Sequence record: OL539444.1
Length of the DNA stretch: 49,765 nt
Strand: one strand, 5' to 3'
From: Escherichia phage_vB_EcoD_Punny
Every line of letters starts with the position of its first letter. Position 1 is the stretch's first letter. Position numbers and translations under genes: made by a program. The notes below the pieces were generated by a model. The model had not been told where the DNA came from. It saw only the letters and a program-made list of their open reading frames with translations, and did not search any database. This document shows, piece after piece, positions 1 through 49,765 of this stretch.

Positions 1-16
1 TGCAACGCAAAAAGAT

Positions 17-40
17 AACCCGCCTTGCGCGGGTTTTTTT
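17..40 (+). terminator. rho-independent terminator
   Basis: Inverted repeat AACCCGC/GCGGGTT with 5-nt loop, then run of 7 T. Near-identical to the terminator at 16219-16242. Confidence 0.6.
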
Positions 41-62
41 GTGTCTGTAATTTAGCTATAAT
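25..62 (+). promoter_or_regulatory. possible late promoter overlapping terminator loop
   Basis: TTGCGC in terminator loop, then TGTAAT (46-51) and TATAAT (57-62). Spacing is not canonical, so weak. Confidence 0.25.
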
Positions 63-89
63 CATGCCTCAACAATGGAGGATTCTATT

Positions 90-614
90 ATGTCGAAAAA
101 AACAGAAGCGCCAGCGGCTGAAAGCCTGAATTTTAAGAAACTATGGAATAAGCAATATTCAGATCTCATTGGCACTAAACTTGATAAGCGCACAACGCTA
201 ACGCCAGAGCAGGTTATGAATTTGATTGTTCAGTATTTTGAATGGGCTGAATCAAACGCAATAAAGGCTGGTGAAACTGCCACATTTCAGGGGCGTGTTT
301 ATCAGGACACGATTCACAAGCCACGCATTTTCACATGGGAAGCGTTGAAGTTGTTTTGTGGTTTTTCCGGCACAGCACTAGCGAAATGGAAATTAAAGCC
401 TGGTTATGATGTTGTAATTGAATTTGCTGAATCGGTAATTAAAGAACAAAAATACCAGTTAGCGGCAAACGGAATGATTAACAGCACAATGATCGCAAAA
501 GAGCTTGGAATTGATAAGGGCGACACGTTCAATATTAGCGCCAATGCTGAAACGGAAGTTAACACGGAAGAAGCAATGAAAAACGCCGTCGCAAGCGTTC
601 TAAGTAAAATTTAA
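90..614 (+). CDS. terminase small subunit (putative)
   Basis: ORF directly upstream of and coupled to the large terminase; GGAGG RBS at 78-82 favours ATG 90 over ATG 75. Assignment is by position only. Confidence 0.5.
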   Translation: MSKKTEAPAAESLNFKKLWNKQYSDLIGTKLDKRTTLTPEQVMNLIVQYFEWAESNAIKAGETATFQGRVYQDTIHKPRIFTWEALKLFCGFSGTALAKWKLKPGYDVVIEFAESVIKEQKYQLAANGMINSTMIAKELGIDKGDTFNISANAETEVNTEEAMKNAVASVLSKI

Positions 615-616
615 AG

Positions 617-2197
617 GTGAATGCTATGTTGATTTGGGAAGATTTAACAAAACTTGAAAAGCTGGCTATTAAGGAATTAAGCACACACGATTTTGATACT
701 TTCGTTAAAATCTGGTTCCCGATCCAGCAGGGCGAAAAATGGATTCCTAACTGGCACCACCTTTATATTGCAAGGGCAATTGATGAAATTATTGAAGGTG
801 TGCGCAAAGATACCATTTTTAACGTAACGCCAGGTTCAGGCAAAACCGAATTACTTTCGATCCACTTTCCGCCTTATTCATATTTGAAATTGAACAAGGT
901 GCGAAATCTGAATATTTCGTTTGCTGATACACTGGTTAAACGTAACAGCAAGCGTGTGCGCGATCTGGTTAACTCGCGAGAATGGCAAGAGCTTTACCCC
1001 GCAAAAACTGGTACAAGCAAGGATGATGAATTCCAGATCCTTAATGACGCTGGCAAAGTTCGCCTGGAAATGATTAGTAAATCAATGGGCGGTCAGATTA
1101 CTGGTAGTCGTGGCGGTTACATCACTCCTGGTGTTTATTCAGGTTGTGTGACGCTTGATGATCCAGAAAAGCCTGATGATATGTTTTCGAAGGTGAAACG
1201 TGAGCGCGGTCAAATGATCGCAAAGAACACAATTCGATCACGTCGCGCACATTCAGAAACGCCGATTATCGTTATTCAGCAGCGTCTACACGCGCAGGAT
1301 ATGACCTGGTTTCTGATGAATGGCGGAATGGGTATTGAATTTGATCAGATATCAATTCCGGCGATGGTTACAGAGGAATACGGGAAATCGCTTCCTGATT
1401 GGTTACAGCCTCATTTTGAAAAAGATGTGCTTTCGTCTGAATACATCGTTATTGACGGCGTGAAGTATTATTCTTTCTGGCCTAGCAAGGAAAGCATTCA
1501 TGATCTTAAAGCGCTACGCGATGCGGATTTGTACACGTTCCTTTCTCAGTATCAGCAAGAGCCAATTGCTCTTGGCGGTAACGCAATTAACGTTGGATGG
1601 TTCCAGTATTACGGAACCGGAGAAAAATCAACGATGCCAAAACCGGATCGCTTTGATTATACGTTTATTACAGCAGATACCGCTCAGAAAGAAGGTGAGC
1701 TAAACGACTACAGCGTTTTATGTTATTGGGGCATGTTCAAAGGCCGTATATATTTTATTGACGGTGTGCGCGGAAAATGGGAGGCGCCAATGTTAGAAAC
1801 ACAGTTTAAAGCGTTTGTTAAACAGTGCTGGAACCGTAACAAAGAATGCGGAAACTTGCGTAAAATTTACGTGGAAGATAAAGCGAGCGGTACAGGTTTG
1901 ATCCAGAATTGCCGCAAAGCATTTCCGATAGAAATTACGCCAGTGCAACGCGATAAAGACAAAGTAACGCGCTGCATGGACGCTCAGCCAGTGATCAAGA
2001 ATGGTTATGTTGTATTGCCTGAATCGCATCACATGCTTGCTGAATTTCTGGCAGAGGCGGCGGCATTCACTTATGATGATAGCCATCCTCATGATGATAT
2101 TATGGATAACCTTTTTGATGCTGTTAATATTGAGCTTAACCTTGCTGATAATGCGGTTGATAGAATGAAGCGTTTAGCTGGATTAGCGAAGCGTTAA
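617..2197 (+). CDS. terminase large subunit
   Basis: 526 aa with Walker A-like TPGSGKT near the N-terminus and an acidic nuclease-like C-terminal half; follows the small subunit. Start is GTG 617 or ATG 626. Confidence 0.8.
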   Translation: MNAMLIWEDLTKLEKLAIKELSTHDFDTFVKIWFPIQQGEKWIPNWHHLYIARAIDEIIEGVRKDTIFNVTPGSGKTELLSIHFPPYSYLKLNKVRNLNISFADTLVKRNSKRVRDLVNSREWQELYPAKTGTSKDDEFQILNDAGKVRLEMISKSMGGQITGSRGGYITPGVYSGCVTLDDPEKPDDMFSKVKRERGQMIAKNTIRSRRAHSETPIIVIQQRLHAQDMTWFLMNGGMGIEFDQISIPAMVTEEYGKSLPDWLQPHFEKDVLSSEYIVIDGVKYYSFWPSKESIHDLKALRDADLYTFLSQYQQEPIALGGNAINVGWFQYYGTGEKSTMPKPDRFDYTFITADTAQKEGELNDYSVLCYWGMFKGRIYFIDGVRGKWEAPMLETQFKAFVKQCWNRNKECGNLRKIYVEDKASGTGLIQNCRKAFPIEITPVQRDKDKVTRCMDAQPVIKNGYVVLPESHHMLAEFLAEAAAFTYDDSHPHDDIMDNLFDAVNIELNLADNAVDRMKRLAGLAKR

Positions 2198-2211
2198 TGT
2201 GTAAAATCAAA

Positions 2212-2235
2212 GGCTGGAATATTCCGGCCTTTTTA
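2212..2235 (+). terminator. rho-independent terminator
   Basis: Stem GGCTGG/CCGGCC around palindrome GGAATATTCC, then TTTTT. Confidence 0.55.
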
Positions 2236-2249
2236 TTATGGGGGTATTT

Positions 2250-3545
2250 ATGAGCGACAAGGTAAAGGCCATTACTAAAGAAGATGGTTACAACGAAATT
2301 TTCGGATCTAAAGATGGAACGTTTAGGCCAAATGCTTTTTACATGCAAAGTGCGGCATTTAAAACGTTATCGCAATTTTATGAAGAAGATGGAATGGCGC
2401 GGCGCATTGTCGATGTTATTCCCGAAGAAATGGTAACGCCTGGTTTTAAAGTTGACGGCGTGAAAAATGAAAAGTCTTTTAAATCGCGTTGGGATGAATT
2501 GCGATTAAACGCTAAAATTATTGATGCGCTTTCATGGTCGCGTTTATTTGGCGGTTCTGCAATTCTTGCTGTTGTTTCTGATAACAGAATGCTGAAATCA
2601 CCTGTAAAGCCTGGTGCACAACTTGAAGATATTCGCGTATATGATCGCTATCAGATCACCATTCAGGAACGTGAAACTAATGCGCGGAGTGTTCGTTACG
2701 GTGAGCCAAAACTTTATAAGATCTCACCTGGCGGAGATATACCGGAATTCTTTGTTCATTACTCGCGTATTTGCATCATTGATGGTGAGCGCGTATCTAA
2801 TGAAAAACGCCGTCAAAATGATGGTTGGGGCGCAAGCATTTTAAACAAGCGTTTGATTGAGGCGATTATTGATTATAACTATTGCCAAGAATTAGCAACG
2901 CAATTGCTACGCAGAAAACAACAAGCAGTATGGAAAGCGCGTGATCTGGCTTTGATGTGCGACGATGAAGAAGGGCGCTATGCGGCGCGTTTGCGTTTGG
3001 CTCAGGTTGATGACGAAAGCGGAGTTGGTAAGGCAATTGGTATTGATGCAACCGATGAAGAATATGAGGTTCTCAATTCTGACGTTTCCGGCGTTCCAGA
3101 GTTCTTGCAGGAAAAGATTGATCGAATTGTTGCACTAACTGGCATTCATGAAATCATCCTCAAAAATAAGAACACTGGCGGCGTTTCAGCGAGTCAAAAC
3201 ACGGCGCTAGAGACTTTCTATAAGTTAATTGATCGCAAGCGCGGAGAGGATTACAAGCCGATTCTTGAATTCCTTTTGCCGTTCATGATCTCAGAAGCGG
3301 AATGGTCGATTGAATTCGAGCCGTTAAGCGTTCCGAGTGATAAGGATAAAGCTGAAATCATGGCTAAAAACGTTGAGTCAATCGTTAAGCTGAAAGCAGA
3401 GCAAGCGATCGATCTTAAAGAAACGCGAGATACTTTGCGATCAATCTGCCCTGACATTAAAATTAGTGATGGTGACAACATTGAACTACCAGATCCAGAA
3501 GAACAGGAACCGGAACCAGGAACGGAGGAATTAAACAATGAATGA
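2250..3545 (+). CDS. portal protein
   Basis: About 430 aa ORF immediately after the large terminase, acidic C-terminus; conserved synteny. ATG 2250 preferred over 2238, which lies in the terminator T-run. Confidence 0.75.
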   Translation: MSDKVKAITKEDGYNEIFGSKDGTFRPNAFYMQSAAFKTLSQFYEEDGMARRIVDVIPEEMVTPGFKVDGVKNEKSFKSRWDELRLNAKIIDALSWSRLFGGSAILAVVSDNRMLKSPVKPGAQLEDIRVYDRYQITIQERETNARSVRYGEPKLYKISPGGDIPEFFVHYSRICIIDGERVSNEKRRQNDGWGASILNKRLIEAIIDYNYCQELATQLLRRKQQAVWKARDLALMCDDEEGRYAARLRLAQVDDESGVGKAIGIDATDEEYEVLNSDVSGVPEFLQEKIDRIVALTGIHEIILKNKNTGGVSASQNTALETFYKLIDRKRGEDYKPILEFLLPFMISEAEWSIEFEPLSVPSDKDKAEIMAKNVESIVKLKAEQAIDLKETRDTLRSICPDIKISDGDNIELPDPEEQEPEPGTEELNNE

Positions 3546-4278
3546 TGTCTCATGGAGATTTCCAGAGGCAACGAGGCGCGACGTTGATCGCGCCTTACAA
3601 TTGCTTGTGAGGGATCTTGTTGTAAGAATGCGCCGTAACACAAAGCGCCTTAAATTTGATGATCAGGTTAGTGAGGCGGCGGCAGATAATGAATTATACG
3701 CAGAGGAATTAATTTCCGCATTCATCGCGCTACTGCCAACTTTCGCGCTATCCATCTATAAATTCAACTCAAAGGAATTTATCAGGATCGCAAATAAGAC
3801 AGGAGGCAAGAATAATTTAGCCGTCCTGTTGCTGATTGGTCGAGGGGCTAACGCTGGTGAATCGTGGTACGCGCCTAAATATCACGTATGGCGGCAAATG
3901 GTGCGCGACTCTATCAGAAAGATGGTTGACAATATTCTTGACGATTGGGAAATGCAAGTAAGGTTAGCCGAATTGCACGAAGCGGATCAGAAAAGATTAA
4001 ACGCAATTATCGAAAGGCGATTTAAGGTCTATAAAAATTGGGCGTCACGCCGCACTTCTGGTATAGTTGGCGCTTGGAATAGCGTGTTAATGTATCAGCG
4101 TTGTGTTGATGCTGGCGTTACCCATTATATTTGGCGCGGTCAGTTAGATGATCGCGAGCGTGAAAAACATTTGATGTGGGAAAAGAAACGGATCGCCTTA
4201 ACATCTAATCACGTTTTTCCTGGTGAGGAATTTAATTGTCGTTGTTGGGCGCAACCGGATTGGGAGACAGCAAAATGA
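3538..4278 (+). CDS. head morphogenesis / minor head protein (Mu F / SPP1 gp7-like)
   Basis: 246 aa ORF overlapping the portal stop (ATGAATGA); the position is typical for this family. Confidence 0.5.
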   Translation: MNDVSWRFPEATRRDVDRALQLLVRDLVVRMRRNTKRLKFDDQVSEAAADNELYAEELISAFIALLPTFALSIYKFNSKEFIRIANKTGGKNNLAVLLLIGRGANAGESWYAPKYHVWRQMVRDSIRKMVDNILDDWEMQVRLAELHEADQKRLNAIIERRFKVYKNWASRRTSGIVGAWNSVLMYQRCVDAGVTHYIWRGQLDDREREKHLMWEKKRIALTSNHVFPGEEFNCRCWAQPDWETAK

Positions 4279-5384
4279 AAAAGGTGCAACGTTTTGATAG
4301 CGTAAGAGTAAAGGCGCATTTTGATGAACATGGTTTTTTAGTTGATCGGCCTATTGTAGCGCGGATTGGTTTGCAGATTTACCAAACGCCATTTGGAGAG
4401 CGTAGAGAGTTCAGGCCAGCAAGCGAAGTATTCAAGGCTGATTCACTGGCAACCTATGCAGGAAAACCAATCACAGTAGGTCACGTCACCGTAACGCCGG
4501 AAAATGCGCGTAATGTCGTTGTTGGTACTTGTTCAGGCGCTGGAATCCCGAACGGGATCGGAGTTGAAGCGCCTTTGAATATTTACGCAAAGGATGCAAT
4601 TGAAAGCGCGAAGAAAAAACAAACGGCTGAAATCAGCGTTGGCTATACTTCAATTGATATTGATAAGCCAGGCTGGGGGTCTAATGAAACGGGCGAATAC
4701 ATCTTTGAAGAAGATCTAAAAGATGGTGAGAAGCCGCCGAAAGATTGGGTTAAGTTTGATGCGCTACAAACAAACATTAGCGTAAACCATATCGCGCTTG
4801 TTTTTAAAGGTCGTGCCGGAATTGCAAAATTGAATCTTGATAGCGAGCAGGAATTCCCGTATGATACTGACGTTAAACTAAATAAAGAGGACGAAGTTAT
4901 GACCGTTAAAATTAAACTTGATGGTGCTGTTGAGTTTGACGTGCCAAAAGAAGTTGCCACCTTTATCGAAACCGTAAAGGCAGATGCTGAAAAAGCCAAA
5001 ACCAAAGCCGACAGCCTGGAGGCAGAGCGTGACGCGCTACAGGCGAAAGTTGACGGCATTCCGGCGCAGATTGAAGAAGCTGTGAAAAAAGCAAAAGCTG
5101 ACGCTGATGAACATGCCGCACTGGTCGCTACCGCTTCCGAAGTTGGCGTAAAATGCGACGGCCTAACAGCCAAAGAAATTAAGATCGCATATGTGAAAGA
5201 GGTCATGGGTAATGACATTAGCGCAAAGGCTGATGCATATATTGATACCGCTTTTGATATCGCGAAAGAATCTGATAAAATGGCGGCTCAACGTATCGCA
5301 TTAAAAGGCGATGCAGCAAAAAACAAACAGGATGCAGCGGAAACCATTCTTGATCCTTCCGCACGTCTGAATAAAGCTAAGTAA
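4275..5384 (+). CDS. scaffolding / prohead core protein (putative)
   Basis: ATG 4275 overlaps the upstream stop (ATGA). C-terminal half is Ala/Lys/Glu-rich and coiled-coil-like; lies between portal and capsid genes. Confidence 0.45.
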   Translation: MKKVQRFDSVRVKAHFDEHGFLVDRPIVARIGLQIYQTPFGERREFRPASEVFKADSLATYAGKPITVGHVTVTPENARNVVVGTCSGAGIPNGIGVEAPLNIYAKDAIESAKKKQTAEISVGYTSIDIDKPGWGSNETGEYIFEEDLKDGEKPPKDWVKFDALQTNISVNHIALVFKGRAGIAKLNLDSEQEFPYDTDVKLNKEDEVMTVKIKLDGAVEFDVPKEVATFIETVKADAEKAKTKADSLEAERDALQAKVDGIPAQIEEAVKKAKADADEHAALVATASEVGVKCDGLTAKEIKIAYVKEVMGNDISAKADAYIDTAFDIAKESDKMAAQRIALKGDAAKNKQDAAETILDPSARLNKAK

Positions 5385-5396
5385 GGAGAAAATATT

Positions 5397-5876
5397 ATGG
5401 CTCAGATTTCAGCAAGTTATCATGTTGCAATGGCTCGCGCCTTGCCTGGTCAAGTTTCTGACACTTCCGCGTATAACATCGACGGCGCTTGTGTTCTTGA
5501 TGGTGATGCAGGATCAACAATTTATGTTGGCGTTGGTGTTCAACATGGCGGAGTTAGCGCAAGCGGTGAGAAATTAATTAAGGCTATGGCAGCGTCTGGT
5601 AATGCTTATGGTGTTGCTATTCGATCCAACTTCCAGACCACATCTAAAGATGGTCGCATGGTTTATGAGGCTGGTAGCGGAATTAACGTAATGACTAAAG
5701 GGCGCGTTTGGATGGTATCTGTAGAATCGGAAGCGCCAGCATTCAAAACAGCTATCAAACTTGATAATTCAGGACAGGTTGATTTAACGTCTGGATTAAT
5801 TGAAACCACTTGGATCGCAACTGGAGACTTTACGGAATTCCAAGGTCTAAAACTCGTTGAGGTTCAACTGGTATAA
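5397..5876 (+). CDS. capsid-associated protein, paralog 1 (decoration-like position)
   Basis: 159 aa; shares YNIDG, NV.TKGR.W and a similar C-terminal ...VQL end with the next ORF; occupies the slot between scaffold and major capsid. Confidence 0.35.
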   Translation: MAQISASYHVAMARALPGQVSDTSAYNIDGACVLDGDAGSTIYVGVGVQHGGVSASGEKLIKAMAASGNAYGVAIRSNFQTTSKDGRMVYEAGSGINVMTKGRVWMVSVESEAPAFKTAIKLDNSGQVDLTSGLIETTWIATGDFTEFQGLKLVEVQLV

Positions 5877-5881
5877 TAATA

Positions 5882-5905
5882 AGGCCGGATTATTCCGGCC
5901 TTTTA
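5882..5905 (+). terminator. rho-independent terminator between the two paralogs
   Basis: Stem AGGCCGGA/TCCGGCCT, loop TTAT, then TTTT. Confidence 0.6.
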
Positions 5906-5919
5906 TATATGGTGGTTTT

Positions 5920-6360
5920 ATGTCTGATTACGGTTCTATAATAGGTATAGTTGAAAATGGGTGCTTGGTAGATTCAAGCCTTTATAATATAGATGGCTCG
6001 CCAGTTATGGATGTTTCAGCCGTGATAGGTAAGGCCGTATGTGTTGATCGCATATCTTGCGGTTACAAAATAATCAGCCACAATTTTAATGAAAACTCAA
6101 ATCATTACGGAATCGTTACGCGTGATTATATGGATTTTTGCAAAGAATATTACGACGCCGGAGATCCGGTTAACGTAATAACTCATGGTCGAATTTGGGT
6201 AATCACTCAGGACGAACATGATATTCCATCGTATAAAGATCCTGTTTTTGTTAAAGACAATGGCTCTATATCAACAAGTGGATTTCCTACTAGTTGGTTT
6301 TTTACTGGCGAATACGTAAGATATTCACACGGATATATTTTACTATCAGTTCAGTTGTAG
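5920..6360 (+). CDS. capsid-associated protein, paralog 2
   Basis: ATG 5920 after the terminator; paralog of 5397-5876 (YNIDG, VNVITHGRIWV, C-terminal SVQL). Confidence 0.35.
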   Translation: MSDYGSIIGIVENGCLVDSSLYNIDGSPVMDVSAVIGKAVCVDRISCGYKIISHNFNENSNHYGIVTRDYMDFCKEYYDAGDPVNVITHGRIWVITQDEHDIPSYKDPVFVKDNGSISTSGFPTSWFFTGEYVRYSHGYILLSVQL

Positions 6361-6380
6361 CGTGCTAACACAAAAAACAC

Positions 6381-6409
6381 TTGAACGTTTAACAAAAAAT
6401 GCTATATTA
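6381..6409 (+). promoter_or_regulatory. sigma70-like promoter upstream of major capsid gene
   Basis: TTGAAC, 17-bp spacer, TATATT; followed by hairpin AAGCCGT/ACGGCTT at 6410-6430. Confidence 0.45.
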
Positions 6410-6449
6410 AAGCCGTTATTGTGACGGCTTTTCTATGAGGGGAAATATT

Positions 6450-7427
6450 ATGTCTAAAGAAAAAATTAAATTTGATGAATTTGAAGCGTCTGTGATTTCT
6501 AATCACCTGCAACTGCAAGGCGCTAAAAACGATGCGTCTGATATGGGGATTTGGACGGCTCAAGAGCTACACAAAATTAAGTCTCAGGCTTATGAGAAAG
6601 AATATCCGGCAGGTTCCGCACTGCGTGTATTCCCTGTAACGTCCGAGCTTTCCGATACTGACAAAACTTTTGAATACCAGACTTTCGACAAAGTAGGTCA
6701 CGCAAAAATCATCGCTGATTATACTGATGATCTGCCAACTGTTGACGCGATGATGACTTCTGAATTTGGTAAAGTGTTCCGCCTGGGTAATGCGTTCCTG
6801 ATTTCCATTGACGAAATCAAAGCAGGTCAACGCACTGGCAAGAGCCTTTCCACTCGCAAGGCAAACGCCGCACAGAATGCGCATGATCAGCTTGTCAATC
6901 ACCTGGTTTTCAAAGGCTCTAAGCCGCACAAAATTATCAGTGTGTTTGAACATCCGAACATCACAACTATCAACTCCGCAGGTTGGAACAACGCCGCAGG
7001 TACTGGTAAAAAGCCGAAAACAGCACAGGATGAATTAGAGCAAGCGATTGAAAAAATCGAAACGCTGACCAACGGGCAGCACCGCGCTACTCACATTCTG
7101 ATCCCGCCGTCAATGCGTAAGGTTTTGAGCGTTCGTATGCCGGAAACCACCATGAGCTATCTTGATTACTTCAAGCAGCAGAATGGAGGTATCACTATCG
7201 AATCCATTTCCGAGCTTGAAGATATCGACGGCGCAGGGACTAAAGCGGCGCTGGTTTACGAAAAAGATCCGATGAACATGAGCATTGAGATTCCAGAAGC
7301 GTTTAACATGCTGACCGCGCAACCTAAAGACCTGCATTTCAAAGTGCCTTGCACCTCTAAATGTACTGGCCTGACGATTTACCGTCCGTTGACGCTGGTT
7401 CTGATTAAAGGTCTTGTAGTAGGCTGA
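6450..7427 (+). CDS. major capsid protein
   Basis: About 325 aa ORF with GAGGGG RBS, own promoter and strong terminator immediately downstream; position after scaffold. Confidence 0.6.
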   Translation: MSKEKIKFDEFEASVISNHLQLQGAKNDASDMGIWTAQELHKIKSQAYEKEYPAGSALRVFPVTSELSDTDKTFEYQTFDKVGHAKIIADYTDDLPTVDAMMTSEFGKVFRLGNAFLISIDEIKAGQRTGKSLSTRKANAAQNAHDQLVNHLVFKGSKPHKIISVFEHPNITTINSAGWNNAAGTGKKPKTAQDELEQAIEKIETLTNGQHRATHILIPPSMRKVLSVRMPETTMSYLDYFKQQNGGITIESISELEDIDGAGTKAALVYEKDPMNMSIEIPEAFNMLTAQPKDLHFKVPCTSKCTGLTIYRPLTLVLIKGLVVG

Positions 7428-7443
7428 TAATTCAATTAATATA

Positions 7444-7470
7444 GGGAACCGTTAAAAGGTTCCCTTTTTT
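7444..7470 (+). terminator. rho-independent terminator
   Basis: Stem GGGAACC/GGTTCCC, 7-nt loop, then TTTTTT. Confidence 0.75.
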
Positions 7471-7488
7471 ATATATGGAGAAAAACAA

Positions 7489-7761
7489 ATGGCTAAAGAA
7501 AAAGAAATTACACTGGTTAACACTGGCGTTGCACTGATTATTATTGATCGCGTTGACGTTATGCCAGGTAAAGAAATTACCGTTGCGGAAAGCGTGTTAG
7601 AGCGGCAAGGCACTAAAGCACTTATGGCAGAAGGTAAGCTAACAATCAAAGATAACAGCGATCTCAATGCTGAAATCGTTGAAGCGTTTAAGAGCAAGCG
7701 CAAAAAAGATCCGAACGAAGGCAAGACAAAAAAAGAGCTTGAGGACGGCGGCGAGTATTAA
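7489..7761 (+). CDS. hypothetical protein, monocistronic between two terminators
   Basis: 90 aa ORF with basic C-terminus, flanked by terminators at 7444-7470 and 7769-7793. Confidence 0.5.
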   Translation: MAKEKEITLVNTGVALIIIDRVDVMPGKEITVAESVLERQGTKALMAEGKLTIKDNSDLNAEIVEAFKSKRKKDPNEGKTKKELEDGGEY

Positions 7762-7768
7762 TTAATAA

Positions 7769-7793
7769 AGGCGCTTATTTAGCGCCTTTTTTA
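7769..7793 (+). terminator. rho-independent terminator
   Basis: Stem AGGCGCT/AGCGCCT, loop TATTT, then TTTTTT. Confidence 0.7.
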
Positions 7794-7807
7794 TTGGGGG
7801 GTAAATC

Positions 7808-8212
7808 ATGAATGATATTGAGATCTTAGAGCAAATTTATAAACTTGCTCCAGCATTTAAAAAAGTAGATCCTGAATTGATTCAGGCATGGATCGAATTA
7901 GCAAAAGATTTCGTTTGCGTTAACCACTTCAAAGACAAGTACAATCGCGCTGTTGCTCTTTATACGTTGCACCTGATGACTCTTGACGGCGCAATGAAAC
8001 AGGAAGGTGAAAGCGTAGAAAGCTACTCGCATCGTATAGCGTCATTTTCCCTGACTGGTGAGTTTTCTCAGACATTCAGCAAAGTTAGTGACGACACAAG
8101 CGGTAACACGTTGCGCCAAACGCCGTGGGGTAAAATGTATGAAGTTCTTAACAAGAAAAAAGGCGGCGGATTTGGCCTTACAACTGCCTTTCGTCGGAGG
8201 TGCTCACGATGA
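7808..8212 (+). CDS. head-tail connector / adaptor protein (putative)
   Basis: 134 aa ORF in the head-tail joining slot; assignment by synteny only. Confidence 0.35.
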
Positions 8213-8580
8213 ATTATGAACAAATCAGATCTATGGCATCGGCTGGAATTAATTTTTTTAGCGATGGAACTGGTGAATTTGATTGCATTACTCAACCTGG
8301 AAGCGTTGAAATTGTTGGCGGTATTGAGGTTGAAAAACCTGAAATAAAGGTGAAGATTAAAGGTCTTGTGAGAGCACCACGGACGCGAGAAGTTGACGGA
8401 GAGACAATTAGAGTTACCGACAAGTTAGGCGTTTTTAATGCTGATGTAGAGCTTAAAAACGGATATCAGATTGATATCGACGGCGAGCGTTATGTTATGG
8501 TTGAAACAAGACCAATCAGACCAACAAGCATTACCGTTGCTTACCGTCCAATAATGCGGAGGGTTGCGGTTCATGGCTGA
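8209..8580 (+). CDS. head closure / head-tail joining protein (putative)
   Basis: ATG overlaps the upstream stop (ATGA); synteny. Confidence 0.35.
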
Positions 8581-9013
8581 TTATTCGATCCGAGAATTTC
8601 ATGGCAATGTTGATAAATGGATCGAGCAAGTAGAAAGCGGATTGAATGACGTGATTCAGATTTTTGGTGAAAAGGTTCACGGCGCATTAGTTGATATTGC
8701 GCCAGTGGACACAGGACGATTCAAAGCCAATATGCAGATCACAGCAAACAAGCCGCCTCTTTACGCGCTCAATCAATATGATCCTGATGGTGAGAAAACA
8801 AAGGCGGAAGGTCGCAGGACGCTTTATGCTTTATTGCATGGCGGCGGCGCTATTAAATCAATATACTTTTCCAATATGCTGATTTACGCTAATGCTCTTG
8901 AATATGGTCATTCAAAGCAAGCGCCAGCGGGGGTATTTGGTATCGTTGCGATCCGGTTGCGCTCTTACATGGCGGAAGCGATAAGGGAGGCGAGAAAGAA
9001 AAATGCACTATGA
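8564..9013 (+). CDS. tail completion protein (putative)
   Basis: 149 aa ORF, translationally coupled; synteny. Confidence 0.35.
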   Translation: MRFMADYSIREFHGNVDKWIEQVESGLNDVIQIFGEKVHGALVDIAPVDTGRFKANMQITANKPPLYALNQYDPDGEKTKAEGRRTLYALLHGGGAIKSIYFSNMLIYANALEYGHSKQAPAGVFGIVAIRLRSYMAEAIREARKKNAL

Positions 9014-9395
9014 ATTATCTGTTGCGGTAAGAATGGCTCTGGCTCAAGAATACGAAAGCGAATATATGATCGCTTATGAAAACGTTGAATTTACGCCACC
9101 AAAAGGCGGCGGCATTTGGCTTAAATATGACTACAAAGAAGCAGATACAATAATTCATGATCTGAAAAGGAAATGCATTAGCTATATTGGAATGGTTCAG
9201 ATCGGAATTGAATTCCCGCCAGGATCAGGAATTGACAAGGCTCGCAAGCTGGCAAAAAATATTGCTGATTTCTTTGAAGATGGTAAAATGCTTTCGAATG
9301 GCTATATTTCAGAAGGTGCAAAAGTGCATCAAGTTCAGAAATCAGAATCAGGCTGGTTTTATCCAGTACGTTTTTATGTTCGTTATGATGGTTAA
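9003..9395 (+). CDS. tail terminator / completion protein (putative)
   Basis: 130 aa ORF directly upstream of the major tail protein; synteny. Confidence 0.35.
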   Translation: MHYELSVAVRMALAQEYESEYMIAYENVEFTPPKGGGIWLKYDYKEADTIIHDLKRKCISYIGMVQIGIEFPPGSGIDKARKLAKNIADFFEDGKMLSNGYISEGAKVHQVQKSESGWFYPVRFYVRYDG

Positions 9396-9409
9396 TAAAG
9401 GGGGCTATT

Positions 9410-10072
9410 ATGCACTTACCTAACGGAGCACAGATTTTTATTGAGAATACTCGCGCACAGGCAGTAAGCGCAACCAACGTTAGCAACGCTGAAAAACCGG
9501 AGTTCACTGTTGCAAGTGGCGGAACTGACTTTAAAAAGGGTGATTACATTATCGTTACCGCCTCAAGTTGGGGTAAATTGCTTGATCGCGTTCTGCGTGT
9601 GACGGCGGCTGAAGAAACTAAGGTTACTGTTGAAGGTATCGACACAACCGATACTAACGTTTTCCCGGCTGGCGCTGTAACTGCGAGCTTTGCGAAAATC
9701 AACGGTTGGACAGAGATCCCATGCGTACAGGACTTGGGGCAGGACGGAGGCGAGCAACAGTATTACAATTACCAGTGCTTGAGCGATGACCAGGAGCAGC
9801 AGTTACCAACCTATAAGAGCGCGGTATCACTGACTTACACATTTGCGCATGAATACGATAACCCGATTTATCCGCTATTGCGTAAGGCTGACGAATCCGG
9901 CGACGTTAAAGCATTGCGCATGTATGTACCAAAAGCGAAAGAAATGCGCCTTTGGGCTGGTGTGCTTTCTTTCAACGAGATCCCACAAACGGCGGTAAAC
10001 GAAATGGAAACCGTTTCTTTGTCGGTATCCCTGAAAGGTCGCTTTACTTTCCTCCCTGCTAACCAGGATTAA
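9410..10072 (+). CDS. major tail protein
   Basis: 220 aa ORF immediately upstream of the G/GT chaperone pair and tape measure gene (conserved order), followed by a terminator. Confidence 0.6.
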   Translation: MHLPNGAQIFIENTRAQAVSATNVSNAEKPEFTVASGGTDFKKGDYIIVTASSWGKLLDRVLRVTAAEETKVTVEGIDTTDTNVFPAGAVTASFAKINGWTEIPCVQDLGQDGGEQQYYNYQCLSDDQEQQLPTYKSAVSLTYTFAHEYDNPIYPLLRKADESGDVKALRMYVPKAKEMRLWAGVLSFNEIPQTAVNEMETVSLSVSLKGRFTFLPANQD

Positions 10073-10078
10073 TATTAA

Positions 10079-10102
10079 GGGGCGCATTGCGTCCCTTTTT
10101 TA
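10079..10102 (+). terminator. rho-independent terminator
   Basis: Stem GGGGCGC/GCGTCCC (one G-U pair), loop ATT, then TTTTTT. Confidence 0.55.
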
Positions 10103-10143
10103 TTTGATGTAATATCACCTCAATATTTAACCACTCAGGAGAA

Positions 10144-10464
10144 ATGACAATGGCTAAAATGAAATTGACTCTTGCCCCGCTTCCAGATTTCAAACTTCCA
10201 GTTAAATTTGTATTGCCGGATGGTAACGAGCAAAAAATTGTGTTTACCGTTAAGCATAAAAAGGCCAGCGAGATTCAAGAGCTTTACCAGAAAGAAGGTA
10301 TTAAAGATCCTGAATTCATCATGAATGTTGCCGTGGGTTGGGATCTGGAGGAAGAATTCAACGAAGAAAACGCGCAACTGTTAGTTGATTATTATCCTGG
10401 CGCGGCGCTGGCTCTTATGGGATCTTATTTAAGTGCGCTGGCAGGGCAACGCGTAAAAAACTAA
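10144..10464 (+). CDS. tail assembly chaperone (G-like)
   Basis: 106 aa ORF upstream of the tape measure gene; ends just after slippery heptamer A_AAA_AAC (10455-10461). Confidence 0.7.
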   Translation: MTMAKMKLTLAPLPDFKLPVKFVLPDGNEQKIVFTVKHKKASEIQELYQKEGIKDPEFIMNVAVGWDLEEEFNEENAQLLVDYYPGAALALMGSYLSALAGQRVKN

Positions 10465-10781
10465 AACGGGCGGTTTATCTGTATTATCAGAAACCGCCGA
10501 CAGATGCAGAATTGCAAGCCGTAGGATTAACCCGCGCAGACTATGAAGGAGAAGATCCGCCAGAGGTCATATTTGATGAAAGTATGATGCAATCATGGGA
10601 TATATTTTGCGCGATGGGTACACAGTGGCGTAGTGCTGGCGCTGGTGCTTACGGTTTTGATTATAATGTTTTGCCTATGTTATTCAGAATCTATAAAATA
10701 GACGATGAAGAAATGGCCTTAAATGACTTGCGCATCATGGAACAAAAAGCACTGGAAATGATGCAAGCAAATAACAAATAA
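10144..10781 (+). CDS. tail assembly chaperone GT-like fusion via -1 programmed frameshift
   Basis: The -1 frame from heptamer 10455-10461 is open into ORF 10512-10781; hairpin GGCGGTTT...AAACCGCC begins 6 nt downstream of the heptamer. Confidence 0.6.
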
Positions 10782-10804
10782 AGCGCCTACGGGCGCTTTT
10801 TTTA
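10782..10804 (+). terminator. rho-independent terminator / attenuator before tape measure gene
   Basis: Stem AGCGCC/GGCGCT, loop TACG, then TTTTTTT. Confidence 0.65.
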
Positions 10805-10818
10805 TGAGGGTAAAATAT

Positions 10819-13728
10819 ATGGCTGAACAATTTGCAGGTTTAACACTTGGCGTGAACGTCGAGCAGTTAAACAAAGCTGTTAAGTCGTTACAGGACTTTA
10901 AAAAAGCCAACGACGAAGCAAAGAAAGGCGTTGAGAGCTTTGTTAACGAGGAAGAAGTTGCAAAGCAAAAGGCTAAACAGTTAGCCGATGAATTAGCGAA
11001 ACAGAGCCGTGAATTTAAGAGAATTCAGGATACAGTTGATCCGACAGCGGCAAAAATGCGCAAGCTGTCACAGGCAGCAAGTGATCTTGATAAGCTATGG
11101 CAAAAAGGGATTGTACCTGATGAAACATTCTTCCAATTAGGGAGCATGTTGGAAACTCAGATCAGTAAATTGGAGCGCAACAAAAAGGCGCTTACGGAAG
11201 AAGGCCGCGCAGCGTTGGAAGAATCACGCGCCAAAGAGAAAGCAGCGGCAGCAGGAAAGAGCTTCCTTGCGGATCTAGAATCACAAGCGGCGGCTCTTGG
11301 AAAAACCAAATCTGAATTACTGGAAATGAAAGCCGCGCAACTTGGCGTAAGTGCTCAGGCCGCGCCATTCATTGCACAGCTTAAAGCGCAAGAGCGCCAG
11401 ATGAAATTAACCGGAATTAGCGCAGGGCAATATAACCAGGCAATGCGAATGCTTCCGGCTCAGATCACTGACGTTGTAACGTCGCTGGCTTCCGGTATGC
11501 CTGTTTGGTTGGTTGCAATCCAGCAGGGTGGACAGATTAAAGATTCTTTCGGCGGTGTTGGTAATACGTTTAAAGTGCTGTTGTCGTTTCTGAATCCGGT
11601 AAACGTTGGCCTTGCCGCATTAGCCGTTTCAATGGGTGCTCTTGTTAAGGCTGGTTATGATGCGTATAAGTCGCAACGTGACTTGCAAGAGGCGTTAGTG
11701 CTGACTGGTGGATATGCTGGCACAAACGGCGCACAGTTTGACAAGATGGCGCAGGATATTAATAACAGCACTGATGCGACCATTGGCAGCATTCGCGGCA
11801 TTGCAACAGAGCTTGCAAAATCTGGAAAATACACCATTGATCAGATTAAAGCCATTACGAAAACTACCGCTCAGTGGTCAACGGTAACGGGTGAATCAAG
11901 CGATAAGATTACTGGTTACTTTGATAAGATTGCTGGCGATCCGGTTAAAGGTCTTGCAGAGCTAAACGAGCAATTCAACTTTTTAAGCGAAGGGCAGTTA
12001 ACTTATATTGCAGACCTTGAGAAAACGAAAGGAAAAACGGAAGCAGTGACGGCGGCGACAAAGTTATTTGCTGATGTTATGGATCAGAGATTAGCTAAAC
12101 TGGCAGACTCCGCAACTCCATTAGAAAAGATGTGGACGAACATTAAAAAATGGGCGTCAGATGCTTGGGGATGGGTTGGAGATCATACGCTGGCGGCTCT
12201 TAACCTGATTATCGACGTTGTAGCCGGAACGGTTGAGCAGGTTAGATACTTGCTTAATCAGGGTGATATTCTCATTGGTGAATTTATTGTGTCGGCAACT
12301 AAGACGATGCAAAAAATCCCAGGTCTTGATAATGTTGGCGATTCTGTAATTTCGCAACAACAGAAGATCATTAATAACGCCAAAGAGAACAACAAGGAGT
12401 TATTAAAATCAATTGCCGAACGTAACGAGCGAGTCAAAAAAGGCGAGCAGGGTTACATTGACATGATGAAAAATCGTGCGGCGGTTGAACAGCAATATGC
12501 TACTAAAACAAAGGAGAATATCAGGAAGGAAGCCGAGGAATTAGCCAAACGCGATAAAAAGCAAAAGGCTGAAAAAGTTAAGGTATCGGCTGGCGATAAG
12601 CTGGAAGAACAATATCAGCGTGATATCCTGGCGTTAGAAACTCAATTAAGAGTTTTGAAAGAGCATAAGACGATCACTGATACCATAAGCCAGCAACGTA
12701 AATCTTTATGGGCTGAACAGGCTAAAATTCAGATTCTGCAAGAAGCCTCAACAAAGCGGCAACTTACTGATGAAGAAAAAAGCATTTTAGCCAACAAAGA
12801 TAAGATCCTAGCGATGGCTGAACAAAAAGCTATTTTAGGAGATCAGATTGTTGCACAAACGCGCCTTAATCAGTTGCAAGATAGCTCAATCAAGTTTATC
12901 CAGCAGCAGAAAGCAGCAACAGAAGCACTAGCCAAAACCAGAGGGTTAAGTGAACGTGAAGCAGCAAGAGCGGCGGAACGTGCAAAGGTTGAGGCTGATT
13001 ATCTTGCCAAAGGAGGCAAGGAAGGAGATCCGCAACTCACCGCAATGATGGATGCATTAGACAATCGCTATAAAGAGGAAGATGCTAAACGTGCTGATTG
13101 GTTGGCTGGCGCTAAAAATGCCTTTGCGGAGTACGGCGAGGAAGCAATGAACATGTATGATAATATCGGCAACATTGCTAGCCAGGCGCTAAACGGCCTA
13201 TCGCAACAAATGGCTGATTTTTTGACTACTGGACAAGCAAACTTCAAAGACTTTGCAAAATCGATCATTAGCCTTATTGTTCAGATGATCACAAAGATGG
13301 TTATCTTCAATAGCATTTCCGGCATGATGGGCGGCTCAACCTGGACGCTTGGAAGCCTTTTAAGCGGTGCTGGTTTTGCTGGCGGCGGTTATACTGGCGA
13401 CGGTGGCAAATATGATCCGGCTGGCGTTGTTCATAAGGGTGAGTTTGTTTTCACCAAAGAGGCAACGCAAAGAATCGGAGCTAAAAACCTGTATCGCATG
13501 ATGCGAGGTTATGCAAACGGCGGTCAAGTAGGAAGCGTGACAACTGGCGGCGCTGGCATCAATCGCGGTGCATCGCAATTTGCATTTGGTGATATCAACG
13601 TTAACATTGACAACGGTCAAGATCCAAAAGGGATGGAAACTGGTATCAAGATGATTTTCACTGAAATGATTCAACGGTCATGCTCGCAAGGTGGCGAGGT
13701 TTATAATTTTGTTCATGGGAGGGCTTAA
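10819..13728 (+). CDS. tail tape measure protein
   Basis: About 970 aa, long coiled-coil N-terminal region, Gly-rich hydrophobic segments near the C-terminus; follows G/GT. ATG 10819 preferred. Confidence 0.85.
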   Translation: MAEQFAGLTLGVNVEQLNKAVKSLQDFKKANDEAKKGVESFVNEEEVAKQKAKQLADELAKQSREFKRIQDTVDPTAAKMRKLSQAASDLDKLWQKGIVPDETFFQLGSMLETQISKLERNKKALTEEGRAALEESRAKEKAAAAGKSFLADLESQAAALGKTKSELLEMKAAQLGVSAQAAPFIAQLKAQERQMKLTGISAGQYNQAMRMLPAQITDVVTSLASGMPVWLVAIQQGGQIKDSFGGVGNTFKVLLSFLNPVNVGLAALAVSMGALVKAGYDAYKSQRDLQEALVLTGGYAGTNGAQFDKMAQDINNSTDATIGSIRGIATELAKSGKYTIDQIKAITKTTAQWSTVTGESSDKITGYFDKIAGDPVKGLAELNEQFNFLSEGQLTYIADLEKTKGKTEAVTAATKLFADVMDQRLAKLADSATPLEKMWTNIKKWASDAWGWVGDHTLAALNLIIDVVAGTVEQVRYLLNQGDILIGEFIVSATKTMQKIPGLDNVGDSVISQQQKIINNAKENNKELLKSIAERNERVKKGEQGYIDMMKNRAAVEQQYATKTKENIRKEAEELAKRDKKQKAEKVKVSAGDKLEEQYQRDILALETQLRVLKEHKTITDTISQQRKSLWAEQAKIQILQEASTKRQLTDEEKSILANKDKILAMAEQKAILGDQIVAQTRLNQLQDSSIKFIQQQKAATEALAKTRGLSEREAARAAERAKVEADYLAKGGKEGDPQLTAMMDALDNRYKEEDAKRADWLAGAKNAFAEYGEEAMNMYDNIGNIASQALNGLSQQMADFLTTGQANFKDFAKSIISLIVQMITKMVIFNSISGMMGGSTWTLGSLLSGAGFAGGGYTGDGGKYDPAGVVHKGEFVFTKEATQRIGAKNLYRMMRGYANGGQVGSVTTGGAGINRGASQFAFGDINVNIDNGQDPKGMETGIKMIFTEMIQRSCSQGGEVYNFVHGRA

Positions 13729-14075
13729 TGTTAGATGAATTTACCTGGTGTACGCAGATTCAGAGCGGCGGCGGTGTAATGACAACCACCAATAACGACA
13801 GGGAAGTTGTTTTTGGTAACGGCTATCGCCAAAAGGCATCTTCTGGATTTAACACGGAAAGGAGGGAGTTTTCTATTGTATATGTTGGCAATGATTATAA
13901 GGCTGTTAAAGCATTTATGACGGATCACAGGTTAAAGCCTTTCTTGTGGAAAACTCCAGACGGTAGTTTTGGGTTGTTTACCGTAAAAGCCGGAACGGTT
14001 GGACTAACGCCAATTAGCCGAACCGCTCAGGAAGTCAAAGCAACTTTTACGGAAGAATTTACATCAATGCGATAA
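13728..14075 (+). CDS. minor tail protein (lambda M-like)
   Basis: 115 aa ORF coupled to the tape measure stop; first gene of an M-L-K-I-J-like order. Confidence 0.5.
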   Translation: MLDEFTWCTQIQSGGGVMTTTNNDREVVFGNGYRQKASSGFNTERREFSIVYVGNDYKAVKAFMTDHRLKPFLWKTPDGSFGLFTVKAGTVGLTPISRTAQEVKATFTEEFTSMR

Positions 14076-14080
14076 ATCAA

Positions 14081-14103
14081 AGCCGCCTTGTGCGGCTTTT
14101 TTA
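14081..14103 (+). terminator. rho-independent terminator
   Basis: Stem AGCCGC/GCGGCT, loop CTTGT, then TTTTTT. Confidence 0.65.
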
Positions 14104-14116
14104 TTGTGTCTATAAT
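14088..14116 (+). promoter_or_regulatory. sigma70-like promoter with -35 inside terminator loop
   Basis: TTGTGC, 17-bp spacer, TATAAT; drives 14142. Confidence 0.45.
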
Positions 14117-14141
14117 GGTGCTTTATTGGAGGGCATAGAAT

Positions 14142-14900
14142 ATGGCTGAAAAACAGATCAAAAAGACTTTTGAAAATTGTCTGCAATCGCTTTTTCCTGG
14201 TGAGATTATTACTCTTATCGAAGTTGACGGCACGAAATTTGGTGCTCAGGTTTACCGATTTCACGCTGAAAATATCGCATACACGCCAGAGGAATTAATG
14301 CAAGCGCGTGAAACTGGAATATTGCCTCCGAAAGATATTAAGTTTCGCGGTGAAATTTACGGGGCGCGTCCTTTTGGCATCACAGGGATCGGATTTACCA
14401 GTAACGGGAAAGCAGAAAAACCACAATTAGCGCTTTCTAATTTAGATAGCCGTGTATCTGCTTTAATCAGATCCTATAATGGCATGATGCAAGCAAAGGT
14501 TACAATATGGGTTACATCGGCTGATTTAATTGATGATGAAGGTAATGTGGAGGACGGCGCATATAGAAAGTTGGTTTATTATATTGAGCGTCCGAATTTT
14601 GTTAATCAGACAGTTGCACGTTTCGAATTAACATCCCCTTATGATATGGATGGAATTATGATCCCGCCGCGACTCACTCAAAGCGTTTGTTATTGGGCGC
14701 AACGCGGATGGTATAGAAGCGGTAAAGGTTGCGGATATAACGGATCAGCAATGTTTGATAAAGACAATAATCCGGTAACAGATCCGAGTAAGGATTATTG
14801 CGCCGGAACGGTAACAGCTTGCAAATTGCGCTTTGGTGAACAAAATGAATTAGACTTTGGCGGTTGTGCTGTTGCTTCACTGTTGAGGAAAAACCAATGA
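14142..14900 (+). CDS. minor tail protein (lambda L-like)
   Basis: 252 aa ORF with Cys-rich C-terminus, in the L position. Confidence 0.5.
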   Translation: MAEKQIKKTFENCLQSLFPGEIITLIEVDGTKFGAQVYRFHAENIAYTPEELMQARETGILPPKDIKFRGEIYGARPFGITGIGFTSNGKAEKPQLALSNLDSRVSALIRSYNGMMQAKVTIWVTSADLIDDEGNVEDGAYRKLVYYIERPNFVNQTVARFELTSPYDMDGIMIPPRLTQSVCYWAQRGWYRSGKGCGYNGSAMFDKDNNPVTDPSKDYCAGTVTACKLRFGEQNELDFGGCAVASLLRKNQ

Positions 14901-15619
14901 TTAATGCAAAAATTAAACTTGAAATTATGCGACACGCTAATGATGTTTATCCTAATGAATGTTGCGGCCTGGTAACTCAAAAGTCGCGCGTTCAGAAATA
15001 TCACCGGATTGATAACGTTAGCAGTGAGCCGGAAAAGCATTTTGAAATGGACGCGATCCAATATGCAGATGTTGAGGATAGCGGCGCGGATATTATCGCC
15101 ATAGTTCACAGCCACACAGGGGAAGGGGCAACCACAATCCCTAGCGCACACGATTTATGCATGTGCGATGAAACTGGTGTTTCATGGATTATCGTGTCTA
15201 TTCCAGAGGGTGACATGCGAATTATAGAGCCTGAATCACGGCCTTTGATTGGTCGCCCATGGTCGCTTGGCGCTTATGATTGTTGGGGGCTGATTATGGC
15301 CTGGCATAAAGAGCAAGGCGTGATCCTGAATGATTTCCGAAAGCCGTATGAATGGTGGAAGCCGGAACATGGTGAAAACCTTTATCAAGATAATTACTTG
15401 AAAGAAGGTTTTATAGAAACAGGAGAGCCACCAAAGCCAGGTGATATGATCATAATGCAGTTGCAAGCGCCAGTATGGAACCACGCAGGAATTTATTTAG
15501 GCAACAATCAACTATTGCATCATGCATTCGGCAAGTTGTCGCGAGTTGATTTATATTCTGGATGGTATCAGGAACACACAACAATGATTTGCAGACATAA
15601 GGATCTGAAAAATGAATAA
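14897..15619 (+). CDS. tail assembly protein (lambda K-like; MPN/JAB + NlpC/P60)
   Basis: HSHTGEG...HDLCMCD JAMM-like motif and a downstream Cys...His (NHAGIYLG) NlpC/P60-like region. ATG overlaps upstream stop. Confidence 0.7.
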   Translation: MINAKIKLEIMRHANDVYPNECCGLVTQKSRVQKYHRIDNVSSEPEKHFEMDAIQYADVEDSGADIIAIVHSHTGEGATTIPSAHDLCMCDETGVSWIIVSIPEGDMRIIEPESRPLIGRPWSLGAYDCWGLIMAWHKEQGVILNDFRKPYEWWKPEHGENLYQDNYLKEGFIETGEPPKPGDMIIMQLQAPVWNHAGIYLGNNQLLHHAFGKLSRVDLYSGWYQEHTTMICRHKDLKNE

Positions 15620-16211
15620 GGTTATAAACGTAAAATTATCAGGCTCATTAGGTCGCCGCTTTGGTGTTTTTCATAAATACGCCGTTGAGAGTTGGCCTGA
15701 ATGCGTAAGGGCATTATCAAGCCAGGTTGAAGGATTCAAAGAATTTATGCAAAGTGAAATCGGATCAAAGATGAAATTTGCAATTTTCGTTGATGGTAAA
15801 AATGTTGGCTTGAATAATGATAGCGCATGGCGTTGCGCTCGCGAGGTTCGAATTGTTCCGGTTCCAACAGGTTCAAAATCTGGTGGTTTATTTCAGGTTG
15901 TTTTGGGTGCTGTTATTATGGTCACTGCGTTTTTCACTGGTGGTGCATCGCTGGCGGCTATGGGTGCTTTTTCATCGGCTGCATTTATGATGGGTGGCGC
16001 AATGGCTCTTGGCGGAGTAATGCAGATGATTAGCCCACAACAAGGAGGAATGAGAATGGAGAGCCAGAGCGCAGCAAATAAACCATCATATGCGTTTGGT
16101 GGTGCTGTTAATACTACGGCGGCAGGTTATCCGGTATGTTTGCCATATGGTTATAGAACGGTTGGAGGCGCTGTATTCAGTGCTGGCTCATACGCAGAAG
16201 ATAAACTTTAA
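15612..16211 (+). CDS. tail assembly protein (lambda I-like)
   Basis: 199 aa with Gly/Ala-rich hydrophobic C-terminal half; in the I position. Confidence 0.5.
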   Translation: MNKVINVKLSGSLGRRFGVFHKYAVESWPECVRALSSQVEGFKEFMQSEIGSKMKFAIFVDGKNVGLNNDSAWRCAREVRIVPVPTGSKSGGLFQVVLGAVIMVTAFFTGGASLAAMGAFSSAAFMMGGAMALGGVMQMISPQQGGMRMESQSAANKPSYAFGGAVNTTAAGYPVCLPYGYRTVGGAVFSAGSYAEDKL

Positions 16212-16218
16212 TTATGTA

Positions 16219-16242
16219 AACCCGCCGTTGCGCGGGTTTTTT
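16219..16242 (+). terminator. rho-independent terminator
   Basis: Stem AACCCGC/GCGGGTT then TTTTTT; nearly identical to 17-40. Confidence 0.6.
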
Positions 16243-16256
16243 GTTACATGTACAAT
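16228..16256 (+). promoter_or_regulatory. sigma70-like promoter with -35 inside terminator loop
   Basis: TTGCGC, 17-bp spacer, TACAAT; drives 16293. Confidence 0.4.
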
Positions 16257-16292
16257 GGCAGCACGTTTAAATAGCACAAAAGGTTAAAAGCT

Positions 16293-19200
16293 ATGATCAA
16301 AAATATGATAACTGGCAGTAAGGGCGGTTCTTCAAAGCCTCATACACCTGTTGAAATGGAAGATAACCTAATTTCAATTAACAGGATCAGAATTCTTTTA
16401 GCCGTTTCTGATGGTGAAGTTGATCCAGACTTTTCATTGAAAGATTTATATTTTGATGACGTTCCGGTTATGAATCAGGATGGTTCACTAAACTTTCAGA
16501 ATGTTAAAGCAGAATTCAGACCAGGGACGCAAACGCAGGATTATATTCAGGGGTTCACTGATACAGCCAGCGAAATTACTGTTGCTCGCGATCTGACGGC
16601 TGCAACTCCTTATATTATTTCCGTGACTAATAAAAACCTTTCCGCGATCCGTATTAAAATTTTAATGCCGCGAGGGTTTACGCAGGAGGATAACGGAGAT
16701 TTAACAGGCGTTCGCGTTGAATATGCTGTTGATATGGCTGTTGATGGTGCTGAATATAAAGAGGTTTTGTATGATGTAATTGAAGGTAAAACAATGAGCG
16801 GTTACGACAGAAGCCGCCGAATTGATTTACCTGATTTCAATGAGCGTGTTTTATTGCGCGTCCGTCGCCTGACAGATAGCACGTCAGCAAGGGTAACGGA
16901 TCTGATTAAAATGCAAAGCTATGCTGAAGTTGTAGACGCTAAATTTCGTTACCCACTGACTGGTTTAGTATATGTTGAGTTTGACAGCGAATTATTCCCT
17001 AATGCGTTGCCGAATATCAGCATTAAGAAAAAATGGAAAATCATTAATGTTCCGTCAAATTATGATCCTATTTCACGCACTTACTCAGGGTCATGGGATG
17101 GAACCTGGAAAAAGGCATGGAGTAATAACCCTGCTTTTGTTCTGTATGATTTGATTACCAATCAGCGTTACGGACTCGATCAAAGAGAATTAGGAATCGC
17201 GCTTGATAAATGGAGCATTTACGAATGTGCGCAGTATTGCGATCAGATGGTTCCAGACGGTAAAGGCGGAACAGAGCCGCGCTATCTTTGCGACGTTGTG
17301 ATCCAGAGCCAGGTAGAAGCGTATCAGCTTGTGCGTGATATTTGTTCAATCTTTCGAGGAATGAGTTTTTGGAACGGTGAGAGCCTTTCAATTGTGATCG
17401 ATAAGCCGCGCGATGCGTCATACATCTTTACTAATGACAACGTGGTTAATGGTGAGTTTACTTACACGTTTGCCAGCGAGAAAAGCATGTACACGCAATG
17501 TAACGTGACTTTCGACGACGAACAAAACATGTATCAACAGGACGTTGAAGGGGTTTTTGAAACAGAGGCGGCATTACGCTTTGGATATAACAGCACGTCA
17601 ATAACTGCTATCGGTTGCACACGACGCAGCGAGGCTAATCGCCGTGGGCGCTGGATTCTGAAAACCAACGTCAAGAGCACAACAGTAAACTTTGCTACTG
17701 GCCTGGAAGGTATGATCCCAACGGTAGGCGATGTAATTGTTGTTTCGGATAACTTCTGGTCAAGCGCTTTGACGCTGAATCTATCAGGTCGATTGATGGA
17801 GGTTAACGGGTTGCAGGTGTTCACGCCGTTTAAGGTTGACGCAAGAGCGGGTGATCGCATTCTGGTAAATAAGCCTGATGGTAAGCCAGTTGGTCGAACC
17901 ATTGCGCGTGTGAGCGATGACGGCAAAACGCTAACGCTAAACACAACGTTTGGCTTTGACGTTCAGCCTGACACCATTTTTGCAATCGAGCGAACCGATA
18001 TTGCACAGCAACGATATGTTGTAACTGGAATCACTAAGGGTGACGGTGATGAAGAATTTACCTACAACATAACGGCTGTTGAATACGATCCGAACAAATA
18101 CGATGAAATTGATTATGGCGTAAACATTGATGACCGTCCGACTTCAATCGTGCAGCCTGACATTTTGCCAGCACCGCAAAACGTCAAGATCGAATCTTAT
18201 TCGCGAGTTGTCCAGGGCGCGAGCGTGGAAACAATGCATGTTTCATGGGATAAGGTTGAATATGCAAGCCTTTATGAAATGCAGTGGAGAAAAGACAATG
18301 GCAACTGGAACAACACGCCGCGCACAGCCAACAAGGAAACGGAAGTTGAAGGAATTTATGCTGGTAACTATCACGTAAGGGTTAGATCTGTTGCAGCGAA
18401 TGGTTCAGCGTCTGGATGGTCTGCAATCGTAAGCGCAGGATTAACCGGAAAAGTTGGAGAGCCGGAAAAGCCAATTAACCTTACTGCGTCTGACAATGAA
18501 GTTTTCGGAATTCGCGTAAAATGGGGTATGCCAGAAGGAAGCGGAGACACGGCCTATATAGAGTTGCATCAAGCGCCAAACGGTGCTGATGGTCATCCTA
18601 TAGTTGACGAAGCAACGCTATTAACGCTTGTTCCGTTCCCGCAATATGAGTATTGGCATTCAATACTGCCAGCGGGTCATGTTGTCTGGTACAAGGCAAG
18701 GGCAGTTGACAAAATCGGTAACGTTTCTGATTGGACTGATTTTGTGCGCGGCATGGCTTCCGACGATACGAGCATTATCACGGATCATATTAAGGTCGAT
18801 ATTGAAAATTCTGATGGCTATAAGTGGTTGCAGGAAAACGCAATAAAGGCCAATGATAAGATCCACAGCACAGCGGAATCAGTGATTGAAAACGCATTAG
18901 CTAATGATAAAGATGTTCGACGTATGCGAGTTGAAAACGGAAAGCGTAAAGCGGAGTTCTTGCAATCGCTGAAACTCATTGCAGACGAAACAGAAGCTAG
19001 GGTAACGCAGGTCACTCAAATGAGTGCGCAATTTGACGAGAAATTAACGGCTCAAAATAGCGAATTGAGAGAGGTAATTGCTAACAGCACTGAAACCATT
19101 AGCCAAAGGATTGATCAGCTTACAGCTACGTTTGAGAGCGAAATTGATGGTGTTAAGCAGGATATCAAAGCACAGATAACTGATGTTAACCAGGCAATCA

Positions 19201-20069
19201 CCAATGAAGCGGAAGCGCGAGCGTCAGCGGATAGGGCGTTATCAACTCAAATTGGTGATACCCAATCAGCGGTTAACCAGAAACTTGATTCATGGGTTAA
19301 CGGAACAAGCGTTGGTGCGATGTACGGCGTTAAGTTGGGGATCAGGTATAACGGGCAGGAATATAGCGCAGGTATGGCGCTTTCTCTTGTCGCTGATGGT
19401 AGCGGAGTTAAATCACAATTCCTGTTTGATGCTGGACGATTTGCGATCATCAATAATGCTCAAAGCGGAGGTTTTACACTACCGTTTGTTGTTGAGAATA
19501 ATCAGGTGTTTATCAACAGCTTACTTGTGAAAAATGGCTCTATTGGTAACGCTCAGATTGCGGATCAGATTAACTCTAACAACTGGAGCAGCGGCGCGGC
19601 TGGATGGATGATTAATAAGAATGGTTATGCTGAATTTAACCAGATAACGGTAAGGGGTACAGTGTACGCAAACGCCGGATCATTCACTGGTAACGTTTAC
19701 GCTACTGATGGTTGGTTTAGGGGTACTGTTTACGCTGAAAAAATCGAGGGCGACGTTGCAAAGGCTGTTGTGCTTGGGTTTAACGGATCGGTTCACATTC
19801 CGGCAGTAAACTACAACAGACACCTTGTGATCCCTTATGTTGGTATTCACGGGTACACATATTCAGGTGGTACATGGGGCGGCGGTACTGTTTGGGTTAA
19901 TTCAACATATGGCGGTCGCCTTGCTAACGTTCAGGCAACTGCAATGCATGGCGGATCAAGTGGTTATGTTCTGTTGCCAGCGGGTAACGCAACTACGCTT
20001 TCATATGGTGGAAATCTAAACCACGCAAACGCAGTACCGATCTTAACAGTTCTGCTATTCAAAGCATAA
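16293..20069 (+). CDS. host specificity / tip attachment protein (lambda J-like)
   Basis: 1258 aa ORF in the J position, with fibronectin-III-like segments in the middle and a Gly-rich C-terminal domain. Confidence 0.85.
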   Translation: MIKNMITGSKGGSSKPHTPVEMEDNLISINRIRILLAVSDGEVDPDFSLKDLYFDDVPVMNQDGSLNFQNVKAEFRPGTQTQDYIQGFTDTASEITVARDLTAATPYIISVTNKNLSAIRIKILMPRGFTQEDNGDLTGVRVEYAVDMAVDGAEYKEVLYDVIEGKTMSGYDRSRRIDLPDFNERVLLRVRRLTDSTSARVTDLIKMQSYAEVVDAKFRYPLTGLVYVEFDSELFPNALPNISIKKKWKIINVPSNYDPISRTYSGSWDGTWKKAWSNNPAFVLYDLITNQRYGLDQRELGIALDKWSIYECAQYCDQMVPDGKGGTEPRYLCDVVIQSQVEAYQLVRDICSIFRGMSFWNGESLSIVIDKPRDASYIFTNDNVVNGEFTYTFASEKSMYTQCNVTFDDEQNMYQQDVEGVFETEAALRFGYNSTSITAIGCTRRSEANRRGRWILKTNVKSTTVNFATGLEGMIPTVGDVIVVSDNFWSSALTLNLSGRLMEVNGLQVFTPFKVDARAGDRILVNKPDGKPVGRTIARVSDDGKTLTLNTTFGFDVQPDTIFAIERTDIAQQRYVVTGITKGDGDEEFTYNITAVEYDPNKYDEIDYGVNIDDRPTSIVQPDILPAPQNVKIESYSRVVQGASVETMHVSWDKVEYASLYEMQWRKDNGNWNNTPRTANKETEVEGIYAGNYHVRVRSVAANGSASGWSAIVSAGLTGKVGEPEKPINLTASDNEVFGIRVKWGMPEGSGDTAYIELHQAPNGADGHPIVDEATLLTLVPFPQYEYWHSILPAGHVVWYKARAVDKIGNVSDWTDFVRGMASDDTSIITDHIKVDIENSDGYKWLQENAIKANDKIHSTAESVIENALANDKDVRRMRVENGKRKAEFLQSLKLIADETEARVTQVTQMSAQFDEKLTAQNSELREVIANSTETISQRIDQLTATFESEIDGVKQDIKAQITDVNQAITNEAEARASADRALSTQIGDTQSAVNQKLDSWVNGTSVGAMYGVKLGIRYNGQEYSAGMALSLVADGSGVKSQFLFDAGRFAIINNAQSGGFTLPFVVENNQVFINSLLVKNGSIGNAQIADQINSNNWSSGAAGWMINKNGYAEFNQITVRGTVYANAGSFTGNVYATDGWFRGTVYAEKIEGDVAKAVVLGFNGSVHIPAVNYNRHLVIPYVGIHGYTYSGGTWGGGTVWVNSTYGGRLANVQATAMHGGSSGYVLLPAGNATTLSYGGNLNHANAVPILTVLLFKA

Positions 20070-20082
20070 AAGGAGGTAAATC

Positions 20083-20117
20083 AATGCCCTGGCTTAACGG
20101 TCGGGGCATTTTGTTTT
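20083..20117 (+). terminator. terminator-like hairpin after J gene
   Basis: AATGCCC/GGGCATT stem with a long loop, then T-rich run. Confidence 0.4.
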
Positions 20118-20170
20118 CTTTTGTTCTACGGTGTTCACAACTTAATCCGGCGTAAAATAATAAACGTTTG

Positions 20171-20245
20171 CACAACAAAAAGAACAAATAAAATATCTAT
20201 ATAATACATACACTTAAAGAATAATTATTATTATATATCTATATT
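20171..20245. repeat. conserved AT-rich intergenic element, copy A
   Basis: AAAATATCTATATAATACAT and ATAATTATTATTATATATCTATATT are identical to 40685-40704 and 40716-40740; followed by a GT-rich TGATTGATGG tract. Confidence 0.7.
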
Positions 20246-20472
20246 TGTATTCTTATTGTTTCTATTGTTCTCTATGGTTTGTGGTGGTTGTGTGTTTTGT
20301 ATTGATTGATGGTTATATATCACATGGTATGTATTTATATATGGTATGCAGCGTAAATGCGTGAACAATGGAACGCAAAAACAACAATTAGTAAAATCAT
20401 AAACTTACGATGTGATTTTGTTTAAACGCTAGTTGCAAACGTATGCAAGACAAAAAGAACGCTTAAATGGTA

Positions 20473-20500
20473 TTGACTACATGAAACATTCACATATAAT
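20473..20500 (+). promoter_or_regulatory. sigma70-like promoter for recombination module
   Basis: TTGACT, 16-bp spacer, TATAAT; about 28 nt upstream of ATG 20529. Confidence 0.6.
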
Positions 20501-20528
20501 GCAGACATACCAACGAGAGGATGACTAA

Positions 20529-21584
20529 ATGAGCGATTTTAAAGTTTACACCTTTGACCAGTTAACCAACGGTGAATATCACGATCCGAAAGGCTGGGCG
20601 GCTGAATACGTTAGCGGTTCAAGCCTGGCAGAAATCTTTGCAAGTTGTCCGGCAGCATGGAAATACAGACCACGCGAGGAAAGCAAAGCGCTTGTTTTCG
20701 GTACGCAGTCACACACAAACTTCCAGAGTAGTGAGCTATTCGCAAAAGAGTACCGCAGAGCGCCAGCGCCGGAAGATTATGAAAACCTGATTACGAGCCA
20801 GGCAGCATTGGCAGCGAAATTAAAATCTTTTGGCCTGACTGGTACAAACGGGAAAACGTATCCAGATCTGATTAAGATGATGGTTGATTGTGGTGAGGAT
20901 CTAAATGTGCAATGGCTAATTGAAATGATCGCAGAAAGCCAGGCGCGAGCGGATAACGTTGAATTGGTTCCGGCTAAAGATTACGACGCTTGCGTTACCA
21001 TGCGCCGCGTACTGGAAAGCATACCTGAACACAACGCTTGCATGAATAGCCCAACAGCACAACGCGAGCTATCAATTTTCGGCACTATAAAAGGCGTGAA
21101 AGTCAAAGTAAGGCTTGACCATGTTGATATTTGCAAGGATGTGCTTGCAACGGTGATTTCCGGCTATGACGGTGAAGGGAATCCGGTTTATGAAACCACG
21201 CGATTTGATGAAGCGATTGTGATCACTGATTACAAAACAACGTCAAGCGCTAACCCAACGGAGTTTTCACGGCTGGCATTTAATCATGGTTACTACTTAA
21301 AAATGGCATTGCAGCACGACCTATTCAAGAAAGCGTATCCAGAAGAAAAACGACCTGTTGTTGTTCGACTTCTGGCGCAAGAAAAGAAAGAGCCGTTTTT
21401 ACCTATCGCATACCGCATGACAGACGAGCAATTGAAGATCGGACGTCTGCAATACATGAGCGTTATCAACCAGTTTGCAGAATGCCAGGCTAATGACGTT
21501 TGGCCTTCATATGCAAACGGTGAGCCGGAAATTGACCTGCAAACGCCTGATTGGGTACGCAGACAATACAAAGGTTTTTTATAA
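20529..21584 (+). CDS. PD-(D/E)XK family nuclease (recombination exonuclease, putative)
   Basis: VRLDHVD ... IVITDYKTT resembles a D...D/E-x-K nuclease core; adjacent to Erf-like and SSB genes. Confidence 0.5.
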   Translation: MSDFKVYTFDQLTNGEYHDPKGWAAEYVSGSSLAEIFASCPAAWKYRPREESKALVFGTQSHTNFQSSELFAKEYRRAPAPEDYENLITSQAALAAKLKSFGLTGTNGKTYPDLIKMMVDCGEDLNVQWLIEMIAESQARADNVELVPAKDYDACVTMRRVLESIPEHNACMNSPTAQRELSIFGTIKGVKVKVRLDHVDICKDVLATVISGYDGEGNPVYETTRFDEAIVITDYKTTSSANPTEFSRLAFNHGYYLKMALQHDLFKKAYPEEKRPVVVRLLAQEKKEPFLPIAYRMTDEQLKIGRLQYMSVINQFAECQANDVWPSYANGEPEIDLQTPDWVRRQYKGFL

Positions 21585-21627
21585 ATAGCACTTTTTGCTA
21601 AAACAGCCATTCGATGCGTGGTATACT
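21585..21627 (+). promoter_or_regulatory. dyad-motif promoter unit P1
   Basis: ATAGCACTTTTTGCTAAAAC, 17-nt gap, TGgTATACT in the loop of GATGCGTG/CACGCATC; upstream stop abuts the motif. Confidence 0.55.
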
Positions 21628-21658
21628 ACACGCATCAACCAACAAGAGAGGAAATAAA

Positions 21659-21950
21659 AATGGAACAGCAATTCAATGAACAAGACACTCAAGACGTGCG
21701 CGATCATGTAGGCGGATTTGTAAACGCATTAGGCATTATGCAACGCCAGTTCTTACGAGTAATTGATCCAAGCGAATCACCGGAAACTATTGAATACGTT
21801 CGCAAGGTTGCATATTCGATTGATAACGTTGTGTTAACAGTTCTTCAAATGGAGAATAACGAAGAACACCGCAAGATGATTAATCAGGCAAGTGAAATCA
21901 TGATCCAGAATTTGATTGATTATCACAACGAGAACAAAGAAAAGCATTAA
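21659..21950 (+). CDS. hypothetical protein
   Basis: 97 aa ORF with GAGAGGA RBS, 31 nt downstream of the P1 -10. Confidence 0.5.
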
Positions 21951-21996
21951 TTAACACGGCGGCGCAAGCCGCCATTATTAAACCGGAGTCAATGAA

Positions 21997-22659
21997 ATGA
22001 AATTTTCCGATCAAAACGCAAACGTAATTAAGGCATTGTTTGAGGCGCGTCAGTTATTCACAAAAGTAAAAAAGGATAAGCAAAACACGCACCTTAAAAA
22101 CAAATATGCAACTCTTGACAGCGTTCTTGATGCTATTATGCCTGGCCTTACTGATAAGGGTTTATTCCTTACTCAAGATCAGAAAGTTGGCGAAGATTTG
22201 AAATCAATGACGGTTTTAACTCGCTTCATTCACGTTGAATCAAATGAATGGGTTGAATATAGTTTCACGTTGCCAATGCAGAAATTAGATCCACAAGGCG
22301 GCGGCTCAACAAACAGCTATGCGAGACGTTATGCTCTTTGCACGGCTCTTGGCCTGGCAACGGCTGACGATGACGCAAATCTTGCCACCAAAAACGCGCA
22401 GGATTGGAAAAAAGATCTTGATGCTTGCGATAACCTTACAGACTTGCAAGAAACGTTTAAAACGGCTTACAAGCAATCTGACGCGGCTAACAGGAGAATC
22501 ATTAAAGAGCATTACGACAAGCTAAAAGCAAAAATGGAAATCGGAAAGGCTCGCGGTTTTAATCCGGCAGCGCCAGCGGCTAATGTTGCGAAGAAGGAAA
22601 ATGTTGAAAACGAGCCGCAACAGGAAGTAAAATCTCAATCTATCACAGACTTTGAATAA
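21997..22659 (+). CDS. Erf-like single-strand annealing protein
   Basis: N-terminal region (KNKYATLDSVLDAIMP...) resembles the ERF family; adjacent to SSB. Confidence 0.55.
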   Translation: MKFSDQNANVIKALFEARQLFTKVKKDKQNTHLKNKYATLDSVLDAIMPGLTDKGLFLTQDQKVGEDLKSMTVLTRFIHVESNEWVEYSFTLPMQKLDPQGGGSTNSYARRYALCTALGLATADDDANLATKNAQDWKKDLDACDNLTDLQETFKTAYKQSDAANRRIIKEHYDKLKAKMEIGKARGFNPAAPAANVAKKENVENEPQQEVKSQSITDFE

Positions 22660-22697
22660 ATTAACGTGGGGCGGTAACGCCCCAATAAGGATTAAGA

Positions 22698-23123
22698 ATG
22701 CACGTAATCACCGGAGAAATTCGCAAAGAGCCATTTGTAAAGCAAGGCGCAAACGGCACATTATACATCGTTGAGCTTTCGGAGTCATTTAAAGATCGTG
22801 AAGGTAATCGACAATACACCAATTACAAATTCTTCTTTAATGCTAAAAGCGACGGCATGAATAATTGGTATCGTGAAGCATTTCAGCAGGGTAAAGTTAT
22901 TTCTGTATCATGCGATCAGTTACGCATTGATAGCCAGGAATACAACGGGCAGATTTATAACACATTGACGGCGGCGGGCTTTCCTAATCTTTTATTCAGT
23001 CAACGCGGAGAAGGGCAGGCGCCACAACAGCAGCAACCTCGACAGCAACAACAATCGCCACGCCAGCAAGCGCCTCAAAACAACGAGCCGCCTATGGATT
23101 TTGATGATGATATCCCATTCTGA
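22698..23123 (+). CDS. ssb: single-stranded DNA-binding protein
   Basis: OB-fold-like N-terminus, Gln/Pro-rich linker and acidic C-terminal tail DFDDDIPF typical of SSB. Confidence 0.8.
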   Translation: MHVITGEIRKEPFVKQGANGTLYIVELSESFKDREGNRQYTNYKFFFNAKSDGMNNWYREAFQQGKVISVSCDQLRIDSQEYNGQIYNTLTAAGFPNLLFSQRGEGQAPQQQQPRQQQQSPRQQAPQNNEPPMDFDDDIPF

Positions 23124-23126
23124 TAA

Positions 23127-23155
23127 AATAAAACCCCGCAATGCGGGGTTTTTTA
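23127..23155. terminator. bidirectional rho-independent terminator
   Basis: CCCCGC/GCGGGG stem, 3-nt loop, flanked by an A-run and a T-run; sits between convergent SSB and tail fibre genes. Confidence 0.75.
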
Positions 23156-25438
23156 TTACTTAGTAAGCTGAACAAGCATTGCTTGCATTTCCGCAATTGC
23201 GGCTTTCATTTCTGCGATCTCGTTTTTCAACTCTTTAATTTCCTCCTGTTGAGCCTGAATAGTTTTATTCTGCTTATCTGAATCATCAATCATTTCATTG
23301 ATCGCGTTAACCAAAAGAGCAGTAATACCGCCATAGCTAACACCTAAATATTCTGAATCTGAAATCTTGTAAACCGCTTCCGGTAAAACAGTTTGCACGT
23401 CTTGAGCTATTACACCAGCCTCCTCCGAATAGAAAGAATATTCATCTTCATCAAGATTGTTGCGCTTAAAATAAGTGTAACCTTTTATTGATTTCACTTT
23501 TTCTTTAGCGCTTTCAATCTCTTTTAGGTTTGTTTTCAGGCGAATATCGGAAGTGTTAACCCATTGCACAGCAGACGCATAACCAGCATCGTTAAACCCA
23601 TAAACAGCGCCCCTTACATTAAAATGAGCCTCGCAACCTCCAGCGCCATATCTGGCAACATCTATACCAAAAGCCCAATCACCACCCCACCTTACAACCT
23701 TAACAACGTTAACGGCTACATCATCGCTTGGAAGTTCAACAAGCATACCAGCGGCGCGATCACGCCATGCAGTAAAAGCACCACCCTCAACATTTCCACC
23801 TATAAAGCAATTAGCGACACCGCGTCTAACTCCTTCAACATAAGCGAATCTAGCATCTTCTGGAGCAAGTGATTGAATAGTTCTGTATGCAATATTGCCA
23901 CTTTTTGTAAATGCAAACATCACTTGACTATCAGCAATTGCTTGAAGAATCCCATCTCCATTTTGCCTAAATCCAGTGTCTGTATCACCAATTACTAACG
24001 CATTACTTCCAAGCGCATTACCAATACCCCTACCGATAACTATTGAATTGTAATTTATCGCGTTACCGCTTTCATCAAATTGATAATAGTTTGTATCACC
24101 TCCTTCCCTAGTGACTTGTATTGTTGTTTTTGCTAATCCACCTTGAATTTCGTTGTAAATTCTTGAGTATGAAAGCTGTACATCTTCTGGACTTTTGTTT
24201 ATTAAATAAAGAATTCCAGAGTTTACAGAGTTTTTTTCTGTTAGTCTTATTCCTCTAAAAACAGGTATATCAGCCTCACCAATGCCAAAATTATTCCTTG
24301 CTTGGCTTACGTTTGCTGCACCTGTGCCGCCCTGTAGAATTCCAAGAGGAATATACTGTTGCGATGCGATATTCCAGTAACCCCAACCATCGTTACCAAC
24401 TGTAAGGTATTTGATCTTATCCGGCGACCGAATAAACGTTTCACCATCGCCCTGATCAAATCGGTCAATCTGGAAATTAATTCTTGCTTGCGTTACGTTT
24501 TCCGCACCAGTACCGCCAGCACCAACAGAAAGAGCGGATGTGCTGTTATCGCTATTTCTTGCAACTCGCCACTCGCCGTTGTTTGCGATCCGTAATTCAT
24601 AAGTCCATGCAGGGTTACGAAATGAGTTATAATCACCTGGATTTTGACCCTTAACTGAATTAACAGCCTCAACTTTCAGCGCCTCCCTTGCTAAATCTTT
24701 ATTAGCAAGATCATTAAGATTCTGATCCTTATGCAGAAGGTTTTCAGGGTTAACTTGTTGTGCCCATTGGCGAGCTTCATCACGCGCAGTTTCAGCGCCT
24801 TGTTTAGCGTTTCCGGCTGCATCGCGAGCATTAACAGCCTCGTTTTTAATTGATCCAATTTCAGCAACGGCGCTATCTTTTATTTGTTGCGTCTGCGTTT
24901 TTATTGCGTCAGTGTCTGCCTTAATCTGATTGGTTTCATTGACGGCAGCATCCTTAATCTGTTGAGTCTCAGATACAGCAGAATCCTTAATCTGTTGCGT
25001 TTCATTTTTTAGTTGCTCAGTTGCTGCTTTGTCGTTTGCTACCTGTTGAGCATCAGCATTAACCTTGTTAACTAAATCTTGCAATGTTTTCAGATCGAAG
25101 TTTTTAAAGAATTCAATTGCTTCCTCGATAACTGTTTCTTTACTTTGGTAATAACGCAGAGTTTCCGCTACATCTTGCGCCATTCCATCGACAGTTAACG
25201 AGTCATTCAACAGGATCACATAATTTCCGTTTTCTACTGGATCTCCGTCAGTCTGGATCGCTTTCATTTCCGTGTCGCTTACAATATCGCTGATAACCGC
25301 CAGCTTTAAAGGCGTGGTTAAAAAAACGATTGTTGCGCCAGTGCGAATAAGAGAAAGCGGCTCACGCCATTTTGTGCCAGTACCAGTGATAACGCCTTGC
25401 GCGTCCATCGCGGCGGTTCCAGTGCGATATAAAGCCAT
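23156..25438 (-). CDS. tail fibre with C-terminal intramolecular chaperone (S74-like) domain
   Basis: 760 aa; N-terminal 11-aa tandem repeats ([10 protein letters not shown]); C-terminal [12 protein letters not shown] region resembling self-cleaving chaperone domains. Confidence 0.7.
24872..25016 (-). repeat. 33-bp tandem coding repeats in tail fibre
   Basis: About four imperfect copies of ATCCTTAATCTGTTG..., encoding QQIKD-type repeats. Confidence 0.55.
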
Positions 25439-25474
25439 AATTTCACCTCATTGCTTGTTTAAAATAGTGTAGTG

Positions 25475-25503
25475 ATTATGCGACATTGCTATGTTACATG
25501 CAA
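25475..25503 (-). promoter_or_regulatory. sigma70-like promoter for tail fibre gene
   Basis: On the minus strand TTGCAT, 17-bp spacer, CATAAT; about 35 nt upstream of the start at 25438. Confidence 0.6.
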
Positions 25504-25528
25504 TAAAAAAACCCCGCATAGCGGGGTT
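25504..25528 (-). terminator. rho-independent terminator after primase gene
   Basis: On the minus strand AACCCCGC/GCGGGGTT then TTTTTTT. Confidence 0.65.
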
Positions 25529-25592
25529 CGTCAACGACAACGAGAAGTCAATGAAACAGATTCATCGAAAAGTGTTAGTAGCATGATGAATA

Positions 25593-26519
25593 TTATAATA
25601 AGTCACTTGCCTTGTAAAGCCTCCGCTCTATTCCATTTTTGAATTTACCGTTAATTGGTAACATTACGTCTAATTCGCGATCATCAGCAGCAATCAAAGT
25701 ATCGCGATCATTAGCATGGCACACAACGCGCATTTTGCGATCTCCTTTGTATCTGTATGCAACAATTTCAAGATTTGAAGGTGAGAAACACGCCCATACT
25801 TCTTGCCCCGTCGCCAGGTGTATATGTTGCGCATCAATCCAATCAACGCAAAGGTAAATTGTTTTGTCAGTCTTGCCAGTTACTGCAACGCTTCCGCGCG
25901 TGTAATCTTTCGCGTAAAAACTGCTTTTACCTTCCTCATTGACGAAAAGAATATTGCACATGTCATCATCCAATTCATCACTATGCACCAGGTGGCAAGG
26001 AATAGCGTGTATATGCTCGCAATATCCATTGTCATGAGTTTTTACGCCAACTTGATACGATTCGCCGTCTAATGGATAAAACGCCTCAAAAACGCTTAGA
26101 TTTGTTATTTCCATGCGTTCAGTTTTATCCATCACCTCAACACATTTTTCATGTGGTGCTTGCGATCCGAAATTGTAACCGGAGTCACGTTTTGCCGCTT
26201 TGTTAGCCTTGTTGACAACCTCAACCGGAACCAGGTTTAACCATTCGCCTAGAGTGTCGATTGCTTCACTGTAATTTTCACCACGTATTCGCATGAATAA
26301 TCCGATCCCTGAATCATTCCCGCATTGGTTGCAAATGTTGCCGCCGTCGCCTTTCTCGTTGATTTTGTCAGTCCAACGAAAGCGATCTTTACCTCCGCAA
26401 TAAGGGCAAGGTTGATGCTTTCCGTTAAAGGTTAATTGAGGAATATCGCAAAGTTTCATTAATGCCGCTTGCCACATGCCGCGCATCTTTGGGATCACTT
26501 CTTCTTTTTGATAATGCAT
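25593..26519 (-). CDS. DNA primase (zinc-ribbon + TOPRIM-like), putative
   Basis: N-terminal CPYCGG...CNQCGN zinc ribbon, acidic DxD-like segments downstream; sits in the replication block. Confidence 0.5.
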   Translation of the reverse strand: MHYQKEEVIPKMRGMWQAALMKLCDIPQLTFNGKHQPCPYCGGKDRFRWTDKINEKGDGGNICNQCGNDSGIGLFMRIRGENYSEAIDTLGEWLNLVPVEVVNKANKAAKRDSGYNFGSQAPHEKCVEVMDKTERMEITNLSVFEAFYPLDGESYQVGVKTHDNGYCEHIHAIPCHLVHSDELDDDMCNILFVNEEGKSSFYAKDYTRGSVAVTGKTDKTIYLCVDWIDAQHIHLATGQEVWACFSPSNLEIVAYRYKGDRKMRVVCHANDRDTLIAADDRELDVMLPINGKFKNGIERRLYKASDLL

Positions 26520-26577
26520 TTCTCAACCTCCAAATAAAAAACCTGGCACGATGATAAACCATGCCAGGCCGTAATTT

Positions 26578-27186
26578 TTAGCAATCAGTGCTATCGACGG
26601 AAATCACAACGCGTTTCTTCTGATTGGCTTCCTTTGCTTTGCGCCGTTCTTCTTTCGCCTTGTCGCGTTCAGCTTTGCGCCGCGCTTTCTCCTTCTCGCG
26701 TTCTTCTGGAGGCATAGACCGTAACGGATCGTAAGGCCGGACAAATCCGCGAGCCTCCGCTTCTTCTTTTGTGACAAATCGCATGAGCTTTCTGTTGCTG
26801 CAACGATTCTCTAATGGCTTGCCGTTGTTGTCAAAGCGCAAATCTGGACGGCAATATGAAGCGCGGAAACCGTTAAAACCTTTGCGGCGGTAATCCTTTT
26901 GGATCAGTTCAGCGCCTTTAGCTGAAATCATGCCGCGCTCTTTCCATCCCCACACTGTTTTAAGGTTAACGCCAATCTCACGCGCCAACGCAGCACAGCC
27001 GCCATAAGCGCTAACCACTTCATCAAGCCTAGCTTTTAATCCTGCCCTTACTTCTTCCTTTAGTACCAGATAACCGCTAACAGGTGCGCGGCGCTTCCGG
27101 TCTTTACCACGCCTTACGCCGTTGTTACCATTGATTGTGCGTTTGTCGATTTCGCCCGTTGAGGCCGCAATTTTGATTTCGCTCAT
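26578..27186 (-). CDS. HTH DNA-binding protein with basic C-terminal tail
   Basis: GGCAALAREIGVNLKTVWGWK resembles a Cro/YdaS-type helix-turn-helix; Lys/Arg/Glu-rich C-terminus. Trimmed to ATG 27186 (GGTGA RBS) because the longer ORF translates the dyad motif. Confidence 0.45.
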   Translation of the reverse strand: MSEIKIAASTGEIDKRTINGNNGVRRGKDRKRRAPVSGYLVLKEEVRAGLKARLDEVVSAYGGCAALAREIGVNLKTVWGWKERGMISAKGAELIQKDYRRKGFNGFRASYCRPDLRFDNNGKPLENRCSNRKLMRFVTKEEAEARGFVRPYDPLRSMPPEEREKEKARRKAERDKAKEERRKAKEANQKKRVVISVDSTDC

Positions 27187-27196
27187 ATTTTCACCT

Positions 27197-27239
27197 ATAG
27201 CACTTTTTGCTAAAACTATTGAGTAAGTTTGTGTATGAT
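27197..27239 (+). promoter_or_regulatory. dyad-motif promoter unit P2
   Basis: ATAGCACTTTTTGCTAAAAC, 17-nt gap, TATGAT; no clear hairpin; drives 27275. Confidence 0.45.
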
Positions 27240-27274
27240 ATGGTGCAAATGGCATTTAGTCAAAAGGATAAGTA

Positions 27275-28162
27275 ATGATTCCTAACATTGAAAAACAGAT
27301 TGAAGAACTTGGAGCGGAAAAGATAAAGGCAATACAAAAACGCTTCACAGTTGGTGAAATTGTGCCTTACGAATATCAATGCGTTGCATACGCTGAAATC
27401 GCAAAGCGCTTGAGTAAGTATGTTGATCCGTTTTTCGTAAAAGCGGCGGTATCGGCTGGTAAAACAATCATCTTTGCTATGGTTGCGGCTCAGTGCCGTA
27501 AAATGGGGTTGAAAGCGTTATTTCTGGCGCGTCAATCTGAAATTGTGGATCAGGATTCAAAAGAGATTAGCGCCTTTGGTGTTCCGAATTCCGTTTATTG
27601 CGCTGGCCTGAATACCAAAAGCGCTTATTTCCCGATTGTTGTCGGATCGGAAGGCACTGTAATTGGTGGATTGAATAAAGCGTTGGGTGATTACGTCCCA
27701 CAAGTTTTAGGTATAGACGAATGTCATCAAGTCAACTGGAATGATATTGTTGAAGCCGAGGAAAACGGCGAAAGCATAGAGCAAATGATGACACCGAAAG
27801 GTGAACCAGTTGAAGGGAATCCGTTGCTGATTGGTTCAGGCCGCGCACAATACACCATTATCATTGCAGAAATGCGCCGCCGTTGCCTTGAGACTTACGG
27901 TCATCAGTTGCGCATATTTGGAATGACAGGATCGGAATATCGCGGAATTGAGCCGATACTTGTCGAAGATAAAAGAATTCCTGGGTTTTGGCGTGAGCAG
28001 ATCACAAACATTGATACTGATTACCTGGTAAAATTTGGTTCAGTTGTTCCCACTTATTTTGGCAATGTTGGTGATTTGGGTTACGACTTATCAGAATTTA
28101 CGCCAGTGAATGAATTTGGCGTTGCTGATTATGACCAGAAGCAATATAAAGGCCATGAGTGA
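27275..28162 (+). CDS. helicase ATPase domain protein (SF2-like, Walker A and DECH)
   Basis: AAVSAGKT Walker A and GIDECHQ motif II. Confidence 0.6.
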   Translation: MIPNIEKQIEELGAEKIKAIQKRFTVGEIVPYEYQCVAYAEIAKRLSKYVDPFFVKAAVSAGKTIIFAMVAAQCRKMGLKALFLARQSEIVDQDSKEISAFGVPNSVYCAGLNTKSAYFPIVVGSEGTVIGGLNKALGDYVPQVLGIDECHQVNWNDIVEAEENGESIEQMMTPKGEPVEGNPLLIGSGRAQYTIIIAEMRRRCLETYGHQLRIFGMTGSEYRGIEPILVEDKRIPGFWREQITNIDTDYLVKFGSVVPTYFGNVGDLGYDLSEFTPVNEFGVADYDQKQYKGHE

Positions 28163-29249
28163 CAAGATTCACCAATCAGGAACCATGACGCAGAAAATAA
28201 TGCAGATGGTTCACGAGGTGATGAAAAACCGCTTGTGCGCTCTTGTTACTTGCGCTGACGAAAGGCACTGCAAAGAGGCGGCGGCGGCGCTTCCGCCTGG
28301 CACGAAATATCACATTATCACCGGAAAAACTGGAGAGAAACAGCGGCGCTTATGGCTTGAGGATGCATATGAAGGGCGCGTTAAATACATCTTCCAGGTT
28401 CAGGCGCTAACAACTGGCGTGAACGTTCCTCCGTGGGATACTTCTGTTATTTTGCGCAAGATCGGAAGCCTGACGCTATTAACTCAGCTTTTGGGGCGCG
28501 GTATGCGTCAATTAAAAACTTACCATAAAGAAGTATTGGGAATGCACAAAACAGATCATCTTGTTTTGGACTTTTCCGGCACGATGTTTGAAATGGGTAA
28601 TTTGTATTTCGATCCAATGCTTGAGCAAGCGCAATTCCAGTTGCGTAAATCGCAGGATAAAGATCCGAAATTTTGCCCGATTTGCGGCACAGAAAATTCA
28701 TTCTATGCTCGCCGTTGCATTAATGAAGATGAAAATGGAAATCGTTGTGAGCACTTTTGGACGTTTCAAACGTGTGAGGATCAGATTGATGACCACACAA
28801 AGAAAGTTATTGTAAAAGGTTGCGGCGCAAAAAATGACGTTGCAGCGCGTGTATGCCGTTGCTGTAATGTTCAGTTACGCGATCCAAATGATAATTTATC
28901 CGGCAAGATGTACCGCAAAAATGATTGGTGCGACGTGTTAGATTTTAATGTGACGCTGACAAAAAACCAGGCTGGCGTAATATTCTGCTACACGTTGCGC
29001 GATAGTGGCGGCGTAGAATTCAGGGCATACGAAAAATATTTCCCTGAATCAGAACACAAGATATGCAAAACGCTTTGGACAAAGGCTGTTAGAACACACG
29101 TTATAGATCGCCAGGCCGCAAATTATATGATCACTTGCCGCAACGCAATTAAGATCATGAGTTATGCTGGACAAATATTGCCACCAAAGCGCGTTACGCA
29201 TCGCAAGAACACAAAGAAAGAAGATTTAATAGCACAGAAGGAATTTTAA
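28155..29249 (+). CDS. helicase C-terminal domain protein with zinc ribbons
   Basis: QLLGRGMRQ motif VI-like, then CPICG...RRC and CRCCN Cys clusters. ATG overlaps upstream stop in ATGAGTGA. Confidence 0.5.
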   Translation: MSDKIHQSGTMTQKIMQMVHEVMKNRLCALVTCADERHCKEAAAALPPGTKYHIITGKTGEKQRRLWLEDAYEGRVKYIFQVQALTTGVNVPPWDTSVILRKIGSLTLLTQLLGRGMRQLKTYHKEVLGMHKTDHLVLDFSGTMFEMGNLYFDPMLEQAQFQLRKSQDKDPKFCPICGTENSFYARRCINEDENGNRCEHFWTFQTCEDQIDDHTKKVIVKGCGAKNDVAARVCRCCNVQLRDPNDNLSGKMYRKNDWCDVLDFNVTLTKNQAGVIFCYTLRDSGGVEFRAYEKYFPESEHKICKTLWTKAVRTHVIDRQAANYMITCRNAIKIMSYAGQILPPKRVTHRKNTKKEDLIAQKEF

Positions 29250-29250
29250 T

Positions 29251-29658
29251 ATGGTTACTGATAAAGGCGATTATCTGGAGTATTACGACAAGTCAGATCC
29301 AGACGATAGGAAGGAGGAAGCGCACCAGGTTGATTCTTATTCATGGTTAACATATGAGTTTCCAATGTGGCTTGTTTGGCACACTAAAAACGAAGGGAAG
29401 AAAACAATAGGCACAGCAGTAAAGGATCAGCAAGCAGGTGTAAAAAAGGGAGTAAGCGACATTCTAATCCTGACTGGTTTTATTGGCTGCAAATATGCAT
29501 TCATTGCAATTGAGCTTAAACGAGCCAACAAGAAAGGAACGAAAGTAAGCCAGGAACAAAGGGAATTCTTGCGCCGCGTTAGGGAATGCGGAGGATTTGC
29601 CGCCGTATGCTATGGAGTAGAGCAAGTAAAATTGGCTATCGCAGACGCTACAAAATAG
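29251..29658 (+). CDS. VRR-NUC domain nuclease (putative)
   Basis: DILIL...IAIELK...EQ arrangement resembles the VRR-NUC D/E-K core; stop codon is the TAG of the next dyad motif. Confidence 0.5.
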   Translation: MVTDKGDYLEYYDKSDPDDRKEEAHQVDSYSWLTYEFPMWLVWHTKNEGKKTIGTAVKDQQAGVKKGVSDILILTGFIGCKYAFIAIELKRANKKGTKVSQEQREFLRRVRECGGFAAVCYGVEQVKLAIADATK

Positions 29659-29698
29659 CACTTTTTGTTAAAACAGGCGCAACGGAATGCGCCATAAT
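29655..29698 (+). promoter_or_regulatory. dyad-motif promoter unit P3
   Basis: ATAGCACTTTTTGTTAAAAC, 18-nt gap containing GGCGCA/TGCGCC hairpin, CATAAT. Confidence 0.55.
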
Positions 29699-29729
29699 GC
29701 ACCCATCAGAACGAAACGGAGAATTAACC

Positions 29730-30008
29730 ATGAAAAAGATGTTATCAGTAGTTGCTTTATCACTTGCTCTTGTCGGTTGCATGGATAAACCCAAAACATA
29801 TATTTGCGGAAATGAAGCGTTTGAGGTTACAAGCGAATATATGAAAGTTGTGCAAGGCAAAAGCACAGGCGTTGTAATGGATAATATCAGCAAAAATCAA
29901 TATAAGTTGTTTACGCCAATTGGAACGGCTTTCTACACAGTTAATGAAAACACAATTGATATTAAAGTTGGCGTTTATCAGAACACTCTAACTTGCGAGG
30001 TAAAATAA
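29730..30008 (+). CDS. lipoprotein (possible Cor/Llp-like superinfection exclusion protein)
   Basis: Signal peptide MKKMLSVVALSLALVG-C with lipobox; about 92 aa. Track ORF from 29586 rejected because it spans the promoter unit. Confidence 0.55.
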   Translation: MKKMLSVVALSLALVGCMDKPKTYICGNEAFEVTSEYMKVVQGKSTGVVMDNISKNQYKLFTPIGTAFYTVNENTIDIKVGVYQNTLTCEVK

Positions 30009-30009
30009 A

Positions 30010-30747
30010 ATGGCTAAAGACATTCAGGACAAAACCACAATTGACACTTTCGCACAGGAAATGGATTTTCATGAGCTACAACACGGCAGATATTCAGATA
30101 TTGCGTTGCGTTCAGGTGGTCATTATCAGCCAGTTAGAGAAAATACTTTCCTTAAAGTTAGCGGCAACCGATACGCCGGAAGTAAAACGCCTGACGTAGT
30201 GCGCGATTTGTGGGAAACGCCAGATGAAATTGTTGAATATCTTGCTGAACGTTACGGGAAATATGATCTTGATGCAGCAGCAAGCGAAAACAACAAAAAA
30301 TGCGATAAGTTTTACAGCAAAGAGACAAACTGCTTAAAGCGTTGGTGGGGTAGCAATAAGCATGTTTGGTTAAATCCACCATACAGCAATCCAGATCCAT
30401 TTATCAAAAAAGCAATTGAGCAGATGGAGCACGGAAACCAGATTGATATTTTACTTCCGGCTGATAATTCAACTGCATGGTTTAGCGATGCGCAAAAGAA
30501 TGCAGCGGAAATAATCTGGATCACTGGCGAAACATGGGAGGATGACGGCAAGGAATATTCCCGCACTGGTCGATTAGCGTTTATTTCTGGCCTGACAGGT
30601 GAACCAGTACAAGGCAACAATAAAGGCAGTGTTATTTTTATCATGCGTCAACTTAAAGAAGGTGAGCAACAGCAAACACATTATGTGAAGATTAGCGATA
30701 TTTGCCCTTCTGTAAAAAATAAACGAGCCAAAGCGCGGAGTATTTAA
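30010..30747 (+). CDS. DNA N6-adenine methyltransferase (Dam-like)
   Basis: WLNPPYS matches the (D/N)PPY catalytic motif of amino-methyltransferases; 245 aa. Confidence 0.65.
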   Translation: MAKDIQDKTTIDTFAQEMDFHELQHGRYSDIALRSGGHYQPVRENTFLKVSGNRYAGSKTPDVVRDLWETPDEIVEYLAERYGKYDLDAAASENNKKCDKFYSKETNCLKRWWGSNKHVWLNPPYSNPDPFIKKAIEQMEHGNQIDILLPADNSTAWFSDAQKNAAEIIWITGETWEDDGKEYSRTGRLAFISGLTGEPVQGNNKGSVIFIMRQLKEGEQQQTHYVKISDICPSVKNKRAKARSI

Positions 30748-30749
30748 TA

Positions 30750-31007
30750 ATGGAAAATATGACAGTTTATTTAATTGAATTTGGAGAGTGGTTGCTTTAT
30801 CGCGGCCTTGTGTGTGAAATGATCACAAAAGAGGGTCATCTAGAAAAGATCGATTGTGATTTATGGGAATTTACCGAATCTCTTGATATGAGTTTTGACG
30901 AAATAAAGGAATTACCGATTGAAGAATGGCCGATTAAAGTAAAAGCTGATCTTGATGAATTCGTTAAAGACTGGGAAATGAGAAACGGAATGATGAGAGC
31001 AGAATAG
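30750..31007 (+). CDS. hypothetical protein
   Basis: 85 aa acidic ORF; stop is the TAG inside the next dyad motif. Confidence 0.45.
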   Translation: MENMTVYLIEFGEWLLYRGLVCEMITKEGHLEKIDCDLWEFTESLDMSFDEIKELPIEEWPIKVKADLDEFVKDWEMRNGMMRAE

Positions 31008-31047
31008 CACTTTTTGTTAAAAATGCCCCGCGAAAGTGGGGCATAAT
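31004..31047 (+). promoter_or_regulatory. dyad-motif promoter unit P4
   Basis: ATAGCACTTTTTGTTAAAAA, 18-nt gap with TGCCCCGC-GAAA-GTGGGGCA hairpin (GNRA loop), CATAAT, leader CAACGAAACGAAA. Confidence 0.55.
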
Positions 31048-31079
31048 CATTTCAACGAAACGAAATTAGGATTTGCAAA

Positions 31080-31244
31080 ATGAAAATTGTTAATGTTGAA
31101 TATTTCAAAGATGCTCAATGGTTGTCTAAAGAATCCTTATTCATGCTTGATCGCAAAAATCCAAAGGTTATTGCACAAATACTTTGGAATGACGCAATGG
31201 AGTTACTTAAAAAGGCTTACGGTTATGAAAGTGAAGAAAGGTAA
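31080..31244 (+). CDS. hypothetical small protein (54 aa)
   Basis: ATG 32 nt after the P4 -10; below the ORF-track length cut-off. Confidence 0.35.
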   Translation: MKIVNVEYFKDAQWLSKESLFMLDRKNPKVIAQILWNDAMELLKKAYGYESEER

Positions 31245-31467
31245 AAAGGAAACTTGGGAGCTTGCTAAAAAAGGCGGTCTTGATGAAGGGATCGCCAAAA
31301 TAGCAAAGTATTTCGATATTAAAGACGTGTGCGTTATTGCTGGTGACGAAATGGCGTATGTTGAAGAAAAGCCGCGACGTGTTCACCGTGTTCCAGCAAT
31401 ACCAACAACAATCGACTATAAAGCAGTTATTAACAAAACCAAAGAGCAGAAGAAATATTACAAATGA
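31225..31467 (+). CDS. hypothetical protein (80 aa)
   Basis: MKVKKGKK... ORF overlapping the 3' end of 31080-31244 in another frame. Confidence 0.35.
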   Translation: MKVKKGKKETWELAKKGGLDEGIAKIAKYFDIKDVCVIAGDEMAYVEEKPRRVHRVPAIPTTIDYKAVINKTKEQKKYYK

Positions 31468-31550
31468 GATACATTTCTGTTATTTTGTTGCCGCCTGTTA
31501 TCGCTTGGGTTATTATGTACGCCGTTGTTATGAATTAAGAGGATGTTAAA

Positions 31551-32666
31551 ATGAGTTTAAAAAAGATTACCGACGAGCAATTGATCGCTGAACGTGAGGC
31601 GGGTTTAAAACTGCGTGAGATTGCGGAGAAATACGGAATGAGCTTGCGCCAGGTTGAGCACCGCCACAGCAAATTAGCAAAGCGTGGCGAGATCTCAACT
31701 ATCGGATCACCTGGCTTTGCGGTAATTGGCGAGTCAAAGTTAGTTGATAAAAACGGCAATACTAAACTAACCTGGATTAAGACGCACAAAGATAAAGACC
31801 AGTTAGAGGCAATAATGCAAGCGGCTATGGCTGCATTTTCTGACGAATTGCCACGCCTGGAACCACAGCCGGAAAAGATTACTGACTACTCGAAAACCCT
31901 TGCGCTATATCCGATCTTTGATATTCATATTGGTGCAATGGCTCATAAGCATGAAAGCGGCGAGAATTACGACACGGCAACGGCAGAAAAGATCATGAAT
32001 GAATTCTTTGATTATGCCGTCGATAAAGCACCGAATAGCGAAAAAGCTGTATTGTTGATTGGTGGTGATATGATTCACAGTGACGGCCTGGAGGCGGTAA
32101 CACCTGCAAGCGGTCACGTTTTGGATCAGGATTCGCGATATGCGAAACTTGTTTATGTTGCCATTCGAGCCACGCGCCGAGCGGTAAGCCGAATGCTTGA
32201 TAAACACAAAGAAGTTGAGATCCAGATTATTGAGGGTAATCACGACCAATCAGGCATGATCTGGTTACGTGCTGCAATGGCTGCGGCTTATGAAGATGAA
32301 CAGCGCGTTCATGTTGACGTTTCGCCGCGCGTAGTGCATCACACGCAGTACGGAAAAACCTTCCTTGCTTATCATCACGGTCACACAGTGCGCAAGCCTG
32401 AAACACTTATGATGATGTGCGCAGCAGATTGGCGGGAGGATTTCGGAAACTCCAATTCAATGTATGCGCATGTAGGGCATTGGCATCATCAGACAGTCAC
32501 AGAAACGAGCCTGGGCATTGTTGAGGTGCATAGCACTATGGCAGCAAAAGACGCTTACGCCGCGCGTGGTGGCTGGCGTTCACGTCGCAGAGCTGCGGTA
32601 ATTATTTACGATAAGGAATATGGAGAAATAGGGCGCTTTATGTTTTACCCTGAAATGATTGCTTAA
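31551..32666 (+). CDS. HTH domain + calcineurin-like metallophosphoesterase
   Basis: N-terminal LKLREIAEKYGMSLRQV HTH-like segment; phosphoesterase motifs DIHIG, GGDMIH, GNHD. Confidence 0.55.
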   Translation: MSLKKITDEQLIAEREAGLKLREIAEKYGMSLRQVEHRHSKLAKRGEISTIGSPGFAVIGESKLVDKNGNTKLTWIKTHKDKDQLEAIMQAAMAAFSDELPRLEPQPEKITDYSKTLALYPIFDIHIGAMAHKHESGENYDTATAEKIMNEFFDYAVDKAPNSEKAVLLIGGDMIHSDGLEAVTPASGHVLDQDSRYAKLVYVAIRATRRAVSRMLDKHKEVEIQIIEGNHDQSGMIWLRAAMAAAYEDEQRVHVDVSPRVVHHTQYGKTFLAYHHGHTVRKPETLMMMCAADWREDFGNSNSMYAHVGHWHHQTVTETSLGIVEVHSTMAAKDAYAARGGWRSRRRAAVIIYDKEYGEIGRFMFYPEMIA

Positions 32667-32777
32667 TTAAATTATCAAGAAAAAGGCTGGCTAAGTGCTG
32701 GCTTTTTTTTGTTTTTGTGGTTAACATATTCACACTAATTTTGGCATTGACATTTTAATTTAATTGAGGATCAGATT

Positions 32778-33002
32778 ATGAGAGACTTTCTTTTAATGGC
32801 GCAAAACTCTTTCGGAGGTGCAACGGTAGTTGGATCTTTTACTGGTGAGTTTTTGCTTGCACTTGCTACGTTTATTTTGTTCGCTATTTTCGGCTGTTGG
32901 GGCGCATGGCTGAAATGGCGTGATAGTAAAGCGATCCGAGAGGCTTTAGATTCAGGGGATTTAAAAACGGCGCTTAATCTACGGCAGAAAGAGAGGGTGT
33001 AA
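32778..33002 (+). CDS. holin (possibly pinholin)
   Basis: 74 aa with two hydrophobic helices and a charged C-terminus; GAGGA RBS; immediately upstream of the lysozyme. Confidence 0.5.
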
Positions 33003-33493
33003 TGACAATCAAGAAAGGTATAGCCGCCACCGTCACAGGGGCGGCTTTAATGTTGGCATCGCCTTTGATTGAAGAAATTGAGGGCGTAAAGTATAAGCCT
33101 TACAAGGATATTGCTGGAATCTGGACGGTATGCCACGGCATCACCGGAAAGGACGTGATTCTTGGAAAGGAATATACCAGGCGAGAATGTGACGCGCTAT
33201 TAGCAAAGCATATGAAAGTAGCGGCTGACGCTGTTGATAAGGCGGTTAAGGTTGAAATTCCTTTATCAATGCGAGCGGCTCTATACTCATTTACTTTCAA
33301 TGCTGGTACTGGTGCGTTTCGTAAGTCAACCATGCTGAAAAAGATCAACAATGGTGATTTATGGGGCGGTTGTGGTGAGCTATGGAACTGGACATATTAC
33401 CGGAACCCTAAAACTGGTAAAAAGGAAAAATCAAGAGGATTGAAGAACCGCCGCGCCGTCGAATATAAATATTGCGTAAGGGATCTTAAATGA
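33002..33493 (+). CDS. endolysin (lysozyme-like, possible SAR type)
   Basis: EEIEG...KPYKD...GIWTVCHG resembles the phage lysozyme catalytic region; the Gly/Ala-rich hydrophobic N-terminus could be a signal-arrest-release segment. Confidence 0.65.
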
Positions 33494-33879
33494 AAAAGAA
33501 ATTAATGGCTGTTTTGATGTGCGTTATGCTTTCCGGTTGTTCTGCTTCGAGCTTGTTACCTGGCCTGATTGGTAGCAAGCCCGATATAACAGCACAGGCA
33601 GGATCTGAAAATGTGAAACAAACTGTTGGTGTAACTGCAAAGCATGATACATCAAGCAAGCAGGAAACCACATTTAAAGAATCGGCTGTTGGAAAGGTTG
33701 ACACGTCGAATAAAAAACAGGTTAGCACTTCAAGCATTAAGGCAGATAACATCACAGCGGAAAGAATAGAGATCCGAAATAATGATGGTCTTAATGTTCC
33801 GGCAATCGCAATGGGTATATTGATGTTTATTGCTGGTATGCTGGCAGGGTGGGCACTTAAACGTAACAAGGCGGCATAA
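33490..33879 (+). CDS. unimolecular spanin (lipoprotein with C-terminal transmembrane domain)
   Basis: Lipobox LSGC after the signal peptide plus C-terminal [22 protein letters not shown]; single gene after the endolysin, as in T1-type lysis cassettes. Confidence 0.6.
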
Positions 33880-33892
33880 GCCGCCTTTTCTT

Positions 33893-34114
33893 TTAAAAAA
33901 TATTGTTCATTAAGTCTTGGAAACTATTACCGCTATAATCCTTTTCCTCAATAATGTGAGCGCCTTTCTTTTTTATATCCCACAGCATTTTTTCATATTC
34001 GCAGCGGTTAATGCCAAACGTACTACCATCATCAACATATGCGGTTCCTTTGTTGTTGAAAACGTCAAATGTAACATTAACAACGCGAATTGTTTTGATA
34101 GTGCATTTTAACAT
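33893..34114 (-). CDS. hypothetical protein
   Basis: 73 aa ORF 36 nt downstream of the M1 -10. Confidence 0.45.
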   Translation of the reverse strand: MLKCTIKTIRVVNVTFDVFNNKGTAYVDDGSTFGINRCEYEKMLWDIKKKGAHIIEEKDYSGNSFQDLMNNIF

Positions 34115-34150
34115 TTTGTTTTCCTTTTGTTGCTACGTTTCGTTAAAACA

Positions 34151-34194
34151 AATATACCCGATACAAGATCGGGTGTTTTAACAAAAAGTGCTAT
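34151..34194 (-). promoter_or_regulatory. dyad-motif promoter unit M1
   Basis: On the minus strand ATAGCACTTTTTGTTAAAAC, 18-nt gap with ACCCGAT/ATCGGGT hairpin, TATATT, leader AACGAAACG. Confidence 0.55.
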
Positions 34195-34388
34195 TCAAAG
34201 CGCCTTACGTGAATTAGTAGTTCACCGTCATCATTTGTTAACTGGTGCTCATTATCTTCAAACGCTCGCATATCACTGTAAAGCAACAACATTAGTGCAT
34301 AGACAAAATCATCATGCGAAATTTGCATTACTGAACTTTCTTTCAAAATAAGATCTATCAAATGCTGGCTTGCTGAATAATTCTTCAT
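34191..34388 (-). CDS. hypothetical small protein (uncertain)
   Basis: 65 aa ORF whose stop is the TAG inside M1, matching the punctuation pattern, but it overlaps 34312-34704 by 77 nt and has a weak RBS. Confidence 0.2.
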   Translation of the reverse strand: MKNYSASQHLIDLILKESSVMQISHDDFVYALMLLLYSDMRAFEDNEHQLTNDDGELLIHVRRFE

Positions 34389-34704
34389 CGCTCATTTTCT
34401 CAATGTTCATCATCTCCCACACATAACGATTGGAATCACCTTCCAGGCTATGCAACTCAAAATTAAACGGCCTTTTCATCTTGTTTTTGCACCAGTACAC
34501 GCAATGAACGCCGTCAAGATATCCATAACCCATCATTCTCGCTATAAACTCTTTGCTTGAGCTTGAAGCGAAATAGCGGGGAGTTACCACCGCATTTTTG
34601 GCGAGCCTTTCACATTCACGGTGACGGAATATAAATCTTGCTAACTCTTGGCGGTTGAATTTCTCGCGAGACTCGCAAAAGCGATACAGATCTAATAAGA
34701 ACAT
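34312..34704 (-). CDS. hypothetical protein
   Basis: 130 aa ORF coupled to the upstream NTPase gene. Confidence 0.45.
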   Translation of the reverse strand: MFLLDLYRFCESREKFNRQELARFIFRHRECERLAKNAVVTPRYFASSSSKEFIARMMGYGYLDGVHCVYWCKNKMKRPFNFELHSLEGDSNRYVWEMMNIEKMSDEELFSKPAFDRSYFERKFSNANFA

Positions 34705-34706
34705 GA

Positions 34707-36287
34707 TTACCCCATTAACGCCGGATTGACATAAACAAATTTACCCACGCTGCAAACATAATTCTTTTCTTCAAGCATTGGCAATAATTGTTCCTCAATT
34801 CGTTTCATCACGCCTGATTGACCTGTAAACGGCTTAACCTTACGCGCACTTTCATAGATAGCTCTTGCATTGGTAACGCCTTTATTTTGACGTGAGATCT
34901 TAATGATGATTTCAATTAACTTGCTCATTTCGGCATCATCGCCAGCGTGACCGGAAGCATTCGCGGCGTTGATATATGTTTTGCTTAATTCGCTGAACAT
35001 CACCAAAGCCTCTTGCATTGTCTCAACTTCAATTTCTCGCGACTTTTGCGGCGTACCGTTTGGATTAAACCAATTGCGGATCGTGTGCAATACTGACGCA
35101 ATGCGGATCACTTGTTTATCCATTTTACCCAAAGCACCACGCAACATTGTATGTGAATATTTTCCGCCGTCTGCTAAATCCGGCTCTAATTGCTGGCGAG
35201 CAATATTAAGAACACGCATTGCAGAACGTGACGGCTTCAATACAACATTTTGCTCAGTCATGATGTTATGAATCAACTGGAAATATTGCGCCTTTAATTC
35301 TTTATCAACTGGCGTGTAATCAAGATCACCATTTTCATCAATAAATACACGCTCGCCTAACATTGTTTTTTCACGTACAAGCAAAAAACGTTCACTAACA
35401 CCGATACCCCGCGCCCCTGCATCCATGATCCCTTTTATCGTTTCATCCTGGGCAATTACGCTCATGCAGCCCAACGCAACAAAACTCATATTGTTTTCAG
35501 AGTTGGCGCGAGCTATTGAAACGTGTCCGGCGTCCCATGCTTTTAGAACCAATTCGCTGTTAGTCTTGCGATCACTATTAGCGTAAGTCAATCCGAGTAA
35601 GCTGTTGATGCTTGTTGCTTCATCGGAAATGACAGCAAAGTTACCCTGGCGATTGTTGATCTTTGCTAACCCTTCCGGCGTGGTGTCTGATACCGGAAAA
35701 ACGATATCGCACATTTTTTCTAACTTTTCCTCTAATTCCTCCTTTTCCTCAAACAACGCCGCTAACTCAGTGCCTGAACGTTCAGCTTTCAATTCCTTTT
35801 CAACGCCTTTTAATTTCGCTGAGATCTTCTTTCGCTCTTTCTTGCGTTGTTCGTTGATTCGCTCAACTTCACAGACCATTGGCGCAATAGCCAGGCTGTT
35901 GATTGCTGATTTACCAGTTGATGGCGGCTGACTGGTTACAACATAAAGCGCCGTTGGTTGTTCAGTGCCGTGGTACTCAACTTGGAAGCGTCCAACCATA
36001 GCGGCGGAAACGCAACCTATGAAATGCATATAGGCCGATGATTCAGGAAATTGAACAGATTGCGCAATGCTACGTGACAGTTTACCCACAACATCAACAT
36101 CATTACCCAAAGAGATCACAGGATAACGGTCATTAGCGCCGTTGATATCCTTCACAGGTTCCCAAAAGCTGGACGATTGGCGGTAGCCGTTCGACTGAAT
36201 AGCAACGCGAAGCGGCGATGTTCCCTGCGATTCTGCAATGGCTATAACTTGTTGAGGTGTCAATTTGTTGGTGTCAAAGTCAAACAT
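34707..36287 (-). CDS. P-loop NTPase-like protein (Walker A/B), function unknown
   Basis: 526 aa; PPSTGKS Walker A-like and VISDEAT Walker B-like motifs; charged coiled-coil insert. Confidence 0.4.
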   Translation of the reverse strand: MFDFDTNKLTPQQVIAIAESQGTSPLRVAIQSNGYRQSSSFWEPVKDINGANDRYPVISLGNDVDVVGKLSRSIAQSVQFPESSAYMHFIGCVSAAMVGRFQVEYHGTEQPTALYVVTSQPPSTGKSAINSLAIAPMVCEVERINEQRKKERKKISAKLKGVEKELKAERSGTELAALFEEKEELEEKLEKMCDIVFPVSDTTPEGLAKINNRQGNFAVISDEATSINSLLGLTYANSDRKTNSELVLKAWDAGHVSIARANSENNMSFVALGCMSVIAQDETIKGIMDAGARGIGVSERFLLVREKTMLGERVFIDENGDLDYTPVDKELKAQYFQLIHNIMTEQNVVLKPSRSAMRVLNIARQQLEPDLADGGKYSHTMLRGALGKMDKQVIRIASVLHTIRNWFNPNGTPQKSREIEVETMQEALVMFSELSKTYINAANASGHAGDDAEMSKLIEIIIKISRQNKGVTNARAIYESARKVKPFTGQSGVMKRIEEQLLPMLEEKNYVCSVGKFVYVNPALMG

Positions 36288-36314
36288 CTGAAAATCTCCT
36301 TCTTGTTGCCGCTA

Positions 36315-36358
36315 ATTATAACGGCAACATTCTACAGCCTTTTAGCAATTCGTGCTAT
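36315..36358 (-). promoter_or_regulatory. dyad-motif promoter unit M2
   Basis: On the minus strand ATAGCACGAATTGCTAAAAG, 18-nt gap, TATAAT inside GTTGCCG/CGGCAAC hairpin. Confidence 0.55.
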
Positions 36359-36603
36359 TTTATCGGCTCAACCCTGGCTAATAACTTTCCGTCTATAATG
36401 CTATGACATTCAAGAGTTTTAGGATCGAATGCAAGCGAACGATGGAACGTATGACCAATCAGCAAATATGAATGCTTATCCCTGATGCGATAGACCGTTT
36501 CACCTTCCTTTAATGACGATATCGCACTAAAAACAACCTTGTAACGGTATTTTTGCATGGCCTCAGAACGGTGAGGAATGTAATCTTTTTCCGGTAAACT
36601 CAT
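36355..36603 (-). CDS. hypothetical protein
   Basis: 82 aa ORF; stop is the TAG inside M2. Confidence 0.45.
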   Translation of the reverse strand: MSLPEKDYIPHRSEAMQKYRYKVVFSAISSLKEGETVYRIRDKHSYLLIGHTFHRSLAFDPKTLECHSIIDGKLLARVEPIK

Positions 36604-36962
36604 GAGTATTTGGCCTCAAACAGATAAGCACCGCCAGCGGCAGAGAATCCAACTTCTTCCCGATACAGCGTGAAACGGTCGCCGTTTTCGTCGAACACGT
36701 ATCCAGCAACAGCACCTAACACGCGGCCTTGTTCGATCTGGTAACGCTTATCAGCTTTGAAAGTTTTCTTGATCTGCATGGAATGGTTTACCCATGTGCA
36801 TTTAATGGTTTTGGTCTTAACATTTCGGAATGTTAATCCGGTTAAGTTGGCGTGAATCCATTTCCCATCTAACTTAACGAAAGTATCATCATTTTCGTCT
36901 ACCCGCGCTTTGTATAGGCGGTTATCAGATCCGATAAGTTTGATTGATTTGAATTTAGCCAT
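36600..36962 (-). CDS. hypothetical protein
   Basis: 120 aa ORF 32 nt downstream of the M3 -10; AAGGAGA RBS. Confidence 0.5.
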   Translation of the reverse strand: MAKFKSIKLIGSDNRLYKARVDENDDTFVKLDGKWIHANLTGLTFRNVKTKTIKCTWVNHSMQIKKTFKADKRYQIEQGRVLGAVAGYVFDENGDRFTLYREEVGFSAAGGAYLFEAKYS

Positions 36963-36994
36963 TTGATTTATCTCCTTTTGTTTTCGTTGAAATC

Positions 36995-37038
36995 ATTATG
37001 CCGGATACGTGATCCGGCGTTTTAACAAAAAGTGCTAT
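36995..37038 (-). promoter_or_regulatory. dyad-motif promoter unit M3
   Basis: On the minus strand ATAGCACTTTTTGTTAAAAC, 18-nt gap with CCGGAT/ATCCGG hairpin, CATAAT, leader TTCAACGAAAAC. Confidence 0.55.
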
Positions 37039-37730
37039 TTCTGATTTGCCAGGCATACAGCAAGCGCAAAGCCGCGCGGAGTGAGTGAGCGGATCAGCTT
37101 TGTTCGCTTAGACTTGCCGCCGAGCTTTTGCCAGCCTGGATTGTTGTTCCCTGTTGGCAATACTGCGTTTGTATCCGGCATTACAAAGCCGTTACCCGTC
37201 CAAAGACAAGTTTTTTTGGTGTACGCATCGCGAGCGGGAATGATTTCAGGAAAGTGAGGATGTTTATCATCTTCCGGCAACAGATCTCCAAACGCGCAAG
37301 GATGAAAGATAAAATCAGGTTGCCGCCACATTGACGACAGAACACTAACAGGATTCTCAATTATGTATGGAACGTTAAACCGATCCGCAATATTGGCAGC
37401 AATCTTTGCCGTTTCAACCGCCTTTTTCTGGAAGTCTGGATCACGTTCACGCTTTGCTGCAAAGTGACGCGATCCGCTAACAGCTAAATCAGTGCATGGA
37501 GGGAATGCAATAATAAAATCTGGAGTGCCAAAGACGCGCATCATTGCGTTATGCTGGAATGATAATCCGATCCACTCATTCAAATAAACGATGTTGGGAT
37601 GAGTCACGCGCACTGATTGGTAATCACCATGATCAGCACCGTCGAAATTAAAGCACAGCACCTTGTGACCACGTTCAGCCCACGGCAACGCAGCATAACC
37701 AGAACCATCAAATAGTGAGAAAATAAGCAT
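37035..37730 (-). CDS. DNA cytosine-C5 methyltransferase-like protein with divergent motifs
   Basis: LFDGSG (motif I-like), FPPCTDLAVSG (PCQ-box-like but Thr for Gln), IENP (ENV-like). Short at about 231 aa. Start ATG 37730 with AAGGA RBS. Confidence 0.4.
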   Translation of the reverse strand: MLIFSLFDGSGYAALPWAERGHKVLCFNFDGADHGDYQSVRVTHPNIVYLNEWIGLSFQHNAMMRVFGTPDFIIAFPPCTDLAVSGSRHFAAKRERDPDFQKKAVETAKIAANIADRFNVPYIIENPVSVLSSMWRQPDFIFHPCAFGDLLPEDDKHPHFPEIIPARDAYTKKTCLWTGNGFVMPDTNAVLPTGNNNPGWQKLGGKSKRTKLIRSLTPRGFALAVCLANQK

Positions 37731-37928
37731 GTTTAAATCCTTTCTGTATGACCTTGTAAGGCGTTTTGTTTGTAGGTGTGGCAATCGTATTGGTTACGGC
37801 CTGAAATCGCGACATAATGCGAAACAGGCCGCTATTTTTTACTTACAGAATGGGCATGTTGTTTTATCCCAGCTTCCTCCGTGTTTTGGACAGCAAATTT
37901 TTTCGATAGGTGTCATTTTAAATACTCC

Positions 37929-38153
37929 TTAGAATGGGAAACAACGCTTGCAAGATGGATCGAAGTTACAACCGCAATCATTGATTATTGCGTTAGGATC
38001 AGCAAGCATCACGCTACTTTCTTGATCCATATCCATAGCGCCTAATGCGTCATCAAGCGTTATTTCAAGATAGGCAACTTTAAGCGCCCATTCCTTGTTG
38101 AGTCCAGCCGCCTCCGCTTCATGTAGGCGAGCAAAGAAAGCATCTTGAACCAT
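37929..38153 (-). CDS. hypothetical Cys-containing small protein
   Basis: About 74 aa, C-terminal CGCNFDPSCKRC. Confidence 0.4.
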   Translation of the reverse strand: MVQDAFFARLHEAEAAGLNKEWALKVAYLEITLDDALGAMDMDQESSVMLADPNAIINDCGCNFDPSCKRCFPF

Positions 38154-38154
38154 A

Positions 38155-38376
38155 TCAACCCCACTTCTCAATAAACATGCTCATTTCGTCAATCATCGCG
38201 TAAGCATCGCTTTCAGTCATGCGACGGATTCTTCCGCCTGGGTGTTCGCCAACAGCGTAACCAGTTTTTACGCGGGTAATCGTTAACTGATGGAATCAAG
38301 AATCGCGATCCATTTTCAAAACTACTTTCCCGTGAGCTTTGACAATGTTCATGATGGATTCAGTTTTCAGTTTCAT
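38155..38376 (-). pseudogene. small ORF interrupted by an in-frame TGA
   Basis: ATG 38376 with GGAGA RBS 31 nt after the M4 -10; reading frame open for 73 codons except a TGA at 38296-38298. Confidence 0.3.
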
Positions 38377-38407
38377 TTTTGATTCTCCATTTTGTTTATG
38401 TGAAAGT

Positions 38408-38451
38408 ATGATACCAATCAGAGCGATATCGTTTTTAGCAATTCGTGCTAT
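38408..38451 (-). promoter_or_regulatory. dyad-motif promoter unit M4
   Basis: On the minus strand ATAGCACGAATTGCTAAAAA, 18-nt gap, TGgTATCAT. Confidence 0.5.
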
Positions 38452-38598
38452 TTACGGCGATAAACGGATATCCTGTTAAATCTGCATTTCTATAACGTGC
38501 AGACCTAACCCAACAGCCGCCTTTGCTCATAATTAAAGCGTTTTTATGGTGAATGTTCACGCGGTAAATTCTTCCGGTTTTTATGTTTTTGAAGTAGG

Positions 38599-38832
38599 TC
38601 ATAATTTAACCTCATGATACTCTATAAACTCTTGCACATATGCGCATTCGCGCGGCGACTCCTGGCCTTTTATCACCTCACAGCCACCATTAAACAGATA
38701 GCAGTGCTGGCAAAGGTTGCCACCTGCGTTTTCCTCAGCGATCTGAATTCCGGTACACAAACCGCCACCAAACCTATGAGGAAAATCGTAAGCCTGGCAG
38801 CGGCACGTTGCTTGATTCCGCTTACGTTTCAT
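38599..38832 (-). CDS. Cys-rich small protein (possible zinc-binding)
   Basis: 77 aa with CRC, C...C..C and CQHC clusters. Confidence 0.4.
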   Translation of the reverse strand: MKRKRNQATCRCQAYDFPHRFGGGLCTGIQIAEENAGGNLCQHCYLFNGGCEVIKGQESPRECAYVQEFIEYHEVKL

Positions 38833-39113
38833 TAGATGTTCTCGCTAATAAACTGGATAACCTGGCGAAGATGTTTTTCATCTTTAATTAATGCTGGCAA
38901 TTCTTCCATAACTTCTTTTTTAAGATAAATGTTTGCATTCCAGGTGAATGAGCCATCACCATTTACGCGGTAAGAGCAAAGCCATTCGCAATCATTATCA
39001 GATTCCCAAATGCACAGCGTTTCAAATTCTTCAAACTTGTTGTAACCCGTTTCAATGCTTAACTCAATGCCACGTTTGCCAGCGAAGTTAGTAGTTGTTT
39101 TTGATACCATCAT
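38832..39113 (-). CDS. hypothetical protein
   Basis: 93 aa ORF 31 nt downstream of the M5 -10; GGAGA RBS. Confidence 0.5.
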   Translation of the reverse strand: MMVSKTTTNFAGKRGIELSIETGYNKFEEFETLCIWESDNDCEWLCSYRVNGDGSFTWNANIYLKKEVMEELPALIKDEKHLRQVIQFISENI

Positions 39114-39144
39114 TTTTAAATTCTCCGGTTCGTTTTGATGAATG

Positions 39145-39189
39145 CATTATGCCAAAACAAACCGGATCGCTTTTAACAAAAAGTGCTAT
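39145..39189 (-). promoter_or_regulatory. dyad-motif promoter unit M5
   Basis: On the minus strand ATAGCACTTTTTGTTAAAAG, 18-nt gap, TGgCATAAT, leader CATCAAAACGAACCGGAGA. Confidence 0.55.
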
Positions 39190-39290
39190 TTAATTAAAAT
39201 ACGAATACCTTTTCGCACGCTTTCCGTCGCCTCCGTAATGGTCATTAGCAACAGCAAGAATCCAAGCGTTAGGAATAAAAAATAGCTTCA

Positions 39291-39485
39291 TCAATCACTC
39301 TCCATGACAATTACAGGCTCCAGGCGCTCAAGCACCACTTTGAAATCGGAGTAAAAAGTAGGGCGACGTTTTGTTAATTCCTCATATGTATCAGTTGCCA
39401 GGCAAGCGCGATCACCTTCATAGCACACAACTCGCTTACCATTTGCGCGACTGATTGCAACGACGCGATAAGTATTATTGATCAT
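39291..39485 (-). CDS. hypothetical protein
   Basis: 64 aa ORF coupled to its neighbours. Confidence 0.4.
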   Translation of the reverse strand: MINNTYRVVAISRANGKRVVCYEGDRACLATDTYEELTKRRPTFYSDFKVVLERLEPVIVMESD

Positions 39486-39718
39486 TTCATCACCTCAATT
39501 GAATAAATACTTTCAACGCCTGGCGCGTATAACCGCTTTCCATCTTCAGTTATGCAAAGACAAAGGGCAAGGCCGCGATTGTCTGAAATATGCAAGTCAT
39601 TTTGTCTATCCATCAAAATTTCATATTCGCGATCTTCATCAAAGCGCCAAACTCTTAACATGCACTTTCCAGATGATTTAACTTTTACTTTCTTTCCGAT
39701 GAAATTTAAACGACTCAT
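39482..39718 (-). CDS. hypothetical protein
   Basis: 78 aa ORF overlapping its neighbours by 4 nt. Confidence 0.4.
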   Translation of the reverse strand: MSRLNFIGKKVKVKSSGKCMLRVWRFDEDREYEILMDRQNDLHISDNRGLALCLCITEDGKRLYAPGVESIYSIEVMK

Positions 39719-39933
39719 TGTGCAGCCTCCACAGTTTCAAATACGGTATTGAATGCCAGAAGTTTAAATTTCTTGCCAGGCTCAACCACTGCGATATTCC
39801 AGGTAATGCCGCCGTGATATGCAACCATATCATCAATATCAACAGTAACCTCAGTACCTTTTTTGAACAATCCTTTTTCGTGGCTCGCATCGCGTACAGT
39901 AACCACAGTTTCGAATTGAGTTTGAATTTCCAT
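39715..39933 (-). CDS. hypothetical protein
   Basis: 72 aa ORF. Confidence 0.4.
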   Translation of the reverse strand: MEIQTQFETVVTVRDASHEKGLFKKGTEVTVDIDDMVAYHGGITWNIAVVEPGKKFKLLAFNTVFETVEAAQ

Positions 39934-40007
39934 CGTTAATCTCCTGATTGGTTTCGATGGGGTAACTATATCAAGATACCCCGATCCTTTTTTAGCAATT
40001 CGTGCTA

Positions 40008-40292
40008 TTAGCCAAACGCTTTAATTTCGAAATCTTCTTCTGCCTGATTAGCAACCGCCGTGAACATTTGCTCAAGAGTTTCAAATCCGAAATGTTTAGC
40101 GATCTCATAAGCCGCTTTACCTTCCGTCTGCATGTTTAGCGCTTCGCAATAGTGCATTTCCAGATTGTTCAGGTATTTGTTGCCAGTTGGGATTGCTGCG
40201 TCGATTTTGTCCCACACGATCCAAAAGTTTGTTTTGTCAGCCGCTGCGAGTACAAAGTTTGTCTTGTCTACTGCAATCACTAAGTTTTCCAT
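40008..40292 (-). CDS. hypothetical protein
   Basis: 94 aa ORF 31 nt downstream of the M6 -10; first gene of the leftward cluster. Confidence 0.5.
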   Translation of the reverse strand: MENLVIAVDKTNFVLAAADKTNFWIVWDKIDAAIPTGNKYLNNLEMHYCEALNMQTEGKAAYEIAKHFGFETLEQMFTAVANQAEEDFEIKAFG

Positions 40293-40323
40293 CGTGTAAT
40301 CCTCAGTTCGTTTCGTTGATGTA

Positions 40324-40368
40324 ATTATAGCAATTCGCGTCTGATTGGTTTTAACAAAAAGTGCTATT
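40324..40368 (-). promoter_or_regulatory. dyad-motif promoter unit M6
   Basis: On the minus strand ATAGCACTTTTTGTTAAAAC, 19-nt gap, TGcTATAAT, leader CATCAACGAAACGAA. Confidence 0.55.
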
Positions 40369-40376
40369 CATGCGAT

Positions 40377-40404
40377 AGACCGATTGGTCTAGACCGTTTG
40401 GTCT
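40377..40404. promoter_or_regulatory. tandem palindromes AGACCGNTTGGTCT x2 (operator-like)
   Basis: Two adjacent 14-bp imperfect palindromes immediately upstream of unit M6. Confidence 0.45.
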
Positions 40405-40407
40405 AAT

Positions 40408-40530
40408 GAACGCATCGTTTTGTGTATCGAACGCATTCACGATCACGTTATACGATCACAATATGATCATGTTGATGATTGATGTGTGAGTTGATGTGAT
40501 TTGATTTGATTAGATTTGATTATATTTGAG
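40408..40530. repeat. GATC cluster and GATTT/TGATG iteron-like tract (possible origin or regulatory region)
   Basis: Repeated GAACGCAT, three closely spaced GATC sites, then TGATGATTGATGTG and five GATT(T/A) pentamers; no ORF. Confidence 0.4.
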
Positions 40531-40667
40531 TAGTGAGAGAGCAGAAATAATCACACCTTGCCGATCAGAGAAAACTTTTCCCGCAAAAAATCACTCCAGG
40601 CTCAGCTCGTTTCGTTTTGTTCCTCGCCGTTCCCATCCCGACCTTCCGCAGTTTAGCGCAACGTTAC

Positions 40668-40740
40668 ACAACACGTATAACAACAAAATATCTATATAAT
40701 ACATTGAAAAGTAAGATAATTATTATTATATATCTATATT
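40668..40740. repeat. conserved AT-rich intergenic element, copy B
   Basis: Matches 20171-20245 (two identical blocks of 20 and 25 nt). Confidence 0.7.
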
Positions 40741-40956
40741 GTTATATAACTTGTTTTGCTTGTTTCTCATGATATTGATACCCCTTCACGGATTTATAGA
40801 GTATAAAATTATAAGATAGGTGCTCTTATTTATTATAGGTGGCGGTGATTTTTAGCGAAATGGTGTAACGATTTAGAACATCGTTGATTTGAAAGGATAA
40901 ATTTTCAATTACTGTTACATTGCGTGATGTTTTTGTTGCCTAATCAAAAATAACAC

Positions 40957-40984
40957 TTGACGCATAAGCCAGGTTTGCTAAGAT
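40957..40984 (+). promoter_or_regulatory. sigma70-like early promoter
   Basis: TTGACG, 16-bp spacer, TAAGAT; about 34 nt upstream of ATG 41019. Confidence 0.5.
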
Positions 40985-41018
40985 TTCTGCATCGAGCAAC
41001 AACGGAGGATAACCAATC

Positions 41019-41306
41019 ATGGTAAGGGGCAAAATCGTAAAGCGTGACCTATCCATAGTTGATGCAACGCCAGAAGATGCAACCAAAGATATCATGCGCC
41101 TAATGTACATAGCGCGGATACTGGAGGCTGCAAAACCAAACAGGCTGTATTACATCGACATTAAGGCATCCGGTCGCGACGTTAATTCATTGCGCCAGGC
41201 AATAAACACGATTGCTAAAGAGGATCGCAGAACAATTAAGACAATAACCACTGATAACGGCTATATCGGCTTTGTTATCATCGACGTTAAAGAAGCGTTT
41301 GTGTAA
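41019..41306 (+). CDS. hypothetical early protein
   Basis: 95 aa ORF with GGAGGA RBS; first gene of the rightward early array. Confidence 0.5.
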   Translation: MVRGKIVKRDLSIVDATPEDATKDIMRLMYIARILEAAKPNRLYYIDIKASGRDVNSLRQAINTIAKEDRRTIKTITTDNGYIGFVIIDVKEAFV

Positions 41307-41317
41307 AGAGGTGAATC

Positions 41318-41761
41318 ATGGAACAAATGACAAGTAAAGAGTTTTGCGAAAAATTGCGCGAAGCTGCAAGAGCCGCTGCAACAGGTGAAGTGATAAAGTT
41401 GCCAGTTGCCTATATCACAATGCACGTTCAGGCAGAGGACGCAAAGAAGCTAAATTCCTCATACATTCGCACGATCATGAATCGCGTACCTGAAGTAAAA
41501 GAGGTTGGATCTGTAAGCGTAAAGAAAAAGACAAGTGATGACGGAGCGGAATATTACGAGATCGCAATCAATCGTGACACAAAGCGCCGCATCGTAACAA
41601 TTAATGACCTTCCGGCAATCAAAGAGCATGAGCGCGAAAAACTGATCGAAAAGATTATGCGCATATCGCCGGACTTCTCACACCTGGACGATGAAAAGGC
41701 ACTTGTTGCAATGCGAGCGGTTGCCACGTTCAAAGATCTGATTAAGGAGATCGCGAAGTGA
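41318..41761 (+). CDS. hypothetical early protein
   Basis: 147 aa ORF. Confidence 0.5.
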   Translation: MEQMTSKEFCEKLREAARAAATGEVIKLPVAYITMHVQAEDAKKLNSSYIRTIMNRVPEVKEVGSVSVKKKTSDDGAEYYEIAINRDTKRRIVTINDLPAIKEHEREKLIEKIMRISPDFSHLDDEKALVAMRAVATFKDLIKEIAK

Positions 41762-41865
41762 AAGCATTCGCATTTATCGCTGCAATGTGGTGCGTTGCAA
41801 TCGGTCATCCTGGCGTGGCGCTTGCGTTGTGCGTATTTATTTTGTTGGGGGTGTTTGATGAATAA
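41758..41865 (+). CDS. small hydrophobic peptide (35 aa, GTG start)
   Basis: AAGGAGA RBS 7 nt upstream; start overlaps the upstream stop; single predicted transmembrane helix. Confidence 0.3.
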   Translation: MKAFAFIAAMWCVAIGHPGVALALCVFILLGVFDE

Positions 41866-41971
41866 GAAACTTTTAGATCATGCCGTGGTGTTCTTTATCG
41901 CTGCTGCTGGATTTTCGCTGTTGTCAATTGCTTTTTCAATCCTTGCTTTTGCCGTGTCAATGCTGAAATGA
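41858..41971 (+). CDS. small hydrophobic peptide (37 aa)
   Basis: MNKKLLDHAVVFFIAAAGFSLLSIAFSILAFAVSMLK. Confidence 0.3.
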   Translation: MNKKLLDHAVVFFIAAAGFSLLSIAFSILAFAVSMLK

Positions 41972-41993
41972 CGGATTACATCCTGATTGGCAA

Positions 41994-42037
41994 ATAGCAC
42001 TTTTTGTTAAAACTCGATTGGGGTAGTTTGGCATAAT
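41994..42037 (+). promoter_or_regulatory. dyad-motif promoter unit P5
   Basis: ATAGCACTTTTTGTTAAAAC, 18-nt gap, TGgCATAAT between GGGGTA and TACCCC, leader CATCGAAACGAAACGAGG. Confidence 0.55.
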
Positions 42038-42068
42038 TACCCCATCGAAACGAAACGAGGAAAACACA

Positions 42069-42227
42069 ATGACTACCTTAATCACCTGGGAACACGAAAC
42101 AAGCCAGCCAGTAACCCGCGAGTTTGAAACTCTTAGCCAGGCTTATCTGCTGGCTGCTAACGGTGGTTATTACAAGGCTCAAGTTATTGATGAAATGGGA
42201 GTGATCGTTTATGAATTCCATGCATAA
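42069..42227 (+). CDS. hypothetical small protein (52 aa)
   Basis: ATG 31 nt after the P5 -10; below the track cut-off. Confidence 0.4.
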   Translation: MTTLITWEHETSQPVTREFETLSQAYLLAANGGYYKAQVIDEMGVIVYEFHA

Positions 42228-42492
42228 TTTCCGCAGCTACACGCAGGAAGTGGATTTTGATGGGATCAAGTTACCACTTCCTAACATATACCGCTATATC
42301 ACTCGTGATGAATACGGATTTATAAACGCATGGCGAGATAAGCCAAAAAAGGTTGGCAATGAATACGGCGACGGCTCAGAGATGCCGATCACGTTAGGTC
42401 ATCAAACTGGCGAAAATGTATCGGCTGTAATGCGCAAATATCGCCGCAGCCGCACAAACTCATTAATTTCTATCTTTGGCATACCGGAGTAA
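42211..42492 (+). CDS. hypothetical protein
   Basis: 93 aa ORF. Confidence 0.4.
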   Translation: MNSMHNFRSYTQEVDFDGIKLPLPNIYRYITRDEYGFINAWRDKPKKVGNEYGDGSEMPITLGHQTGENVSAVMRKYRRSRTNSLISIFGIPE

Positions 42493-42497
42493 TAAAA

Positions 42498-42755
42498 ATG
42501 TTTGAACTGAAACGCGTAACTGTTGAGATCCTGAATGATGGCTCTTACGATGGAATGAAACACTTAACCTTCCCGATCCGCATTGAAAATTGCATTGATT
42601 ATGGGATCGAAGTTGGCATGGTTGACGTTCCGCTTGATGCACTTATCGCGGCTGGCTATGACAAAGAGAAAGGCCAATGTGCTGATATACCGGATAGCTA
42701 TGAAAGCGACACACATTTCCCGTTCACATATGGAGAATGCCGGATTGTTGATTGA
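42498..42755 (+). CDS. hypothetical protein
   Basis: 85 aa acidic ORF. Confidence 0.45.
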   Translation: MFELKRVTVEILNDGSYDGMKHLTFPIRIENCIDYGIEVGMVDVPLDALIAAGYDKEKGQCADIPDSYESDTHFPFTYGECRIVD

Positions 42756-42828
42756 GGTGATAAAGTGAGCAGTTGGCACAATGAGCACGTAATGCAATTC
42801 TACCGCCACAGAATAAAGAAAATGCTAA

Positions 42829-42872
42829 ATAGCACGAATTGCTAAAACTAAATCAGGGGAATTTGTTATAGT
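42829..42872 (+). promoter_or_regulatory. dyad-motif promoter unit P6
   Basis: ATAGCACGAATTGCTAAAAC, 18-nt gap, TGtTATAGT flanked by AGGG/CCCT. Confidence 0.5.
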
Positions 42873-42905
42873 GCCCTCGTTGAGTTAAGCAAAGGAGAAT
42901 CAACA

Positions 42906-43460
42906 ATGTTAAGCATCGAAAAAATCAACTTCCCGATCACATTTAAAAATTGCGCTGACGGTAGAAATATTACATATCACAGTGAATACAGCAACGGCGT
43001 TTGGAGTAGCGGCGAGAAAAGCAGTCTTTCATTGCAATATTTCATTAAGCTGCATAATGAGCATAACCAAAGCAATAGTAATGTGTTGAGGTACTATTAC
43101 GAAATGGCAGAAAAACGCGAGGATAACGATCTGTTAGATGCGATGAAATATTTAAATATCAAGCCTGGCCAGGTTAATTTAAACGGTGCTGTGTTTACTG
43201 CGTCAGTAGGTGCTAAAGATTACGATTACATTTGCAAGGTTGAAAATATGCCAGTTGGCGCAACTCTGTTAGGTGTTCAGCGTGAAAATGGCGAATGGGA
43301 CGAGTTGAAATTTAAACCGCGCCGCATTGAAGTACACGACGATGTTATTTGCTTGCTTTCCGGTTATTCTGGAGGTTACAAGAGCGGCAATAATTACGGA
43401 GCTGAAATCAACATTAAGATCGGTACTAACGTAAAAATCAAAAACAGCACGAATTGCTAA
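42906..43460 (+). CDS. hypothetical protein
   Basis: 184 aa ORF with AAGGAGAA RBS; the C-terminal NSTNC and stop are encoded by the next dyad motif. Confidence 0.5.
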   Translation: MLSIEKINFPITFKNCADGRNITYHSEYSNGVWSSGEKSSLSLQYFIKLHNEHNQSNSNVLRYYYEMAEKREDNDLLDAMKYLNIKPGQVNLNGAVFTASVGAKDYDYICKVENMPVGATLLGVQRENGEWDELKFKPRRIEVHDDVICLLSGYSGGYKSGNNYGAEINIKIGTNVKIKNSTNC

Positions 43461-43486
43461 AACAAATTAACGGCCTTGCGATATAG
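43443..43486 (+). promoter_or_regulatory. dyad-motif promoter unit P7
   Basis: ACAGCACGAATTGCTAAAAC, 18-nt gap, TATAGT in the loop of GGCCTT/AAGGCC. Confidence 0.55.
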
Positions 43487-43519
43487 TAAGGCCATACCAA
43501 ACAAACCGGAGAAGTTAAC

Positions 43520-43696
43520 ATGAAATTATATGGTGTCGCTGGAATCGCTTTCTTTTCTTTGTGGATTGCTGCAATCGCTGGCTGGATCATGAATATCGTT
43601 GAAATGTTTGGCGATATCACAACCAACGAATTAATCATTCGCGCAATCGGGATATTCGTTGCACCTGCTGGCGCATTAATGGGCTGGTTCATGTAA
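43520..43696 (+). CDS. small membrane protein (58 aa)
   Basis: Two hydrophobic segments; CCGGAGAA RBS. Confidence 0.4.
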   Translation: MKLYGVAGIAFFSLWIAAIAGWIMNIVEMFGDITTNELIIRAIGIFVAPAGALMGWFM

Positions 43697-43739
43697 TAGC
43701 ACTTTTTGCTAAAACAAAATTTCGGGGTTGCGGTATAGT
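43696..43739 (+). promoter_or_regulatory. dyad-motif promoter unit P8
   Basis: ATAGCACTTTTTGCTAAAAC, 18-nt gap, TATAGT in the loop of GGGGT/ACCCC. Confidence 0.55.
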
Positions 43740-43769
43740 GACCCCACACAAAACAAAGAGGATCAGATA

Positions 43770-44096
43770 ATGGAATTAGCACGTAACGCAATTTATGGTT
43801 TGCACCTCAAAGGCGGAAAAGGTTTTACTTGTGCCCACCTTTTTCATGTGAATGAGCGTGGTCAGATGGATATCGCAATGTTTGTTGACCAAAGGGTTAA
43901 GAAAGGCGGTGAGGGTGATTGTGATACATTCCGACCGGATTTAGTTGAATACGATCACACATACAGTCATGATCACTGGATTGGTCACGGTCGCAAGTTT
44001 GTAATGGTTAATAGCCACGTTACCGACACAAGCAAAATCACTGCATCGCAGTATAAGCGCATGGCTCGCAAGGTTATGAAGTTAGAAGCGCAATAG
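43770..44096 (+). CDS. hypothetical protein
   Basis: 108 aa ORF with AAGAGGA RBS; stop is the TAG in the next motif. Confidence 0.5.
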   Translation: MELARNAIYGLHLKGGKGFTCAHLFHVNERGQMDIAMFVDQRVKKGGEGDCDTFRPDLVEYDHTYSHDHWIGHGRKFVMVNSHVTDTSKITASQYKRMARKVMKLEAQ

Positions 44097-44136
44097 CACG
44101 AAATGTTAAGCGGTCATGTGTGCTGATTGGTACAAT
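44093..44136 (+). promoter_or_regulatory. dyad-motif promoter unit P9 (degenerate motif)
   Basis: ATAGCACGAAATGTTAAGCG, 18-nt gap, TGgTACAAT within GGTCAT/ATGACC hairpin. Confidence 0.45.
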
Positions 44137-44168
44137 GACCTCATCAAACAACAAGAGAGGATAGAAAA

Positions 44169-44276
44169 ATGTCAAAAGAATCAATTAAGCAGTTTCTGAA
44201 ATACGGCTCTATGATTGTGCTCGCTACCGTTGTGCTGGCTGGTATCGCTTACAGTGTCATTGAATTTGTGGGGTAA
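44169..44276 (+). CDS. small hydrophobic peptide (35 aa)
   Basis: MSKESIKQFLKYGSMIVLATVVLAGIAYSVIEFVG; GAGAGGA RBS. Confidence 0.35.
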   Translation: MSKESIKQFLKYGSMIVLATVVLAGIAYSVIEFVG

Positions 44277-44279
44277 TGG

Positions 44280-44843
44280 ATGTTTAAGATCGAATTGTGG
44301 GGCAAGGAATACACTAATCACTACGTTGCAACAAAACAGCGTTTCGTGATTTTCGACCTGGACGGCACATTGTCAAACGGCATTAACCGTTTGCACCTTT
44401 TGCCAACTGTTGATTTACATCTTACTGAAAGCTGGAGTGAGTTTAATCGCGCCGCAAAGGATGATTTACCATTCAGGGATAACATAGCCGTTTGCAATGC
44501 TATGTTTGATGCCGGATACCTGGTTATTATCCTAACAGGACGTAGTGATGAAGTTGAAGCAGAAACGCGATCCTGGTTAGCTGAAAACGGCGTTTCTTTC
44601 GATTGGCTGATTATGCGCCGCGCGGAGGACAACCGGAAAGATACCGTGATCAAAGAGGAAGTTTTACGCGCTATCGGCCTGGAGAATATCGTTGCATGTT
44701 GGGATGACTCACCAAACGTTATTGCACACCTGCGCGGCCTGGGCTTGACTGTTTACCAGGTCATTGACTACGGCGAGCAGTTACACGATCACTTAAAATC
44801 TCACGGCGTGGAGGAATTGAGCGATGACAGCAAAGCTAATTGA
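44280..44843 (+). CDS. HAD-superfamily phosphatase (polynucleotide 3'-phosphatase-like)
   Basis: FVIFDLDGTLSNG (DxDGT motif I), 187 aa. Confidence 0.55.
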   Translation: MFKIELWGKEYTNHYVATKQRFVIFDLDGTLSNGINRLHLLPTVDLHLTESWSEFNRAAKDDLPFRDNIAVCNAMFDAGYLVIILTGRSDEVEAETRSWLAENGVSFDWLIMRRAEDNRKDTVIKEEVLRAIGLENIVACWDDSPNVIAHLRGLGLTVYQVIDYGEQLHDHLKSHGVEELSDDSKAN

Positions 44844-45012
44844 AGATCGTCATGGTGATAACGTGCTTATTTACATCGAAGGGAAATCGGTTTGGATTGA
44901 CTGCAAATATGAGGATGACACACATTTGCAGTTTCGCGGAATCTTTGACAAGAAAGGCGCGTTAGAGTTAGCAGAACACATCAAGCTGCTTGCGGAAGAA
45001 TTACCGGAATAG
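44824..45012 (+). CDS. hypothetical protein
   Basis: 62 aa ORF overlapping the upstream gene end. Confidence 0.4.
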   Translation: MTAKLIEDRHGDNVLIYIEGKSVWIDCKYEDDTHLQFRGIFDKKGALELAEHIKLLAEELPE

Positions 45013-45022
45013 AGGATTTATT

Positions 45023-45208
45023 ATGTTGACTTTTATCTTGATCGCTATAGTTTTAATTCTGTATATTTGCGGCGCTTTCCTGATGCGAGCGCTACTAAAA
45101 GAGGCTGACGCTGATGATAAGGATAGTTGGAAGCCGATTATTTTATGGCCTGGATATATCATCGTGCCGATTTACGAACTAATCCGCGATGGTGAGTTTA
45201 AGTGGTAA
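45023..45208 (+). CDS. small membrane protein (61 aa)
   Basis: N-terminal transmembrane helix; AGAGGA RBS. Confidence 0.4.
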   Translation: MLTFILIAIVLILYICGAFLMRALLKEADADDKDSWKPIILWPGYIIVPIYELIRDGEFKW

Positions 45209-45252
45209 ATAGCACTTTTTGCTAAAACTTGCTAAGGCACATTTGATAAAGT
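45209..45252 (+). promoter_or_regulatory. dyad-motif promoter unit P10
   Basis: ATAGCACTTTTTGCTAAAAC, 18-nt gap, TGaTAAAGT in the loop of AAGGCACA/TGTGCCTT. Confidence 0.55.
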
Positions 45253-45285
45253 GTGCCTTGTCGAGACAAGCAAGGAGAATGACAC

Positions 45286-45582
45286 ATGAAAGTTTTTATG
45301 ATTAAACAGTTTGGACGCGCTGCATATTATATCATCAACGACGAGGGAGATATTTTCATTTCGAACTATCCGACTCTTGAAGTTGGGCGTCATTTCAGAA
45401 GTTCAGTTGACGAAAAAGGAATTATCAATATGGTTGAGTGTGGAATGATGGTTCCCTTCAATAAAGAAGCGGCTGAATTATTCCAGCAATCACAGATCCG
45501 AAAGCGCAACCGCAATATTATTTGCTTTACCGTCGCAATGGTTGTAACTGTTGGCTCAATCTTACTTGGAGTGTGGGCGTGA
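45286..45582 (+). CDS. hypothetical protein with C-terminal transmembrane helix
   Basis: 98 aa ORF with AAGGAGAA RBS. Confidence 0.45.
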   Translation: MKVFMIKQFGRAAYYIINDEGDIFISNYPTLEVGRHFRSSVDEKGIINMVECGMMVPFNKEAAELFQQSQIRKRNRNIICFTVAMVVTVGSILLGVWA

Positions 45583-45764
45583 TGAATCTTGATAATAAAG
45601 TTGAAACGCAAAAGACGATTGATTATCTGCGTGACCTTGCCGACAAGCTGGAGAATAACCAGATTCATTTAAATGAGATCGTTATTGAATCGCGCAACGT
45701 TTGTTGGAACGTTGAAGAAGAAACATTAACCATGCAAGTTTTAAAGGCGGTAGACAATGGCTAA
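45582..45764 (+). CDS. hypothetical protein (60 aa)
   Basis: ATG overlaps the upstream TGA. Confidence 0.35.
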   Translation: MNLDNKVETQKTIDYLRDLADKLENNQIHLNEIVIESRNVCWNVEEETLTMQVLKAVDNG

Positions 45765-46332
45765 AATTATCATCCTTAACGCGCCTCCAGGTGCTGGTAA
45801 AGACACAATCGGCAAGATGATTTCTTTCTATTCGCCTGGTGAGCAATGCCGCATCATTAGCTTTAAAGAGCCAATGTTTGACATTGCATTAGCTATCCTG
45901 GGCAAAGAGAACTATCAGCGTTTCATGCTGGCTTACGATGACAGAGAGCAGAAAGAAAGGCCACAAACGTTCCTGATGGGTATGTCGCCTCGAGAGTTCA
46001 TGATCTGGATTAGCGAGGATGTGATCAAGCCTAAATTCGGCAAGGATTATTTCGGCGTAAGGTTTAACCAGAAAGTAAAAGAGTGTGATGCTCCTGTTGT
46101 TTGCACTGATGGTGGTTTTCCAGATGAAATTATCGCTCTAATCAATGCTGGTAATGAGGTGAAGTTATGCCGATTGCATCGCGACGGGTTCACGTTTGCA
46201 GGTGATAGCCGCAACTACATTCGAATCAATCCCTATTACCAGAAAAACGGATATAGCGAGCACGATTACTTATTAACCAATGAAAAGCCGATGATTACAG
46301 TTAGCGAAATCATTCGCGATCACCTTAAATAG
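45757..46332 (+). CDS. P-loop kinase (nucleotide/polynucleotide kinase-like)
   Basis: N-terminal Walker A NAPPGAGKDT; 191 aa; near the HAD phosphatase. Confidence 0.5.
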   Translation: MAKIIILNAPPGAGKDTIGKMISFYSPGEQCRIISFKEPMFDIALAILGKENYQRFMLAYDDREQKERPQTFLMGMSPREFMIWISEDVIKPKFGKDYFGVRFNQKVKECDAPVVCTDGGFPDEIIALINAGNEVKLCRLHRDGFTFAGDSRNYIRINPYYQKNGYSEHDYLLTNEKPMITVSEIIRDHLK

Positions 46333-46372
46333 CACGAATTGCTAAAACTTGCGCAAGGCCATTTGTTATAGT
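46329..46372 (+). promoter_or_regulatory. dyad-motif promoter unit P11
   Basis: ATAGCACGAATTGCTAAAAC, 18-nt gap, TGtTATAGT in the loop of AAGGCCA/TGGCCTT. Confidence 0.55.
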
Positions 46373-46407
46373 GGCCTTATTCAAGAGAAGCAACCGAGGA
46401 ATAATCG

Positions 46408-46605
46408 ATGAAAATCAAATGCACCAAATCAAACACCATGAATCTGACAGTTGGCGCAATTTACCACATGGAAGATGGTGTAAACGGATTTAGCCCGACT
46501 GTTACGCATGAATACGGCGGTCACTTCTTCTTAAACGGTAAAGACGGATTATCTGTAAATGTTGGCTCTTTCGTTCTGGCAGAATTTGAGATCGTGGAGG
46601 AATAA
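46408..46605 (+). CDS. hypothetical protein
   Basis: 65 aa ORF. Confidence 0.45.
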   Translation: MKIKCTKSNTMNLTVGAIYHMEDGVNGFSPTVTHEYGGHFFLNGKDGLSVNVGSFVLAEFEIVEE

Positions 46606-46606
46606 A

Positions 46607-46771
46607 ATGTTCTGGATTCATTCGCCGCAAGGATTGCTTTATGTGCCTGGCGTTGAATTGGAAGAACGACGCGACGGCGACACGGTAAACATCATAACGA
46701 AGGATTCAAAAGGCCATACACTAAAAACGTATGTTTTTAACACTCCGGTTAAGGTTGAAAAAGATGATTAG
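46607..46771 (+). CDS. hypothetical protein (54 aa)
   Basis: GGAGG RBS. Confidence 0.35.
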   Translation: MFWIHSPQGLLYVPGVELEERRDGDTVNIITKDSKGHTLKTYVFNTPVKVEKDD

Positions 46772-46946
46772 ATTTATTGGTTTTGTGGCATTGCTTTTGT
46801 GCGGCATATTGCTTACTGACAATGACACTTGGCAAAGTGCTGTTGGCGGCTTACTTATTTTTCTTGCTGGTGGCATGGTTGGCAGTGATGACGCAGCAAA
46901 CAAGAATAAACTTTCAGATCATTTACGCAGAGAGACAAAACGATGA
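46764..46946 (+). CDS. small membrane protein (60 aa)
   Basis: Two hydrophobic segments. Confidence 0.35.
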   Translation: MIRFIGFVALLLCGILLTDNDTWQSAVGGLLIFLAGGMVGSDDAANKNKLSDHLRRETKR

Positions 46947-47188
46947 ATAGAAAAATGCTGGTACGAGCATTCGCAAAGATTGCTAAAAGATGGGGTGATT
47001 CAGCTAAAACGCCTTACACGTTTAGCCGATACGGTTATAAAAATGCTCGCGCCTGGGGTCGCTGCATTGCTGATAACTACAACTCCGAAATGATGGAAGA
47101 TTTTGCAAAGTGGATTGATACGCCTTTGAAGGATTGGTGTCAATTTGACTATGACTATTTCGCAGAAGAAGAAATTTCTTGTTGGTAA
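46943..47188 (+). CDS. hypothetical protein
   Basis: 81 aa ORF. Confidence 0.4.
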   Translation: MNRKMLVRAFAKIAKRWGDSAKTPYTFSRYGYKNARAWGRCIADNYNSEMMEDFAKWIDTPLKDWCQFDYDYFAEEEISCW

Positions 47189-47200
47189 GGAGAATAAAAT

Positions 47201-47698
47201 ATGAAAGCTAAAAATGATTTTTATAACTACCTGACAAAAGGCCGTGACTATACCGTTTTGAATAGCATAGATACTCTTTACCTGGTTGTTGCTGATAATG
47301 GCGTTAGAGTTTGGCTTGATAAAACTCTTTTCGAAAGCGAGCACCTAAGCAACGCAAAGCGGATCGCAGATGAAGCAAGCGCATTAGCAGAGCGTGAACG
47401 AATTCGCGATATAGTAGCGGAGCAGGTTAGAAATTCATGTTCGCCTGGTGGCGATATCTTCAAATCAATGCGCGGTGAAATGACGGTTGGAATTCAAGAT
47501 CGCGTAATTTCAAAGTCAGTTGATTCTGTAATTGAGAATGCGCGATTCAATGCGTTGATTAACTCAGAGCATAACGAATACGTCAAAGCATTAGAGCAAC
47601 TGCGTGAAGTGCTGCGAGTGCCGGAAGGTGAAAATATTGTGACTCATGCAAAGGTTGTAAGAGCGTTGGCTGATGCGCTGATTGGTCTGCAAAAATAG
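47201..47698 (+). CDS. hypothetical protein
   Basis: 165 aa ORF with AAGGAGAA RBS; stop is the TAG in the next motif. Confidence 0.5.
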   Translation: MKAKNDFYNYLTKGRDYTVLNSIDTLYLVVADNGVRVWLDKTLFESEHLSNAKRIADEASALAERERIRDIVAEQVRNSCSPGGDIFKSMRGEMTVGIQDRVISKSVDSVIENARFNALINSEHNEYVKALEQLREVLRVPEGENIVTHAKVVRALADALIGLQK

Positions 47699-47738
47699 CA
47701 CTTTTTGTTAAAACTTCCGCGAGGGCATTTGTTAAAGT
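47695..47738 (+). promoter_or_regulatory. dyad-motif promoter unit P12
   Basis: ATAGCACTTTTTGTTAAAAC, 18-nt gap, TGtTAAAGT in the loop of GAGGGCA/TGTCCTC. Confidence 0.55.
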
Positions 47739-47772
47739 GTCCTCATTGAAGCGAAACACGGAGATTTAGGAA

Positions 47773-47982
47773 ATGGCTGTATACACTGGCAAAATGTTTG
47801 AAAGCGAAAACCCGATTTACGGCGGCACTTATGAGCTAATCATTGATGAAGATCGTGTAATCCTGGCTGACGACGATAACCAGGAATATTACGAAGTAGA
47901 AGCCGATAAATGGGATAACGATGTTATGTTTCTTGTTGATAATAGCCACATCAAGTTTTATGCAGTGGAGGAAGAAGAATGA
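47773..47982 (+). CDS. hypothetical protein
   Basis: 69 aa acidic ORF. Confidence 0.45.
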   Translation: MAVYTGKMFESENPIYGGTYELIIDEDRVILADDDNQEYYEVEADKWDNDVMFLVDNSHIKFYAVEEEE

Positions 47983-48230
47983 TCACAATCAACCTATCAG
48001 AAGAACAAGCGAAATCATTGTTGCGCGGCCTGGGCTGGCGAATGGGTAGCGGTAGCGAGGCGGTTGTAAACATCAAAGAGGAAGTAGCAAAAGAGCTTTT
48101 TGCACAGCTTGAGCATAAACTGATGCCAGCATCAACAAGCGCGGCGGAGTTGGCAGTATGGCGGCATGAAAACGGCCTTAATGAAATGGACGTTGAGAAG
48201 TGGAAACGTAAAAAACGGAAAAGCTGTTGA
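47979..48230 (+). CDS. hypothetical protein
   Basis: 83 aa ORF. Confidence 0.4.
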   Translation: MITINLSEEQAKSLLRGLGWRMGSGSEAVVNIKEEVAKELFAQLEHKLMPASTSAAELAVWRHENGLNEMDVEKWKRKKRKSC

Positions 48231-48281
48231 TAAGGTTGGTTTTGTTGGTCGCTGTATTATGGTTAACGTGGAGAAGTTCAG

Positions 48282-48608
48282 ATGATTTATGTTCACAGTT
48301 ACGGCGTTGGCAAGTTTGGCAGCAAGCAGATCAGAAACATTCACGACACGTTAGAAGAAGCGCAAGCACAGCAACGCGTTTTAGGTGGAGTTGTTCAGGC
48401 TTTCGAACCAGTGGAAGATCTGGAAATGCAAGAGGCCATAAAGGAAATCGTTGTTGATGAAGTTTCATGTATAATCGACGAATTGAGCACTGATGCGCCA
48501 GGGTTCGCAAGAACATTTGAACCAGGCTCAACGCAATGGGATTGCTGGAAGGTGAAAACCTTAAACAACATTCGAGCAATCTTGGATGGAAAATTTAACG
48601 AAAATTGA
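48282..48608 (+). CDS. hypothetical protein
   Basis: 108 aa ORF followed by a terminator. Confidence 0.45.
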   Translation: MIYVHSYGVGKFGSKQIRNIHDTLEEAQAQQRVLGGVVQAFEPVEDLEMQEAIKEIVVDEVSCIIDELSTDAPGFARTFEPGSTQWDCWKVKTLNNIRAILDGKFNEN

Positions 48609-48619
48609 TAGCTCAAATA

Positions 48620-48653
48620 GCGCCTCAATCGCATTCTAAGAGGCGCATTTTTT
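48620..48653 (+). terminator. rho-independent terminator
   Basis: Stem GCGCCTC/GAGGCGC, 13-nt loop, then TTTTTT. Confidence 0.6.
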
Positions 48654-48667
48654 AGGAAGGTGATTCT

Positions 48668-48796
48668 ATGCCTGAATACATAAAACCGTCGCAGTGGTGC
48701 GCACAGAAGCAAGAAGAAGCATTAGAGCGCGGCGACACTGACACAGCATTGCACTACTTTGAAATGTTTCAACTTTGGAAATCAAGAGGACTTTAA
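48668..48796 (+). CDS. hypothetical small protein (42 aa)
   Basis: Plus-strand ORF after the terminator. Confidence 0.3.
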   Translation: MPEYIKPSQWCAQKQEEALERGDTDTALHYFEMFQLWKSRGL

Positions 48797-48797
48797 A

Positions 48798-49025
48798 ATG
48801 TTTGGACTTAATGAGGCTGAATACAACATTGTTAAACGCGCTGCAAAAGAGTGCATGAAGGATCTGAAAGTTGAAATTACGAGTGGCAACAAATACGATC
48901 ATATTGCGGCTGGCATTATCACCAAACATCACACGCCAATTTCTACCTTAATCACTCGCACAAAGTTTGTATGGCTTGCTGGTTATATAGCTGGTCGATG
49001 GGGTAAGCCTGGCGAGTACGAATAA
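48798..49025 (+). CDS. hypothetical protein
   Basis: 75 aa ORF starting MFGLNE, AAGAGGA RBS; the track start at 48759 is probably too long. Confidence 0.4.
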   Translation: MFGLNEAEYNIVKRAAKECMKDLKVEITSGNKYDHIAAGIITKHHTPISTLITRTKFVWLAGYIAGRWGKPGEYE

Positions 49026-49047
49026 TAAGCACTTGAATCAATGAAGG

Positions 49048-49076
49048 TTGACGGCGTGTTGTCTGATTGGTAGATT
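49048..49076 (+). promoter_or_regulatory. sigma70-like early promoter
   Basis: TTGACG, 17-bp spacer, TAGATT. Confidence 0.55.
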
Positions 49077-49207
49077 AAACGCCGTGAACATAAGAGGCTC
49101 AATAGAGCAAAGCGCGGCGTGTTAGCCGTAAAACTTAATCGGATTGGATCGCAAGGCGAATGACAATCGCGGGAACCGTAACCCGCAACCATTCAGGAGA
49201 ATTCACA

Positions 49208-49369
49208 ATGCAAAACAAAGAAATCGCAAAGGTAACAATCATCATTGAACGTGACGGCAAGAAAACGCGATACAAAAAGCGATTTAAACAAGGCGAGGCG
49301 GTATTAGGCCGGATCGGTGATTTCATGGTGAAATTGCAAGAGGATAAGCCGGATGGTATTCAAAGTTAA
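49208..49369 (+). CDS. hypothetical small protein (53 aa)
   Basis: AGGAGA RBS; preceded by a leader of about 125 nt. Confidence 0.4.
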   Translation: MQNKEIAKVTIIIERDGKKTRYKKRFKQGEAVLGRIGDFMVKLQEDKPDGIQS

Positions 49370-49535
49370 GTTAACTATCAGGCGCATGGGTCGTAATTGC
49401 GGATCATGCAAACAGGATTTCGAATGCGAGGTTGCAGCATTTGACGAACATCACGCCGTCAACCTTGCAAAGCGTTTATCTGGTGCTAACCCTGAAACAC
49501 ACCAATTTTCAATTAACTATGTGAGGGCTATATAA
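49353..49535 (+). CDS. hypothetical protein
   Basis: 60 aa ORF with a CGSC...CE motif. Confidence 0.35.
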   Translation: MVFKVKLTIRRMGRNCGSCKQDFECEVAAFDEHHAVNLAKRLSGANPETHQFSINYVRAI

Positions 49536-49765
49536 TGCTGATGTTCATTGCGGGTTTTGGTTTTTGTGCGATTATCTGTTTCTTTCTTTATCTTTGTGTT
49601 TCGTGGGGTGTGCAGCGTTGCGTAAAAGACAACGAATTAGTGATCGCCATTTACGAAAACAAAACTGATAAATGGAAGATTACTAAAAACTTTGAAAAGA
49701 TTGCTGATGAAATTGCATTTCGTCGCAAGTTTGGCAAGCCTGGAAGCATCAAGTATATTGATTGA
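49535..49765 (+). CDS. small membrane protein
   Basis: 76 aa with N-terminal transmembrane helix; the stop is the last codon of the window. Confidence 0.4.
   Translation: MLMFIAGFGFCAIICFFLYLCVSWGVQRCVKDNELVIAIYENKTDKWKITKNFEKIADEIAFRRKFGKPGSIKYID

Follow-up and report, generated by a model that had tools for sequence, protein, structure and literature searches.

The window, i.e. the whole stretch of 49,765 nucleotides analysed here (OL539444.1), is the complete genome of a T1-like phage of the genus Tlsvirus, and Citrobacter phage BlueShadow is 100% identical to it in the region of the ten small open reading frames (ORFs) considered below. The small genes of this virulent siphovirus appear to be arranged in two divergent arrays, which are punctuated by the known units of a 22-bp repeat and a promoter. 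Seven hydrophobic ORFs (P1 to P7) lie on the plus strand and three cysteine-rich ones (C1 to C3) on the minus strand. All ten had been listed in a sequence-only reading of the genome and all are present, nine at exactly the coordinates given there; the 25-codon ORF, which had been placed at about 37846-37923, is found 7 nt away at 37839-37916. The membrane character of the first group is reflected in best 19-residue Kyte-Doolittle means (KD19) of 2.05–2.89 and in the flanking charges, and the second group contains seven cysteines and three histidines (C1) or four cysteines and one histidine (C2 and C3). The idea that each hydrophobic ORF is placed individually in the unit system holds only loosely: P3 stands alone between two units of the 22-bp repeat, and the other six open, close or lie inside units of several genes.

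As had been proposed for checking these ORFs, related phages were searched, and intact orthologues were present in 5–45 of the fetched T1-like loci. Nine of the ten ORFs have already been deposited as hypothetical proteins and eight match a PHROG family, every one of which is of unknown function. The deposited annotation of BlueShadow lacks P1, P4, C3 and a peptide similar to Stp, and calls an antisense ORF across P2; the gene calls of the sequence-only reading are right and superior to it. Two further small genes had been overlooked in that reading, namely gp69 (45286-45582, plus strand) and the Stp-like ORF (42765-42845, plus strand).

Membrane proteins of the rightward array

P1 (41758-41865, +) is a hydrophobic peptide of 35 residues with a GTG start, a Shine-Dalgarno (SD) sequence AAGGAG and two short hydrophobic stretches with GHPG between them (KD19 2.34). 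Its start overlaps the end of the upstream gene by 4 nt, and in the orthologues the start codon is GTG, ATG or TTG at an unchanged position. It matches phrog_22353 (E 3.6e-24) and occurs in 10 loci with a dN/dS of 0.39. P2 (41858-41971, +), a single-TM ORF of 37 residues, consists of MNKK followed by 28 hydrophobic residues. P3 (43520-43696, +; 58 residues), a two-TM hairpin called 'TMhelix containing protein' in one source, is the only gene between the repeat units at 43443 and 43695 and belongs to phrog_6006 (E 5.6e-20; dN/dS 0.16). P4 (44169-44276, +), a single-TM peptide of 35 residues (phrog_17726, E 1.9e-27), ends 3 nt ahead of the gene for the PNKP-type phosphatase; it is found in the Tlsvirus clade only and has a dN/dS of 0.04, with 59 synonymous and 10 nonsynonymous differences.

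P5 (45023-45208, +), a membrane protein of 61 residues, is the last gene of the PNK unit. Its start is the ATG at 45023 and not the TTG at 44990 chosen in BlueShadow; in 21 loci a YVCG.FLMRA core and an FKW end are conserved (phrog_9755, E 5.4e-35; dN/dS 0.36). P6 (46764-46946, +; 60 residues) is a two-TM hairpin whose C-terminal tail is basic, and its stop overlaps the start of the following gene. It matches phrog_14912 (E 3.1e-40; dN/dS 0.35), and divergent orthologues retain the MIR/MK start and the motifs DNDTW and NKLSDHLR. The 98-residue product of gp69, with a C-terminal TM anchor at residues 77–98, brings the membrane proteins of the rightward array to eight. P7 (49535-49765, +; 76 residues) combines an N-terminal TM anchor with a conserved basic soluble domain and matches DUF7299 (PF23973) over its full length with 102.4 bits (cut-off 27), as well as phrog_5976 (dN/dS 0.33); the family itself is without known function. 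In the reannotation of phage TLS, DeepTMHMM gave transmembrane domains for the orthologues of P4 (gp08, one), P5 (gp11, two) and P7 (gp28, one), and one for gp12, the positional equivalent of gp69 (PMC11447400, Table S2).

P7 is the last gene ahead of terS, and in 42 of the 44 T1-like loci, over a wide range of divergence, a DUF7299 member ends 47–80 nt upstream of terS. Because of this position P7 is regarded as a core gene and not as a variable effector. The same arrangement favours the possibility that the membrane proteins belong to the phage's own programme and are not directed at host defence, acting either in holin- or antiholin-like lysis timing or as tethers for replication or packaging, with P7 working with the terminase module. 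P3 and P6 indeed resemble class II holins in being two-TM hairpins, and a 71-residue version of P6 is labelled 'Holin' in UniRef; this label is however an automatic name without evidence, and P3 lacks the charged C-terminal tail. Moreover, a complete lysis cassette (pinholin, SAR endolysin and u-spanin) lies elsewhere at about 32.8–33.9 kb, and P1 to P6 are missing from most T1-like phages, which would be unexpected for core functions. For the membrane proteins as a group we therefore consider such a role possible but rather unlikely.

Coding evidence for the small ORFs

All ten ORFs are open, packed in an operon-like manner, provided with a ribosome-binding site upstream and kept intact in relatives: each is preceded by an SD-like sequence, the weakest being that of C1, or abuts or overlaps a neighbouring gene by 1–8 nt. 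On the plus strand of 41000-49765 there are nine TM-like ORFs of 30–100 residues as compared to 0.36 ± 0.65 in 200 dinucleotide shuffles, a null model that is too lenient. In the same region, four TM-like ORFs of this size lie antisense and one in a wrong sense frame, and 71 related loci contain per about 9 kb 3.27 of them in sense and 2.62 in antisense orientation. Since non-coding frames hold TM-like ORFs too, hydrophobicity together with an open frame is weak evidence on its own, and the decisive evidence for coding is conservation. Wherever it could be computed, the pooled dN/dS was 0.04–0.39, and all ORFs except P2 are under purifying selection on the peptide. Most of the ten are confined to the Tlsvirus clade; P1, P2, P4 and P6 are found in only about 10 Tlsvirus-type loci among 74, and P3 in five.

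These counts in non-coding frames would also be in line with some of the ORFs being chance open frames whose hydrophobicity stems from base composition. The other nine diverge synonymously while their peptides are conserved, which argues against this, and the question thus narrows to P2, which has the least secure coding status of the ten. P2 is found in 35 phage records, 30 of these at ≥99% identity. Its DNA is 98.7% identical among relatives compared to a regional median of 91% and has a pS of only 0.047 (five synonymous and four nonsynonymous differences), a conservation on a par with that of the promoter units, so that selection on the peptide cannot be demonstrated because the DNA is almost invariant. 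Searches with PHROG and Pfam profiles gave no match for P2. The block may accordingly be conserved as DNA, as a regulatory or recombination element beside the repeat unit at 41992. On the other hand, P2 starts with ATG behind the SD-like sequence GGGGGTG, overlaps P1 by 8 nt, fills the gap up to the next unit and is annotated in phage Stevie and further records, and neither an RNA structure (z 0.16) nor an Rfam family was found that would account for the block. Chance frames, including a P2 that is conserved as DNA only, are in our judgement improbable.

Cysteine-rich proteins of the leftward array

C1 (38599-38832, −) is a protein of 77 residues with a basic head and the signature CxC.AY.FPHR..GG.C ... 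CxxC ... C(E/Q)V..G.E....C, in which the seven cysteines, H19, Y15, F17, P18 and R20 are invariant or nearly so. It matches phrog_5016 (E 4.4e-42), as do 66 of 66 aligned relatives, and this family comes without a Pfam family, structure or function. A scan of 1.84 billion proteins revealed relatives in 257 clusters at 50% identity, and 532 phage records from several groups, including Klebsiella, Pseudomonas YuA/M6-like, Serratia and Bordetella phages, contain the gene. No relative was found in Pfam or PDB, and the AF2 model (pLDDT 34.6) is unusable. The dN/dS is not computable, as pS is saturated at 0.77 (pN 0.30). One relative carries an N-terminal extension with a Lar-like zinc ribbon below threshold (23 bits, cut-off 28.6), which is a lead only.

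C2 (37929-38153, −; 74 residues) is acidic (pI 4.2) and belongs to phrog_9323 (E 1.1e-45; dN/dS 0.15). Its 68 homologues all lie on contigs of T1-like size, and the homologue in T1 is CPTT1_074. A three-helix N-terminal domain (AF2 pLDDT 61; helices at 3–15, 20–27 and 33–38), for which a fold search of the model found no match, is followed by a linker predicted to be disordered and a CxC...CxxC tail with an FPF end. Among 89 distinct family members, 82 end in [IFMVL]P[FW](W), and this holds for four of the five tail types, which are otherwise not related, including purely acidic tails such as ...DDDDYIPW and ...EDDEEEMPIFMGIPF. In one possible reading, the conserved helical head carries a flexible tail that ends like the C-terminal tip of SSB (DDDIPF); the phage's own SSB ends in ...MDFDDDIPF, and the SSB-Ct hexapeptide is known as a hub of protein interactions (PMC5872125). 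As a decoy of this tip, C2 would fill the pockets in which host proteins of DNA metabolism bind SSB-Ct, or would bring these proteins in. C2 itself is not an SSB, having neither an OB fold nor a match to PF00436. Against a decoy speaks that the copy in the window ends in ...SCKRCFPF, where the tip has Phe for Ile and follows basic instead of acidic residues. The tip is absent from one tail type, and, the members being phylogenetically related, the independent support is smaller than 82 of 89 suggests. A decoy function of C2 is improbable.

C3 (37839-37916, −), a CHCC zinc-knuckle micro-protein of 25 residues (MTPIEKICCPKHGGSWDKTTCPFCK), is preceded by a strong SD sequence (TAAGGAG). It contains two knuckle-like motifs, CP[KR]HG and CP[FY]C, and its four invariant ligands C9, H12, C21 and C24 are spaced C-x2-H-x8-C-x2-C; the copy in the window differs from other members in having W16 instead of Gly. 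Knuckles of the CPxCG type are known, and Mu Com and Lar are small phage examples of zinc mini-proteins, but to our knowledge no characterised zinc knuckle is as short as C3. Profile searches assigned it to no catalogued family, the exact peptide was not found in a collection of 15 billion proteins, and 185,579 bacterial and archaeal genomes gave no match. In contrast, tblastn detected it at full length in 137 phage records, the majority of which have no annotation there, and it occurs also in Skatevirus and Pseudotevenvirus; metagenomes contained eight further copies, none of them fused. All 22 DNA versions of the ORF consist of 25 codons and a stop, and pS is about 0.80 compared to a pN of 0.155, so that selection in Drexlerviridae, Skatevirus and Pseudotevenvirus together is strongly purifying.

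The neighbours of C3 differ from lineage to lineage. In Skatevirus it lies between a ParB-HTH gene, which it follows, and a 57-residue ORF with a RusA-like resolvase; in Pseudotevenvirus an NMNAT-Nudix gene comes before it. The T1-like phages, of which Vibrio phage Vc1 is a distant one, have it immediately upstream of the C5 methyltransferase gene and in the same orientation. Among the known regulators of DNA-modification genes are small zinc-finger proteins such as Mu Com, which activates the translation of mom, and C3 might likewise regulate the downstream methyltransferase in cis, yet this is very unlikely, as Skatevirus and Pseudotevenvirus have no adjacent methyltransferase although the peptide is 64–88% identical, and a neighbour-specific RNA or DNA target is not expected to travel with the peptide.

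Gene context and possible functions

Family, fold and solved-structure searches (Pfam, NCBIfam, PDB, PHROG) gave no match carrying a function for any of the ten. Their earlier interpretation as effectors of host takeover or anti-defence in a presumed early region is partly supported, by gene context only. The Stp-like ORF encodes a stand-alone peptide of 26 residues with a GTG start in the same gene array, which matches PF08133, 'Anticodon nuclease activator family', above the curated cut-off (E 1.5e-8; 34.8 bits, cut-off 25) and is found in 16 loci with a dN/dS of 0.20. It is annotated as gp66 in Stevie, where it has been described, and its pairing with a PNKP-type phosphatase, here encoded 1.4 kb downstream, was noted earlier for Stevie and TLS (PMC4319613). 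The annotated C5 cytosine methyltransferase and Dam genes add to an anti-restriction context. This context argument is one of guilt by association, and in the case of C3 the neighbours change with the lineage. None of the ten is similar to T4 Stp, the peptide inhibitor of EcoprrI restriction.

As most of the ten are patchy and limited to the Tlsvirus clade, a status as dispensable accessory genes would fit, and in this phage a neighbouring small gene is indeed knocked out by an in-frame TGA. P7 and C1 argue against the effector reading as a blanket statement, since these two have the look of phage genes that are conserved widely and not of effectors with a fast turnover. We therefore consider it rather probable that all ten are genuine protein-coding genes, P1 to P6, C2 and C3 being accessory and P7 and C1 having a conserved phage-internal role. 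P1 to P7 and gp69 would reside in the inner membrane of the host, crossing it once or as a hairpin, and C1 to C3 would fold around zinc, for which the invariant ligands of C3 and the near-invariant cysteines and histidine of C1 speak. Since there is no room for a catalytic domain, the most likely mode of action of each of the ten is to bind a protein partner or a nucleic acid. The clade-restricted membrane proteins may then be directed at inner-membrane targets of the host, e.g. membrane-based defence, superinfection exclusion, transport or membrane integrity, and the zinc proteins C2 and C3 at DNA- or RNA-handling enzymes. Such roles fit because the modules also carry Stp, the annotated C5 methyltransferase and the PNKP phosphatase.

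Small membrane proteins of comparable kind are T4 Imm and Sp, which act in superinfection exclusion, and the regulators AcrZ, MgtS and those of the KdpF type in E. coli. P1 to P7 are like them in size (35–76 residues), in having one or two TM helices, in lacking a catalytic domain and in presumably binding a larger membrane protein; no sequence relationship to them was found, and for P1 to P7 membrane insertion is predicted.

Taken together, the small ORFs of this phage are ordinary overall and mostly known as proteins of unknown function. The constant position of DUF7299 upstream of terS is established in this analysis, and the one modest novelty is C3, a mostly unannotated peptide common to three unrelated phage groups.

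Genome setting and gene calls

Megablast places the region 37800-49765 at 100% identity with Citrobacter phage vB_CfrD_BlueShadow (Drexlerviridae, Tempevirinae, Tlsvirus), followed by 80–99% matches to many T1-like phages of Citrobacter, Escherichia and Salmonella. One record labelled as Streptococcus phage MBBL140 (OR786094.1) and 19 records with 'Campylobacter jejuni' as the host also show 80–91% identity to this enterobacterial T1-like region; these records are probably contaminated or carry a wrong host label. The window is a complete genome of 49,765 bp, with the opening point some 74 nt before terS, and its short genes lie in two divergent arrays, one leading leftward from about 40.3 kb and the other rightward, starting near 41.0 kb and reaching the end of the genome.

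The 22-bp repeat behind the units into which the sequence-only reading had ordered these genes has already been published for the related phages Stevie, T1 and TLS (PMC4319613, PMC11447400). It follows the pattern ATAGCAC...TTG[CT]TAAAA and occurs at about 20 sites in the window, always oriented with transcription; pattern matches are located, for example, at 41992, 42827, 43443, 43695, 45207, 46327 and 47693 on the plus strand and at 34176, 36340, 37020, 38433, 39171, 39990 and 40349 on the minus strand. An extended -10-like TGnTATAGT or CATAAT follows about 20 nt after the repeat. In addition, the units carry an inverted repeat, conserved in position and variable in sequence, which encloses the -10 or just precedes it and whose arms show compensatory changes from copy to copy.

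Seven hydrophobic ORFs on the plus strand (P1, 41758-41865; P2, 41858-41971; P3, 43520-43696; P4, 44169-44276; P5, 45023-45208; P6, 46764-46946; P7, 49535-49765) and three Cys-rich ORFs on the minus strand (C1, 38599-38832; C2, 37929-38153; and C3, of 25 codons) had been proposed as host-takeover or anti-defence effectors. All ten are present in the sequence, nine of them exactly at these coordinates, whereas C3 spans 37839-37916, 7 nt from where it had been placed. Best 19-residue Kyte-Doolittle means of 2.05–2.89 with charged flanks, and 7, 4 and 4 cysteines in C1, C2 and C3, bear out how the two sets had been described. Each ORF has an upstream Shine-Dalgarno-like sequence (the weakest being that of C1) or contacts or overlaps a neighbour by 1–8 nt. 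The starts at 45023 and 46764 coincide with those of divergent orthologues and are therefore preferred over the longer forms in BlueShadow, and the position of the P1 start at 41758 is occupied by GTG, ATG or TTG among orthologues.

Between 41000 and 49765 the plus strand contains 9 TM-like ORFs of 30–100 aa, compared to 0.36 ± 0.65 in dinucleotide shuffles. However, the non-coding frames of the same region hold four such ORFs in antisense and one in a wrong sense frame, and with antisense frames counted the shuffle null has to be judged too lenient. As a crude count over 71 related loci gave similar values for sense (3.27) and antisense (2.62) frames, an open hydrophobic frame alone is no evidence. 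Conservation, on the other hand, was found: intact orthologues of all ten ORFs exist among 72 T1-like loci around the PNK gene, with a pooled dN/dS of 0.04–0.39, P2 being exceptional and C1 not computable, its synonymous sites being saturated (pS 0.77 versus pN 0.30). It is this conservation, and not the open hydrophobic frame, that is evidence for the predicted genes, and the gene calls are sound except for one corrected coordinate and the uncertain coding status of P2.

Hydrophobic ORFs and their neighbours

P1, P2, P4 and P6 are found in about ten Tlsvirus-type loci only, P3 in five loci and P5 in 21. The most constrained is P4, with 59 synonymous versus 10 nonsynonymous differences; its stop lies 3 nt ahead of the PNKP-phosphatase gene. 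A TM ORF as the constant predecessor of the PNK gene is not a feature of T1-like phages but of the Tlsvirus clade only. The 'polynucleotide kinase' gene itself (44280-44843, +) matched only the PNKP phosphatase (HAD) domain, and 0.9 kb downstream a separate 191-aa P-loop protein is encoded (45757-46332, +), which has no Pfam match; one of the two genes may provide the phosphatase and the other the kinase activity. The gene for gp69 (45286-45582, +), which had not been listed, encodes a C-terminal TM anchor and goes with the membrane set. The 2024 reannotation of TLS, the type member of the genus, gives TM domains for gp08, gp11 and gp28, the orthologues of P4, P5 and P7, and also lists them for gp12 and gp17, two positionally equivalent small genes; it assigns a function to none of the five (PMC11447400, Table S2).

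The lysis genes (pinholin, lysin, u-spanin) at about 32.8-33.9 kb are some 10 kb away from P3 and P6, which argues against either being a holin. In a second holin trait, a charged and mostly basic cytoplasmic tail behind the last TM helix, the two differ: P3 ends in ...MGWFM without a charged tail, and the tail of P6 is basic (6 K/R and 4 D/E). P6 and P7 were rejected as lipoproteins, the lipobox being absent.

For P2, no more than 5 synonymous and 4 nonsynonymous differences were counted. Among Tlsvirus relatives the block 41860-41980 is 98.7% identical, a level also seen in the promoter units, versus a regional median of 91%. It runs on into the repeat unit at 41992, whereas the P1 gene beside it reaches just 84%. 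For an RNA as the explanation, neither an Rfam match nor a notable fold (z-score 0.16) was obtained, and 41858-41971 may function as a gene, as a DNA element or in both ways. BlueShadow gp59 (41878-42000, -) is annotated antisense to P2, whereas Stevie and most relatives have a plus-strand ORF; both calls cannot be expected to be right.

P7 matches DUF7299 (PF23973) over residues 1–76 of 76 with 102.4 bits (cut-off 27), and this domain is carried by all 25 homologues (25/25). With an iterated HMM, a family member was detected in 45 loci, ending 47–80 nt upstream of terS in 42 of the 44 that contain terS. P7 is a core gene in fixed synteny and not a fast-turnover effector.

Cys-rich ORFs

C1 matches phrog_5016 (E 4.4e-42), as do all of its aligned relatives (66/66). 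Among these, conservation is complete or at least 90% at C10, C12, H19, C26, C41, C44, C51 and C63; the signature opens with a basic N-terminus, continues with CxC.AY.FPHR..GG.C, CxxC and C(E/Q)V..G.E, closes with a last Cys and provides eight candidate metal ligands. Restriction of C1 to T1-like phages, as six matches in a word-indexed search had indicated, is contradicted by wider scans: full HMMER searching of 1.84 billion representatives gave 257 clusters, and tblastn gave 532 phage records, among them those of Klebsiella, Serratia, Bordetella and Pseudomonas YuA/M6-like phages. Membership in the Lar restriction-alleviation family (PF14354) was rejected, as the window protein has no match and only 1 of the 66 relatives has one, at 23 bits (cut-off 28.6) and in an extra N-terminal segment. 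Neither a Pfam family nor a PDB relative was found in sequence and C1-profile searches, and the structure prediction suggested as a check (AF2, 6-sequence alignment) gave no usable model (pLDDT 34.6). PDB sequence searches with C1, C2, C3 and the C1 profile had no significant outcome; the matches to SARS-CoV-2 ORF8 and HisRS, with E of at least 0.3, were dismissed as chance.

C2 is acidic (pI 4.2); a linker predicted to be disordered joins its conserved head of three helices to a tail that varies. The AF2 model reached pLDDT 61, and Foldseek found no match in the PDB with E < 7. An [IFMVL]P[FW](W) carboxy end is present in 82 of 89 distinct family members and in four of five tail types. The phage SSB (22698-23123, +) ends in ...NNEPPMDFDDDIPF, i.e. 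the canonical bacterial SSB C-terminal hexapeptide DDDIPF (PMC5872125), and presumably could recruit host SSB partners. The C2 of the window shares the hydrophobic-Pro-Phe tip (...SCKRCFPF) with this terminus but lacks the DDD run directly before it; acidic runs before the tip are limited to minority tail types, e.g. the purely acidic ...DDDDYIPW. These ends suggest a tail like the SSB tip, but as the window copy lacks the run, mimicry of the SSB C-terminal tip by C2 is an improbable reading. A literature search on SSB-tail mimics gave no relevant study.

A neighbouring small gene (38158-38376, -) is an orthologue of Stevie gp49 and TLS gp76 (73 aa, 98.6% identical), of which a T1 homologue exists. 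An in-frame TGA replaces Gly27 (GGA to TGA), which makes the gene a pseudogene unless the TGA is a sequencing error; BlueShadow has no annotation at this place. An inactivated copy fits with dispensable accessory genes.

C3 was recovered at full length from 137 phage records by tblastn. Among the matches listed, the site mostly has no annotated feature, in a few cases a 'hypothetical protein' or an abutting gene, and the exact peptide is not found in a collection of 15 billion proteins. Outside the T1-like phages, it abuts the end of a ParB-HTH gene in Skatevirus siphoviruses, and in T4-like myoviruses of the RB43/Lw1 type the end of an NMNAT-Nudix gene, which encodes a bifunctional cytidylyltransferase-like/NUDIX protein (RB43 locus L078, 428-1483; Lw1 locus L076, 1926-2984) and possibly belongs to a module by which the phage salvages NAD+. 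In all 22 pattern-selected DNA versions (22/22) from three phage families the frame has 25 codons and then a stop. Between lineages nucleotide identity is 63–75%, with pS near saturation (about 0.80) and pN at 0.155: selection acts on the C3 peptide and not on the DNA. Invariant positions are M1, T2, P3, E5, K6, C9, H12, G13, G14, S15, C21, P22 and C24; C9, H12, C21 and C24 are also invariant in the members recovered by tblastn, C8 is not conserved, and residue 16 is Trp in the window and Gly in other members. The four invariant ligands in C-x2-H-x8-C-x2-C form a predicted pair of zinc knuckles; matches in PDB and Pfam were not found. In a wider survey with degenerate DNA core patterns, 21 IMG/VR contigs and 8 true copies from metagenomes were detected, in no case as part of a larger protein; among 185,579 bacterial and archaeal genomes there was no match.

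It is conceivable, if rather doubtful, that C3 founds a family, so far uncatalogued, of CHCC zinc-knuckle micro-proteins that stand alone (MTPIEK..C..HGGSG....CP[FY]C[KR]), and that this family was moved horizontally among three unrelated virulent enterobacterial phage lineages (Drexlerviridae, Skatevirus, Pseudotevenvirus), is absent from the scanned bacterial and archaeal genomes and was missed by nearly all annotations. The SSB-tip mimicry of C2 is the weaker of these two novel readings. Regarding its role, C3 would fit better as a portable peptide that binds some conserved factor of host or phage than as a neighbour-specific regulator like Mu Com, which is unlikely because the neighbours of C3 differ by lineage. 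A redox function, suggested by the likeness of CP[FY]C to the glutaredoxin active site, was rejected, 25 residues being too short for a thioredoxin fold.

Proposed role in host takeover and significance of the small genes

The reading of these ORFs as effectors is upheld in part. In its favour is the content of the arrays. An ORF of 26 aa at 42765-42845 (+), absent both from the sequence-only reading and from the annotation of the identical BlueShadow record, matches PF08133 with 34.8 bits (cut-off 25; E 1.5e-8; residues 1–18 of 26) and is a predicted Stp family member, its last codons (…NSTNC) lying inside the 22-bp repeat at 42827. As such it would be expected to block a type Ic restriction enzyme and to switch on the anticodon nuclease PrrC. 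A family member has already been reported for Stevie and TLS (PMC4319613). The arrays also hold the PNKP-type phosphatase gene and a gene annotated as C5 cytosine methyltransferase, which together with Stp may be seen as suggestive context. None of the ten ORFs matches PF08133 at E up to 1, and no direct tie of any of them to host takeover or anti-defence was found. The core synteny of P7 and the breadth of C1 speak against a blanket reading, and the interpretation is therefore only partly supported. A literature search on small membrane or Cys-rich proteins and anti-defence genes of T1-like phages gave no relevant study.

Eight of the ten ORFs match PHROG families, all of unknown function, P7 in addition matching DUF7299 of Pfam; scans of Pfam, NCBIfam and PHROGs gave only families of this kind, and no match for P2 and C3. 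Nine of the exact sequences are present in public protein collections as 'hypothetical protein'. The content is the one expected of a T1-like phage, almost wholly catalogued already, and apart from C3 and a vetted gene list the finding repeats a known property of phage early regions. C3 is the sole new item within the set; the modest novelty comprises this unannotated, horizontally spread peptide, the constant place of DUF7299 beside terS and the Pro-Phe carboxy terminus that recurs in the C2 family.

Host shut-off by T1-like phages, together with the genes behind it, is an open question in the TLS reannotation (PMC11447400). As these small genes are obvious candidates for it, knockout or expression screens can profit from a vetted list in which the starts are correct, and this list separates clade-restricted genes from core ones such as P7/DUF7299, fixed near terS, and the widespread C1/phrog_5016. 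C3 is an example of the conserved micro-proteins that still escape gene callers, even where a phage group has been sequenced well. If it does found a mobile family, its portability between gene neighbourhoods that differ by lineage would be in keeping with an inhibitor that works by itself against some conserved host factor or defence protein.

Follow-up and report, generated by a model that had tools for sequence, protein, structure and literature searches.

The window, by which we mean the whole 49,765-nucleotide stretch of Escherichia phage vB_EcoD_Punny DNA that was analyzed (OL539444.1), contains a 726-bp divergent intergenic region at positions 40293-41018. To its left lies a leftward cluster of small genes, the first of which occupies 40008-40292, and to its right an array of small rightward early genes that starts at 41019. 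The interval is 100% identical to that of Citrobacter phage vB_CfrD_BlueShadow (Drexlerviridae, Tempevirinae, Tlsvirus) and 94-99.9% identical to those of other Tlsvirus phages, which places the window among the T1-like phages of the genus Tlsvirus. An earlier note on this DNA had described the interval as free of open reading frames (ORFs). It is indeed a divergent intergenic region, but it does contain short ORFs, although these are unconserved. The 38-aa ORF known as gp56 in BlueShadow (40940-41056, minus strand) overlaps the first rightward gene at its start as well as the rightward promoter, and is probably spurious. Scans of the whole window with Rfam and for tRNAs returned no match, so an RNA gene at the locus is not indicated, and no terminator-like site was found in a scan of the region. 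When folded as single-stranded DNA, positions 40371-40475 form just two small 5-bp hairpins (z = -1.85).

Predicted promoters face outward on both sides of the region (Table 1), and the rightward one is the equivalent of promoter P01 in the TLS supplement (PMC11447400). The ribosome-binding site of the first rightward early gene is surrounded by a leader, (A)ACCAATCA(GGAG/TG) (window 41005-41021), that is common to the TLS, MSK, KLB26, Motto and PHB17 loci and thus to several subfamilies. In the leftward cluster, the small gene at 39718-39933 (minus strand) matches PF25180, 'Phage antiviral trigger protein Gp54' (E=7e-31). The AT-rich segment toward the right of the region includes a 35-nt imperfect inverted repeat (40667-40701 / 40724-40758); its CTATATAATA element is invariant in 12/12 relatives despite mosaic surroundings, and ATATA-rich stretches resembling the segment are also found in T1, MSK, Motto and KLB26.

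Table 1 Features of the divergent intergenic region, with their coordinates in the window
Feature	Position	Strand	Basis and remarks
Extended -10, TTGcTATAAT, of the leftward early promoter	40324-40333	-	Sequence reading; transcription predicted to start near 40317
Partial third copy of the palindrome arm, GTCTGATTGGT	40338-40348		9/11 match; flanked by the M6 unit and the -10
Promoter-associated repeat unit 'M6', TGAATAGCACTTTTTGTTAAAAC	40348-40370	-	Window has 20 copies; this one at ~-32 to -50 relative to the leftward start
Twin 14-bp palindromes AGACC-N4-GGTCT in tandem, operator-like	40377-40404		Exact matches; Tandem Repeats Finder
21-nt direct repeat, two copies (40395-40415 / 40416-40436) ending in GAACGCAT	40395-40436	+	Repeat search; 81% identity
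Three Dam sites, (C/T)GATCA	40441-40468		Gaps of 13 and 11 bp
GAT(G/T)-rich tract, proposed landing pad of the small terminase	40473-40529	+	Markov statistics; Tandem Repeats Finder; comparison
Inferred zone of the first (pac) cut	40489-40580	+	Ends of relatives; packaging rightward to terS ~9.4 kb away
GTAGTGAGAGAG motif closing the tract	40530-40541	+	By-eye comparison; similar versions in TLS, T1, MSK and Motto
Fourth GATC	40563-40566		98 bp right of the triple; lost in PHB07 and F115
AT-rich segment, ATATCTATAT repeats and conserved CTATATAATA	40676-40850		Outside the stretch 40377-40530; sole origin-like feature nearby
Rightward sigma-70-type promoter TTGACG-16-TAAGAT, TG extension	40957-40984	+	Ahead of the first rightward early gene (41019)

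The stretch at 40377-40530 combines palindromes, direct repeats, clustered GATC sites and a tract of very short repeats. The 49.8-kb window has no exact AGACC-N4-GGTCT match other than the two palindromes, AGACCGATTGGTCT (40377-40390) and AGACCGTTTGGTCT (40391-40404), which Tandem Repeats Finder reports as a 14-bp unit repeated 2.1 times. Their junction forms a third palindrome, GGTCTAGACC. That two adjacent palindromes lie here had been recognized in the earlier note, and they are present, exact and far beyond chance. To their right, GAACGCAT is found at 40408-40415 and 40429-40436; in some relatives the site of the 21-nt repeat carries an inverted-repeat version, TGAACG-N3-CGTTCA. The tract itself begins with TGATGATTGATGTG (40473-40486) and includes five exact GATT(T/A) pentamers running head to tail (40498-40522), all of which, together with the repeated GAACGCAT, were recovered where the earlier note had placed them. 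Tandem Repeats Finder detects a 5-bp period repeated 8.6 times across 40487-40529, and weak 10- and 20-bp periods are also present. A density of five GATT[TA] per 40 bp is reached nowhere else in the genome and in 1/200 Markov simulations, and the nine GAT[GT] per 70 bp are a genome-unique, strand-specific maximum, with more than seven seen in 0/100 simulations.

The three GATC sites (starting at 40441, 40454 and 40465) lie within ~30 bp, as had been claimed, and form the densest triple in the genome. Their density is nonetheless not unusual: random placement of 290 GATC sites would give ~4 such triples, and density alone thus proves nothing. Genome-wide, GATC is in excess (290 sites versus ~185 expected from base composition), and its sites are spread more evenly than by chance, a single triple falling within 30 bp where ~4 are expected.

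We aligned the intergenic regions of 12 Tlsvirus genomes. The block at 40349-40587 is the best-conserved part of the 726-bp region, with pairwise identities of 0.80-0.95 compared with 0.45-0.78 in the flanks, both of which are mosaic and consist of several unrelated alleles. Comparison with the intervals of related phages, which the earlier note had proposed as a check, thus reveals a selectively conserved block. It was found in 46 records, all of them Tlsvirus-like, and a search of viral contigs for further loci through the adjacent DUF7174 protein yielded seven loci, mostly from the same GenBank phages. One entry, OR786094, is named 'Streptococcus phage MBBL140' and lists Streptococcus agalactiae as its host. 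Its genome is typical of Tlsvirus and begins where the TLS record does, and the host label looks doubtful.

Within the block, GATGATTGATGTGTGAG (40474-40490) is invariant in the 12 genomes, as is most of the GATT tract. Among the columns of the GATC triple 1/12 is variable, compared with 12/28 flanking columns (Fisher p=0.03). The module comes in two alleles, CGATCAC/CGATCAC/TGATCAT and TGATCCT/TGATCGT/TGATCAG, in which all three GATC cores are kept and many flank bases differ. It is this conservation, and not density, that makes the triple meaningful. The palindromes are conserved in 11/12 genomes. The exception, CF1 DK-2017, carries unrelated sequence in exactly that segment and retains everything to the right of it.

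Mapped and recorded genome ends of related phages fall in this same block or at the equivalent spot. For TLS, the pac cut was placed by restriction mapping: a submolar HindIII fragment measured ~5,882 bp, and packaging proceeds rightward (German et al. 2024, PMC11447400). In the TLS record the HindIII and EcoRV sites lie at 5876 and 2733, respectively, in agreement with the published map, and its base 1 aligns to window position 40489 when sequence is taken across the record ends. This mapping is of gel resolution and the final base comes from a six-base resemblance to the pac of phage P22, since the authors chose 'AGATTT' by analogy with it and opened the record there (PMC11447400). The best match to the P22 22-mer is 13/22 in the region, versus 15/22 elsewhere in the genome. 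Being no better than chance, the match gives the 'AGATTT' assignment no statistical weight, while the mapped location stands.

The T1 record (NC_005833) begins at the equivalent spot, 84 bp right of the same leftward promoter repeat unit. Two GATC sites and GATGTGATT / GTTGATGTGATTG motifs flank its base 1, with which an annotated 2.8-kb repeat region, presumably the terminal redundancy, also begins. In the Rtp-like phage MSK (MW057918), the published PhageTerm forward terminus is at 36,862 (PMC8421802). Within the equivalent intergenic region, this position is ~150 bp to the right of the promoter unit and closely follows a GAT(G/T)-rich tract and a GTGAGTGAGTG motif; it corresponds approximately to window 40550-40565. 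The records of GS71, GS156 and GS166, which are described as PhageTerm-validated headful pac phages and whose starts are only implicitly PhageTerm-based, open at window 40546/40547. The MSK terminus and these three starts are 20-60 bp further right than those of TLS and T1. The YSP2 record ends at window 40578. Several records, such as that of LL5, open here by convention alone, and the papers on LL5, Sazh, 22 T1-like phages, KanT1, SH6 and YSP2 gave either no terminus data or records opened by convention. A first cut at this site is thus indicated indirectly, through homologues, namely TLS, T1, MSK and the GS71-type records.

Comparison of five Drexlerviridae lineages separates the elements of the stretch from one another. 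A GAT(G/T)-rich tract marks the equivalent spot in four of the five and is weak in KLB26. Within the stretches compared, the GAT[GT] maximum coincides with the record start in TLS and T1, lies 50-120 bp left of the mapped cut in MSK, and in Motto the tract directly adjoins the promoter repeat unit. Only Tlsvirus carries the palindromes and the GATC triple, neither of which is present in the equivalent regions of T1, MSK, Motto and KLB26, with two GATC sites in T1 and none in MSK. Since the tract is near family-wide and the palindromes are a lineage-specific addition, the repeat tract is the best candidate for the packaging signal. T1 and MSK share with Punny the order of promoter unit, lineage-specific palindromes, GAT(G/T) tract, GTGAG(A/T)G motif and genome end, but show no nucleotide homology to the stretch, and TTGCA/TGCAA palindromes replace AGACC/GGTCT. 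TLS is homologous, with ~89% identity over the aligned part at the same divergent intergenic position, and has the same palindromes, GATC triple and GATT tract; Punny and TLS differ in which alleles they carry at the GATC flanks and across the tract's left half.

Considered together, the end locations observed in relatives, the conservation pattern and the motif statistics lead us to regard it as fairly probable that the stretch is the left, non-packaged side and the core of a T1-like headful pac region, abutting the first leftward early promoter, with the palindromes as a separate operator-like module. Under this reading, a small terminase of the P22-gp3 type would assemble late in infection on the GAT(G/T)/GATTT tract, the large terminase would make its first cut within the tract or just to its right, and packaging would then proceed rightward by headfuls, across the early genes and terS. 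The pairing of proteins with repeats in this scheme, like the precise position of the cut in Punny, is our inference.

The small terminase of the window indeed belongs to the P22-gp3 family (PF16677), to which the TLS supplement also assigns its counterpart (PMC11447400), and the large terminase carries PF17289. Among the matches listed, small-terminase identity is 91% or higher for every record that carries the block, and no more than 67% for Drexlerviridae outside Tlsvirus; the site and the small terminase are thus conserved together. We looked for co-variation of the small terminase with the alleles of the GATC flanks and tract and found none. Identical small terminases occur with both alleles, and therefore the flanks are not read by this protein.

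Known pac sites resemble the arrangement proposed here to different degrees. P22 shares the Pfam family of the small terminase, and GATTT is also part of its pac core. However, the P22 site is a single asymmetric 22-bp sequence inside gene 3, whereas in Punny a repeat array lies in an intergenic site ~9.4 kb upstream of terS, and the two show no significant 22-mer similarity. In phage SPP1, the pac (pacL-pacC-pacR, reportedly described by Chai et al. in 1995) is said to have repeated small-terminase boxes on the non-packaged side, in an intergenic promoter region. This box arrangement is the one we propose for the tract. The SPP1 sequence and terminase family are unrelated to those of Punny, however, and a right-hand box is seen in the SPP1 scheme only. 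Phage T1 reportedly begins packaging lambda DNA between genes P and Q, a result attributed to Drexler in 1984, and we found no outstanding GAT[GT] cluster in the lambda P-Q interval. The T1 record-start palindrome, TGCATGGTGTGCAAC, has a 14/15 match in lambda ninG (42840-42854), within that interval, but the match is statistically weak (E-value ~7).

The palindromes appear to belong to the leftward promoter. From the positions of the M6 unit and the extended -10, they lie at ~-60 to -87 of this promoter, with the AGACC-N4-GGTCT sites centred at ~-66.5 and -80.5 of its predicted start. They are thus two-fold symmetric 14-bp sites, in tandem, at a promoter, as is characteristic of tandem operators. 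TGATTGG of the partial third arm is kept in 11/12 aligned sequences, including two in which the adjacent promoter sequence differs. In CF1 DK-2017, the loss of the palindromes leaves the rest of the block in place and the small terminase is 91.6% identical to that of the window, the value found in most of the genus, which makes the palindromes a separable module. Their presence does not follow the alleles of the flanking genes, and T1 and MSK have TTGCA/TGCAA-type palindromes of their own at the equivalent position. Most likely, therefore, judging from the sequence comparison, the palindromes are a genus-specific module separate from pac and a predicted dimer-binding operator of the leftward promoter. 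No DNA-binding or helix-turn-helix domain was found in the genes flanking the intergenic region, and the one regulator that is annotated, phrog_2856, matches a YdaS-type helix-turn-helix weakly and is encoded ~13 kb away. The junction of the palindromes, ATTGGT-CTAG-ACCGAT, bears some resemblance to operators of the GntR/PdhR type, ATTGGT-N3-ACCAAT, with a spacer that differs by 1 bp.

Two further leads on these sequences were considered and set aside. AGACC is also the type III restriction site of EcoP1I, but the motif is only mildly depleted genome-wide (29 observed versus 42 +/- 6 expected). GATTGG/CCAATC is found more often than expected across the genome (45 observed versus 27 +/- 5); its sites are mostly in coding DNA and show no tie to the promoter units.

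The M6 unit is one of the 20 copies of ATAGCACnnnTTGnTAAAA in the window, all of which are oriented with transcription and are followed ~18 nt later by a TATAAT-like hexamer. The 21-nt repeats listed for TLS, where their function is unknown, are the same units (PMC11447400). Many of the units start at the stop codon of the upstream gene. In ~14/20, a GC-rich hairpin of 6-11 bp comes next, either ending at the -10-like hexamer or looping around it, as at 41994-42060, 43696-43760, 45209-45275, 46329-46395, 47695-47760 and 31004-31060 on the plus strand and 37020-36960 on the minus strand; the M6 unit beside the palindromes has no such hairpin. The arms vary among copies with complementarity kept (GGGGTA/TACCCC, AAGGCAC/GTGCCTT, GGCGCA/TGCGCC, CCGGAT/ATCCGG and others), and this covariation among paralogous copies suggests a selected DNA or RNA structure.

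The proximity of the palindromes to the promoter also raises the question of whether the whole stretch could serve transcription alone, with palindromes, GAACGCAT repeats, GATC sites and GATT tract acting as sites through which a repressor, Dam/SeqA and nucleoid proteins control the two divergent early promoters, and pac lying elsewhere in the intergenic region. The palindromes do adjoin the leftward promoter unit, a partial third arm lies inside the promoter, and other lineages have their own palindromes in the same position. Furthermore, an ATATA-repeat pac has been proposed for T1 (quoted in PMC8421802), and gel mapping is unable to separate positions 200 bp apart. However, the MSK PhageTerm peak and the GS71-type starts adjoin the GAT(G/T) tract and not the AT-rich part, which is poorly conserved in the genus. 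The tract also sits far from either promoter for an element that would act on it directly: the distances are 140-200 bp to the leftward start and >420 bp to the rightward promoter. We thus consider a purely transcriptional role for the stretch rather unlikely.

The earlier note had viewed the interval as a candidate control hub or replication origin. The first part stands, in that the block is conserved and the palindromes sit at a promoter, as expected of a cis-acting hub; the second finds little support. As an origin, the short repeats would be iterons, the GATC sites an oriC-like methylation/SeqA element and 40676-40850 the unwinding segment, activated by the divergent promoters. In favor of this view are the AT-rich segment between divergent promoters, the conservation of the GATC cluster, the selective conservation of a non-coding region, and the fact that the T1-like origin is unmapped (PMC11447400); moreover, a region could serve both as an origin and as pac. 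Yet the term 'iteron tract' used in that note does not fit, as the repeats have a unit length of 5 (or 10 or 20) bp instead of the 17-22 bp of iterons, and the sole 21-nt repeat has two copies at 81% identity where iterons need at least three. The TLS paper states that iteron-like repeats are absent from the whole genome (PMC11447400). No DnaA box (with up to one mismatch) was found in 40200-41100 and no IHF core was found either. No initiator-like or replication-domain gene is adjacent, the primase and helicase genes being 11-17 kb away, and GC skew merely tracks gene orientation and the direction of transcription. The AT-rich segment is 150 bp away and mosaic among close relatives, whereas the genome ends map to the conserved block. 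An origin at this site is therefore improbable. That the stretch is functionless low-complexity DNA or chance repeats is hardly credible: the GATC triple alone is no denser than random placement would make it, but chance does not account for the exact twin palindromes or the pentamer run, the block is conserved between two mosaic flanks, and other subfamilies have the tract at the corresponding place.

Returning to the pac reading, the GATC triple invites comparison with phage P1. The P1 pac (NC_005856) consists of 4+3 TGATCA/G hexamers with spacings of 7, 12 and 15 bp, a 96-bp gap that holds the annotated cuts and an IHF site, and then spacings of 12 and 11 bp; its function is regulated by Dam (Sternberg and Coulby, summarised in PMC10028697). 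Similarly, in Punny the (T/C)GATCA sites are phased about one helical turn apart (13 and 11 bp, compared with 12 and 11 bp in the right-hand P1 cluster), the gap to the next GATC is 98 bp compared with 96 bp, and the cut would fall within this gap. Both phages encode their own Dam enzyme: the Dam-like methyltransferase reported in the earlier note was confirmed in the window by a match to PF05869 (E=2e-63). In TLS, virion DNA is GATC-methylated (PMC11447400). The resemblance is one of organization only. P1 has 4+3 hexamers rather than 3+1, and here the single right-hand site is not kept in all relatives (PHB07, F115). Cleavage in P1 involves PacA/PacB instead of a P22-gp3-type small terminase, and the IHF core WATCARNNNNTTR has no match in 40293-41018, whereas P1 has an IHF site between its clusters.

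The three phased GATC sites are a conserved Dam-site element through which methylation could be sensed, either for pac use or for the promoter. A more specific and speculative proposal, which we put forward as doubtful, is that Tlsvirus phages gate the initiation of packaging by adenine methylation as P1 does, with an unrelated terminase of the P22-gp3 type. If so, the phage Dam would have to fully methylate the three (C/T)GATCA sites left of the cut before pac could be used. This would account both for the presence of dam in lytic phages and for the retention of the three GATC cores while their flanks drift, and would constitute a convergent second case of methylation-controlled pac cleavage.

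The location of pac has already been published for TLS, with 'AGATTT' alone named as pac and no palindromes, GATC triple or tract described (PMC11447400). What the present analysis adds is its probable anatomy: a family-wide tract, phased Dam sites and separable palindromes. The pac of T1-like phages has so far been placed to within a few hundred bp and 'defined' by a six-base analogy to P22. For annotation, the region would be better labelled as a pac region than as an origin. T1-like phages often contaminate laboratories and industrial processes, act as generalized transducers and are candidates for phage therapy, and the anatomy suggested here offers targets for mapping their ends, for constructing packaging-defective or plasmid-packaging derivatives, and for investigating a role of Dam beyond anti-restriction.
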